Positions 1 through 32,000 of a stretch of 32,000 nucleotides of DNA are shown piece by piece. The DNA is from Mycoplasma mobile 163K (lineage in GTDB: Bacteria > Bacillota_I > Bacilli_A > Mycoplasmatales > Metamycoplasmataceae). The translations under genes and the position numbers were made by a program. The stretch is taken from contig NC_006908.1 of assembly GCF_000008365.1 (NCBI RefSeq), forward strand, positions 150,001 through 182,000. The letters run 5' to 3'. A model generated the notes under the pieces. It saw nothing but the letters and a program-made list of their open reading frames with translations. It had not been told where the DNA came from and did not search any database. The stretch's first letter is position 1. Every line of letters starts with the position of its first letter.

Positions 1-3000
1 TCACATTGCAAAGACCACATCCAGCATGATCTAATCCTGGTTCTATTGCAAAAATTATCCCTGATGGTTTTGGTGGATTTAATATTTTAGGTTGGAATGT
101 AGATGTTGCAAAAAATGAAATTTATAACGCAAGAACCCCTTTAAATGCCGAAAATGGGCAATTGATAATGCCCGAACTTATTAATTTAATTGATGGAGGA
201 GGTTTTGGATTTTCTTATAGATATTCACAACAAATTCTTAGAACTTTTGATTCATATTTAATTAATGTTGATGGTAATGGTGAGATAAAAAACATTAATT
301 CTAATTGAGCCAATTCTTCTTTTATAAATGAAATAACAGGAGAAACCTCTCCTATTGTAAGGGAAAATCATAATTCATTAAGAGATATTGTTTATGATGG
401 TAATGGTGGTTATTATGGGATTACTGTTTCAAATACTCTAGTTCATTTAAATAATCAAGGTAATCAATTAAGTTGAAAATCAGATATTCCTAATAATGAT
501 GTAAGTTCAAATGGATACATATCAACAAGTTCATCTGATTTACAAACGATTTTAAATAATCAGCAAAATCAAGCCACTGCTTCAATATTAAGTTTGAAAA
601 ATCAATCTTTAATTTTGGCAACAAGAAATAATGTTAGAGTATTGCCATTTAATGGAACAAGCACTTCTAACTCTACTTTAAACATTGCTTTAGCCAATAA
701 TTTTATTATTGACAATATTCAAGAAGTAGATTCTAATACTTATTTACTTTCAGGAAATAATTCTTCTTCACAAAAAATTATTTATATTTTGAGATTTGGT
801 ATAGGTGGAGCACCAATTCTATCAAATCATCACATGATCGATTCAAATTCTTTAAAATCAAATGTATTAACAGGAAAAATATATCCTAATGGTCTTTTAG
901 CAATTATGGTTGCAAACAATACAAATGGAATAACATTTTTAGATTACAATTTTAATAATAATACAATAGGATTAAACCCTACTCAAAATTTCAATACAAA
1001 TATAGTTCCAACTAATGCTCAAATTGAAAATCTTGCAATTAGTCCACAAAATGAAAGTTTAGTTGTTGCTTATAGAATAAATAACAATCTTGGATTTAGA
1101 ATTTTTGGTGCTCTTTCTAGTCGTTATAGAACAAATACTCCATATTATAGTTCAACTCCTCTTAATCTTAGTGCATCATCGATCCACCTTCCTTATATTG
1201 ATATTACACCAAATGAAGCTTCAGGCATTTTTACAAATTCAGCTTTACCATTAAAATCAATAATTTCAAATACTTTTAATCGTAGTTCAGATACTTTCAA
1301 TGCTTCAGATGCCTCAAGGGGGAATACAGCTCTTATTTATTCATTAGGACAAAATATTTATAGTTTGAATTTTAATTCTCTTGGATCAGATCAATCTAAT
1401 AATGTAACTCAGTGAGGAATTCCAGTTGAAAAAGCTTTAAGTTTTACTAAATTAACTAATGCAAATTCTCTGAGAACATCTAATTCATCTACTCTTGTAA
1501 GTAGTGATTTTAGTATTTCAGCAATTGAATCAGATGGTGTAGGAGGATACATTATTGGTGGAAATAGTCCAATTTTAATGCGTTTAGGTCTTGTTAATGG
1601 TTTTTTACAATTGATTTCATATGAAAGTTATGCAGCCGAATTTAATAATTTAATTGTAAATACTATTCACTCAGATAGACAAGGGATGTTTATTGTCTCA
1701 GGCCAAAATGGTTTAGGGGCAGCAACAATACAAATAAATAGATTACTAACAAGAGGACTAATTGATATTGATAATCCTTATGGACAAACATTTACAGGAA
1801 GACCAACCGTAGCTCAAATTACAAACTTTTGAGAATCTTATAAAAATATTACTTCTGTTAATACAATAAGCAATGGTTTAGGAGTTGTTACTTTACAAAG
1901 ACATCAAGCTTACTTATTAAATAGAAAAGCTATTAAAATTCCAAAAAATACTTCTCTTTCAATTACAGATATTTTGAGATTTAAAGGAACTATTCCAAGT
2001 GTAGGGAATCAAGTAGGATTTACAATTAATGAAACAGATCTTTGAGGTGATTTAGGAAGAGATTATTATGGTAATATTGATGTTCAATATTCATTTGTAG
2101 GTTTTACAACTAATAATCAACAAAATTGAGTAACTGGATCAGATAATTTTGTTAATTTATTTAAATTAGATGCAAATTTCAGACCTCAACCCTCAGCAGG
2201 ATTTACTTTGAACGCACAGCAAATCCAAAGTTTCAGACCTCGACATTTAATGATTAGATATGTTGTTAATAATGATAGTTTAGTTCCAGGATTTTCATCT
2301 AATAATATTGCAATTAGTACAGAAGCTCTTTCAGTTAGAGGAAATTCAGAAGTAACTAGTGCTGATATGATTAAAGATTTAACTCTAAATCATATAATTT
2401 ATTTGCAATCTAACGCAACAGGAAATTTTATTGCTGATGGCAATAGTCCATTTAGACCTACAACGTCTAATTTTTGAAATTCTTTTTTCATTGGAGAGCC
2501 AAACAATACAAATATAAATTCTTTCAGATTAGTCCCTGCAGATTTAGGTAAATCTCTAAGTAATCAAAATTTGGAAATTGTTCTTCCAAGATCAATGACT
2601 GATATCCCTTCAATTCGTAATAGAGAAGTTGAAGTAAAATTTACCAATAATATAAATCCAACACCTACTTCAATATGATATACACTTGAAGAAATAAAAA
2701 ATGGTCAATTATTCATTGATTCAAACACAAAATTGTCATGATCATTTTTTACAAGACAAGGACAACGAATTACAGCAGTAGATTCAAATAATCAACTTGG
2801 AAATGGAGTTTTTGGAAATTTACAAACAACACCTCATGAGATTAATAATGAGCAAATTATTCCAATCAATATCCCTAATTCAAGTGTAAGAGATTGAAAC
2901 ATCACTTTAGGTGGAGATACTAAAAACATTACAATTATTAATTCAAATACAAATGCTCAAGTACAAGAACATTTAGAGTTACAATATGCAATTGGATCAA

Positions 3001-6000
3001 TAAATGAAAATAATGTTTTTGTTCCTAGAATTTTTAATGGAAATATTTGATTTAAAGATACAGATTTTTCAAATGCTTTAAAAAATAATTCAATCGATAT
3101 AACTCTTGGAAACAATTTTATTTATGCAAGAGTAGTTTTAAAAAATGTGCCGAATAAAACAATAGTTGTTTCAGGAAATGAGCAAATTAACACAATAAAT
3201 CAATCAGGTATTACATTTTCATTTAATACAGGGGAAAATGGGCTTCCAATTTTAAATGGAACTCAAATTTTTGATGGGCAAAATTTTACCCCAGTTTCAA
3301 ATGCAAAAGGTCTTGTAAAAATTTTCTACAATGCAACTCGTGATTTTGAAACTTTAAAATCAACAAGTGTTATAGTAGGTGGTTCTGATTCAAAAAATTT
3401 ATCAATTAATTTTGGTCAATTATCTTTAAGTTCATTAAGATCAAGTGGAATAGATGTTCAATTCTCAATCAATAATGGAACAACTTGAGAATCATATTTA
3501 GTTGAAGGACAACTTATTGATGCTTCTGTTTCTAATGATCCTACTAAAGTTTCTTTAAGATTATTTCCAAGAAATAATTTTGCTACAGAAATTAGCACTC
3601 AAGCTCTTGTAGTTAAAAATGTTCAAGCTAGAATTTTAATTAGTGGACTAAATATTAATAACTTAAGAGATGCAAACCTTGTAAATTTAAGTGGAAACAC
3701 AAGAGATTTAGCTATCAATGTTGATCAAAACGTTTATAGAGGTGCCACCGGAAATTCAACAACTCCAATTACAAATATTGTTCAGGTACGTTTTGCTATT
3801 AATGGAGTTTTAGGTGGAACATTTTTTGAAAAAGATGAATTCTTAAGAGAATTAAGAAGTTTACCTCGTTCAATTTTAAATGCAATTAGACCAGGCGATT
3901 TTAGAGTTAGTTTTATTCTTTTAAATAATGAAGATTTTTCACTAGAAGAAGGATTATCAACTCCGCAAATCCCAAATATTACGAATGTTAAGCGTTTAGT
4001 TGATTTATTTGATCATGTTAATTTAGCTAATGGTAGTTCAATTGTATCTTCAGGATCAACATCTAGATTAAGTCTTTCTAATCCGAATTCTTTACTTTCT
4101 GAAACTACATTAACTCAATTGGGAATTGTTCTTGAATACGGTTCATATAGATATAGAGCAAATGGCGATAAAATTGATGTTAATTATGTATGAGAAACAA
4201 TAATTCCAACAGCTATTAGTTCAGCTACTCCTGATAGAACAAATCAGAATTTCAATTTTGCTCCAAATATTAATTCAAATGCTTTTTCTTTGGCATTTAG
4301 ATTTAAAATAATCGATGAAAACACTACTATTATTGTCAATGGGAATAGTAATATTGTAAATCCTGGAGTAGATGGAGATTTAGGATTTTCAATTAATACA
4401 AATTCTTTAACTAAGGATATTATTTTTGGTACAACAACAACATCTAATTTTATAAACCCAAATGATTTACAAAAAATAGTTTTAACTGGAACTACATTAA
4501 ATATAAATCAACTTATTTCTCATAGTGAAAATAATCTATTAAATTCAATTATACAAACAGATATTAGAAATGTTCTAAGAGTAGAATATTCTTTTGATAG
4601 TTCAAATTTTTATGATTTTGAAACATTCAAAAAAGAAGCAAATGAACACCAAAAAAATAATGAGAATTGATCTTTAGAATATAAAAATATACTTTTACCA
4701 AACGGAACCAGAACAGATATTCAAGGTTTTGGAAATATTAAAAAGATTTTTGTAAAATTTGAAGTAAAACCAGAACATAGATCTCAATTCACAATACCTC
4801 AAAATCAATCTAGAGAAGCAAACATTTCAGGTTTAACAAATGGCACACACATTTTAGGAAATGCATTACAATCTTCATATGATATTTCTAAATGATTGAA
4901 TATTTTGAATACAACTCCAATTACAGTTGCTCCAGGTTCAACTTCTGATAATGTTTCAGGATTAGTATTACCTACTCCAATAGAAGGTTTAAGTGTTCAA
5001 GATGCAATTAACCAATTAAGTCAAAGAGGATATATTGTAGAATTTAATGCTCCAAGCGGACAAAATCCAGCTCTTTGAGTTACAAATTTAAATTTAATTA
5101 CTTCTGTAGGGAATAGTCGTATTATTCGTGTAAGAGTAGTTCCAATAGGATTTAGACAAGGTACTGCAGTTGCTGGTAATTTGACAACTGGAGAAATTTC
5201 AAATGGTTATACAAATATAATAAGACCAAATTATATAAATACAACAAATCCTTATTCATTTAATGATGGAATTGATGTAAGAGTTAGTGTACCAACAACA
5301 CTTACAATTTCCAATCCAAGTATTGCTTTATTAAATGAAATTAAACCTTCTGGAAATACAAATCAAATAATTTTAGCAAGCCAAAATAATATTGATGCAA
5401 TTAGAAATAGTCTACTAGCAAATGGGATTATTTTAAATATTCCAGGTGTAGCAAGTGGAACTGTTGAACTTCAATATGCGATTGGTAATCAAGGTGCAAC
5501 AGATTTAGGAACTGAAAGTACTCATTTAAGACAACTAACAAATTCAAGAACTTCAAGATGATATAATGCTGCTGATTTTTCAAAATTTTTAAAAGAATTT
5601 GTAAATCAAAATGCTTTAAATGCTATTTTAGGAAATAATTTGAATATTTATGTTCGTTATGGCCTAACCTCTTCTCCTGCTTTAGGAGTAGAGGGACAAA
5701 TAGAAGGTCTTTTAACAGATAATGAAAATCAATTGAATCAATTTAGAGTTCAAAATCCAAGTCCTACTTTATTAACTTCGACCACTCAAGGGTTCATTAA
5801 TGTAGATCGAATAATTTCTGATATTTCTGCTGCTAATGCACTTTCATTTAATAATGCAAATCCAAATATTCTTTCAAATTCAATTTTCAAGATTGATTTA
5901 CCTCTTTCTTTAACCGAAGAAGGAATCAATGATGTTTCACAATTTTTAAGAACTAACAACTTAGCACTTGAATTTAGTGTAGGTCAAAATGCAGGTTTAG

Positions 6001-9000
6001 ATTTTGCAGAGTGAATTAATTTAGACCAATTTAATGCTGTTCCTTCAACAACTGTAAATTTTGGGAATCCTCCTAGATTGGTTTTTAGAATTAGAAATAC
6101 AAACCCCACATCTTTTGTTATTTATTCTCAAACTTCTATGACTAATTCATTAGTTTCTGTAAATATTGAAGCAAAATTAGATAATATAAATGTGAGTTTA
6201 AATTTAAGTTCTGCAGATATTAATAGAGTTCAATTTAGTGGAACAACTTCAAATTTAGTGATTAATGATGAATCTGCAACAAGTAATTTTTATGTTGCAA
6301 ATGGAGATGTTGAGCTTCAATATTCATTAGTAAAAAGAGCAAATGGTATTGACTTAGCTTTTGCAATTCCAGGTCAAAACTCACTTTGATTAAATAAAAA
6401 TACATTTAGTAATTCTTTAGCAAGATGAATTCCTACAACTTTTAATGCAACAACAGGAATTCCAATTTTAGATAATGTATTTACATTAAATTTAAACTAC
6501 AATGCAGCTAATTTCCAAGAAGATACTTTCAAAATAGTTGCAAGATATGTAATCACAACTCAAGGATTGACAAAAAGATTAAGTTTCACTCCTGATTTTA
6601 GAAATCCAACTAGATTAAACGAATCAAATATAGTTAATATAAATATTTCTAATTGATCAACAGTTAAAACTATAATTAATTTAAGTTCTTTAGTAAATTA
6701 TTTATCAAGACAAAATACAATTATTAATTTTGGGAATTCAATTGATTCTTCAAATATTACAAGTATTATTTTACCTGATCCTTTAAACCAAAATCCTAGC
6801 TCAATCACAAGTAGAACCTTAGTAAGATTCTTAACTAATAATGGCTTTGAAATTAAGTATGCATTTGGTAATAATGCTAATCTAGTTATTGCAAATTACA
6901 CTACTAATTGAAATTCCAATTTTCAAGCAAATCCAATTTCTTTATTAAGAACTAATGGAACTTCTGTTTTAGGGATTTTATTGAATTCGACAAATAGTAA
7001 TTTTGAAATTATTAATTCTGCTAATAATCCTACAACCACCCCAATTCTTAAAGAAGGTAATTCAATTAATATTCCTACTTTAATTAATCTTCCAAATTTA
7101 GAAATAGAAGCTTCAAGAATCATTTTTAATGCAAATGATTCACAACCACTAAGCTCTAGATTTTTAACAATTGATGATTCAAGTCTATTAGGATTAATTA
7201 GAAATAATGATAATTTTCCAAACAATGAACAAGTAATATTAGAATACTCAAATGGGTCATCATTATTACCAAATAGTTCAGAAATTTGATTCTCAAAAGA
7301 AAACTTTATTAGAAATCTTGCCCAAAACAGACCATCTTCTTTAATAACACCAAATAGAATTTTTGTAAGGTATGGTTTAATCGATAGAACTTCAAATAGT
7401 TTTAGAGTACCAACTTTTAATTCTCGTTTAACAATTGATCCAAATTCAGATTTAATTGATGGAGTATTTATTCCTAATTCAACCAATTTAAAAAGTCATG
7501 TTGATTTATCTATTCAATTAAGTGCTTTAACATCAGGAACTAGAGGAGGAGCAATTACTTTTCCAAATGGAGCAACAACAGCACGTTTAGGAAATGCTAC
7601 TTTAACTGGAGATATTAGTTTTGGAGGAATAATTTCACCTCTGTCTGCTTTAGGGATTCAATTGCAATTTTCAGCAGATAATACAACTTGATTCACTTAT
7701 GACCCAAATAATTTTCAACCACAATCTTTAATCCCAAACAATACTTTGTTTGCAAGATTTAATCTTACAACTGCCAATGCAACAAATAATTTTGTTTTAT
7801 CAAGTGAAGAATTTGTTAATGTAGAAATTGCTTCAACAGTAAAACTAGCACTAATTTTAGATGCTAATTTACTAACAAATATTAATTTAAGTGGGAACAA
7901 TAAATTTATAAACATTGATGGATCAGATATTTTAAATCCAAATAGTTCTTTTAATGTTCAACTTCAAACTATATTAGACAATGCAAATTCATCTTTATTA
8001 AAATGAGGAATTCAAAATATTGGAGATTTATCAGTACAATTTTCTTCTACATTTTCAAGTAGTGCAAATTTAGGGCCAAATAATTGATTAACTAAAGAAA
8101 ATTTTATTAGAGAATTTGCAAATAATTTGGGGACTTTTACTGAAGCTCCAATTAATTTAGAAATTAGAGCTAGATATTTCTTTACAAATCCTTTAAATAT
8201 CAATTTAGCAACAGCATCATCAAATCTAGAAACAAGTATCGGGAATACTATAGTTGCTTTAACAGATTTAAGCAATCGTTCAATACGTGCAATAAATTCA
8301 AGTAGTAATATAAAAATTTTTATTAATACTAATGAATTTATTGAAGCATTAAGAAATGGACAAACAAGATTCGAACTAGGTTCAACATCTTCAAATATTA
8401 GAGGTGTTCCAATTCTTCCGAATAATTTTAACAATGAAATATTGAATCTTTTATCTTCAAGATATGGAATCATTGCTCAATTCGGAACCTCAAATTCTTC
8501 AGCTGAAATTCCTATTGTTTGATCTAATAGTTTAATTAGTTCATTACAAACAGACATAAATAATAAGCCTATTTTATGAATGCGTTTTGTAGCAGAAAAT
8601 GTAAAAGGTATTGTTCCAACTGTTGAAGAACCAATTACAACTCAAGTACATGTAGGTACTTTTGGTACACCAATTTTATTACAACCAATAATTCCTATTT
8701 CTGTCGAAACAAATAGCGCCCATTTAAGATTTGTTAGAATTACAGGGAATACAAAAAACATTAACATAAACATCAATGAAGCACTAGCGCTTGCTCCTGC
8801 TCTTTCAAGAGATAAATTAACTGTAGAATTTTCAATTGGAGGAAATCCTTCTAATATTGCAAATAATAAAGTTGTAGAATTGATTCCTGGTCAAATTTGA
8901 TACAAACATAGAGAATTTGAAGCAGCTTTAGCAAATTATCCTAAAAATATCTTACATGGTAATTTAATTTACATGAGATGAGCATTTTCTGGCAATCAAA

Positions 9001-12000
9001 ACAATGAAGGAGAACAAATTTTAGATTCAAGTTCAATTTTATATGTTCCTTCTATTGACAATGGTAATTCAAGTTTTGCAGTATTTGCAGATATTACAAA
9101 ATACTTTGAACAGCTGCAAAATATTACTTTAGGTGGAACAACTAATTCTCCATTTTTTGCAAATGTTCCATCATTACTACAAGCAAATCCTGAATTATTT
9201 GAAAATATTCCAAATGATCCAGTTGATTTCTTGTTCCCTGGCTTAGAATTAGAATTTTCTCAATTTGCAGAAGGTCCATGACAAAAAACACCTTTATCTT
9301 CAATTGTTCTTACAAATAATTATTTTGTAAGATTAGTTTCAAATAGTATAGTTAGAATTAATTATGTATTTTCTTTTTCGCCTACTTCAGATATTGTAAC
9401 ATTTACAAGTCCAGTTAAATTAGACACAACAAATGTTAAAACAATTGTAAATGTTCCTCCGGTTACACAATTACAAAATATTGCTAATATTTCATTCAGT
9501 GGCACATTAAATAATTTAATAATTACTGAGAACATTAATGAAATTAGATCATTGATTGAAAATCTAAATCCTATAAATAAAAATTTAGCAAATAACATTG
9601 TAATTCAATATTCATATTTTGAAAATCCTACAAGTAATCAATGATTCAACAAGGAAAATTTCATCAATGAATTAAGTAGATTAAAAGGAAGAGTTTCTGA
9701 AAGTGAATTCATTATTTTAAAAAGTCAAATCAAAATTAAATATGCAATTAATAATTCATCATTTATTGTTGGTATGAATGACTCGCCTATTGATGATTTG
9801 CAATCACAAACAAATATTTCTTTAATACAACAAAATAGTTTCAGTGGATTAATTAATTTAGATTCATCACCACTATCATTATTTAAAAAAGTGATATTAT
9901 CAGGAACTCACAATAATTATTCTCTAAATTTTGATGGCCTTTCTAGAGAAGCAATGAAAAGTATCTTAGATAGATATACTTCAATTTCACTTCAAACTCC
10001 TTTTAGTATTTATATTACAAATACTGCTGGAGAAGGAATCCCTTCATTTGAAGAAGGAAGATTAATTTATAGATCTAATAATCCTTTAGTTCTTGAAAAC
10101 ATAACAAATTTTCCTCTTGATTTAGGAAATACAATCCCTGAAGAATTGCCTTTATTCATTCGTTTTGTTCCGAATCCAACTAGTGCTGATGTTGCAAATA
10201 CATATAGAATTTTAAATGAAGGAAATTTATTGGATGTAAATCAAGGAATCCAATTTAGAATTAAAGTTTCTGTAGATCCAATTAATCCATTTAGAATCGA
10301 TTTAAAAAGTGTTGTAGATACAATTTTCGCAAATCAATTATCAAATTTTGCTTCTCAAATAGTTGCAAATCCAAATGAAACATTTACAATTCAAGGTAAT
10401 TCAACTTTAGCATTAACTAATGGTGGATCAATAATTAGTAATCCAAAAGAATTCTTTAATGAATTGGATTTAAATGATGCTGAATTTTTAGCATTCCAAT
10501 ATTTTGTTTCAAACTCAAGATTAAGCCCTCAAGAAATTGCTAATTTAAGATTAAGCACTTCAAGTTCATTTTTTACTCAAGAAATTCCTTCAAATTTAAA
10601 ATCAGGTCAATTTGTTTATATAAGAGTAGGAATTGATCAAAATAATCCAAAAGCAAATTCTTTAGAAGTTTCAAATTCATCTATTATTACTGAAGTCTTA
10701 GTTACAAATTTAGCAATTGACTTAGTAAGATCTCCATTAAATTGAGATTTTGTAGATTTTGAAAATGTTACAGGAACTATTCCGTTTAGCGGGACATCAT
10801 TTATAAATAATTTAATATTAAATGTTGATCAAAATGAAAACTTTAGAGGTGTTGGAATAAGAATTTTTAACAATTTTACTTATTTAACAAATACAGGACA
10901 AGAAGTAATTTTTACAAATTCAAATCCACCAACACAAGATGTTTTAAATACATTGTTGAAAATCAATGGAGCTTTTGTTGTAAAAACTCAAATCGGAATC
11001 CCTTCTAATGGTGACAAAGAATTAAAACTCATTAATGATCAAGGATCAGAAGCAGGAATTACTTATTGAGTAAATTCTCAAGGTGTGCCACTTCCTCCAT
11101 TGCAAAGAGCAATTAATGTAAATGAAGATTTATTTTTCCAACTTACAAGAAATCCAGATGGTCAAATTAGTTTTGCTCAAAATAGATCATTGGCAAATTT
11201 TGAACTATTTAATATTTATGCAGAAGCAACTATTTCATATCAATTTATAGCTTTAGATGGATTTAGTGGCTTTATTAATACTGAAAATACAACAATTTTA
11301 GATCTTTTATCTCAAATTCAAGAATTCAAAGTTCCAAGCGGTGAAATTAAAAATCAAATAAATGGAATTTCACAATTCGAAGTTTTAATGCCTCAAATTG
11401 TTCATAGCACATCTCCTTTAAATTTACCTCCTATTAGTGGAATTTCAACTTTTGCAAATTTAGTTGTTAATAGAAATGGTGTGCAAATAGACTCGAATAA
11501 TTTAATTAATAATTTATCTCAAAATCTTTTAAGCATTGAAATAATTCTTACAAAAACAATAAATGGAGAACAAAAACAAACAATTTTTAGTGTCCAAAAT
11601 GGAAGAATTGATTTTCCAACAAATCTTGAAAATGGTGATTTAGTAACAATTCAAATAATCCCATTGAATTCAAATTTCTTTGCTATTAGTTATTTAGAAA
11701 AACCTAATTTAAGAGAAACTTTCACAATTTCAGGTCTTGAAGTTGATCCAGGATTAGAAGCATTTAAATTCTTAAGAACTGGTTTCAACATCAATAACAA
11801 TTCTCCTGTAAGTGGAAGAGGAAGTTTTGAAGTTTTATCAAATGATCCTCAAGATCCATTCAATGCTCTTAAAGATCCTGTTAATAGAAATTCAAATTTA
11901 CAATGAAATTATTCAATTTTTAGACCAAAAGCTAATCAAGATGGAACTTTTGGTCCTGAATATGAAGTTATTAGTTTCGAAAGAAATGAAAAACCGATTT

Positions 12001-12665
12001 CATTAAAAAATGGAGATATTGTTCAATGAATACTTGCTTTAAAGAACAATGAAAATGGCGGAATTATTACAACAACATATAATAATGCTATTGCAAGTCC
12101 TTTTGGAACTCCTCAAGTTTCAAAATTAAGAATAGATAAACCAGGCCTATTTTTTACAAGATTAATAAATGGAGTCCCAAGAAGAATTGATTTAACTGAA
12201 GGATTTTTAGTTTCAGGATTAAAAGAATCTTTAAGTATTCCTAATGATTTTAATTTAAATGCTATTTCAATTTCTTTTATAGGACAAAATCAAATAGGAT
12301 CTTTTGAAGCAAATACATCTAATTTAAATATTCCAGAAAAAACAATTATTACGTATTTCAAAAGAGGCGAAAATGGAGAAGAAATTCAAATTTTCCCAAA
12401 TTCAACATCTACTAATTTATCAAATGGAGAAACTATTATAATTAGATTGCAATTAGATCCACAATTTAATAATGATTTTGCTTTAGATGTACCTTCAGGA
12501 GCAATTATTGAAATAAATCAAATTGTTTCAGGTTTAATTGAACAATCAAATCCTGGAGCACAAATTGCAATTATTACAGCAGCTTCAGTTGCAACAATTC
12601 TTACTCTAGGTTTAGGTGTTTTATCACTAATAATTATTAGAAGAAGAAAATTAAAAGGAAAATAA
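1..12665 (+). CDS. gli521: Giant surface protein, 5'-partial (4,220 codons in window), Gli521-type gliding-machinery protein with C-terminal membrane anchor
   Basis: All 16 large + strand fragments from 594 to 12665 are in the same frame (start divisible by 3). Each fragment ends at TGA. Hand translation of 3-600 and 6387-6981 shows only TGA interruptions. TAA stop at 12663-12665. The only hydrophobic helix sits at the extreme C-terminus. Size and synteny with a 356-aa downstream gene match my recollection of M. mobile gli521-p42. Confidence 0.8.
2043..9690 (+). repeat. Protein-level tandem array of about 19-20 divergent modules (about 120-180 aa each) inside the giant ORF
   Basis: The recurring order is phi-[SGT]-G-[NT]-T-x-x-phi-x-I (e.g. 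LSGNTRDLAINV, ITGNTKNININI, FSGTTSNLVIND), then phi-[EQ]-[YF]-[SA] (VELQYA, VELQYS, LRVEYS, LALEFS, LTVEFS, IDVQFS), then a UGA-encoded Trp. The Trp is often followed by [FYL]-x-K-E-N-F-I (WFSKENFIRNL at 7287, WLTKENFIREF at 8085, WFNKENFINEL at 9642). Confidence 0.65.
12564..12638 (+). other. C-terminal transmembrane anchor of the giant protein, followed by the basic tail RRRKLKGK
   Basis: IAIITAASVATILTLGLGVLSLIII is an uninterrupted hydrophobic stretch. It is followed by 8 mostly basic residues and then the stop codon. Confidence 0.8.
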
Positions 12666-12668
12666 AAT

Positions 12669-13739
12669 ATGACAAAAAATTGAAATTTCGAAAATAAGGA
12701 AAATTATTATCCAAATATTGTTCTTTTTCATTTAGGTGATGATGAAACTTTACAAGCTTATGACTTAGATGCAGAAATAAAAGAATATATTAAATATTCA
12801 AGAATTGGTTCAAACAATACTGATGAAGCTTTAATGCAAAAAGGAATAAATGAACTTTTTTTAACATGATTAAAAAAAGATAAAAAAGTTTTAAATTCAA
12901 AAAAGTTTTTTAAACTTAATTCAGATAAACTAAAAGATTACTTGAAAGAAGTTGATATTTCAATTATTATTTCAAAATCCAATGACATTGCTCAAATAAA
13001 TTATTTGACGGCTTTAAATCAATTTATTTTTAAACCTTTAGATATCTTAAGTTTTAATTTTGTATTGAGGACTTCTAATCATAGTAAAAAATCTGAAAAA
13101 GTCCTTAACAGTTCAATAAAACTTTTAAAAAAGCAAACTAGATCTCAAATGATTATTATTGAGGAAAGAGACATTTTAGCATCATTTCAAAATCTGAAAA
13201 TTAGTAATTTAAAAGAATTTATTTCAAAAAATTTCATTAAACTTGTAGATTCTTTAATAAGCCCATTTTTAAGAGTAGTAGAGAATCCTTATTTATTTAA
13301 AAAGTTAAAATATCAAATTTTCACAAATGAAATAAATTCAAATCTTATTTTATCATCTCTAGCAATAAGTAGAAAAACAGAAAACAGGTTAGAGGATTCA
13401 TTAAGAAAAGTTCTTATAAACCCAATCTTTAAATCATCTTTTGAATATTCAAAATTGTTATTAGTTAACATTAAAGGTATTTTTTTAGAAGATAAACATA
13501 AAGAAAAAATTGAAAATAGATTAAAAGAAATTTTAGGGCATGAAAAAGAAATTATTGTAACTTATTTCGATGATAGATATGCAATGGATAGATACACTCA
13601 AATTTCTATTTTTGCATTTTTTGTTGAAAAAACAGGACATACCAACAAAACCACTCAATTGCAAAATAATTTGCTAAATTCTAAAGAAGAATATCAAACA
13701 ATTGTTAATAACTTGACAGAAGAAATTCTTCTAAGATAA
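12669..13739 (+). CDS. p42: P42-like protein (356 aa) translationally coupled to the giant gene; C-terminal half resembles the FtsZ C-terminal domain
   Basis: ATG at 12669 lies 3 nt after the upstream TAA. Two in-frame TGA codons (12681, 12867) join it to track ORF 12942-13739. Its size and position match P42 of the M. mobile gliding operon (from memory). YSKLLLVNIKG...IIVTYFDD...ISIFAFFVE resembles FtsZ G(A)xGVLVNItGG...IIxGxxxD...vtViATG. Confidence 0.7.
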
Positions 13740-13769
13740 AAAAAGTGATAGTTATCTATCACTTTTTTT
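13740..13769. terminator. Bidirectional rho-independent terminator between p42 and the convergent minus-strand cassette
   Basis: Perfect 11-bp stem aaaagtgatag (13741-13751) / ctatcactttt (13756-13766) with loop ttat. It is flanked by an A-run on one side and a T-run on the other. The stop codon of the minus-strand 90-aa ORF lies in the loop. Confidence 0.75.
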
Positions 13770-14024
13770 ATTAAATTTAAAATGCTCATTATAATTATTC
13801 ACAAAATTTTCAAATAAATTGTAAATATTTATGTAAACATTGTCTTCTATTTCGACATTTTTTTCTTTTATTTCGAGATATTTATCACCATTCATTTTTG
13901 TGATTTTAACTAAGAAATTTATGATTTCTTCTTCATTTAATATATCGTCCTTACCTATTTCTATGCTTTCAGACAAATATTTTATGGTATAAATATCTTT
14001 ATTATTTATTAATATTTCTAACAT
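13752..14024 (-). CDS. Small acidic cytoplasmic protein (90 aa), last gene of the 2-TM cassette, unknown function
   Basis: Intact ORF with a strong SD (GAAGGAGAATT-ATG on the minus strand at 14025-14038). No TM segment. Glu/Asp/Asn/Ile rich. Confidence 0.6.
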   Translation of the reverse strand: MLEILINNKDIYTIKYLSESIEIGKDDILNEEEIINFLVKITKMNGDKYLEIKEKNVEIEDNVYINIYNLFENFVNNYNEHFKFNKKSDR

Positions 14025-14078
14025 AATTCTCCTTCAAATTTAAATAACTTAAAAAAAGAATTTTTGTAAAAACTATTA

Positions 14079-14537
14079 TTATTTCCGAATTGCTTCATCA
14101 ATTTTTTCGAATAATTTTAAAAATTGAATATCATCTTTTGCATATTTAGTTTGTGACTTTTTAAATTCGTCCATTTCTTCATTGATCATTTTTATTCTAT
14201 CATTTAAATCTTTATGAAGGTTTTTAAATTCAAAAAAAGCATTCAAACTACTAAAAAATGCAATTGAACCTGTTATAAAGGCAATTGCTATGAAAAAAGG
14301 TCTTGATAACTGATTATTATTAAGTCTAATTGCAAACAAATTTAGTACAACTAACATAGAACTAATTGCAAAAATAGCAATATTTAAAGTTAGAAAAATA
14401 CCATAGCCAACAACATATCTTTTTTTAAAAGTTTTGTATTGCTCTTTTATTTGATTAATTAATTCTTTTCTTGAATATTGACCAATGTCATTTGTTAAAA
14501 AATTTCTAAATTCTTCTTCTTTTTTTCTATGTCTCAT
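14079..14537 (-). CDS. 2-TM membrane protein, SLATT/DUF4231-like, paralog 3 of 3 (152 aa)
   Basis: Basic N-terminal helix (QIKEQYKTFKKRY), two TM helices (VVGYGIFLTLNIAIFAISSMLVVLNLFAI; PFFIAIAFITGSIAFFSSLNAFF), then a charged helical tail (FKNLHKDLNDRIKMINEEMDEFKKSQTKY). Its ATG lies 1 nt after the upstream stop. Confidence 0.7.
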   Translation of the reverse strand: MRHRKKEEEFRNFLTNDIGQYSRKELINQIKEQYKTFKKRYVVGYGIFLTLNIAIFAISSMLVVLNLFAIRLNNNQLSRPFFIAIAFITGSIAFFSSLNAFFEFKNLHKDLNDRIKMINEEMDEFKKSQTKYAKDDIQFLKLFEKIDEAIRK

Positions 14538-14538
14538 T

Positions 14539-15051
14539 TTATATTTCCTTATTAATTTTTATGATTTCTAAAGATTTTTCATATTCTCTTAATCTATTTG
14601 CTTGTTCAAGGATCAAACATACAGTTTCAAATAAAATAATTTCATTTTCTTTAGTATTTTTTGTATATTTACCTGCTCTTAATTCAAATTCCATTTTTTC
14701 AAATTTTAATTGCTTATGAATTTTTCAATTTTTTTTATATGTATCTTTTACAACAAAAAAATTGACAATGCTTGATAAAAATGCACTAACACTAGAAATT
14801 ATTGAGTTTGTAAAAACAAACACATTACTTGGTCCTCCTGCAGGATCTTGGAATGCTAATTTAGCAATATTTAATGTACTTATAATTACAACATTAAATG
14901 TCAATGCAATTATAATAAAATTCAACAAGTAATATAAAAATCTAAAAGAAGAGTAGATTCGAAAGGTTTTGCTTATGTATTTTTTAGTAAATGACCTTAC
15001 ATCTTCTTTTGAAGATAAAATTTTTGATTCTTTATTAGATTGATTAATCAT
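14539..15051 (-). CDS. 2-TM membrane protein, SLATT/DUF4231-like, paralog 2 of 3 (170 aa from ATG 15051; alternative ATGs at 15057 and 15072)
   Basis: Track ORF 14725-15072 ends at TGA. Hand translation continues ...KKNWKIHKQLKFEKMEFELRAGKYTKNTKENEIILFETVCLILEQANRLREYEKSLEIIKINKEI to TAA at 14539-14541. GAGGA lies 5 nt upstream of ATG 15051. Two TM helices are present. Confidence 0.65.
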
Positions 15052-15592
15052 CTTCATCCTCTGAACTTTCATTAATAAAAATCGATTTTAAAACTTTCAA
15101 TGTTTTTGCATTTTTTGGTTTTTTCAAATATATATCATTAATATTTTCAAGTAAAATAGTAATTTTTTCGTAATTATAATTTTCAATATCCATTTTAGAT
15201 TTTATTAAAAGATATTCCAATTCTTGATAAGCTTTTTTAAATTTTTGAAATCTAGATTTAGATTTATAAATTGCTAATACAGTTAACAATATAAATAGAA
15301 AAATTGTAAAAAATACAACTAATGCCGATAAAATAAGTTCCAAACTATTTCCAATATTTGAATCATTTAGAATTACCCCTAATGTAAAAGATGCAAGACC
15401 AAGCAAAACAATGTTTAATAAAAAAATTAGCGTTGAAGTTAAAATCCAAATCAAATGGTTAGCTTTTGATTTAAAATTCAAATTATTTAAGAAAATATCT
15501 ACTTGGTTTTGAATTTTATAAAATTTTTCCTCATTAGAGTCAAGTAAAATAGTCCTTATTATGTTTTTGTTTTTACTAGATTTATCTTTCAT
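15044..15592 (-). CDS. 2-TM membrane protein, SLATT/DUF4231-like, paralog 1 of 3 (182 aa), acidic C-terminal tail SSEDEDD
   Basis: Intact ORF, with an upstream in-frame TAA at 15608-15610. TM helices are LIWILTSTLIFLLNIVLLGLASFTLGVIL and LELILSALVVFFTIFLFILLTVLAIY. The post-TM segment is KSKSRFQKFKKAYQELEYLL. Confidence 0.7.
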   Translation of the reverse strand: MKDKSSKNKNIIRTILLDSNEEKFYKIQNQVDIFLNNLNFKSKANHLIWILTSTLIFLLNIVLLGLASFTLGVILNDSNIGNSLELILSALVVFFTIFLFILLTVLAIYKSKSRFQKFKKAYQELEYLLIKSKMDIENYNYEKITILLENINDIYLKKPKNAKTLKVLKSIFINESSEDEDD

Positions 15593-15682
15593 ATATAATC
15601 AATTATTTTACCAAATTTAAAAGTTTTATTAAATATAAAAAATCAAATTTCATATTCTTAAAAATTAATATTTAAATTAATA

Positions 15683-15688
15683 TATAAT
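15683..15688 (+). promoter_or_regulatory. -10 box TATAAT, 7 nt upstream of ATG 15696 (probable leaderless transcript)
   Basis: The sequence is tataatgtttattATGaaa. No SD is present. The same module occurs at hrcA and argS. Confidence 0.4.
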
Positions 15689-15695
15689 GTTTATT

Positions 15696-16874
15696 ATGAA
15701 AATATTTAAATTTTTAAAAGCCACATCAATTTTTCTATGGATTTCTATTTTTGGATTAATAAGCACTTTTGTTGGAACAATTCTTTATTGATTTTATCTT
15801 TTTCCAACAACTGGACTTAATGTATTTTTATTTAACATTACAAGACCTTTTCCGGATGTAATGTCTTCAATTTTGTTTATTGTTTTTTTTACTTTTTTCT
15901 TGAATTTATTCATTTTAAGTTCTATGTTTTTAGTTGGTTCAATTGATTTTTTCAGAAAAAACTTATTAAATCCTAATAACATTAATTTTAGATATTGAAC
16001 TTTTATTTTTCCTTGAGTATTTAAAAAATTAAAAAGATCTTATTTAATGAGAAATTATTTATTTATAAAGGATTCATTAGAAAGTAAAGATAGAATTGAT
16101 TTTACTTACAAAAATAATAATAATTCTGATTTACCTTTTAGTGATGAAGAGCTTATTTTCAATGAAAATAAAAATCAATCTTATGTTGTGGAACCAATTG
16201 AATATGTGAATGAAGATGAACAAATCTTTAGAACAAATAATGTAAATACTTTTTTTGAAAATAATCAATCAAACACTAACACTTTAGAGTCAAATTATGA
16301 AGATGCATTTTACCAAGATGATTTAGTGGAACCTCAATCATTTAATCAAAATTGAAGAACACAAACATTTAACACAAATCAATTTGAAAATACAAATTCT
16401 TTTAATACAAATACCCAACAAGAAGACACATATTCATATTTATATGCTCAGCCAAATCCTGATGCAGCTACTCAAAGTTTTGGGACTGAATATATGGATA
16501 CATTTGCTAAAAATCAAGAATATAGAAATTATTATGCAAATAACCAAAATCAAAATGTTTCCAACAAAAACACACAGTTTATTTGAAAACATCCAAATTT
16601 GATAAAAGCAAAAAATACAAATACAAACACAATTCCTAAAATTCATGAAATTTATAAAGGGTTTCCTCCTCAAGGTCTTCAAACTAATAACTTTAATCCT
16701 TTTGTTAATCCAAAAACAGGTCAAAGAATTTCTCATCCTTTTTACTCTGATCAAAGAACAAAACAAATGATGATTCAAAAGCAATTGTATACACTAGAAT
16801 TTATGTATAAATCAGGACAAATAAGTCCCTCTGATTACTATGTAAAAAGAAATCAAATTACTAATTTAAAATAG
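15696..16874 (+). CDS. Membrane protein (392 aa): N-terminal TM helices, long N/Q/E-rich low-complexity linker, C-terminal SHOCT-like motif
   Basis: ATG 15696 is in frame with track ORFs 16047-16355 and 16599-16874 through TGA codons at 15789, 15996, 16014, 16353 and 16584. The stop is TAG at 16872. The C-terminus LYTLEFMYKSGQISPSDYYVKRNQITNL resembles the SHOCT consensus (L..L...G.Is.eEy..kk..l). Confidence 0.65.
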
Positions 16875-16900
16875 CTCTTAGCTATTTTTTCTTTTTTTAT
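16868..16900 (+). terminator. Rho-independent terminator
   Basis: Stem aaaatagct / agctatttt with loop ctt, followed by a T-rich run (ttttttcttttttt). Confidence 0.6.
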
Positions 16901-16912
16901 TTTTAGATAATT

Positions 16913-16918
16913 TATAAT
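16913..16918 (+). promoter_or_regulatory. -10 box TATAAT, 6 nt upstream of the hrcA ATG (probable leaderless transcript)
   Basis: The sequence is tataatgtgtatATGaaa, with no SD. Confidence 0.4.
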
Positions 16919-16924
16919 GTGTAT

Positions 16925-17917
16925 ATGAAAGAAAAACGTGATGAAATTTTATTAAAAATAATAGATTTATATATAAAAAGTGGGCAACCTGTTAGTAGCA
17001 AACAATTGATTTCAGAATATAAATTAGCTGTTTCTAGTGCAACAATAAGAAATATCATGGCAGATTTAGAAAATGAAGGTTTTTTGGAAAAAACTCATAC
17101 TTCTAGTGGCAGAATTCCTTCTATTTCTGGATATAAATTTTTTGCTGAACATTCTAAATCAAAAACCAATGAACTACTAGAAAGTAAATTAAAAGAAATT
17201 TTTTCAAAAAGATATCTTTCGATAGACGTTACTCTTGATGAAGCTGCAAAAGCAATTAATGAAATAATAGGACTTACCTTGGTTACATCTTCAAATGTAA
17301 ATACAGAAGTATTAAAATCAATTCAACTTATAGAATTAAACAATTATTCAGCAACAATAATTCTTGTTACATCAACTGGTCAAGTTGCAAATAAAACAAT
17401 TGATTTAACTAATTTCCAAGACATAAAATTAGAAGATGTAAGAATAGCAATTAGATTATTTAAAGAAAGACTTATTAACACATCTTTAATTAACTTAAGA
17501 GAAAAAGCTCTTGCTTTGAAACCTATTTTGTCTAAATACATTAAAAATTACGAGACAATTTTGCAATCCTTTATTGGAAATGTTTTTGAATTTGAAAACA
17601 AAAACCATGTTTATGGGAAATCAAATATAATAAAACAAGAAGGAATCGATCGATTACATTTAACTCAAATTTTAGATTTAATTGAAAATAATAGTATTTG
17701 AAATATGATAGAAAGCAAAGTAGAAGAAGATGAAACTTTAAAAATTGATGTTAGAAATAGCAACATAAGTTTGATTTCCAAAAAAATTTTTGTTAATAAT
17801 ACTACAAAAGAAATTTCAGTAATTGGTTCAAATAGAATGGATTATATAAGCGCTAAATCTGCTATAGCTCTTTTGGAAAGTTTCATAAAACCAAAATTTT
17901 CTAAAAAAAACAATTAA
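16925..17917 (+). CDS. hrcA: Heat-inducible transcription repressor HrcA (330 aa)
   Basis: The N-terminal winged-helix segment LLKIIDLYIKSGQPVSSKQLI...SSATIRNIMADLENEGFLEKTHTSSGRIPS is classic HrcA. One in-frame TGA (17699) joins the two track fragments. Confidence 0.9.
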
Positions 17918-17938
17918 TATTTATTTATAATTAAACTT

Positions 17939-18850
17939 ATGAAAGAAAGACAAACAGATTTTTTTAATTTTGGAGACAAAATAACATTTGATTATACAGC
18001 AAAAGTTACTAAAGATAATTTAGAATGAAGTAAAAAAAATATTTTTCTCACTTTAGGAGAAAATACTTTTTTACCAAATTTTGATTTTCATTTTTTAACT
18101 ATACCTTTTAGTGATAAGTTGATAATCAATTATAAATTTAGTGATTTTTATTTTGATAAAAAATTATCTGGTAAGGAAGTAGAATTTTCAATTCAAATTC
18201 AAAAAAGAGAAGCGAGTTCAGATAAAAATTTACAAAGTAAAAATCTAATTATTGATGCTATCAATGTTCAAAGAGATTTTTCAGAAAAAAATAAATCAAG
18301 TGATAATTTAGAAATTTTAAATAAACAAATTGAAGATAAAAATGATTTAATAATTAATTTAGAAAAAAAAGTTTTTGATTTAACTCTTGAGAACAAAAAA
18401 AACATTGATGATTTTAATGAAAAAGCAAAATCTTTTGCAAAAAAAGCACAAGAAGAATTGGATAAATATAAACTAGAATTAAAATCATTTTTGGAAAATG
18501 AATTTGAAGAGAAGAAAAAATTTTCATTTCAAAAATTATTTGAAAATATTATAAATCCTTTAAATAATTTTAGATTGGCAATTGATGCTGGTTCAAAACA
18601 GGAAAATTCTTCCATTAAGTCATATGTGCAAGGTTTTGAAATGCTTTTAAATCAAACAATAAATATTTTAGAATCTTATGGACTAATAATTATAAGACCA
18701 GAAATAGGAGACACCTTTAACCCTGAAGTTCACAATGCAGTTGAATTAAGAGAAGAAGGAACACCAAATAGAATTTTGAAAATTAACTCACTAGGCTATC
18801 AATTTCATGAAAGAGTTTTAAAACCAGCTTCAGTTATTGTTTCGAAATAA
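17939..18850 (+). CDS. grpE: GrpE nucleotide-exchange factor with an N-terminal, roughly 90-aa trigger-factor-type FKBP-like domain (303 aa)
   Basis: The C-terminus NPLNNFRLAID...GFEMLLNQ...ILESYGL...GDTFNPEVHNAV...GYQFHERVLKPASVIV is GrpE. ATG 17939 is in frame with track ORF 18119 through TGA 18026, with no other stop. Confidence 0.85.
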
Positions 18851-18853
18851 AAA

Positions 18854-18880
18854 TTAGCACTTTTTTATATAGAGTGCTAA
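18854..18880 (+). promoter_or_regulatory. CIRCE operator (HrcA binding site)
   Basis: TTAGCACTT-N9-GAGTGCTAA compared with the consensus TTAGCACTC-N9-GAGTGCTAA, a single mismatch. Confidence 0.9.
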
Positions 18881-18885
18881 TTTTT

Positions 18886-18894
18886 TGTTATAAT
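18886..18894 (+). promoter_or_regulatory. Extended -10 promoter element (TGtTATAAT) for dnaK
   Basis: The element lies immediately downstream of CIRCE. An SD-like GAAAGGA lies 7 nt before ATG 18947. Confidence 0.55.
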
Positions 18895-18904
18895 GATCAT
18901 ATAA

Positions 18905-20752
<1,848 letters not shown>

Positions 20753-20774
20753 TAATCAAAATATTATTTTAAAT

Positions 20775-20808
20775 AAAACAAGACTTATTAAGTCTTGTTT
20801 TATTTTTT
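20775..20808 (+). terminator. Rho-independent terminator after dnaK
   Basis: 12-bp perfect stem aaaacaagactt / aagtcttgtttt with loop att, followed by attttttg. Confidence 0.8.
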
Positions 20809-20827
20809 GAAAAGTTTAAAAAAATTA

Positions 20828-20833
20828 TATAAT
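20828..20833 (+). promoter_or_regulatory. -10 box TATAAT, 8 nt upstream of ATG 20842
   Basis: The sequence is tataattacttgttATG, with no SD. Confidence 0.35.
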
Positions 20834-20841
20834 TACTTGTT

Positions 20842-22458
20842 ATGAAAAAAAATATACAAATTTTACAAAAGAAAATCGGTTTTTGATCTGCTTTAGCTGT
20901 TCTTGTGGGTTCAGTAGTCGGAATAGGAATTTTCTTTAGAAATGGTTCTGTTGCAACAGCAGTTGAATATAATGGAGTAGGATGATTACTTGCTTGAATT
21001 TTAGGAGCGATTATTGCTTTGTTTACAGCAATTTCTTATAGTGAAATTGGCTCTATAATTTCAAAAAAAAGATTTTCAGGTCTTTCGTATTGGGCTACAA
21101 AATTTGGAGGAAGTAAATTTGGTTATTTTGTAAGGTTTAATTTTTCTTTTTTTAACTTGCCTATTATTATTGTAGTTTTAGGTTTTTTTATAAGTGAATT
21201 CTTTTTTTTATTTTTATCTTGATCAGGAGTACCGGGTATAAGTTTAACTTCTAATCCGAATGCTTTAACAACACCTATTTACATTCACGTTTTATTCGGT
21301 ACTTTTTTATCTATTTTGTACATTGTAATTAATAAAATTTCTTTAAAAATTGTTGCAATTCATCAAAATATTGTTACAGTATTGAAATTTGCTCCAATTA
21401 TTTTAGCAATAATTATAGGTTTAGTTTTTGCAAATAAAGCTGGAAATAGTTTTCCTACAAATCCTTCTGAAGCAGGAAATGCTTTCCAAAATTCTAATTT
21501 TAATTTTGGAAATGTCTTGAAATCTTTACCATCTGTTTTATTTGCTTTTGATGCTTTTTTAATTGTTGGATCTCTTTCGAATAAAGTAAAAGGAGGATCA
21601 AAAACAATTTCAAAAGTAGTTATAATTGGAATGATCTTTTCAGCGATTATTTATATTTTACTAACAATAGCTTCAATTTTACATAATGCAAAAAGCATAG
21701 GAGATTTAATTACTAGTGCTATTTCAAATGATGCTGCAAAAGCAATAAATATCTTTTTATTTTTGTTTATTTTTATTTCAGGAATTGGTGTAGTGAATGG
21801 AATAACTTCAGCCTATGTTACTGAAATGGAAAACGGTTCTTATTTGCAAACTTGATTTGGAGCTAAATTTTTAGTTAAAAAAATTGGAAATTATTGAACA
21901 GGAGTGGCATTTACGGCTATATCTTATGTTTTTTGATGATTAATTTTTGTAATACCTGCTTTGATAATGAATTCAGATGAATTATTTGATGCAGCAACTA
22001 ATTTTGTAACAATATTTTTCTTTGGAATTTATGCAATAATAGTTCTACTTTATCTTTTAAAAAGAAAAGAATATGATTCGACTAAAAAAGTTAATAAATA
22101 TTTATTTTACATTGCTTCATGAACTTCAATTATAGGAATTACAATTACTGTTTTCGCACAATATGTTGTAGGAATTCAAGATGCAATTGAACTTGGTTCT
22201 AATTCTGCAGGTTTAGGTGTTTTTGTTAAAACCAATTCCATTAAGAACATTGATTATATAATTATGAATTTTATTTTTTTATCTATTTTTTTTCTTCTAC
22301 CAACAATAAATTTTTTCTTAATAAAATTTTTTGAAAAAAGAAATGCTTTTATAATACAAAAAGAAGAATTTGAAAATTCAGAAATTTTTATTGCAAATAA
22401 TGAAGAAAATAATCAGCTAAAAAGTAAGAAAAAATTCTTTTTTATTAAAAATAAATAA
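20842..22458 (+). CDS. APC-superfamily amino acid permease, paralog 1 (538 aa)
   Basis: Polytopic membrane protein with the N-terminal motif VGSVVGIGIFF. Four track fragments in one frame are joined by TGA codons, including a tandem TGA-TGA at 21934-21939. Confidence 0.7.
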
Positions 22459-22490
22459 GATTTTAAATTTAAACGAAAGGTATTTAAGAA

Positions 22491-23990
22491 ATGATCAAAA
22501 AAATTGGGTTTTTTACAGCTTTAACTATCCTTGTTGGAACAATGGTAGGAATAGGAATATTTTTTAAAAATAATTCAATTTCTACTATTGTTAAGGGTAA
22601 TGGAATTGCGTGATTAATTTCGTGAATTTTAGGAGCAATTATTGCAATTTTTACAGCGCTATCTTATGTTGAAATTAGCACTGCTAAACCTAAAGAAAAA
22701 TCAGGAGGACTTTCTTATTGAGCATCAATTTTTTCTGGAAAAAAATTAGCTTATTTAACAAGATTTAACTTAGCATTTTTTTATTACCCAATTTTTGTCG
22801 TTGTCCTTGGTATTTTCGCAAGTCAAATTTTTTTCCAATTTTTAAATTTAATCGCACCAAACAGATTTGAAAATATTAGTGTTTGAATTCATGTTATTTT
22901 CGGAATTTCTATTTCCATGATTTATTTTATTTTAAATAAAATTTCAATTTGAATTGCTGGAATTCATCAAAATATTGTAACTATTTTAAAGTTTATTCCT
23001 CTTTTTGTCGCAATTATTGTTGGGTTGATATTTGCAAATACTAATAATATTGGTGGATCAAATGCATTTAATCAAGGTGCATTTGATTTTTCAAGAGCTT
23101 TATTTGCAATTCCTTCTGTTTTATTTACTTTAGATGCTTTTTTAATTGTAGCAACAATTACTCACAAAGTAAAAGGAGGAGAAAAAACTGTTACAAAAGT
23201 AGTTTTAATTGGAATGGTTTTTGTTTCAATAATTTATATTCTAGTAACAATTGCTTCAATTTTGCACAATTCAGGAACTGTAGAAAAACTTATTCAAAAT
23301 TCTTTGGCCATTGGATTTAGTAATGGAATTGCAATTTTTGTCAATTTCTTTATTTTTATTTCTGCTTTAGGTGTAATAAATGGAATGTTTACAGGTTTTA
23401 TTGGAGAAACTGAAAATTCAACATATTCTTTTACATGATTTGGGTCAAAAATTCTTACAAAAAAATTTGGACCAAAAAAAGCAATGTCATTTTTTTATTT
23501 ATTTTCTTATTCATTTTGATCGTTAATAATTTTTATTCCAGCTATTACTTTAAATTCTGATTCAATAATTGAAACAATTAGTAATTTTCCAACATTATTT
23601 TTTTTCTTGGTTTATGGACTTGTAATTTTTTTCTATGCAATAAAAAGACACAAAACAACCGAAACAAAAAAAATAAATTCTGTTCTTTTTTACTTTATTA
23701 GTATTTTTTCAATGATAGGAATTGTAGTGGCGATTTTTTCACAATTTATTGTTTTAATAATCGATGCTTCAACTTTACCTAATATTGAAGGAGCTTTTGG
23801 GACTATTGGTATCAAGTTAACAAATTTACAATTAATGATCACAACTATCATTTTTATTATTTTATTTTTCTTATTACCTTACATTAATTTTTTACTAATT
23901 AAATACTTTGAAGAAAATTTGCAAAAGAAATCTACAATTAAAACAACAAAAATGGATAAATCAAAAAAAACTTTACAAGAGAATTTTTAA
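22491..23990 (+). CDS. APC-superfamily amino acid permease, paralog 2 (499 aa)
   Basis: Clearly paralogous to the upstream gene: PSVLFxxDAFLIVxxxxxKVKGGxKTxxKVVxIGMxFxxIIYILxTIASILHN is shared. SD-like GAAAGG precedes the ATG. Confidence 0.7.
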
Positions 23991-23992
23991 AT

Positions 23993-24580
23993 ATGAATTT
24001 AAATAATATAAAAGTCATTAATTCTAATGATGATGAAGGTGAAAATTTTAACTACCCAAAACTAATTTCCACAAAAAAGGATTTATTTTTTGCAAAAAAA
24101 TTGAAAAATTTGGCCCTTCTGGATTCATTTTGCTTAATACTATTATTATTTTTTGTTTTAACTGAATTAATCATATTAATTTTGTTTTTATTATTGAATA
24201 GAAACGACATCATATCAATTTTTTCAATTGTAATTTTGGGTTTAATTATTTTATTGTTTTTTTCTAGAATAATTTTTATAAAGAAATATTTAAATTTGAA
24301 AAAAATTGTTTATGAATTTATCGATAAGTTTGATGACAAATCTCTTTTTAAATATCTAATTTACGATGATAATTTTTGATTTTGAGTCAAAACAATACTT
24401 AATCCAGTTTGGTCAATTTTATTTTTGAAATTCATATTTAAATATACAAATAAAATTATCAATCTTTTTAAAAAACCTTTATCAGAAAAAGAAATCAAAC
24501 AAATAGTCGAAAAATATGATGCTGAAAAATTTAAATATTATAAAAATAAAGAAGATTTATTTAATAAAATTAATAATTAA
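23993..24580 (+). CDS. Small membrane protein (195 aa), unknown function, coupled to permease 2
   Basis: ATG lies 2 nt after the permease stop. Two long hydrophobic helices are present. The ORF extends through two TGA codons (24377, 24383) to TAA at 24578. Confidence 0.55.
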
Positions 24581-24590
24581 ATTTCTCCAT

Positions 24591-24619
24591 TTGTCAAAAT
24601 AATAGTTTTTAAGTAAAAT
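24591..24619 (+). promoter_or_regulatory. Sigma-A type promoter for galU (TTGTCA-17 nt-TAAAAT)
   Basis: The -35 box TTGTCA is at 24591-24596, the spacer is 17 nt, and the -10 box TAAAAT is at 24614-24619. Confidence 0.45.
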
Positions 24620-24636
24620 AAGTTATCATTTATTAT

Positions 24637-25515
24637 ATGAATAAAAAAGTAAGAAAAGCAATTATCCCAGCAGCAGGATGAGGTACAAGATTTTTACCAA
24701 TAACAAAAGTAATCCACAAAGAACTACTACCAATTTTAAAAAAACCAGCAATTGAAATTTTAATTGAGGAAGCATTTGAAGCAGGAATTGAAGAGATTAT
24801 TTTGGTTATTTCTAGTAGAAAGCAAGAACTAAAAAGATATTTTGAAGTCAATCACGATTTAGAGTTAGAATTATTTAAAAACAAAAAATGAGACCTTCTT
24901 AAATCATTAAAAACAACTAATATTAATGCAAAAATTAGAATTGTTTACCAAGAAAAACAACTTGGTTTAGGACATGCAATAGCAGTGGGAGCACAATGGA
25001 TTGATGATGAACCATTCGCAGTAATTTTAGGGGATGATCTAATTAAATCAAAAGAACCAGCAATAAAACAACTTATTAGAGAATTTGATGATAAGCAAGC
25101 TTCGATTTTAGGTGTACAAGCAGTTGAAGAAAGGGATTTAAATAAATATGGTGTTGTTGTTCCTTTTAAAGGATACGATCCTAAAGATAAAAGCTTTAAA
25201 ATTATAGGAGCAGTTGAAAAACCGAAAATTGAAAATGCTCCTTCCAATAAAGCGATTCTTGGAAGATATATTTTTACTCCAAGAATAATTGATATTTTGA
25301 CAAATCTAAAACCTTCAAAAACAAGTAATGAAATAGATGTTATAGATGCCTTTTCAAAATTATTAAAAGAAGAAGATATTTATGCTTACCAATTCTCAGG
25401 GACAAGATACGATATAGGTAATATTGAAGGATTTGTAAAAGCTACAATTGATTATGCTTTAGATGATGATAAACTAAGAGAAGTGGTTTTAGAACACATT
25501 AAAGAGAAAGTTTAA
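24637..25515 (+). CDS. galU: UTP--glucose-1-phosphate uridylyltransferase GalU (292 aa)
   Basis: KAIIPAAGWGTRFLPITK (with UGA-Trp), LGHAI and VILGDD motifs are present. Two in-frame TGAs occur. Confidence 0.9.
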
Positions 25516-25518
25516 TTT

Positions 25519-26235
25519 ATGTCTTTAGAGGTTATTTTTGGTTCAAATATTTTGCTAATATTAGTAGCTTATTTTATTGGTTCAATAAATTTTTCTATCA
25601 TTGTTTCTAAAATTTTTAAAAAATCAGACATTAGAGAAAAGGGTTCAAAAAATGCAGGAGCCACTAACATGGCAAGAAATTTTGGTTTTAAAATAGGTTT
25701 TTTAGTATTTTTTTTAGATGTTTCAAAATCTTTTTGATTTGCTATAATTTCAGCAATTCTAAGAGATTTTGTCCCTTTTTTTGGAGCTGTTATTACTCAA
25801 TTAGTTGTTCTTTTTGTAATTATTGGGCATGTTTTCCCAATCTACTTCAAATTTAAAGGCGGGAAAGGCGCTGCTACAAATTTAGGAATGATCGCTTCTT
25901 TAAATATAATTCTTGCAATAATAGGTGGAATTATATTTTTTGCAATGATTTTTAGATGAAAAATTGTTTCTCTAGGCTCTTTTATTACACCATTCATTCT
26001 AGTAATTTTTATGATTATACCCTGAATGAATTCATCAATTATTGCTTATGTAGGTTATTCAGATTTTTATCAACCTGTAAGAGAATCATTTCAAGGTGCA
26101 TGATATTTATCTTCTCTATTCTTATTTTTAGCAGCTCTTATTATTTTGTTTACACATATTCCTAATATTAAAAAGTTAATAAAAAAAGAAGAATCTGTTC
26201 TTAAGTTTTCTAAAAAGTCGAAAAAACTAGCATAA
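25519..26235 (+). CDS. plsY: Glycerol-3-phosphate acyltransferase PlsY (238 aa)
   Basis: GSINFS...[20 protein letters not shown] and [14 protein letters not shown] motifs are present in a polytopic membrane protein. Five in-frame TGAs occur. Confidence 0.85.
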
Positions 26236-26244
26236 GACTTTTAT

Positions 26245-27078
26245 TTATAACCTATCATAAGTAACATTTTTCAAGTTTTTTACATAATTATTGAAAAAAA
26301 TAATGGTCCTATTTTCATCAATTTGTTTGTCTTTTAAATAAAAATTATGTTTTTTTCCAATTTGTTCAAGTGAAATAAAAATTTGATTATCATCAAAACT
26401 AGGTTGGAGACCTAGTTTTTCTATTTCTTCTGGATAATATTCACTAAGTAATTTATAAGATCCAAAAAATAATTCCTTTTGATTAATAATTTCTCATTTT
26501 ATAGAACCAATCATTGCAATTTTTATTGCATCTAATTCATATTCAATTTTCGGAAATAAGATTCCTGGAGTATCAAATAATTTAAATCTCTCAGTAATTA
26601 CTAATTGTTGACCTCTTGTTACTCCTGGCGTATTAGCAACTTTTGTTTTGGATTTATTTGCTAGTAAATTAATTAGTGTGCTCTTACCTGTGTTTGGTAA
26701 CCCTAAAATCATACCAACAGTAAAAGGATTTAAAAGGCCTCTTTTTTTATCATATTCTGTTTTTTTAAATAGAAGTTTATCAACACTTTTGATAATAATC
26801 GATCTTGTATTCTGCTTTTTCAGATTTGTAAACAAAACATCGGAATTTTCAGTTCTAAAATATCTTTCCAATTTTTGGTACTTTTTAACATCGCCATAAT
26901 CAATTTTATTAATAATAAAAAGTCTTGGTTTTTTAGGACTAATTTTATCAAATTCTTTATTATAAGTACTAATAGGTGCTCTTGAATCTAAAACAATAAT
27001 AAAAAAATCAACAAATTTCTCTTTTTCTTTGATTTGTCTTAAAGCTTTTGCCATGTGGCCAGGAAATCATTGAAACAT
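26245..27078 (-). CDS. rbgA: Ribosome biogenesis GTPase A (RbgA/YlqF, 277 aa)
   Basis: The true N-terminus MFQWFPGHMAKA was recovered through TGA upstream of the track ORF. The G-motifs are circularly permuted (NKID ... GLPNTGKST ... DTPG). The C-terminal extension through TGA 26494 was hand-translated to TAA at 26245. Confidence 0.85.
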
Positions 27079-27103
27079 ATTGTTATTATATCTTAATGCT
27101 TTT

Positions 27104-27799
27104 TTAATTAAGGTTTTTAAAGTGATTAAGTAAAATTGCTCCTGCAGATGCTACATTTAAACTTTCAAAATTTGTTTTAATATAAATAAGCTTTGATGCT
27201 AATTTCTCCATTTCTAAGCTAATTCCATTTGCTTCATTTCCTAAAACAAGCGCTAATCATTTTGGATTTTCAACTGCATCATATTCAAAAGCATCAGAAC
27301 GAAGAGTAGTAACATATATTTGATAATTATGTAAAGATTTTAAAAAATCCACTGCATTTTTGACTTTAATTAAATTTACATAAAAAAATGCGCCTTGAGA
27401 AGCTTGTAAAAATTTATGATTGTAAATATCGACACCTTCAACAATTACATCATTAAAACCAAAAGCAAAAGCACTTCTAACAAGAGTGCCCAAATTACCT
27501 GGATCATTTATATTTTCAAGAACTAAAATTCGTTTAGATTTAACTTCATAATTTACATTCATTTTTTTACAAATCGCAATAATCGGTTGACTAGTTTTGT
27601 TACTACTTATCGAATCAATAATGCTTTGAGAAACTTTAATAGCATTTTTAAACTCTACTGAAGCATAAATTTCTACCACTATATCTTTTTTTAATGCTTC
27701 TTCTACTAAATGAAATCCTTCAATAATGAAAAAGTTTTCTTGATCACGAAAATTTTTATTTTTTAATTTTTTCAAATATTTTAATTTTGCATTAGTCAT
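27104..27799 (-). CDS. SpoU/TrmH-family RNA 2'-O-methyltransferase (RlmB-like, 231 aa)
   Basis: The motifs NDPGNLGTLVRSAFAFG, LVLGNEANGIS and SLNVASAGAILL were recovered after reading through TGA 27257. Confidence 0.75.
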
Positions 27800-28313
27800 T
27801 TAATAAAAAATCTTGCCCTTTTTGTACTTCATATTTAGATAATTTTTCAAAATTTCATTGCCTCTGAATTTCATATGCAATTAAAAAAACTGTATTTGCT
27901 AAATTCAAACTTCTCATGTCTTTATCCATTGGAATTCTTAAGCAATTTTCTAGATTATTTTTTAAAATTTTTTTTGGTATTCCTGTTGATTCTGTTCCAA
28001 ACATGACAAATAAATCATCATTATTTTGATATTTTTTAAAATTTACATCACTATAATTAATTTTTCCATATCTTGTTAGATAGTAAATGCTCTTTTCACT
28101 ATGTTTTTTTAAAAAATCATCATATGTTTCATAAACTTCATGCTCAATATCTTCTAAAATTCAACCAGCTGCAGAACGTTTTAAATATTTTGGATCAAGA
28201 TCAAAAGCAATTGGTTTGATAATATGCAGTTTTGCTTGCGTTGCTTTGCAAGTTCTAATGATATTACCTGTATTTGGTGGTATTTCAGGTTGAAATAAGA
28301 CAATATTAATCAT
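27792..28313 (-). CDS. trmL: tRNA (cytidine/uridine-34 2'-O)-methyltransferase TrmL-like (173 aa)
   Basis: [22 protein letters not shown] is the canonical TrmL N-terminus. FGTESTGIP and RSLNLANTV motifs follow after TGA read-through. There is an 8-nt overlap (ATGACTAA) with the downstream methyltransferase. Confidence 0.75.
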
Positions 28314-28375
28314 TATTCTATTATATAAATTAATTATTTTATATTGTAAAATATATATACAATTTAAGGAGTTTA

Positions 28376-29284
28376 ATGAGCACAAATTCAAAAAAATATC
28401 TTTTTGCAATTGATTTAGATGGAACTGTTTTATCCAATAGTTTGACAAATGATATCCATCCTATTACAGAAAAAGCTATTAAAAGAGCAATACAAGAAGG
28501 CCACATAGTAACAATTATTACAGGAAGACCTTGAAGAAGTACCCAACCAACATATGAAAGACTCGGACTAAGAACAATTGTTGGAAATTACAATGGAGCA
28601 CATATTCACAACCCAAAAGATGAATATTTTCAACAATATATTTCGCATGTAAATTTAAATGAAATGCTTTATATCTTAGGGGATAAAAGAGTCAAAGAAA
28701 GTATTTCCAATATTGCTTTCGAAGGTCCGGGGTGAGTCCAATTGGATAAAAGAGACGAAAACTTAGAAAGAGTTTTTGGTTTTGATACTGCTGTAAAATT
28801 TGCAGTTGGTCTTGACTTAACAAAATTACCTTTAAAACCTACTGGTGTTATTATTGATATAAGAGAAGGCGTTGATGCTGCAAGATTGAAAAGATATTTA
28901 GATAGAAAATTTGGTGATTTAGGGGAATTTAGTTATTGATCTAAAGGAGAAGGTTTAACTCCAGTTTTGGATATAGTAGATGTAGGTGTGAAAAAATCAA
29001 AAGTTATATCTTTATTGATAAGATATTATGATATTGAGTTAAAAAATACTATAAGTTTTGGTGATGGACTCAACGATTTAAGTATGTTTAGAACAACTCA
29101 TATTGCAGTAGCAATGGCAAATAGTGAAGAAGAAGTGAAAAAAACTTCTACAGTTATTTCAACTTTAAGAAACGATGAAGGAGCTGTTGGAGCATATATT
29201 AATTACTTTCTAGAAAATGCTGAAGAAGAAATTGAAAAATCTGATAAAGTTAGAAAAAAAATAATTGAACCAACAATTTTTTAA
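28376..29284 (+). CDS. Cof-type HAD-IIB phosphatase (302 aa)
   Basis: Motif I is FAIDLDGTV and motif IV is [19 protein letters not shown] lies at 28366-28371. Three in-frame TGAs join the fragments. Confidence 0.8.
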
Positions 29285-29286
29285 TT

Positions 29287-29970
29287 ATGAATTTCAATGA
29301 ATATGTAACAATTGGAAGTGATGAAACAGGTGTAGGAGATTATTTAAGTCCTATTGTTGCTTGTGCAGTGTTTTTAAATCCTGAAAATATTTCGAAAATC
29401 AATAAATTAGATATAAAGGATTCAAAATTGCTAACTGATAAAAAAATTAAAGAAATAGCAAAAGAATTAAAAAAACTTGTTAGTCATTCTATTAATTATT
29501 TTTCCCAAAAAGGCTATAATAATTTGAACAAATTTTTCAATGCTCATGAAATAAAAATGTTCTTGCATTTGAAAAGCATCAATTTTTTAGAGCAAAAGCA
29601 CCAAAACATAGATTATGTAATCATCGATGCTTTTTCAGATGAAAAAAATATCGATAAATATATAGAAAAACTTGTTAATAACAAAAAATTTATGTTGCAA
29701 AATATTAAAAGTGAAAAAAAAATAATTCAAAAAGCTGAATCTTTATCATTATCAGTTGCTTGTGCATCAATTTTAGCAAGAAATTATTTGTTGGAAAAAA
29801 TGGAAGAACAAAATATAAAATACAATTCAATTTTTCCATTAGGAACAAATTCAATTGTAGAAAATTTCACATTAAAATTTGTTGAGAAAAATGGTTTTGA
29901 AGAGCTGTACAATGTTGCAAAAATTAAATTTAAAACAACAGAAAAACTTTTTGGACTTAAAAAAGCATAA
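29287..29970 (+). CDS. rnhC: Ribonuclease HIII-like, catalytic domain only (227 aa)
   Basis: IGSDETGVGDY, DSKLLTD, IIDAF, KAESLSLSVACASILAR and FKTTEK match the RNase HIII pattern (KAES rather than the HII KAD). Confidence 0.7.
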   Translation: MNFNEYVTIGSDETGVGDYLSPIVACAVFLNPENISKINKLDIKDSKLLTDKKIKEIAKELKKLVSHSINYFSQKGYNNLNKFFNAHEIKMFLHLKSINFLEQKHQNIDYVIIDAFSDEKNIDKYIEKLVNNKKFMLQNIKSEKKIIQKAESLSLSVACASILARNYLLEKMEEQNIKYNSIFPLGTNSIVENFTLKFVEKNGFEELYNVAKIKFKTTEKLFGLKKA

Positions 29971-29976
29971 AAAAAA

Positions 29977-30053
29977 TGGGGCGTATGACGGGGTTCGAAC
30001 CCGCGCATGACGGTTCCACAAACCGCTGTGTTAACCGCTTCACCACATACGCC
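29977..30053 (-). tRNA. tRNA-His (anticodon GUG) with genomically encoded G-1 and 3' CCA
   Basis: The cloverleaf was folded by hand. The acceptor stem is GCGTATG/CATACGC, with G-1:C73 and an encoded CCA. The anticodon loop is TTGTGGA (anticodon = + strand cac 30017-30019). The T-arm is GCGGG-TTCGAAC-CCCGT. Confidence 0.9.
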
Positions 30054-30122
30054 ATATTTTATTTAATTATAATAGAAAATTTTTTTATTTTTATATTAAT
30101 TAAAAAGAAAAACCCTTTAGTT

Positions 30123-30128
30123 TATAAT
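30123..30128 (+). promoter_or_regulatory. -10 box TATAAT, 7 nt upstream of ATG 30136 (probable leaderless argS transcript)
   Basis: The sequence is tataatgtatattATGaaa. The ATG at 30127 lies inside the -10 box, so it is unlikely to be the start. Confidence 0.4.
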
Positions 30129-30135
30129 GTATATT

Positions 30136-31737
30136 ATGAAACTTTTGATTAAAGAAGCACTTGAAGATGCTTTATTAAAATTAAACATTAGTAGAAAAGT
30201 TATTCTGACAGATGCAAAAGATTTTGGAGATTTTTCTTCAAATATTGCAATGGTTTTGCAAAAAGATTTAGGGAAAAACCCTTTAGAAATTGCTCAAATG
30301 ATTGTTGAAAAAATTAACAAGGAAAAATTTTTAATTGAAAAAATAGAAATTGTTAAACCAGGATTTATAAATTTTTTTCTAGATCACAAATTTTATGTTT
30401 ATTTATTAGAAAAATTTAGCAAAAATGATTTTTTAATTGAACTAGAAAAAACTTACACTTATAATCTTGAATATGTTAGTGCAAATCCAACAGGTTTTTT
30501 ACATATTGGACATGCAAGAGGCGCAGCAATTGGCGATACTTTGGCAAATATTTTAGAGTTTGCAAATAATAAAGTAATTCGAGAATATTATGTTAATGAT
30601 GCAGGAAATCAAATAAGCATTCTTGCTTATGCGCTTTATATAAGATATCAACAAATTTTAGGAAACAAAACTTTAAATTTGCCAGAAGATTCATATCACG
30701 GTGAAGATATTAAATATTTTGCAAAAATTTTTCACAAAAAATATCAAGAGAAATTTAAAAATGTTGATTATTCATTAGAAGTTGAAAATTTTTTTAAGGA
30801 TGAAGGAGTAAAAATAGCTCTTGAAAAAATTAAGTTAGATTTAAAAACTTTTAGAGTTGAATTTGATCTTTATACTTCTGAAAAATCTATTTATCCATTA
30901 ATAGAAAAATCTTTAAAAAAATTGAAAAATACTTATGAACAAGATGGTGCTCTTTGATTAAAAACAACTGATTATGGCGATGATAAGGATCGTGTTTTAA
31001 TTAAAAATGATGGAACTTATACTTATTTTGCTCCTGATTTAGCATATCACTATGTTAAAAAAACAAGAAGTGAAAACGTTGATTACTTAATAGATTTTTT
31101 TGGTGCTGATCATATTGGATATGTAAAAAGAATGCAAATAGCTCTTGAACAATTTGGTTTTAGTAAAGACACTTTAAATGTTCTAATTTTAGAAATGGTA
31201 AAATTAAGGAAAAATGGAACCGAATTTGTTATGTCAAAAAGAAAAGGAACTGCTATTTCATTAGAGGATTTGATAGAATTGATTGGTGTGGATAATGCAA
31301 GGTTTTTCTTAGTTGATCATTCTTCAAGTTCAAAATTAGATTTAGAAATTGACTTAATTGCAGAAAAAAATTTAAGTAATGGAGCTTTTATAATACAATA
31401 TGCATATGCAAGAACAAATTCAATTTTAGAAAAAACAAAAGTAACTTTAGATGTAAAATTAATTAGAAAACCTTTTGATGACAAATTTGAAATGAAATTA
31501 GTTAATGTTTTAAAGGAATTTCCAATTTTAATTGAAAAAATTGCAGAAAATTTTAAAATTCATTTATTAAGTCAATATTTAATTACTTTAGCTAAAAGTT
31601 TTAATTCTTTTTATTCTAATTCAAAGATAATTGATTCAGAAGAAGAACTAAAATTAATTTTATTAGTAAAAGCAACACAAGCAGTATTAAAAAAAGGATT
31701 GGATCTATTAAAAGTAGAGGCACCAGAAAGGATATAA
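30136..31737 (+). CDS. argS: Arginine--tRNA ligase (533 aa from ATG 30136)
   Basis: SANPTGFLHIGHARG (HIGH), GADHIGY and MSKRKG motifs are present. One in-frame TGA (30955) joins the two track fragments. Confidence 0.93.
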
Positions 31738-31738
31738 T

Positions 31739-31996
31739 ATGACAACAATTGATGTAATTATGAAAGCGTTCCAAAACGAAGAGAGTTTAAATTTCGAAGG
31801 AATTTTTTCTTTTTTAGAAAAAGAATTTAAACCACTTTGAGAACAAGAAGCGACAACAAAAAATATTACCTATGAAAATTTACTTGTAAAAAAACGTGGA
31901 GAAGTTTATAAATTATTAACTATCCATGGTGATTTTGTAAAGTTAAAAGAAAATAAGTGAACAACATACAAATTAAAAATGGAAAATTCTTTATAA
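31739..31996 (+). CDS. Small HARE-HTH protein, possible RNA polymerase delta subunit lacking the acidic tail (85 aa)
   Basis: ATG lies 1 nt after the argS stop. It contains two UGA-Trp codons. The pattern DVIMKAF...LNFEGIFSFL...RGEVYKLLTIHGDFVKLKENKW resembles the RpoE N-terminal domain (...QFYTDLNIDGRFLALSDQTW). Confidence 0.45.
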
Positions 31997-32000
31997 AAAA

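Follow-up and report, generated by a model that had tools for sequence, protein, structure and literature searches.

The DNA analysed here, a stretch of 32,000 nucleotides termed the window, opens within a giant gene that is followed by a second, much shorter one. It is nearly certain that the source is Mycoplasma mobile 163K, or a strain with the same sequence, and that positions 3-12665 represent the 3' 89% of its gene gli521 (MMOB1040), read in the Mollicutes code (TGA = Trp). Next comes p42/gli42, which closes the gliding operon gli123-gli349-gli521-p42. No observation spoke against this identity, and the assignment to the strain is based on protein identity and on the assembly contig described below. 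M. mobile is a fish pathogen. Gene, operon and domain scheme, as well as the proposed role of the gene product, are already known from publications dating back to 2005, and the locus itself is not new. The two genes are:

3..12665, + strand: gli521 (MMOB1040), 3' 89%, codons 508-4727 plus TAA (table 4 open reading frame; identity to AAT27590.1/WP_011264624.1; NF045860)
12669..13739, + strand: p42/gli42 (MMOB1050), 356 amino acids (NF045859; exact match to AAT27591.1/WP_011264625.1)

Translation with table 4 yielded a single open frame on the plus strand (frame +3) across positions 3-12665, with 4,220 sense codons from nucleotide 3 to nucleotide 12662, a TAA stop codon at 12663-12665 and a 5' side that is cut by the left edge of the window. 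In this frame TGA occurs 37 times, TGG once, TAG never and TAA only at the end, and the initial annotation, which had reported 4,220 codons free of TAA and TAG in the parts it had checked, was thereby borne out by full translation. In the other two plus-strand frames, TAA/TAG stops number 699 and 708 among about 10,666 codons (about 6.6%); at this frequency an uninterrupted stretch of 4,220 codons goes far beyond what chance would give. With table 11 the same frame falls into 38 pieces, the longest of 366 codons. One could accordingly take it for a pseudogene, or for a frame open by chance, in which the standard bacterial code would place 37 TGA stops, but this reading is already refuted by the TGA:TGG ratio of 37:1 and the G+C content of 25.7%, which together mark the Mollicutes code, by the position of TGA codons at Trp columns that are conserved among the internal modules described below, and by the experimental isolation and characterisation of the table 4 product (PMC7052211; bioRxiv 10.1101/2022.09.07.507039).

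The translated frame was 100% identical to residues 508-4727 of AAT27590.1/WP_011264624.1, a protein of 4,727 amino acids (777,079-bp contig) that is named Gli521 of [Mycoplasma] mobile in NCBI and UniRef. Profile searches were evaluated with the curated NCBIfam cut-offs (NF045860, 2200 bits; NF045859, 280 bits; NF045861, 1750 bits). The four quarters of the frame scored 1392, 1327, 1281 and 1335 bits against NF045860 (glide_Gli521), colinear over profile positions 478-4534 of 4534 and adding up to 5,335 bits, while full-length Gli521 reached 6047 bits over positions 1-4534. The initial annotation had identified the frame as Gli521, given a size of about 4,700 amino acids and proposed a comparison with the M. 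mobile protein; name and size are both confirmed by the identity over 4,220 residues and by the NF045860 scores above the cut-off. Moreover, S859, P1461 and E1670 were found at the expected residues with an offset of 507 (no other value from 300 to 800 fits all three), and P476 was found in the part of Gli521 upstream of the window. The codons of the three sites in the window are:

1056..1058, + strand: S859, site of the S859R gliding mutation (PMC7052211, offset 507)
2862..2864, + strand: P1461, site of the m27 mutation P1461L (PMC7052211, offset 507)
3489..3491, + strand: E1670, site of the m9 mutation (PMC7052211, offset 507)

A 366-amino-acid hook fragment, encoded by the TGA-free stretch at window positions 9645-10742 (frame residues 3215-3580), was used as phmmer query against 1.84 billion representative proteins. 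At E<=0.001 the only accepted match was M. mobile's own protein of 4,727 amino acids, which is 100% identical at its residues 3722-4087. The second match in this search, a protein of 2,239 amino acids with 27% identity distributed over 13 short stretches, was rejected as a spurious hit to an unrelated repeat-rich surface protein of the Firmicutes type. No Pfam family was detected in the Gli521 quarters at E<=0.01, and sequence searches of the PDB returned no match for these quarters or for P42.

Other gliding mycoplasmas of the Hominis group carry gli349-gli521 orthologs, namely M. pulmonis (MYPU_2120-2140), M. agassizii (WP_084232748) and M. testudineum (WP_094254639), in which the two genes are likewise adjacent (PMC7052211). 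The frame could thus have been an ortholog from such a species, and the DnaK encoded in the window is indeed 72-74% identical to that of the best retrievable genomes (M. agassizii, Ca. M. mahonii and M. todarodis). This origin is nevertheless wholly improbable and already refuted by the exact match of all 4,220 residues to the M. mobile protein, to which the likewise exact match of P42 is added; S859 also agrees, even though this position is 'totally diverse' among the four species (PMC7052211). The orthologs belong to the same family and are divergent in sequence from M. mobile Gli521. In a DnaK-guided scan of genome contigs the relatives showed at most 74% identity, and none had gli521 or p42 beside hrcA-grpE-dnaK. 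A scan of genome contigs with the N-terminal 1,055 amino acids of the window frame confirmed no locus.

A Logan contig (L082), which matches the window without any difference along 18,987 nt, supplied the upstream DNA. This contig contains the 5' 1,521 nt (507 codons) of gli521 and carries, in a row and on one strand, genes for proteins of 1,128 (3' end only), 3,183, 4,727 and 356 amino acids. The 3,183-amino-acid product scored 4228 bits against NF045861 (glide_Gli349), and its residues S2770 and Q1257 agree with the published sites of Gli349. The gene upstream of gli349 was called at 1,128 amino acids, which equals the published length of Gli123, and it is gli123 by length and position only; its 101-residue tail had no NCBIfam match. 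The suspicion that the frame enters from the left edge and belongs to a larger protein was therefore correct, as the 507 further codons bring the total to 4,727 amino acids. Likewise, the upstream extension that had been suggested as a way to find the start of the frame and gli349/gli123 returned the missing codons, Gli349 and the end of the 1,128-amino-acid gene, and the proposed operon gli123-gli349-gli521-p42 was seen in this order, with the same restriction for gli123. Compared with the M. mobile Gli521 reference, the window lacks the first 507 codons (leader peptide, most of the oval domain and P476) and is otherwise identical, including the stop codon, the downstream p42 and the upstream gli349.

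The p42 ATG is located at 12669, 3 nt past the gli521 stop codon, and the gene ends with TAA at 13737-13739. Its product scored 419 bits against NF045859 (glide_P42), covering profile positions 1-349 of 365, and is identical to the 356-amino-acid P42/Gli42 of M. mobile (MMOB1050; AAT27591.1), in agreement with the earlier proposal that a 3-nt junction to a 356-codon gene marks gli521-p42. Given this short junction and an AAGGA that lies inside the gli521 3' end ahead of p42, the sequence suggests translational coupling of p42 to gli521. A terminator-like hairpin was not found 3' of p42. Ohtani and Miyata reportedly described P42 in 2007 as an NTPase. According to PMC7052211, P42 and the surface proteins are co-translated.

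According to the literature, mature Gli521 starts at residue 44 and forms a 120-nm molecule consisting of oval, rod and hook (a 120-nm rod in bioRxiv 10.1101/2022.09.07.507039). The domain limits obtained by limited proteolysis, as cited in PMC7052211, were mapped onto the window with the offset of 507, and the C-terminal elements were taken from the sequence:

3..626, + strand: domain I (oval; published 44-715), C-terminal part (PMC7052211 limits)
1146..7586, + strand: domain II (rod; published 889-3035) (PMC7052211 limits)
8211..12161, + strand: domain III (hook; published 3244-4560) (PMC7052211 limits)
12198..12467, + strand: further published Gli521 segment (PMC7052211 limits)
12558..12638, + strand: C-terminal transmembrane helix AQIAIITAASVATILTLGLGVLSLIII, frame residues 4186-4212 = Gli521 4693-4719 (Kyte-Doolittle; no other 19-mer of the window frame is strongly hydrophobic)
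12639..12662, + strand: 8-residue basic tail RRRKLKGK (sequence)

Kyte-Doolittle values above 1.6 in 19-residue windows were restricted to residues 4184-4212 of the frame, whereas full-length Gli521 has two hydrophobic segments, of which one, at residues 8-27, precedes the window and the other spans residues 4691-4719. The single transmembrane helix eight residues from the C-terminus that had been proposed initially thus holds within the window and not for the complete protein. About 4,650 residues between the N-terminal leader and the C-terminal helix contain no other hydrophobic helix, and the initial view, in which the protein is anchored by its tail and lies almost entirely outside the cell, is in line with the published domain scheme (oval, rod, hook and C-terminal transmembrane segment; PMC7052211). 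As had been noticed before, the frame is rich in Asn (13.4%), Ile (10.3%), Ser (10.0%) and Thr (7.5%), with 9.7% Leu, and it contains no Cys, which is absent from all 4,727 residues of Gli521. The lack of Cys is less striking because the neighbouring genes are Cys-poor as well: 19 of them encode 7 Cys in 6,004 residues (0.117%), a rate at which about 4.9 would be expected in 4,220 residues (P(0) ~0.007).

In its general build Gli521 resembles the Lipoprotein_17 (PF04200)-type surface proteins Gli349, Gli123 and Mvsp, whose repeats are about 100 residues long and which are likewise giant, rich in Asn, Ser, Thr and Ile, membrane-anchored and apparently composed of many divergent tandem modules; Gli349 and Gli123 furthermore share the organism and the operon with Gli521. 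PF04200 repeats, however, were not detected in any quarter of Gli521 at E<=0.01, and precomputed Pfam assignments place PF04200 (weakly) on Gli349 and Gli123 and not on Gli521. The anchor also differs, being C-terminal in Gli521 and an N-terminal transmembrane segment in Gli349 (PMC7052211).

The following candidate array was delineated in the rod and the initial portion of the hook:

1962..10802, + strand: about 21 divergent tandem modules of 95-170 amino acids (Gli521 residues 1161-4107) (motif scan, alignment, leave-one-out tests, AF2 model)

Within a module the elements h-x-h-S-G-N-T, h-x-h-[EQ]-[YF]-S, W-x(3-5)-F and h-x-h-R-[YF] follow each other in this order. A self-BLAST of the window frame revealed no internal repeats at E<=0.01, and the modules emerge only by motif and profile methods. 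The AF2 model of the module has an α/β fold of moderate confidence, for which comparison with the PDB gave no match; single-sequence AlphaFold2 prediction of hook residues 3722-4087 had a pLDDT of 33.6. A module profile did not match Gli349. We tentatively propose, at slightly less than an even chance, that one Gli521-specific α/β module with a core of ~95 residues and the predicted order β-β-α-α-β-α-α-β could be repeated about 21 times in residues ~1161-4107, in copies that diverge strongly from each other (12-24% identity). Its sequence would have no relation to the Lipoprotein_17 repeats of Gli349/Gli123, and no solved structure would recognisably match it. This description may be new, as the literature compared, to which the original Gli521 papers do not belong, describes repeats for Gli349, Gli123 and Mvsps and none for Gli521.

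Gli521 is located at the cell neck and is required for gliding (PMC7052211, PMC6935860, bioRxiv 10.1101/2022.09.07.507039). Its role as a 'crank' is a model in the literature, in which it was combined with Gli349 as leg (PMC6935860) and with a twin motor (PMC11864180). In this model, the chains of F1-like ATPase 'twin motors' inside the cell would hydrolyse ATP and so generate force that is transmitted across the membrane to Gli521, which, as the 'crank' on the surface, would pull the Gli349 leg, and the foot of Gli349 would catch and release sialylated oligosaccharides. By the positive-inside rule the RRRKLKGK tail is predicted to be cytoplasmic, and only these ~8 residues of Gli521 would then be available on the inner side. 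If so, coupling to the motor would have to use the in-membrane helix or other membrane proteins and not a cytoplasmic domain of Gli521; MMOB1610 and MMOB1650 were suggested as possible couplers (Sci Adv 2025, PMC11864180).

The short tail would offer no obvious handle for an internal motor, and a rod of ~21 similar modules would be like many passive stalk proteins. Together with the localisation hierarchy Gli123 -> Gli521 -> Gli349, which shows a scaffolding role (bioRxiv 10.1101/2022.09.07.507039), these features fit a mainly static scaffold or anchor that positions and holds Gli349 and does not move as a crank. Such a mainly static role is unlikely, although it keeps some plausibility: point mutations in Gli521 and antibodies against it alter binding and gliding speed (PMC7052211), and the gli521 P476R mutant binds tighter and still glides (PMC6935860, PMC11864180), which argues for more than passive anchoring. 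Scaffold and crank are not mutually exclusive roles of Gli521.

For the crank model, a tail of eight residues would constrain how the internal motor and Gli521 can be coupled. The modules, if real, would provide a structural parts list for the 'crank', in which ~5 nm for each roughly gives the 120-nm molecule, and the picture of a modular, repetitive rod could aid modelling of the structure-less 521-kDa Gli521. Correct recognition of Gli521 matters for annotation, since few bacterial surface motility machines have no relation to flagella or pili and Gli521 is a core component of one of them.

Under the Mollicutes code (table 4), frame +3 of the window is open from nt 3 to 12662, corresponding to 4,220 codons, and closes with a TAA at 12663-12665. 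Full translation bore out the initial annotation, which had reported no TAA or TAG in the parts checked by hand: 37 codons of the ORF are TGA and one is TGG, TAG is absent and TAA occurs only at the end, whereas under table 11 it breaks into 38 pieces, the longest of 366 codons. The other two forward frames contain 699 and 708 TAA/TAG stops in ~10,666 codons, so a frame this long did not stay open by chance. The G+C content of the window is 25.7%. As previously noted, the ORF is rich in Asn (13.4%), Ser (10.0%), Thr (7.5%) and Ile (10.3%), with Leu at 9.7%. Cysteine, not seen in the fragments read earlier, is absent from the whole ORF and from all 4,727 residues of the complete protein. The 19 genes to the right (window 12669-31737) encode 7 cysteines in 6,004 residues (0.117%), and at this rate ~4.9 would be expected in the ORF (probability of none ~0.007). 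Given this scarcity across the region, the lack of cysteine is only moderately exceptional, unusual rather than extreme. On the opposite strand, window 2402-12703 (-) contains many long table-4 open frames of up to 412 codons (7700-8935). The gene calls of the identical Logan contig place no gene in this antisense stretch, and the frames most likely arise as a side effect of the AT-rich bias in gli521 codon usage.

To identify the ORF product, its four quarters were compared with NCBIfam. They matched the Gli521 model NF045860 ('gliding machinery surface structure protein Gli521') in colinear order, together spanning profile positions 478-4534 of 4534 (1392, 1327, 1281 and 1335 bits; cut-off 2200 bits), and the neighboring 356-aa protein matched NF045859, 'gliding machinery protein P42' (419 bits; cut-off 280). 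This evidence is decisive on identity. Neither a Pfam family for the ORF nor PDB sequence relatives of either protein were found. M. mobile Gli521 has 4,727 aa, with mutations mapped at S859, P1461 and E1670 (PMC7052211), which predicts an offset of 4727-4220 = 507 residues. Window residues 352, 954 and 1163 are indeed S, P and E, and 507 is the sole offset within 300-800 that fits all three sites. When 1.84 billion representative proteins were scanned in full with HMMER, using the TGA-free stretch window:9645-10742 as query, the only real match was to a 4,727-aa protein, 100% identical at its residues 3722-4087. Its residues 508-4727 equal the window translation exactly, and it carries P476. 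Public records AAT27590.1, WP_011264624.1 and BAC23069.1 assign this sequence to [Mycoplasma] mobile as 'gliding machinery surface structure protein Gli521', on a contig of 777,079 bp. The 356-aa protein is identical to AAT27591.1 of [Mycoplasma] mobile, named 'gliding machinery protein P42'. Taken together, the giant ORF is confirmed, its extension beyond the window included, and its interpretation as Gli521 is supported; gli521 is an already known, experimentally characterised gene.

The upstream DNA, in which the ORF start, gli349 and gli123 were to be sought, was obtained from Logan contig L082 (SRR29904084). This contig, found by exact-protein look-up, is identical to the window over 18,987/18,987 overlapping bases, and window position 1 corresponds to its position 11520. 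It carries four consecutive genes on the same strand:

Gene 1: 3' end only, with a called length of 1,128 aa
Gene 2: 3,183 aa
Gene 3: 4,727 aa
Gene 4: 356 aa

The 3,183-aa product scored 4228 bits against NF045861 (glide_Gli349; cut-off 1750), and its residues S2770 and Q1257 sit at the sites given in the literature (PMC7052211). The published length of Gli123 is 1,128 aa (bioRxiv 10.1101/2022.09.07.507039). Because the 101-residue tail of the first gene product, searched alone, had no NCBIfam match, gli123 was assigned by length and position. With this qualification, the order gli123-gli349-gli521-p42 given in the initial annotation was confirmed.

The junction to p42 is likewise as described: its ATG at 12669 lies 3 nt past the gli521 stop and opens a frame of 356 residues, and an AAGGA is located 11 nt upstream of this ATG, within the end of gli521. 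The short gap and the AAGGA suggest that p42 may be translationally coupled to gli521. No terminator-like hairpin was found after p42. A P42 homolog (27% identity over 295 aa, E 1.6e-26) is encoded at 10-882 (-) of L011, a contig of the uncultured Mycoplasma sp. MAG CO.B2.metabat-bins.275. It adjoins ORFs resembling trxB, rpoC and rpoB (by eye, without a family scan) and lies ~9 kb from dnaK. No Gli521-like sequence was detectable in the 11.5 kb examined, and P42-like proteins may therefore occur outside the known gliding operon.

To the right of the operon the following features were found:

13752-15592 (-): small membrane-protein genes, convergent on the gliding operon
15687-16874 (+): membrane protein of 395 aa, hydrophobic in its N-terminal third and Asn/Gln-rich over the long stretch that follows
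hrcA, grpE (17939-18850, +) and dnaK
20842-23990 (+): two tandem amino-acid permease paralogs (538 and 499 aa; PF00324/PF13520)
Genes for a nucleotidyltransferase (Pfam NTP_transferase), a G3P_acyltransf-family protein, a GTPase, two SpoU-type methyltransferases, a HAD hydrolase and an RNase HII-family protein
29977-30052 (-): tRNA-His (GUG), between the RNase HII-family gene and argS
argS, beyond tRNA-His

The small genes, three or possibly four, follow one another directly and overlap at their ends. The three that were translated encode 152, 177 and 182 aa, all with hydrophobic stretches; the middle one is a DUF4231 protein (75 bits), and the other two gave only sub-threshold matches (DUF6056, MpPF26). 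A 90-aa ORF (13752-14024) was seen in the Logan gene calls only. No Pfam family was found for the 395-aa protein. GrpE (303 aa) contains its domain only at residues 151-303, and its 150-residue N-terminal extension had no family match. The permeases carry 9 and 7 TGA-Trp codons, respectively, and tRNA-His was the sole Rfam or ARAGORN match in the window.

Domain limits of Gli521 (PMC7052211) were mapped to window coordinates, all on the + strand and followed here by the C-terminal elements:

3-626: end of domain I (oval)
627-1145: hinge, domain I to II
1146-7586: domain II (rod)
7587-8210: hinge, domain II to III
8211-12161: domain III (hook)
12198-12467: conserved flexible region
12558-12638: TM helix AQIAIITAASVATILTLGLGVLSLIII
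12639-12662: basic tail RRRKLKGK, 8 residues, then stop

Residues 4184-4212 are the only part of the ORF with a strongly hydrophobic 19-residue window. The lone TM-like helix claimed previously thus holds within the window, but another hydrophobic segment lies upstream of the window, at the N-terminus of the full protein. The protein has a single leader and a single C-terminal helix, and its eight-residue tail is mostly basic; the positive-inside rule would place the tail in the cytoplasm and all else outside, consistent with the proposed near-wholly extracellular, tail-tethered protein.

In the literature, Gli521 is described as a 120-nm molecule that is fairly rigid and bears a globule at its N-terminus and a hook at its C-terminus. 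It is found at the cell neck, is required for binding and gliding, and follows Gli123 and precedes Gli349 in the localisation hierarchy; it was proposed to act as a crank, and the Gli349 leg binds sialylated oligosaccharides (PMC7052211, PMC6935860, PMC11864180, bioRxiv 10.1101/2022.09.07.507039). According to this proposal, motion of the F1-like ATPase twin-motor chains inside the cell would be turned by Gli521 into pulling on the leg. With only ~8 cytoplasmic residues, coupling to the motor would have to take place inside the membrane, via the C-terminal helix, or be relayed by other membrane proteins, e.g. MMOB1610/1650, which were suggested as couplers in a study calling the coupling step itself unknown (PMC11864180). 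The main mechanistic rival, in which Gli521 is a largely static scaffold, appears rather unlikely and does not exclude the crank model.

A motif scan along the ORF revealed a recurring h-x-h-[EQ]-[YF]-[SA], preceded by a conserved h-x-h-S-G-N-T and followed by Trp (nearly always a TGA codon), x(3-5)-F and, farther downstream, h-x-h-R-[YF]. About 21 highly divergent tandem modules of 95-170 aa occupy the rod and continue into the beginning of the hook (window 1962-10802 (+), ORF residues 654-3600, Gli521 residues 1161-4107); the columns G, [EQ][YF]S, W, F and R are conserved among them. They share 12-24% identity with the reference copy and were not detected as internal repeats by self-BLAST. 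A leave-one-out profile restricted to the sequence that follows the motif used for selection recovered 4/15 left-out copies (E<1e-3). With whole modules, 14/21 left-out copies scored above each of 100 shuffled versions of themselves, a partly circular test since module boundaries were set by eye. The profile matched neither Gli349 nor the N- and C-terminal parts of Gli521. AlphaFold2, given module 3157-3290 and an alignment of the 21 modules, predicted a moderately confident α/β unit of order β-β-α-α-β-α-α-β (mean pLDDT 68.5, about 70-89 over residues 1-99; pTM 0.60), for which Foldseek gave no convincing PDB match (best E 0.24). In the accessible literature, repeats are described for Gli349, Gli123 and Mvsps and none for Gli521. 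The modular description of the rod is possibly the sole new element here, and we regard it as a lead, not a finding, that Gli521 may be built of divergent modules throughout its rod and the beginning of its hook.

What the first reader, a model, noticed from the sequence alone, without database searches (positions are those of the whole stretch)
2043..9690. Giant protein is built from about 19-20 divergent tandem modules whose conserved Trp is UGA-encoded
Nine track fragments end in the same way. Each has a beta-strand-like phi-[EQ]-[YF]-[SA] motif, then 6-30 residues, then TGA. The cases are IDVQFS..3486, LRVEYS..4668, IVEFNA..5076, VELQYA..5559, LALEFS..6012, VELQYS..6387, VILEYS..7287, IIAQFG..8520 and LTVEFS..8898. 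Further copies by hand translation are at TGA 2127, 2676, 3048, 4191, 6909, 7689, 8085, 9279 and 9642. Spacing is about 360-550 nt. Each module also carries an upstream [SGT]-G-[NT]-T-x-x-phi-x-I motif. Many carry W-[FYL]-x-K-E-N-F-I-x-x-L directly after the Trp, with almost the same DNA at 7287, 8085 and 9642. So the standard-code stop pattern is effectively a ruler of the domain repeat. I do not know whether this module has been defined for Gli521. Repeats have been described for Gli349, from memory.
Basis: seen in the sequence. Interest (0 to 1): 0.65.

Follow-up and report, generated by a model that had tools for sequence, protein, structure and literature searches.

The report
Alternating repeat modules in Gli521

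Summary
The + strand ORF at nt 3-12665 (UGA=Trp) is the C-terminal 4220 aa of M. mobile 163K Gli521 (100% identity to a 4727-aa protein; NCBIfam glide_Gli521, 6047 bits). All 18 cited TGAs are in frame. The strand-then-Trp motif occurs 16 times, against 0.28 expected.

The repeat is not 19-20 equal modules. It is about 10 super-repeats of about 278 aa, each made of an A module and a B module.
- A: SGNTxNIxI .. VQYS .. W-F-x-K-E-N-F-x-x-x-L .. IYVRY
- B: G-[ST]-T-S-x-N .. GIxLxFS .. W .. phi-phi-R

The array covers nt about 1947-10250 (Gli521 aa 1156-3923), so it runs through most of the published rod, the hinge and half of the hook. In held-out HMM tests, 8 of 10 A modules and 5-6 of 10 B modules are individually significant. 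A and B are weakly but collinearly homologous (hhalign P 2e-4 to 1e-3).

UGA coding is trivial: 44 TGA against 4 TGG in the neighbouring genes. The modules are unrelated to the Gli349 / lipoprotein-17 repeats. They have no Pfam or PDB match.

An Ig-like fold was not shown. The AlphaFold models were poor (pLDDT about 52) and suggest a mixed alpha/beta fold. No orthologues could be retrieved. I rate this a modestly interesting, apparently undescribed domain architecture of a known protein.

The parts
3..12665 (+). gli521 ORF, 5'-truncated by the window. It encodes the C-terminal 4220 aa of the 4727-aa Gli521 (window aa = Gli521 aa - 507).
   Evidence: Open under table 4. 100% identical to P0001, 4727 aa, on a 777,079-bp contig. 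NCBIfam NF045860 glide_Gli521, 6047 bits against a cutoff of 2200.
1947..10250 (+). Whole repeat array: 10 super-repeats (A+B), mean period 278 aa / 835 nt. Corresponds to Gli521 aa 1156-3923.
   Evidence: No further A or B module was found elsewhere in Gli521.
1947..2267 (+). Module A0 (aa 649-755), consensus Trp W709 = TGA 2127
   Evidence: Held-out HMM 3.6 bits, borderline: 7 decoy hits in 200 decoy proteins. Motifs align.
2376..2843 (+). Module B0 (aa 792-947), W892 = TGA 2676
   Evidence: Motifs align. Held-out HMM not significant.
2877..3140 (+). Module A1 (aa 959-1046), W1016 = TGA 3048
   Evidence: Held-out 22.3 bits, 0 decoy hits.
3300..3620 (+). Module B1 (aa 1100-1206), W1162 = TGA 3486. 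Asp-box-like 'FSINNGTTW'.
   Evidence: Held-out 22.2 bits, 0 decoy hits. Sub-threshold Reelin_subrepeat-B, CHB_HEX_C and BNR hits.
3657..3920 (+). Module A2 (aa 1219-1306), with Phe1274 (TTT, nt 3822) in place of the Trp.
   Evidence: Held-out 13.0 bits, 0 decoy hits..
3984..4454 (+). Module B2 (aa 1328-1484), W1397 = TGA 4191
   Evidence: Motifs align. Held-out not significant.
4455..4766 (+). Module A3 (aa 1485-1588). W1556 = TGA 4668 aligns with the Phe of 'ENF', not with the consensus Trp column.
   Evidence: Held-out 5.9 bits, borderline: 2 decoy hits. Alignments.
4878..5252 (+). Module B3 (aa 1626-1750), W1692 = TGA 5076
   Evidence: Held-out 12.0 bits, 0 decoy hits.
5313..5666 (+). Module A4 (aa 1771-1888), W1853 = TGA 5559
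   Evidence: Held-out 30.4 bits.
5772..6197 (+). Module B4 (aa 1924-2065), W2004 = TGA 6012
   Evidence: Held-out 7.5 bits, 1 decoy hit.
6198..6554 (+). Module A5 (aa 2066-2184), W2129 = TGA 6387
   Evidence: Held-out 31.6 bits.
6657..7106 (+). Module B5 (aa 2219-2368), W2303 = TGA 6909
   Evidence: Held-out 9.8 bits, 0 decoy hits.
7110..7379 (+). Module A6 (aa 2370-2459), W2429 = TGA 7287, 'WFSKENFIRNL'
   Evidence: Held-out 23.8 bits.
7485..7865 (+). Module B6 (aa 2495-2621), W2563 = TGA 7689, 'FSADNTTW'. The published rod/hinge boundary (Gli521 aa 3035) falls inside it.
   Evidence: Held-out 27.0 bits. Domain map from PMC7052211.
7860..8183 (+). Module A7 (aa 2620-2727), W2695 = TGA 8085. 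It carries an insertion of about 25 aa and is followed by an extra A-like fragment (aa 2741-2793, nt 8223-8381).
   Evidence: Held-out 18.4 bits. Fragment seen.
8295..8690 (+). Module B7 (aa 2765-2896), W2840 = TGA 8520
   Evidence: Held-out 28.7 bits.
8703..8987 (+). Module A8 (aa 2901-2995), W2966 = TGA 8898
   Evidence: Held-out 22.5 bits.
9060..9446 (+). Module B8 (aa 3020-3148), W3093 = TGA 9279
   Evidence: Motifs align. Held-out not significant. Sub-threshold CHB_HEX_C hit.
9465..9749 (+). Module A9 (aa 3155-3249), W3214 = TGA 9642
   Evidence: Held-out 24.2 bits.
9852..10250 (+). Putative degenerate module B9 (aa 3284-3416), with no Trp.
   Evidence: Aligns in the super-repeat alignment. 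Held-out 1.4 bits, not significant.
12564..12638 (+). C-terminal transmembrane segment of Gli521 (aa 4188-4212), followed by RRRKLKGK
   Evidence: Sequence read. A TM at the C-terminus is described in PMC7052211.

Best explanation
The ORF is gli521 of Mycoplasma (Mesomycoplasma) mobile 163K. Gli521 is the surface 'crank' protein. It is anchored by a C-terminal transmembrane segment and is thought to pass force from the internal F1-ATPase-like motor to the leg protein Gli349.

Gli521 aa about 1156-3923 are a chain of about 20 small modules arranged as about 10 tandem A+B super-repeats of about 278 aa. Both module types share four elements:
- a first strand, (S/G)-G-x-T-x-N-phi-x-phi
- a helix-like connector ending in Gly
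- a central strand, phi-x-phi-[EQ]-[YF]-S
- a loop with a buried Trp, then a last strand, phi-phi-phi-R-phi

Type A has an extra amphipathic helix (F-x-K-E-N-F-x-x-x-L) straight after the Trp.

The most likely history is an ancient module duplication that gave an A-B pair, followed by tandem amplification of the pair and long divergence. No DNA-level repeat is left.

Inferred function: the modules are structural beads that build the stiff arm of about 100-120 nm (rod plus the proximal hook). The Trp, the aromatic residue and the Arg would be fold-determining core residues. That the Trp codons are UGA reflects only the Mycoplasma genetic code and AT-biased codon usage.

Shown: identity, repeat architecture, A/B alternation, lack of relation to the Gli349 repeats. 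Inferred: fold, evolutionary history, mechanical role.
For: Identity:
- 100% match to a 4727-aa protein.
- NF045860 glide_Gli521, 6047 bits.
- Published mutation sites P1461 and E1670 map to P954 and E1163 of the window protein.
- Gene order is gli123-gli349-gli521-gli42.

Repeat:
- The motif occurs 16 times against 0.28 expected.
- A de novo iterated HMM finds 9-10 A copies spaced 250-310 aa apart.
- The super-repeat alignment is in register.
- Held-out HMMs: 8/10 A modules score 13-32 bits, and 5/10 B modules score 10-29 bits with no decoy hit in 200 locally shuffled decoys.

A/B homology:
- hhalign P=2.4e-4 over the whole module, with motif order kept. Reversed controls gave P about 0.7.
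- P=1e-3 to 1.4e-3 in local mode.
- 1 of 150 column permutations reached the real score.
- A 27-nt patch 'NITLGG(D/T)T' is shared by A1 and B8.

Secondary structure: two independent AF2 runs gave the same strand-helix-strand-W-(helix)-strand order, at low confidence.

Size: Gli521 is described as a rod of about 120 nm, or a triskelion with 100-nm arms. 20 modules of 4-5 nm each would fit; the module size is my assumption.

Codon usage: 44 TGA against 4 TGG in the neighbouring genes.
Against: - Four B modules (B0, B2, B8, B9) and two A modules (A0, A3) are not, or only marginally, significant when held out.
- A/B homology rests on P about 1e-3 to 2e-4 and an empirical p of about 0.01.
- Both AF2 models are poor (mean pLDDT 51.6 and 52.0). 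Neither the fold nor whether A and B are separate domains is established.
- No orthologue could be retrieved, so conservation of the architecture in other species is untested.
- The published proteolytic domain map places the rod/hook hinge (Gli521 aa 3035-3244) inside the array. The array therefore does not coincide with one morphological part.
Confidence: 0.72

Rival explanations
1. One reading: 19-20 equivalent Ig-like/FN3-like beta-sandwich modules strung head to tail, as in many giant bacterial adhesins.
For: - The B-module profile hits one PDB chain, TEN-D3 (3b83, a redesigned tenascin FN3), over nearly the whole domain at E=0.0057.
- Sub-threshold Pfam hits to CHB_HEX_C in two B modules, and to Reelin_subrepeat-B, BNR and Big_3_5.
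- 'L-x-P-N-x-T-phi-x-phi-R-phi' resembles the FN3 F-strand motif.
Against: - hhalign of the B profile against natural FN3 sequences (typed in from memory) gives P=0.37, and only 0.058 when TEN-D3 is added.
- No Pfam Ig/FN3 family reaches its cutoff in any of the 20 modules.
- AF2 predicts helices between the strands in both module types.
- Foldseek has no hit at E<=0.001.
- The modules clearly fall into two alternating types.
Confidence: 0.12
2. The true structural unit is one domain of about 278 aa, with A and B packing together as two halves, repeated about 10 times. It would not be 20 independent beads.
For: - Strict A-B alternation with a steady period of 250-310 aa.
- The linkers between A and B are not obviously more flexible than those between B and the next A.
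- The AF2 pTM of 0.38-0.46 does not resolve the packing.
Against: - A and B look like homologous, self-contained units of 90-130 aa with the same motif order.
- An isolated extra A-like fragment follows A7.
- There are no data on inter-module contacts.
Confidence: 0.2
3. The recurring motifs are a by-product of the extreme Asn/Ile/Thr-rich composition and are not real domain repeats.
For: - Pairwise similarities are very weak: the best is 19.5 bits and most are under 9.
- Some modules fail the held-out tests.
Against: - Composition-preserving shuffles give 0.28 motif matches against 16 observed.
- The maximum decoy HMM score is 5-10 bits, against 13-32 bits for held-out modules.
- Reversed and permuted profile controls fail.
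Confidence: 0.02
4. The modules are divergent copies of the repeat of about 100 aa (lipoprotein-17-like) known from Gli349, Gli123 and the Mvsp surface proteins.
For: - Same operon, same organism.
- Both are repeats of about 100 aa in giant surface proteins.
Against: - The A and B HMMs score below decoys on Gli349.
- The Gli349 repeat profile (23 copies recovered with the same method) against A and B gives hhalign P=0.54 and 0.67.
- No Lipoprotein_17 hit in any module even at E<=10.
- No Pfam hit is on record for the Gli521 product, whereas Gli349 and Gli123 list PF04200.
Confidence: 0.03

Closest known systems
Gli521 (MMOB1040) of Mycoplasma mobile, as described in the literature: oval (aa 44-715), rod (889-3035), hook (3244-4560) and TM, defined by limited proteolysis and EM
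   Same: It is this very protein (100% identity). It has the C-terminal TM, and the gene lies between gli349 and gli42.
   Different: The papers I could read annotate repeats only for Gli349 and describe Gli521 by proteolytic and morphological parts. The A+B array found here (aa 1156-3923) cuts across the rod, the hinge and the first half of the hook.
Gli349 / Gli123 / Mvsp repeats of about 100 aa (Pfam PF04200, Lipoprotein_17)
   Same: Tandem repeats of about 100 aa that build long surface molecules of the same gliding machinery. They are thought to set length and flexibility.
   Different: No detectable sequence relationship. The Gli349 repeats are much better conserved: a simple iterated HMM recovers 23 copies at 21-72 bits. 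They have a single type of unit, not an alternating pair.
Tandem Ig-like/FN3/CHB_HEX_C-type beta-sandwich rods of giant bacterial surface proteins
   Same: Beads-on-a-string architecture. Each module has a central 'phi-x-phi-x-[YF]-S/T' strand, a conserved aromatic residue and a late 'phi-x-phi-R-phi' strand. Marginal profile hits.
   Different: No family reaches significance. Predicted helices lie within the modules. Two module types alternate. The fold is not established.
BNR/Asp-box hairpin (S-x-D-x-G-x-T-W)
   Same: B1 'FSINNGTTW' and B6 'FSADNTTW' look like Asp-boxes: a strand, a tight turn, then Trp.
   Different: Seen in only two of 20 modules. Pfam BNR E=0.15. In the other modules 6-30 residues separate the strand from the Trp.

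Membership tests
Gli521 (NCBIfam NF045860, glide_Gli521) | Full-length match to the family HMM above the curated cutoff (2200 bits) | tested here: met
   6047 bits, aa 2-4725 against model positions 1-4534. The window ORF is identical to the last 4220 aa.
Gli521 (literature definition) | 4727 aa, a C-terminal transmembrane segment, and a gene placed gli123-gli349-gli521-gli42 | tested here: met
   P0001 is 4727 aa. TM at window aa 4188-4212. Neighbours are products of 3183 aa (with Lipoprotein_17 and LRR_5 hits) and 356 aa. Published description in PMC7052211.
Lipoprotein_17 repeat (PF04200; Gli349, Gli123, Mvsp) | A match to the PF04200 profile, or profile-profile similarity to the Gli349 repeats | tested here: not met
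   No PF04200 hit at E<=10 in any of the 20 modules. hhalign P=0.54 and 0.67. A and B HMM scores on Gli349 fall below decoys.
FN3 / Ig-like / CHB_HEX_C beta-sandwich domains | A significant profile match to a family model | tested here: not met
   The best Pfam hits are below their cutoffs: CHB_HEX_C 13-22 bits against 23.6, Big_3_5 14.5 against 35.5. There is one PDB hit, TEN-D3, at E=0.0057. Natural FN3 gives P=0.37.
FN3 / Ig-like / CHB_HEX_C beta-sandwich domains | A two-sheet beta-sandwich fold of 7-9 strands | tested here: inconclusive
   AF2 pLDDT 51.6 and 52.0, with mixed helix and strand. Foldseek against the PDB has no hit at E<=0.001.
BNR/Asp-box repeat (PF02012) | The S-x-D-x-G-x-T-W hairpin recurring in each unit | tested here: not met
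   An approximate motif occurs only in B1 and B6. Pfam BNR E=0.15 in B1 only.
Internal tandem protein repeat (generic) | Copies align in register, and held-out copies score above composition-matched decoys | tested here: met
   Thirteen modules have no decoy hit at or above their held-out score, three are borderline and four are not significant alone.
Conservation of the array in Gli521 orthologues (M. pulmonis, M. agassizii, M. testudineum) | The same alternating A/B pattern in orthologues | not testable with these tools
   Orthologues are reported in PMC7052211. None was returned.

The most novel reading that the evidence does not exclude
The A and B modules are a previously unrecognised alpha/beta domain family specific to the M. 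mobile-type gliding machinery. On this reading the rod and the proximal hook of Gli521 are one continuous chain of about 10 A-B units, each contributing roughly 9-10 nm. The 'hinge' would be the one irregular unit, SR7, with its insertion and extra A fragment. The arm length, and through it the 70-nm step, would then be set by the number of super-repeats and could be changed by in-frame deletion or duplication of units.
Probability: 0.3. Interest if true: 0.55.

Novelty: new member of a known kind. Interest (0 to 1): 0.4.

Why it matters
Gli521 is essential for one of the few bacterial motility systems whose force-transmission path is still structurally unresolved. At 4727 aa it is hard to work with experimentally.

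A residue-level module map would help in four ways:
- It gives rational boundaries for recombinant fragments and for fitting into cryo-EM or tomography density.
- It predicts a periodicity of about 9-10 nm along the arm.
- It shows that the proteolytic rod/hook division does not follow the sequence architecture.
- It suggests lever-length experiments by deleting or adding super-repeats.

It also shows that Gli521 and Gli349, although neighbours and partners, were built from unrelated repeat units. The UGA observation itself has no biological significance beyond confirming the Mycoplasma code.

Tried and rejected
1. Orthologues. None of these returned a relative:
- The search for homologous proteins with 2750 aa, which found only the protein itself
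- the super-repeat alignment
- the N-terminal 1120 aa; searches did not even return the protein itself, so they are tool-limited. The full-length query failed
- exhaustive phmmer of 1200 aa against 1.84 billion representatives, which found only itself
- a DNA pattern for W-F-x-K-E-N-F-I in genome contigs, which gave 120 loci. None scored with the A or B HMMs after six-frame table-4 translation

2. Structure. There were two AF2 jobs, using the paralogous super-repeats as the alignment. Both had low confidence, and the Foldseek results were meaningless.

3. Known families. Pfam was run on the whole protein and on each of the 20 modules. PDB sequence and profile searches were run. Only sub-threshold hints came back. 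The TEN-D3/FN3 hint did not survive a test with natural FN3 sequences.

4. Relation to the Gli349 repeats: rejected.

5. DNA-level repeats: none beyond 36-nt motif patches.

6. A second, C-terminal 'L-x-N-G-[DE]-phi-phi-x-phi' motif (aa about 3877, 4003, 4141) could not be supported as a repeat by iterated HMM.

7. The Gli521 primary papers (PMC1112018, PMC2812451) are not held. I therefore cannot exclude that they mention internal repeats.

Full report
**What the sequence is**

The window has about 26% G+C. Read with UGA as Trp, frame 3 of the + strand is open from nt 3 to 12665. It gives 4220 codons, runs off the 5' end, and holds 37 in-frame TGA and one TGG. This translation is identical to the last 4220 residues of a 4727-aa database protein carried on a 777,079-bp contig. 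That protein matches NCBIfam NF045860, 'gliding machinery surface structure protein Gli521', at 6047 bits against a cutoff of 2200.

Window residue n corresponds to Gli521 residue n+507. The published mutation sites P1461 and E1670 (PMC7052211) fall on P954 and E1163 of the window protein. The neighbouring genes fit too. Upstream is a 3183-aa product with Lipoprotein_17 and LRR hits (Gli349). Downstream is a 356-aa product (Gli42), then hrcA, grpE and dnaK. The organism is Mycoplasma (Mesomycoplasma) mobile 163K.

**Checking the observation**

All 18 listed TGAs are in-frame Trp codons, and the nine quoted motifs are present. The region 2043-9690 holds 28 TGAs, so ten are not module Trp.

A regular expression for phi-x-phi-[EQK]-[YF]-[SAGTN], then 3-32 residues, then W matches 16 times in aa 641-3260. 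In 1000 shuffles the mean was 0.28 and the maximum 3.

Pairwise self-comparison is weak but above noise. The best pair scores 19.5 bits and about ten pairs exceed the shuffle maximum of 5 bits.

At DNA level there is no tandem repeat. There are only patches of 36 nt or less at the conserved motifs. The three 'almost identical' stretches after TGA 7287, 8085 and 9642 are about 74-85% identical, by my count from the sequences. This is what amino-acid conservation plus strong codon bias would give.

**The real architecture**

An HMM iterated from a single segment (aa 925-1060) did not pick up every module. Seeds taken from the intervening segments found only their own kind. Aligning ten consecutive segments of about 278 aa puts two sets of motifs in register:
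- Type A: phi-x-phi-S-G-N-T-x-N-phi-x-I, a helix-like connector, phi-x-V-Q-Y-S, a variable loop, W-[FYL]-x-K-E-N-F-x-x-x-L, then I-Y-V-R-Y.
- Type B: G-[ST]-T-S-x-N-phi, a connector ending L-x-x-x-G, phi-x-L-x-F-S, a loop, W, then phi-phi-phi-R-phi.

Module coordinates come and are listed under 'parts'. The array runs from window aa 649 to 3416 (nt 1947-10250; Gli521 aa 1156-3923). The mean period is 278 aa. No further A or B module is detectable elsewhere in the protein.

**Non-circular significance**

Each super-repeat was left out in turn. An HMM was built from the other nine and used to score the held-out copy, against 200 decoys of the whole protein shuffled within 40-aa windows.
- A modules: eight of ten scored 13-32 bits with no decoy hit. 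A3 and A0 were borderline.
- B modules: five of ten scored 10-29 bits with no decoy hit, and B4 had one. B0, B2, B8 and B9 were not significant alone. The first three still carry the short strand-Trp-strand motif in register.

So about 13-16 modules are individually supported and about 20 are supported by the joint alignment.

Three details correct the 'TGA ruler':
- Module A2 has Phe (TTT at nt 3822) instead of Trp. This explains the single 705-nt gap.
- The Trp at TGA 4668 (A3) aligns with the Phe of 'ENF', seven residues after the consensus Trp column.
- B9 has no Trp.

**Are A and B the same kind of module?**

Profile-profile comparison aligns A to B over the whole module with the motifs in the same order (GNT strand, EYS strand, W, R strand). 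P was 2.4e-4, and reversed controls gave P about 0.7. Local mode gave P of 1e-3 to 1.4e-3. One of 150 column-permuted controls reached the real score. A1 and B8 even share a 27-nt patch encoding NITLGG(D/T)T.

I take A and B as probable ancient paralogues. The unit that was amplified is the A-B pair.

**The UGA point**

In the 16 other ORFs of the window, Trp is TGA 44 times and TGG 4 times. UGA-coded Trp is the norm here. That a conserved Trp appears as a 'stop' in the standard code says nothing about the protein.

**Relation to known families**

Pfam has no hit above cutoff for the whole protein or for any of the 20 modules. Recurrent sub-threshold hints occur in B modules only: CHB_HEX_C in B1 and B8, and Reelin_subrepeat-B and BNR in B1.

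PDB sequence and profile searches gave one marginal hit. The B profile matched TEN-D3, a computationally redesigned tenascin FN3 domain, at E=0.0057 over 86 of its 100 residues. When I compared the B profile with natural FN3 sequences (typed in from memory), the signal vanished: P=0.37, and 0.058 with TEN-D3 added. I regard it as a composition and beta-pattern resemblance.

Two AlphaFold2 runs used the ten paralogous super-repeats as the alignment. Their mean pLDDT was 51.6 and 52.0. Foldseek then returned nothing at E<=0.001. Both models agree on a strand-helix-strand-Trp-(helix in A)-strand order. This matches the amphipathic patterns visible in the sequence, for example SLLGLIRNN and KENFIRNLAQ. 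It argues, weakly, for a mixed alpha/beta module rather than an all-beta Ig-like one. The fold remains open.

**Relation to the Gli349 repeats**

I recovered gli349 from the same contig. With the same iterated-HMM method it yields 23 copies of its known repeat of about 100 aa, at 21-72 bits. This serves as a positive control, and it shows how much more divergent the Gli521 repeats are.

The Gli521 A and B HMMs score below decoys on Gli349. The Gli349 repeat profile compared with A and B gives P=0.54 and 0.67. The two partner proteins were built from unrelated repeat units.

**Literature**

PMC7052211 gives the Gli521 domain map: oval 44-715, rod 889-3035, hook 3244-4560, then the TM. It annotates repeats A-V only for Gli349. 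The Gli123 preprint finds lipoprotein-17 repeats in the Mvsps, Gli349 and Gli123, and does not list Gli521. Searches for Gli521 with 'repeat', 'AlphaFold' or 'triskelion', and all Gli521 papers since 2023, turned up no description of internal repeats. The two primary Gli521 papers are not held, so an earlier mention cannot be excluded.

On the published map the array covers most of the rod, the protease-sensitive hinge and about half of the hook. The hinge corresponds to B6 and A7, next to the one irregular unit, which carries an insertion and an extra A-like fragment.

**How it probably works (inference)**

Gli521 is described as a rather rigid rod of about 120 nm, or a triskelion with 100-nm arms, that transmits motor force to Gli349. 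Twenty modules of 90-150 aa at 4-5 nm each would span about 90 nm; the module size is my assumption. This would be consistent with the modules being the beads of that arm. The nearly invariant Gly, Trp and Arg and the alternating hydrophobic strands are most simply read as fold-determining residues. Nothing here suggests a catalytic or binding role.

**Limits**

No orthologue could be retrieved with any tool. Conservation across species, a deep alignment and a confident structure are therefore all missing.

**Verdict**

- This is an apparently undescribed repeat architecture in a known protein. It is useful to specialists in Mycoplasma gliding and of moderate general interest.

Noticed in passing
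window 18854-18880 (+): A near-perfect CIRCE heat-shock operator (TTAGCACTT-N9-GAGTGCTAA, 1 mismatch) lies between grpE (ends at about 18850) and dnaK (starts at about 18947), downstream of hrcA (16925-17917). About 0.01 such matches are expected by chance.
   Followed up: partly
window 12669-13739 (+): A 356-aa ORF starts 4 nt after the gli521 stop codon. By position it is Gli42/P42 of the gliding operon. It has no Pfam hit above cutoff.
   Followed up: partly
window 13740-15680 (- strand): Four small minus-strand genes in tandem (products of 90, 152, 170 and 182 aa, called on the matching contig). The stretch translates to hydrophobic membrane-protein-like sequence, and one product has a DUF4231 hit. 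They sit between the gliding operon and the hrcA-grpE-dnaK cluster.
   Followed up: no
window 20842-22458 and 22491-23990 (+): Two adjacent paralogous multi-pass membrane permease-like genes with shared N-terminal motifs (e.g. GIGIFF, GLSYWA). This looks like a tandem duplication.
   Followed up: no
window 29980-30052 (-): One tRNA gene (Rfam RF00005, 60.7 bits). It is the only Rfam hit at gathering threshold in the window.
   Followed up: no
window aa 1-650 of Gli521 (nt 3-1950), and the 507 aa upstream that lie outside the window: The N-terminal part carries recurring D-x-x-G-G-[YF]-phi-phi-G motifs (DRRGGYFIFG, DGNGGYYGIT, DGVGGYIIGG, DGFGGFNILG) and faint Pfam beta-propeller hints (E 0.08-0.39). 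The 'oval' domain may be propeller-like.
   Followed up: no
window nt about 11630-12530 (aa about 3877, 4003, 4141): Three copies of an L-x-N-G-[DE]-phi-phi-x-phi-x-phi motif, about 125 aa apart, lie near the C-terminus. They suggest a second, different repeat. Iterated HMM searches did not support it.
   Followed up: partly
Gli521 aa 1457-2656 (window nt about 2850-6450): An exhaustive phmmer search of 1.84 billion representative proteins found no relative at E<=0.001 other than the protein itself, although orthologues in three other Mycoplasma species are published. Either they are missing from the library or this region is extremely divergent.
   Followed up: partly
window nt 2862-2864 (aa 954; Gli521 P1461): The gliding-mutant site P1461L is reported as fully conserved in four species. 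It lies in the short linker 'EQIIPINIPNSS' between module B0 and module A1, so it is an inter-module junction rather than a module core.
   Followed up: no

What the first reader, a model, noticed from the sequence alone, without database searches (positions are those of the whole stretch)
12669..13739. P42-like gene product looks like a degenerate FtsZ/tubulin-fold protein lacking the glycine-rich GTP signature
The C-terminal half aligns by eye with the FtsZ C-terminal domain. AISRKTENRLEDSLRKVLINPIF matches GvAsGedRAeeAaemAisSPLL. YSKLLLVNIKG matches gArGVLVNItgG. EIIVTYFDDRYAMDRYTQISIFAFFVE matches tvviGtslDpdmnDelrVTVvATGig. I found no GGGTG[ST]G tubulin signature and no Walker A motif anywhere in the 356 aa. 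The gene starts 3 nt after the giant gene's stop, which indicates translational coupling. A cytoskeletal-GTPase-derived, signature-less protein encoded with the gliding surface proteins is a candidate intracellular partner of the motor. P42 has been reported as an NTPase (from memory).
Basis: partly seen in the sequence, partly recalled or inferred. Interest (0 to 1): 0.7.

Follow-up and report, generated by a model that had tools for sequence, protein, structure and literature searches.

The report
Mycoplasma mobile P42: a degenerate FtsZ
The gene is the known gliding-operon protein P42 (Gli42) of Mycoplasma mobile, and sequence profiles and structure prediction agree that it is a diverged copy of the cell-division protein FtsZ that has lost all its GTP-binding motifs; as far as I recall this link was already proposed in 2014.

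Summary
Read with genetic code 4, window 12669-13739 (+) is a 356-aa ORF whose ATG lies 3 nt after the stop of the giant upstream gene. It has no GGGTG[ST]G motif and no Walker A motif. It is 100% identical to Mycoplasma mobile P42/Gli42.

A profile of the P42 family has B. subtilis FtsZ as its best PDB hit (E=0.0033). hhalign against three FtsZ sequences gives P=2.8e-6 over the full length, while reversed and shuffled controls give P of 0.26 or worse.

AlphaFold2 models of P42 and of its 26%-identical M. pulmonis homologue both return only FtsZ among the top 50 PDB matches (E about 1e-17, target-normalised TM 0.68-0.81, both domains). All of the nucleotide loops T1-T7 are replaced.

The family is tiny: 7 cluster representatives in 1.84 billion proteins, all Metamycoplasmataceae. 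The named members are the four known mobile-type gliders.

My best reading is a cytoplasmic FtsZ paralogue that lacks the canonical GTP-binding motifs and acts as a scaffold of the gliding machinery.

The fold assignment is not new. From memory, Tulum et al. 2014 inferred FtsZ ancestry by PSI-BLAST and Ohtani and Miyata 2007 reported NTPase activity.

Verdict: correct, but already known.

The parts
3..12665 (+). 3' part of the giant surface-protein gene gli521 (C-terminal 4220 aa). It ends in a membrane helix followed by RRRKLKGK and a TAA stop at 12663-12665.
   Evidence: Code-4 translation has no internal stops. It is 53% identical to the giant gene upstream of the closest P42 homologue (L003) and about 24% identical to the M. 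pulmonis 4362-aa homologue. The published gene order is gli123-gli349-gli521-gli42 (PMC7052211).
12654..12659 (+). Shine-Dalgarno-like AAAGGA, 9 nt before the P42 ATG, lying inside the last codons of gli521.
   Evidence: Read directly from the sequence. An equivalent (A)AGG(A/G) motif lies 6-10 nt before the ATG of the homologues in L002-L006. Its function is inferred.
12669..13739 (+). p42 / gli42 (MMOB1050) coding sequence: 356 aa, 42.0 kDa, pI 9.2.
   Evidence: 100% identical to NCBI 'gliding machinery protein P42 [Mycoplasma mobile]'. NCBIfam NF045859 glide_P42 scores 419 bits against a cut-off of 280.
12669..13283 (+). Residues 1-205: the counterpart of the FtsZ N-terminal (nucleotide-binding) domain plus helix H7, with strands S1-S6 and helices H1-H7. 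The T1-T6 loops have lost their motifs. A P42-specific conserved N-terminal motif N-Y-x-P-N sits at residues 12-16.
   Evidence: AF2 secondary structure. hhalign of residues 12-136 against FtsZ 12-136 gives P=0.031 for this part alone. Motif map; conservation.
13284..13634 (+). Residues 206-322: the counterpart of the T7 loop, H8 and the FtsZ C-terminal domain (S7-H9-S8-H10-S9-S10).
   Evidence: HMMER E=0.0033 against 2vam. hhalign P=5.4e-5. AF2. Conservation.
13635..13736 (+). Residues 323-356: a low-confidence tail, made of a variable linker and then a short motif N-x-x-T-[RK]-E-[ILF]-[IL]-[LV] that is semi-conserved across the family.
   Evidence: pLDDT is below 50 for residues 323-356. The C-terminal tails are aligned.
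13736..13771 (.). A 16-bp A-run/stem/T-run hairpin overlapping the stop codon. It is probably a bidirectional intrinsic terminator that closes the operon.
   Evidence: RNA fold gives -16.7 kcal/mol, z=-9.2, with 0 of 200 shuffles folding as well. The consensus scan missed it, probably because the stem absorbs the T-run.

Best explanation
The ORF is P42 (Gli42, MMOB1050), the last gene of the Mycoplasma mobile gliding operon gli123-gli349-gli521-gli42. It is a highly diverged paralogue of FtsZ. It keeps the complete two-domain FtsZ topology (S1-S10, H1-H10), but every loop that binds or hydrolyses GTP in FtsZ has been replaced, and the T2, T4 and T5 loops are now among the least conserved parts of the family. 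It has no signal peptide or membrane segment, so it is cytoplasmic. [quoted passage not shown] I infer that it acts at the inner face of the membrane at the cell neck as a structural scaffold or adaptor. In that role it would help place or hold the Gli123/Gli521/Gli349 units relative to the internal F1-like ATPase chains. It would use the conserved C-terminal-domain face, the T7/H8 face and a short conserved C-terminal peptide, rather than a GTPase cycle. What is shown: identity, fold, homology, motif loss, absence of a membrane segment, and gene linkage. What is inferred: the scaffold role, the partners, and any self-assembly. My confidence that it is an FtsZ-fold homologue without canonical GTP motifs is about 0.9. 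My confidence in the scaffold mechanism is about 0.5.
For: Identity to P42. Profile against PDB has FtsZ as best hit, E=0.0033. hhalign gives P=2.8e-6 with clean reversed and shuffled controls. Two AF2 models each return FtsZ for all top 50 PDB matches at E about 1e-17, target-normalised TM 0.68-0.81. Phage PhuZ and tubulin-like proteins match less well, TM 0.46-0.56. T1-T7 motifs are all replaced. In the family, T4, T5 and T2 are least conserved while H9, S8, S10 and the N-terminal motif are most conserved. There is no hydrophobic segment: the maximum KD(19) is 1.11 in P42 and no more than 1.49 in any family member. The ATG lies 3-6 nt after a gliding surface-protein gene in 5 of the 6 lineages with readable context. 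The Lp17-rich upstream gene is Gli123 according to bioRxiv 10.1101/2022.09.07.507039. The family is restricted to Metamycoplasmataceae, and its named members are the four known mobile-type gliders. M. pulmonis has both a working FtsZ and P42, so P42 is a paralogue. The gliding motor has since been assigned to the F1-like ATPase (PMC11864180, abstract; PMC8406192, abstract).
Against: The N-terminal domain alone is only marginal by sequence (P=0.031). The fold rests on predictions made from alignments of 7-8 sequences. From memory, Ohtani and Miyata 2007 measured NTPase activity and ATP-analogue labelling for recombinant P42, so some nucleotide site may exist. Several family-invariant residues (G47, F64, W67, Y112, E166) sit near the former nucleotide pocket, so that surface is still under selection. 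The literature at hand calls Gli42 a surface component and says its localisation is not clarified. No interaction data were available.
Confidence: 0.6

Rival explanations
1. P42 is a working NTPase that uses a non-canonical nucleotide site in the remodelled FtsZ N-domain. It supplies or regulates energy for gliding, either as an accessory motor or switch or through nucleotide-dependent assembly.
For: From memory, Ohtani and Miyata 2007 (Biochem J 403:71) reported ATP and other NTP hydrolysis and photoaffinity labelling by recombinant P42; that paper is not held. Family-invariant residues G47, F64, W67, Y112 and E166, and the near-invariant G23 and D24, lie in or next to the former pocket loops.
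Against: No Walker A motif, tubulin signature, T1 glycines or T7 aspartates are present. The T4 and T5 loops vary freely within the family. Later work assigns the motor to the F1-like ATPase (PMC11864180, abstract; PMC8406192, abstract). Weak activities of recombinant proteins can come from contaminants (general knowledge).
Confidence: 0.22
2. P42 is simply the decayed remnant or replacement of the cell-division FtsZ of M. mobile. It acts in division and is linked to the gliding genes only by position.
For: M. mobile has no canonical ftsZ, and P42 is its only FtsZ-fold protein known so far.
Against: M. pulmonis has a canonical FtsZ as well as P42. The family occurs only in Metamycoplasmataceae, and all its named members are mobile-type gliders. 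The gene is tightly coupled to gli521 or gli123 in 5 of 6 lineages. It is not in a division gene cluster.
Confidence: 0.08
3. The resemblance is not homology. It would be a composition-driven alignment combined with an AlphaFold model biased towards a common alpha/beta fold.
For: Identity is only 12-16%. Pfam gives no significant Tubulin or FtsZ_C hit; the best is FtsZ_C at E=0.14 in one member. The sequence is AT-rich and Lys/Asn/Ile-rich.
Against: Reversed and column-shuffled controls keep the same composition and score P=0.26-0.99, against 2.8e-6 for the real alignment. The alignment is colinear over 290-353 columns. Two models built on different target sequences give the same answer, with no non-FtsZ protein in the top 50.
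Confidence: 0.03

Closest known systems
P42 / Gli42 (MMOB1050) of Mycoplasma mobile and its orthologues (NCBIfam NF045859 glide_P42)
   Same: It is this protein: 100% identity, and 419 bits against a cut-off of 280. Orthologues at 24-27% identity occur in M. pulmonis, M. agassizii, M. testudineum and Metamycoplasmataceae MAGs, and one at 49% in an unnamed assembly.
   Different: Nothing differs. The published descriptions I could read call it a component of the surface structure. The sequence argues for a cytoplasmic FtsZ-fold protein.
FtsZ (bacterial and archaeal cell-division tubulin homologue; Pfam PF00091 + PF12327)
   Same: The predicted fold and secondary-structure order are the same across both domains. 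There is detectable sequence homology, strongest in H9-S8-S10. A few shared residues remain: D96/D97, K214/K215, P252/P248 and A316/A312 (P42/B. subtilis FtsZ). The general plan is also shared: a globular core, a variable linker and a short conserved C-terminal peptide.
   Different: The T1 GGGGNN, T2 NTD, T3 GLGAGA, T4 GGGTGTG, T5, T6 and T7 NxDFAD motifs are all replaced or deleted. The protein falls below the Pfam thresholds. The gene sits in a gliding operon and not in a division cluster. It coexists with a true FtsZ in M. pulmonis. The C-terminal peptide has a different sequence from the FtsZ DIPxFLR-type peptide (the FtsZ motif is from my knowledge).
Plasmid and phage tubulin-like proteins TubZ and PhuZ
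   Same: They belong to the same superfamily fold. Phage FtsZ, tubulin-like and PhuZ models are the top viral matches.
   Different: The match is clearly poorer (TM 0.46-0.56, rmsd 9-14) than to cellular FtsZ (target-normalised TM 0.68-0.81, rmsd about 4). From general knowledge, TubZ and PhuZ keep their GTP-binding motifs and act in DNA or nucleus positioning.

Membership tests
FtsZ/tubulin superfamily (fold level) | Two-domain fold: a Rossmann-like N-domain (S1-S6), a core helix H7, and a C-terminal domain (S7-S10). | tested here: met
   AF2 models give one-to-one secondary-structure elements. Foldseek returns FtsZ for all top 50 matches at E about 1e-17 over about 320 columns, for two family members. 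This is predicted structure, not an experimental one.
FtsZ/tubulin superfamily (fold level) | Detectable sequence homology to FtsZ. | tested here: met
   Family profile against PDB has FtsZ as best hit, E=0.0033. hhalign gives P=2.8e-6 globally, with controls at 0.26 or worse. The N-domain alone is marginal at P=0.031.
FtsZ/tubulin GTPases (functional family) | Tubulin signature GGGTG[ST]G (T4 loop). | tested here: not met
   The motif is absent by regex. The aligned positions read N-D-I-A-Q-I-N and vary across the family.
FtsZ/tubulin GTPases (functional family) | T1 glycine loop (GGGGxN), T2 NTD and T3 GxGAG phosphate-binding loops. | tested here: not met
   T1 reads G-D-D-E-T-L. T2 reads G-S-N. 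T3 is deleted in the alignment.
FtsZ/tubulin GTPases (functional family) | T7 synergy loop NxDxxD, which completes the active site of the neighbouring subunit. | tested here: not met
   The aligned residues are V-V-E...F-K-K. The family consensus is N-P-x-L-F-x-K-I-K, with both aspartates lost. The alignment in this loop contains a gap, so the exact residue pairing is uncertain.
FtsZ/tubulin GTPases (functional family) | GTP-dependent head-to-tail polymerisation. | not testable with these tools
   This needs purified protein (sedimentation, EM, light scattering) or multimer modelling, and neither was available.
Bona fide FtsZ (Pfam PF00091 Tubulin + PF12327 FtsZ_C) | Score above the Pfam gathering thresholds. 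| tested here: not met
   P42 has no Tubulin or FtsZ_C hit. Among 8 family members the best is FtsZ_C at E=0.14 in a single member.
glide_P42 (NCBIfam NF045859) | Score above the curated cut-off of 280 bits. | tested here: met
   419.2 bits, E=1.3e-125, residues 8-354.
P-loop NTPases | Walker A motif GxxxxGK[ST]. | tested here: not met
   The regex found no match, and the fold search finds FtsZ rather than P-loop proteins.

The most novel reading that the evidence does not exclude
P42 is an FtsZ-derived cytoskeletal element that still self-assembles, either without nucleotide or with ATP bound at a remodelled pocket. On this reading it forms the cytoplasmic lattice that patterns the roughly 450 surface gliding units at the cell neck and couples them to the F1-like ATPase chains. 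A division protein would then have been recruited to build a motility machine, in a lineage where M. mobile later lost ftsZ itself and is thought to divide by locomotion.
Probability: 0.15. Interest if true: 0.7.

Novelty: already known. Interest (0 to 1): 0.3.

Why it matters
P42 is the least understood protein encoded in the M. mobile gliding operon. Recent texts still group it with the surface proteins and say its localisation is unclear. Firm evidence that it is a cytoplasmic FtsZ-fold protein stripped of its GTPase motifs shifts the question. The question was whether P42 is the motor ATPase; it becomes what an FtsZ-derived scaffold contacts under the membrane. This is a candidate for the missing link between the internal F1-like motor and the external Gli521/Gli349 crank and leg. 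It is also a clear example of a cytoskeletal GTPase turned into a protein without GTPase motifs and re-used outside cell division. The core idea of FtsZ ancestry is, to my recollection, already published, so the gain here is confirmation and detail, not discovery.

Tried and rejected
- **Pfam.** Single-sequence Pfam gave only insignificant hits (Tra_M at E=0.0067, below its cut-off).
- **PDB, weak profiles.** phmmer against PDB gave nothing. A two-sequence profile against PDB gave only noise.
- **Exhaustive HMMER.** The two-sequence profile found 7 family representatives and no FtsZ at E of 1e-3 or better. The FtsZ link appears only once the 8-sequence profile is used.
- **First genome-contig scan.** It found no P42 relative. 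This is probably because one peptide pattern contained Trp, which this gene encodes as TGA.
- **FtsZ homologue search.** Searching with E. coli FtsZ returned only near-identical enterobacterial proteins and was useless for building a diverse profile.
- **Terminator scan.** The consensus scan missed the hairpin after the gene, but folding shows it.
- **Upstream gene.** I tried to show that the ~1200-aa lipoprotein-17-related gene upstream of P42 in other species is Gli123. NCBIfam, a homologue search and a second genome scan all failed. The bioRxiv Gli123 paper settled it.
- **Novelty of tortoise orthologues.** I thought the P42 orthologues in M. agassizii and M. testudineum might be new, because PMC7052211 says none exist. 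The same 2022 preprint had already found them.
- **Papers not held.** Tulum 2014, Ohtani and Miyata 2007, and Jaffe 2004 are not in the library. What I say about the first two is from memory.

Full report
**What is in the window.** The window has about 25% G+C and its table-11 ORFs are fragmented. Translation with code 4 (TGA=Trp) restores long genes. Coordinates 12669-13739 (+) form one 356-aa ORF with TGA codons at positions 5 and 67. Its ATG lies 3 nt after the TAA stop (12663-12665) of a giant ORF that runs from the left end of the window (4220 aa visible). That ORF ends in a membrane helix followed by RRRKLKGK. An AAAGGA Shine-Dalgarno-like motif lies 9 nt before the ATG, inside the last codons of the giant gene. 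A 16-bp hairpin flanked by an A-run and a T-run overlaps the stop codon (-16.7 kcal/mol, z=-9.2). The next genes are on the opposite strand. The ORF is therefore the last gene of its transcription unit.

**Identity.** The protein is 100% identical to 'gliding machinery protein P42 [Mycoplasma mobile]'. It scores 419 bits against NCBIfam NF045859 glide_P42, whose cut-off is 280. The published gene order is gli123-gli349-gli521-gli42, with Gli42 = MMOB1050 (PMC7052211). The giant gene is therefore gli521. The calculated mass is 42.0 kDa.

**Checking the observation.** No GGGxGxG, GxGxG or Walker A pattern is present, and only 6 of the 356 residues are glycine.
- Single-sequence searches see nothing: Pfam, phmmer against PDB, and a two-sequence profile against PDB.
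- An exhaustive HMMER pass over 1.84 billion cluster representatives found only seven family members and no FtsZ.
- With the eight available sequences aligned, the family profile's best hit among 177,635 PDB sequences is B. subtilis FtsZ (2vam). The E-value is 0.0033, pairing profile positions 228-340 with FtsZ 225-339.
- A sub-threshold piece also aligns in register at 82-100 against 82-100, the H3/S4 'lkgaDmvf' segment.
- hhalign of the family against E. coli FtsZ alone gives P=0.005 over 219 columns.
- hhalign against an alignment of three FtsZ sequences gives P=2.8e-6 (global, 353 columns) and 1.5e-4 (local, 290 columns, 11-319 against 11-315).
- The C-terminal part alone gives P=5.4e-5. 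The N-terminal part alone gives P=0.031 but stays colinear (12-136 against 12-136).
- Controls with the same composition fail: reversed FtsZ gives P=0.26-0.29, and twenty column-shuffled FtsZ alignments give P=0.48-0.99.

**Structure.** AlphaFold2 on the 8-sequence alignment gives pLDDT 79 and pTM 0.80, with only residues 1-8 and 323-356 unreliable. The order of elements matches the FtsZ topology one for one: S1-H1-S2-H2-S3-H3-S4-H4-S5-H5-S6-H6-H7-H8-S7-H9-S8-H10-S9-S10. Foldseek against the PDB returns FtsZ for all top 50 matches. E-values start near 1e-17, target-normalised TM is 0.66-0.81, about 320 columns align, and identity is 12-16%.

As a robustness check I modelled the M. pulmonis homologue, which is 26% identical. 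It gave pLDDT 83 and pTM 0.86, and again FtsZ only in the top 50, with target-normalised TM 0.68-0.80. Phage FtsZ, tubulin-like and PhuZ models match less well, with TM 0.46-0.56. The protein is therefore closest to cellular FtsZ. Both models are predictions from shallow alignments. They agree with the sequence-only evidence but do not replace an experimental structure.

**What has been lost.** I mapped the FtsZ nucleotide motifs through the hhalign alignment.

| FtsZ loop | FtsZ motif | P42 |
|---|---|---|
| T1 | GGGGNN | G-D-D-E-T-L |
| T2 | NTD | G-S-N |
| T3 | GLGAGA | deleted |
| T4 | GGGTGTG | N-D-I-A-Q-I-N, variable in the family |
| T5 | PFxFEG | not recognisable |
| T6 | ND | not recognisable |
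| T7 | NxDFAD | V-V-E..F-K-K; family consensus N-P-x-L-F-x-K-I-K |

Within the family, the T2, T4 and T5 regions are among the least conserved. The best-conserved parts are H9, S8, S10, the two-residue G-D remnant of T1, and a P42-specific N-terminal motif N-Y-x-P-N. Residues shared with FtsZ are few: D96, K214, P252 and A316.

The canonical GTPase machinery is therefore gone, and not merely the glycine signature. Two caveats apply. The alignment is uncertain around T5-T7. Several invariant residues (G47, F64, W67, Y112, E166) lie near the old pocket, so that surface still matters for something.

**Distribution and gene context.** Named family members come from M. mobile, M. pulmonis, M. agassizii, M. 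testudineum and Metamycoplasmataceae MAGs. There are also a few unnamed assemblies. The four named species are the known mobile-type gliders (bioRxiv 10.1101/2022.09.07.507039).
- In M. mobile and its closest relative, the P42 ATG follows the Gli521 gene by 3 nt.
[quoted passage not shown] That gene is split in two in the M. pulmonis assembly I read.
- I could not identify this upstream gene with the tools. The Gli123 preprint identifies it as the Gli123 orthologue and describes the gli123-gli42 pair in the tortoise mycoplasmas.
- The same preprint supersedes the 2020 statement that those species lack gli42.
- In one MAG the gene stands alone, within 9 kb of the type-2 gliding ATPase cluster. 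That cluster matches the glide_MMOB1670, 1660, 1640 and 1630 models above their cut-offs.

P42 is therefore consistently tied to gliding genes, and most often by tight coupling behind a membrane-anchored surface protein.

**Paralogue, not orthologue.** M. mobile has no ftsZ (PMC4164004; PMC8475190). M. pulmonis has an FtsZ whose N-terminal region can work in E. coli, and it also has P42. P42 therefore arose as an extra copy before M. mobile lost ftsZ.

**How it probably works.**
- **Shown.** It is an FtsZ-fold homologue without the canonical nucleotide motifs. It has no signal peptide or membrane segment: the maximum 19-residue hydropathy is 1.11 in P42 and no more than 1.49 in any member. It is co-expressed with the surface gliding proteins.
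- **Inferred.** It sits under the membrane at the neck and acts as a scaffold or adaptor for the Gli123/Gli521/Gli349 units. It may bridge them to the internal F1-like ATPase chains, which are now considered the motor (PMC11864180, abstract).
- **Architecture.** The tail is a variable linker followed by a semi-conserved peptide, N-x-x-T-[RK]-E-[ILF]-[IL]-[LV]. This resembles the FtsZ plan of core, linker and docking peptide. The resemblance is of architecture, not of sequence, and it suggests a docking partner.
- **Main rival.** P42 may be a real NTPase with a non-canonical site, as reported in 2007 (from memory). I give that reading about 0.2.

**Novelty.** The gene, its operon, its orthologues and its NTPase report are all in the literature. 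From memory, the abstract of Tulum et al. 2014 states that PSI-BLAST suggested P42 shares a common ancestor with FtsZ. I could not open that paper. No paper in the searchable library repeats the statement.

- controlled statistics for the homology;
- two structure predictions covering both domains;
- a loop-by-loop account of the motif loss and of where conservation has moved;
- the point that a protein still drawn among the 'surface' components has the features of a cytoplasmic one.

Noticed in passing
window 12654-12668; L002-L006 around position 9985-10000: The Shine-Dalgarno-like motif for P42 is encoded by the last Lys-Gly codons of the upstream protein. That protein ends ...KLKGK* in Gli521 of M. 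mobile and ...GFKKG*, GFKRG* or GFAKG* in the Gli123 orthologues of the other species. The coupling signal is therefore kept even though the upstream partner differs.
   Followed up: partly
L004 6432-9998, L005 6300-9995, L002 6613-9998: In M. agassizii, M. testudineum and M. pulmonis, P42 follows a gene of about 1200 aa rich in lipoprotein-17 domains. The 2022 preprint identifies this gene as Gli123. In the M. pulmonis assembly read here it is split into 403-aa and 689-aa ORFs. A spacer of about 670 nt containing a hairpin separates it from the gli521 homologue, so P42 there is probably transcribed with gli123 and not with gli521.
   Followed up: yes
L006 889-8327 (- strand) and 10001-11143 (+): In a Metamycoplasmataceae MAG (GCA_051645705.1) the P42 homologue is not next to any surface-protein gene. 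It lies within 9 kb of the type-2 gliding ATPase cluster, on the other strand, with rpsD and a Bax1-I-family gene in between. The cluster matches the glide_MMOB1670, 1660, 1640 and 1630 models above their cut-offs. This is a single case and could be chance in a small genome.
   Followed up: partly
window 14079-15607 (- strand): Three tandem small genes (152, 177 and 182 aa from the first Met) each encode two central hydrophobic segments and a charged C-terminus. The middle one is a clear DUF4231 (E=6.7e-21). A similar trio lies near P42 in the closest relative (L003) and in M. testudineum (L005 12337-13857). Their function is unknown.
   Followed up: partly
window 13752-14024 (- strand): A 90-aa ORF lies just beyond the P42 terminator hairpin, with no Pfam hit. 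A 91-aa gene occupies the same position in the closest relative (L003 11114-11389).
   Followed up: no
window 15681-16874 (+): A 395-aa protein (counted from its first Met) with several N-terminal hydrophobic segments and a long Asn/Gln/Thr-rich low-complexity C-terminal half. It has no family hit.
   Followed up: no
window 16907-31737: The rest of the window looks like ordinary housekeeping genes, judged by eye from the translations. These are hrcA-grpE-dnaK, two paralogous amino-acid-permease-like genes, a galU-like gene, a plsY-like gene, a YlqF-type GTPase, two RNA methyltransferase-like genes, a Cof-type phosphatase, an RNase H-like gene and argS. No family search was run on them.
   Followed up: no
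literature: Papers disagree on P42. PMC7052211 says its localisation is not clarified and that the tortoise mycoplasmas lack it. The 2022 preprint finds the orthologues and lists Gli42 as a surface protein. A 2026 review draws it as surface-exposed. The sequence has no export signal or membrane segment.
   Followed up: partly

What the first reader, a model, noticed from the sequence alone, without database searches (positions are those of the whole stretch)
13752..15592. Convergent cassette of three paralogous 2-TM proteins (SLATT/DUF4231-like) plus a small acidic protein, abutting the gliding operon
Four tightly packed minus-strand genes have junctions of an 8-nt overlap (ATGATTAA), a 1-nt gap and a 54-nt gap. 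The first three (182, 170 and 152 aa) share one architecture. Each has a basic amphipathic N-terminal helix ending K..[FY]..(K/R), two long TM helices joined by a short loop, and then a charged helical tail with F/W...K......L..E......Y. That layout and size range (125-205 aa) fit the DUF4231/SLATT family of predicted pore-forming effectors from nucleotide-signalling conflict systems. Here, however, no cyclase, TIR, SLOG or other sensor gene is adjacent. Instead there is a 90-aa acidic soluble protein with its own strong SD. The cassette shares a bidirectional terminator with p42 and a 103-nt divergent promoter region with a SHOCT-type membrane protein. It may be a stand-alone membrane-perturbing or immunity module, or an uncharacterised accessory of the gliding apparatus.
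Basis: inference. Interest (0 to 1): 0.7.

Follow-up and report, generated by a model that had tools for sequence, protein, structure and literature searches.

The report
Sensor-less triple SLATT membrane operon
Beside the gliding genes of Mycoplasma mobile lies a small operon of three anciently duplicated two-helix membrane proteins of the SLATT/DUF4231 kind, a kind otherwise known as suicide pores of anti-virus systems. Here they are kept as a fixed trio with no sensor gene, plus a small acidic add-on protein, which makes this a moderately novel variant whose role is still unproven.

Summary
Read with genetic code 4, window 13752-15592 (minus strand) carries four packed genes of Mycoplasma mobile 163K: MMOB1090 (A, 182 aa), MMOB1080 (B, 170 aa), MMOB1070 (C, 152 aa) and MMOB1060 (D, 90 aa). 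The junctions, the Shine-Dalgarno site and the bidirectional terminator are as described.

B is a clear Pfam DUF4231 member (75 bits against a cut-off of 24.7). C and A are divergent paralogs. This shows only by B-C similarity, by profile-profile comparison (95.9%, with clean controls) and through a bridging ortholog.

The trio recurs in the same order, with 1:1:1 orthology, in two other Mollicute lineages. One is an M. mobile relative that has the same neighbours and D. The other is a distant lineage with no D and degV as its neighbour. No cyclase, TIR, SLOG or reverse transcriptase is nearby. There are no significant defence-system, phage or plasmid matches, GC content is native, and selection is purifying.

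D is a lineage-restricted orphan. It also occurs as a solo copy beside a parA-like gene.

Best reading: a vertically inherited, co-translated, probably hetero-oligomeric SLATT-fold membrane complex. D is a secondary add-on, and the adjacency to the gliding genes is positional. The function is inferred, not shown. This is a new variant of a known kind, of moderate interest.

The parts
15044..15592 (-). Gene A (MMOB1090, 182 aa). It is the most divergent of the three 2TM SLATT-fold paralogs and has an acidic C-terminal tip (SSEDEDD).
   Evidence: ORF and translation. Two TM-like spans at 44-77 and 79-113 with basic termini. Only weak direct hits (SLATT_1 E 0.015, SLATT_5 0.048). Homology to the B/C types by hhalign 95.9% with controls. 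Orthologs A' (55% identity) and X1 (z 13.3). UniProt name 'Expressed protein'. dN/dS 0.24.
14539..15051 (-). Gene B (MMOB1080, 170 aa; contains an in-frame TGA=Trp). This is the canonical DUF4231 member of the trio.
   Evidence: Pfam PF14015, E 6e-21, 75 bits against a cut-off of 24.7. The 170-aa start is supported by RefSeq and by the relative's B', which starts just after the stop of A'. Orthologs B' (55%) and X2 (z 13.1). dN/dS 0.36.
14079..14537 (-). Gene C (MMOB1070, 152 aa), the third 2TM paralog. It has a strongly conserved TM1 end, LVVLNLFAIR.
   Evidence: B-C z 7.2. SLATT_1 E 1.6e-5 and DUF4231 E 0.08, both below cut-offs. Orthologs C' (60%), X3/P0006 (34%, z 17.5) and P0007. 'Expressed protein'. 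dN/dS 0.24.
13752..14024 (-). Gene D (MMOB1060, 90 aa). A soluble acidic orphan, a lineage-restricted add-on to the trio.
   Evidence: pI 4.75 and no TM span. No hit passing any curated cut-off or E<=0.001 in Pfam, NCBIfam, PADLOC, PHROGs or PDB (best: phrog_30910, E 0.0045). Exhaustive phmmer against 1.84 billion representatives found one real relative only. Ortholog D' 53%, dN/dS 0.17. Absent after X3 in L002/L003/L005/L007. A solo paralog lies in L008.
14029..14034 (-). Shine-Dalgarno site (AAGGAG) of D, inside the 54-nt C-D spacer (14025-14078).
   Evidence: Sequence read. The relative has AAAGGAG at the same place.
13736..13771 (.). Bidirectional intrinsic terminator shared by p42 (Gli42) and the cassette. 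D's stop codon lies in the loop.
   Evidence: 16-bp perfect stem with an A-run and a T-run; -16.7/-16.4 kcal/mol, z -9.2/-8.2. A hairpin of different sequence occupies the same place in L001.
15593..15695 (.). Divergent intergenic region between A and the upstream membrane-protein gene. It holds the candidate promoter of the cassette (TG-extended -10 TAAAAT ending at 15605, 12 nt before A's ATG).
   Evidence: Consensus scan, (a pattern match only, not evidence of function). Sequence.

Best explanation
A, B and C are three anciently diverged paralogs of the SLATT/DUF4231 superfamily. Each has a cytoplasmic basic N-helix, a TM hairpin and a cytoplasmic helical tail. They are encoded in a self-contained, translationally coupled operon that is inherited vertically in Mollicutes.

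The most likely way it works (inferred): the three subunits are made in fixed proportion and pack through paralog-specific TM hairpins into one hetero-oligomeric membrane assembly. That assembly would be a gated channel or pore-like complex of the kind SLATT proteins are thought to form. Here it is used as a resident cell component, not as the effector of a nucleotide-signalling suicide system.

D is a small acidic cytoplasmic protein that was appended to the operon only in the M. mobile lineage. It probably docks on the basic cytoplasmic parts of the complex as a modulator.

The position next to p42/gli521 is a conserved neighbourhood in that lineage, not a shared transcription unit.

Shown: gene structure, family relationship, paralogy, colinear orthology, purifying selection, lack of sensors, and native composition.

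Inferred: hetero-oligomerisation, channel or pore activity, and D binding.
For: Family relationship:
- B is DUF4231 at 75 bits.
- All six proteins tested share SLATT_1 as their common hit.
- The A family against the B/C family gives hhalign 95.9%, with clean controls.

Colinear orthology:
- Gene order is the same, and junctions are overlapping or near-abutting in all lineages: 8 nt and 26 nt in L002; 8 nt and a 1-nt gap in the window; 1-nt gaps in L001.
- All three paralogs are retained in a 777-kb genome.

Selection and conservation:
- dN/dS is 0.24-0.36, like p42 at 0.35.
- Ortholog conservation is generally highest in the TM segments (21-48%) and lower in the tails (11-27%). Paralog TM identity is only 4-32%, so each paralog has its own TM signature.

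Expression: A and C carry the source name 'Expressed protein'.

No conflict-system context:
- Neighbours are HrcA, GrpE, DnaK, permeases, PlsY, p42 and gli521.
- Rfam finds only a tRNA.
- PADLOC E-values are all above 1e-4.
- There are no phage, plasmid or IMG/VR matches.
- Cassette GC is 0.19-0.23, against 0.22-0.27 for the neighbours.

D:
- D is acidic (pI 4.75) and A-C are basic (pI 9.1-9.7).
- D is absent from the distant lineage.

Literature:
- SLATT proteins are thought to oligomerise in the membrane, with pockets between protomers (bioRxiv 10.64898/2025.12.03.692087).
- One DUF4231 protein, ATU0568, has a non-immune role: it is needed for Agrobacterium motility (PMC9812332).
Against: - No experiment or multimer model supports hetero-oligomerisation or conductance.
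- The monomer model of B is poor (pLDDT 65, pTM 0.28).
- A and C fail every curated cut-off.
- Known SLATT proteins are conflict effectors, so a resident housekeeping role goes against most family precedent.
- Only three lineages carry the trio, all but one known only from short SRA-derived contigs. No relative was recovered from GTDB genomes or JGI metagenomes. 'Vertically inherited in Mollicutes' therefore rests on a thin sample.
- dS is near saturation, so the dN/dS values are rough.
Confidence: 0.5

Rival explanations
1. A sensor-less conflict module. The three SLATT proteins form a membrane-breaching toxin or abortive-infection effector that senses invasion directly. D is its cognate inhibitor (immunity or antitoxin). 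The solo D-like gene on a parA-bearing, plasmid-like contig would then be a mobile-element counter-defence.
For: - The family precedent is overwhelmingly immune: a predicted nucleotide-responsive pore (PMC7159879), the DRT10 effector and Thoeris type VII ThsH.
- The weak hits that do appear are to RT-associated SLATT, PycTM and 2TM effector models.
- An acidic D beside basic A-C fits an inhibitor.
- A D paralog sits alone between 24-nt perfect inverted repeats next to a ParA-like ATPase. It shows a mosaic 96-100% DNA tract shared with the cassette copy.
Against: - The trio exists without D in L002/L003/L005/L007, so D cannot be an obligatory antidote.
- There are no defence neighbours, no significant PADLOC hit, and no phage or plasmid homologs.
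- Position and order are conserved across about 45% protein divergence, GC is native and selection is purifying. This is unlike a typical defence island.
- A and C are named as expressed proteins, which suggests constitutive production.
Confidence: 0.22
2. A membrane accessory of the M. mobile gliding machinery. It could, for example, anchor or organise Gli proteins or couple the internal motor to the surface legs.
For: - The block gli521-p42-[D C B A]-E395 is conserved in the M. mobile relative at about 50-60% protein identity.
- A DUF4231 protein in the Agrobacterium flagellar cluster is required for motility.
Against: - The cassette is convergent to p42, with a strong bidirectional terminator between them, so it is not co-transcribed.
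- The orthologous trio in the distant lineage abuts degV and has its own terminators on both sides.
- Ten proteins have been localised to the machinery and none is MMOB1060-1090 (PMC7052211).
- No paper mentions these locus tags.
- ATU0568 is only a superfamily-level analogy.
Confidence: 0.13
3. Generic 2TM proteins with only compositional resemblance. On this view the 'paralogy' of A and the SLATT assignment are artefacts of hydrophobic segments in an AT-rich genome.
For: - A-B and A-C pairwise scores are near background (z 2.9 and 1.6).
- A misses the B/C HMM (E 1.4).
- Many unrelated TM families give E-values of 0.001-0.1.
Against: - B scores 50 bits above the DUF4231 cut-off over the full model.
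- hhalign gives 95.9% over 125 columns that include the soluble parts, while the reversed and shuffled controls fail.
- X1 (A type) scores z 5-9 against X2 and X3.
Confidence: 0.05

Closest known systems
Pfam PF14015 DUF4231 / SLATT superfamily (NCBIfam SLATT_1 NF033634): 2TM predicted pore-forming effectors
   Same: - Size of 137-182 aa.
- Two TM helices followed by a cytoplasmic helical region.
- B passes the Pfam threshold.
- All members tested have SLATT_1 as their shared hit.
   Different: - No partner sensor or signal-generating gene.
- Three diverged paralogs kept as a fixed, colinear, overlapping operon.
- Apparently vertical inheritance in a minimal genome.
- A and C fall below all curated cut-offs.
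SLATT effectors of DRT10/UG17 (RT + ncRNA + SLATT) and ThsH of type VII Thoeris (TIR + SLATT)
   Same: - Weak profile similarity to RT-associated SLATT models (E 0.004-0.06).
- Tight gene coupling by overlapping stop and start codons is also described for SLATT-RT.
- Predicted oligomerisation in the membrane.
   Different: - No RT, ncRNA or TIR in the window or in the related loci.
- Those systems have a single SLATT gene, whereas here there are three.
Agrobacterium fabrum ATU0568 (DUF4231/SLATT protein in the flagellar gene cluster, required for motility)
   Same: - A SLATT-superfamily protein with no conflict-system partner.
- It lies beside motility genes (PMC9812332).
   Different: - Single gene.
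- Restricted to Alphaproteobacteria.
- Flagellar rather than gliding motility.
- No specific sequence relationship to A-C was tested or found.
Toxin-antitoxin or holin-antiholin type small membrane-protein modules
   Same: Small membrane proteins followed by a small soluble acidic protein that has its own ribosome-binding site.
   Different: - No family hit beyond a sub-threshold Holin-X match for A (E 0.01).
- D is dispensable in another lineage.
- No phage context.

Membership tests
Pfam DUF4231 (PF14015) | Whole-protein score at or above the gathering threshold (24.7 bits). | tested here: met
   B scores 75.1-75.3 bits, E about 6e-21, covering model positions 3-102 of 103. B' (P0003) carries a precomputed PF14015 assignment. 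This holds for B only.
Pfam DUF4231 (PF14015) | The same threshold applied to A and C and to their orthologs. | tested here: not met
   C scores 13.8 bits (E 0.08). A has no DUF4231 hit at E<=10. X1, X2 and X3 score 14.9, 17.2 and 17.7 bits. These proteins belong only by paralogy to B.
SLATT superfamily (NCBIfam SLATT_1 NF033634 and SLATT_4/5/fungal) | Score at or above the curated cut-off (41 bits for SLATT_1). | tested here: not met
   Scores are A 15.3, B 21 and C 24.9 bits. Even so, all 6 of 6 proteins hit SLATT_1 at E<=1 (best 7.8e-7), and it is the only family that all of them share.
SLATT superfamily | Architecture of a pair of TM helices followed by a helical cytoplasmic region (as summarised in PMC9812332, citing Burroughs 2015). 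| tested here: met
   Hydropathy and charge distribution. The AF2 model of B has helices 15-66, 76-127 and 133-169, at low confidence.
SLATT superfamily (as conflict-system effector) | Genomic association or fusion with a signal-generating or sensing partner (SMODS, SLOG, TIR, RT, GAP1 and the like). | tested here: not met
   Neighbours within the window are gli521, p42, a membrane protein of unknown family, HrcA, GrpE, DnaK, permeases, an NTP_transferase and PlsY. L001/L006 have the same neighbours. L002 has degV. Rfam finds no ncRNA.
Known anti-phage defence systems (PADLOC-DB) | A significant match of any component to a system model. | tested here: not met
   The best hits are PycTM at E 1.7e-4 (X1) and RTasSLATT at E 0.0036-0.06. 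B and D have none.
M. mobile gliding machinery | Co-transcription with gli123-gli349-gli521-gli42, or demonstrated localisation to the machinery. | tested here: not met
   The cassette lies on the opposite strand, convergent, separated by a terminator with z -9. It is not among the 10 localised proteins (PMC7052211). Localisation itself cannot be tested here.
M. mobile gliding machinery | Co-occurrence with gli genes across species. | tested here: inconclusive
   Adjacent in M. mobile and one relative. Next to degV in the distant lineage, whose gliding-gene content is unknown. [quoted passage not shown]
Type II-like toxin-antitoxin pair (A-C toxin, D antidote) | The antidote gene always accompanies the toxin genes. 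| tested here: not met
   D is absent downstream of X3 in L002, L003, L005 and L007 (L004 ends just after X3). D also occurs without the trio in L008.

The most novel reading that the evidence does not exclude
SLATT-fold proteins have a non-immune, resident form: an obligate heterotrimeric (A:B:C) membrane channel or organiser, conserved in wall-less minimal bacteria. The small acidic protein D, which also travels on a parA-bearing, plasmid-like element flanked by perfect inverted repeats, would be a mobile modulator or inhibitor of that complex. This would link a housekeeping SLATT assembly to mobile-element conflict, or in M. mobile to the adjacent gliding apparatus.
Probability: 0.2. Interest if true: 0.7.

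Novelty: new variant of a known kind. Interest (0 to 1): 0.45.

Why it matters
SLATT/DUF4231 proteins are widely annotated as the killing arm of nucleotide-signalling immune systems, yet how they assemble and what gates them is still open.

A sensor-free trio of diverged paralogs, kept in fixed order in a 777-kb genome, offers two things. First, it is a natural case for asking what a SLATT assembly does when no signal generator is present. Second, it is a tractable three-subunit system for structural work on SLATT oligomer interfaces.

For the mycoplasma field, it assigns a fold and a family to three 'hypothetical' or 'expressed' proteins (MMOB1070-1090) that flank the gliding operon. It also argues that they should not be assumed to be gliding components.

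If the finding turns out to be ordinary, the practical result is still an improved annotation: A and C are divergent SLATT paralogs, B starts at 15051, and D is an orphan add-on.

Tried and rejected
- Word-indexed homolog searches with A, with B and with a B+C profile found only M. mobile itself, one relative and two marginal C-type proteins.
- Two GTDB genome scans (C family, B family), two JGI metagenome scans and one IMG/VR scan found no confirmed relative, not even M. mobile itself. [quoted passage not shown]
- tblastn of B against phage and plasmid records gave no match.
- PDB sequence searches with the trio profile and with the D profile found nothing below E 0.05.
- PHROGs and PADLOC gave only sub-threshold hits.
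- The first hhalign of A/A' against B/B'/C/C' gave only 58%. It became convincing only after the distant orthologs were added.
- An HMM of B/C does not find A in the window, and no fourth paralog exists in the window. ORF 23993-24580 looked similar by eye but is not a hit.
- Inverted repeats flanking D in the window (20 nt, 80%) and in L001 (17 nt, 88%) are within what this AT-rich DNA gives by chance, so I did not count them. Only the 24-nt perfect pair in L008 exceeds the shuffles.
- The founding SLATT paper (Burroughs et al. 2015) and the M. mobile genome/proteome paper (Jaffe et al. 2004) are not held in the library. Their content is cited second-hand or from my own knowledge.
Full report
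**What the window is.** GC content is 20-30%. ORFs close only when TGA is read as Trp. Protein A is 100% identical to a Mycoplasma mobile protein on a 777,079-bp contig. The window is therefore M. mobile 163K.

Exact look-up gives the locus tags and accessions:

| Gene | Locus tag | Accessions |
|---|---|---|
| B | MMOB1080 | AAT27594.1, 177 aa; RefSeq WP_041362770.1, 170 aa, named 'DUF4231 domain-containing protein' |
| A | MMOB1090 (by order) | AAT27595.1 |
| C | MMOB1070 (by order) | AAT27593.1 |
| D | MMOB1060 (by order) | AAT27592.1 |

Upstream on the plus strand are gli521 (168-12665, cut by the window start) and p42/gli42 (12669-13739). Published work gives the operon as gli123-gli349-gli521-gli42 = MMOB1020-1050 (PMC7052211).

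**The observation.** All structural details check out.

- Coordinates are A 15044-15592, B 14539-15051, C 14079-14537 and D 13752-14024, all on the minus strand.
- The A/B junction is an 8-nt ATGATTAA overlap, B/C is a 1-nt gap, and C/D is a 54-nt gap.
- AAGGAG lies 4 nt before D's ATG.
- B has an in-frame TGA, which is why a standard-code ORF finder splits it into 115 aa and 51 aa.
- The 170-aa start of B is preferred over the 177-aa one. RefSeq uses it, and in the relative B' begins one base after the stop of A'.
- Hydropathy shows two TM-like spans in each of A, B and C. The N- and C-terminal regions are K/R-rich and the connecting loop lacks K/R. By the positive-inside rule both termini are cytoplasmic.
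- D has no hydrophobic span and a pI of 4.75. A-C have pI 9.1-9.7.
- The hairpin between p42 and D (13736-13771) is a 16-bp perfect stem flanked by an A-run and a T-run. It folds equally well on both strands, z about -9 and -8. D's stop codon is in its loop.
- The simple terminator scan missed this hairpin.
- 'SHOCT-type' for the divergent neighbour has no Pfam support.

**Are the three proteins paralogs?**

- B and C clearly are: Smith-Waterman z = 7.2, with 0 of 500 shuffles as good.
- A is not demonstrable pairwise: z = 2.9 and 1.6.
- A is not found by an HMM of B/C (E 1.4).
- A first profile-profile test gave only 58%.
- The answer came from more distant orthologs, described below. With them, the A family against the B+C family gives hhalign probability 95.9%, E 5.8e-9, over 125 columns. 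Those columns span the N-helix, both TM helices and the tail.
- In controls, a reversed template gives 6.1% and twenty column-shuffled templates give at most 0.5%.
- The A-type ortholog X1 also scores z 5-9 against X2 and X3.

So the three are true paralogs, but old ones.

**Family.**

- B matches Pfam DUF4231 at 75 bits against a gathering score of 24.7, across the whole model.
- C scores 13.8 bits, and A has no DUF4231 hit.
- In NCBIfam the only family that all six proteins (A, A', B, B', C, C') share is SLATT_1. The best E is 7.8e-7, but every score is below the 41-bit cut-off.
- PADLOC gives only weak hits, all to 2TM or SLATT effector models (RTasSLATT, PycTM, '2TM' effector).
- No solved structure is related by sequence.
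- The AF2 model of B is three long helices at low confidence, and Foldseek found nothing meaningful.

B is therefore a member of DUF4231. A and C are divergent SLATT-superfamily paralogs by transitive evidence, not by any curated threshold.

**Relatives and synteny.** Despite billions of proteins searched, relatives are very few.

- *Close relative.* Two SRA-derived contigs, L001 and L006, are 98.7% identical to each other over the B'-D' part of the cassette. They carry A' (176 aa), B' (169), C' (151) and D' (91), followed by convergent p42' and gli521'. The homolog of the upstream membrane protein lies divergently on the other side. Protein identities to M. mobile are 55, 56, 60 and 53%, against 49% for p42. 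dN/dS is 0.17-0.36, with dS near saturation. A terminator hairpin of different sequence sits at the same place.
- *Distant lineage.* Short contigs from other samples (L002-L005, L007; GC 28%; TGA=Trp) carry X1 (168 aa), X2 (151) and X3 (137), with 8-nt and 26-nt overlaps. Matching is strictly colinear: X1-A z 13.3, X2-B z 13.1, X3-C z 17.5, with weak cross pairs. There is no D. X3 is followed at once by a hairpin and a convergent DegV gene (Pfam E 1.5e-6). X1 is preceded by a terminator-like hairpin and a TATAAT.

The three-gene core is thus an old, self-contained operon. The duplication predates the split of these lineages, and each paralog has been kept.

Between orthologs, the TM segments are generally the best-conserved parts, at 21-48% against 11-27% in the tails. 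Between paralogs the TM segments are only 4-32% identical. C-type proteins share an invariant LVVLNLFAIR at the outer end of TM1.

**D.**

- D has no hit that passes a curated cut-off or E<=0.001 in any family library. The best is phrog_30910, E 0.0045.
- It has no PDB relative.
- An exhaustive phmmer search of 1.84 billion cluster representatives returned one real relative, P0008. The two other hits are repetitive proteins.
- P0008 lies on contig L008, from the same SRA series as L001/L006. It is a solo gene with its own AGGAG.
- It is preceded by about 380 nt with no called gene. A terminator follows, and beyond it a convergent ParA-like ATPase (AAA_31, E 1e-40) and a 101-aa protein.
- A perfect 24-nt inverted repeat brackets it (182-205 and 664-687). 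The longest in 200 dinucleotide shuffles was 18 nt.
- Its DNA is 96-100% identical to D' over the central 60 nt (90% over the next 30) but only 46-60% at the ends. That mosaic suggests exchange between copies.

D is therefore a separable, lineage-restricted gene whose attachment to the trio is secondary.

**Context.** Within the window the neighbours are housekeeping genes: HrcA, GrpE, DnaK, two amino-acid permeases, an NTP-transferase and PlsY. No cyclase, TIR, SLOG or reverse transcriptase is present. Rfam finds only a tRNA. Cassette GC (0.19-0.23) matches its surroundings. There is no phage, plasmid or IMG/VR homolog.

**How it most likely works.**

- *Shown:* three diverged SLATT-fold paralogs with N-in/C-in hairpins, encoded in an operon with overlapping or abutting reading frames. 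They are retained 1:1:1 under purifying selection in a minimal genome, with no partner sensor. A and C are named as expressed proteins. By my own knowledge, that label in the M. mobile annotation reflects peptide detection by Jaffe et al. 2004; I could not read the paper.
- *Inferred:* coupled translation, paralog-specific conserved TM hairpins, and the literature view that SLATT protomers oligomerise side by side in the membrane together point to one hetero-oligomeric complex. That complex would be a gated channel or pore-like assembly used as a resident component. D, acidic against the basic cytoplasmic parts, probably binds them as a lineage-specific modulator.

I put this at about 0.5. The evolutionary and structural part is much firmer than the functional part.

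**Rivals.**

- *Sensor-less defence or toxin-immunity module, about 0.22.* It has family precedent and the intriguing solo D copy on a plasmid-like contig. Against it, the trio occurs without D, it lies in no defence context, and it looks vertically inherited.
- *Gliding accessory, about 0.13.* It has conserved adjacency in the M. mobile lineage and the analogy of ATU0568, a DUF4231 protein needed for Agrobacterium motility. Against it are the convergent orientation across a terminator, the degV neighbour in the distant lineage, and its absence from the published component list.
- *Compositional artefact, about 0.05.* This is excluded for B and C and unlikely for A.

**Novelty and score.** B is already annotated as DUF4231. 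No paper in the searchable library mentions MMOB1060-1090.

What I did not find described anywhere:

- A and C are divergent SLATT paralogs.
- The trio is a conserved colinear unit in at least two Mollicute lineages.
- It lacks any sensor.
- D is a mobile-looking add-on.

That makes it a new variant of a known kind. It would interest people working on SLATT effectors and on mycoplasma membrane proteins. But the function is unproven and the phylogenetic sample is thin, so I score interest at 0.45.

Noticed in passing
L008:182-687 (D paralog gene at 381-650); parA-like gene at 871-1638 (-); 101-aa gene at 1616-1921 (-): A solo D-family gene is bracketed by a perfect 24-nt inverted repeat (the maximum in 200 shuffles was 18 nt). 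It lies next to a ParA-like ATPase and a small protein, after about 380 nt with no called gene. Its central 60 nt are 96-100% identical to the cassette copy D' in L001, while its ends are only 46-60% identical. This looks like a plasmid-like or mobile context with recombination between the copies.
   Followed up: partly
window 15687/15696-16874 (+): The divergent neighbour (395 aa) is a multi-TM protein with a long N/Q-rich region. It is conserved in the same divergent position in the M. mobile relative (L006:2-427).
   Followed up: partly
window 23993-24580 (+): A 195-aa hydrophobic protein with no Pfam family lies between an amino-acid permease and an NTP-transferase gene. It resembles the cassette proteins by eye but is not a hit to their HMMs.
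   Followed up: yes
window 17939-18850 (+): GrpE carries an N-terminal extension of about 150 aa before the GrpE domain (Pfam match at residues 151-303 only).
   Followed up: no
window 12669-13739 (+): p42/Gli42 has no Pfam family at E<=0.001. It is less conserved between M. mobile and its relative (49% identity) than the cassette proteins are (53-60%).
   Followed up: partly
C and C' proteins (window 14079-14537; L001:1099-1554): There are weak NCBIfam hits to the mycoplasma families MAG1210_fam (E about 1e-4, model positions 50-145 of 550) and MAG0110_fam. Other mycoplasma membrane proteins may therefore contain a SLATT-like 2TM module.
   Followed up: no
Genome-contig scans: Patterns derived from M. 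mobile's own proteins did not recover M. mobile from the GTDB collection. The region seems to be masked, or the genome is absent, so negative results from that collection are weaker than they look.
   Followed up: no
window 29980-30052 (-): A single tRNA gene (Rfam, 60.7 bits) is the only Rfam match in the window.
   Followed up: no
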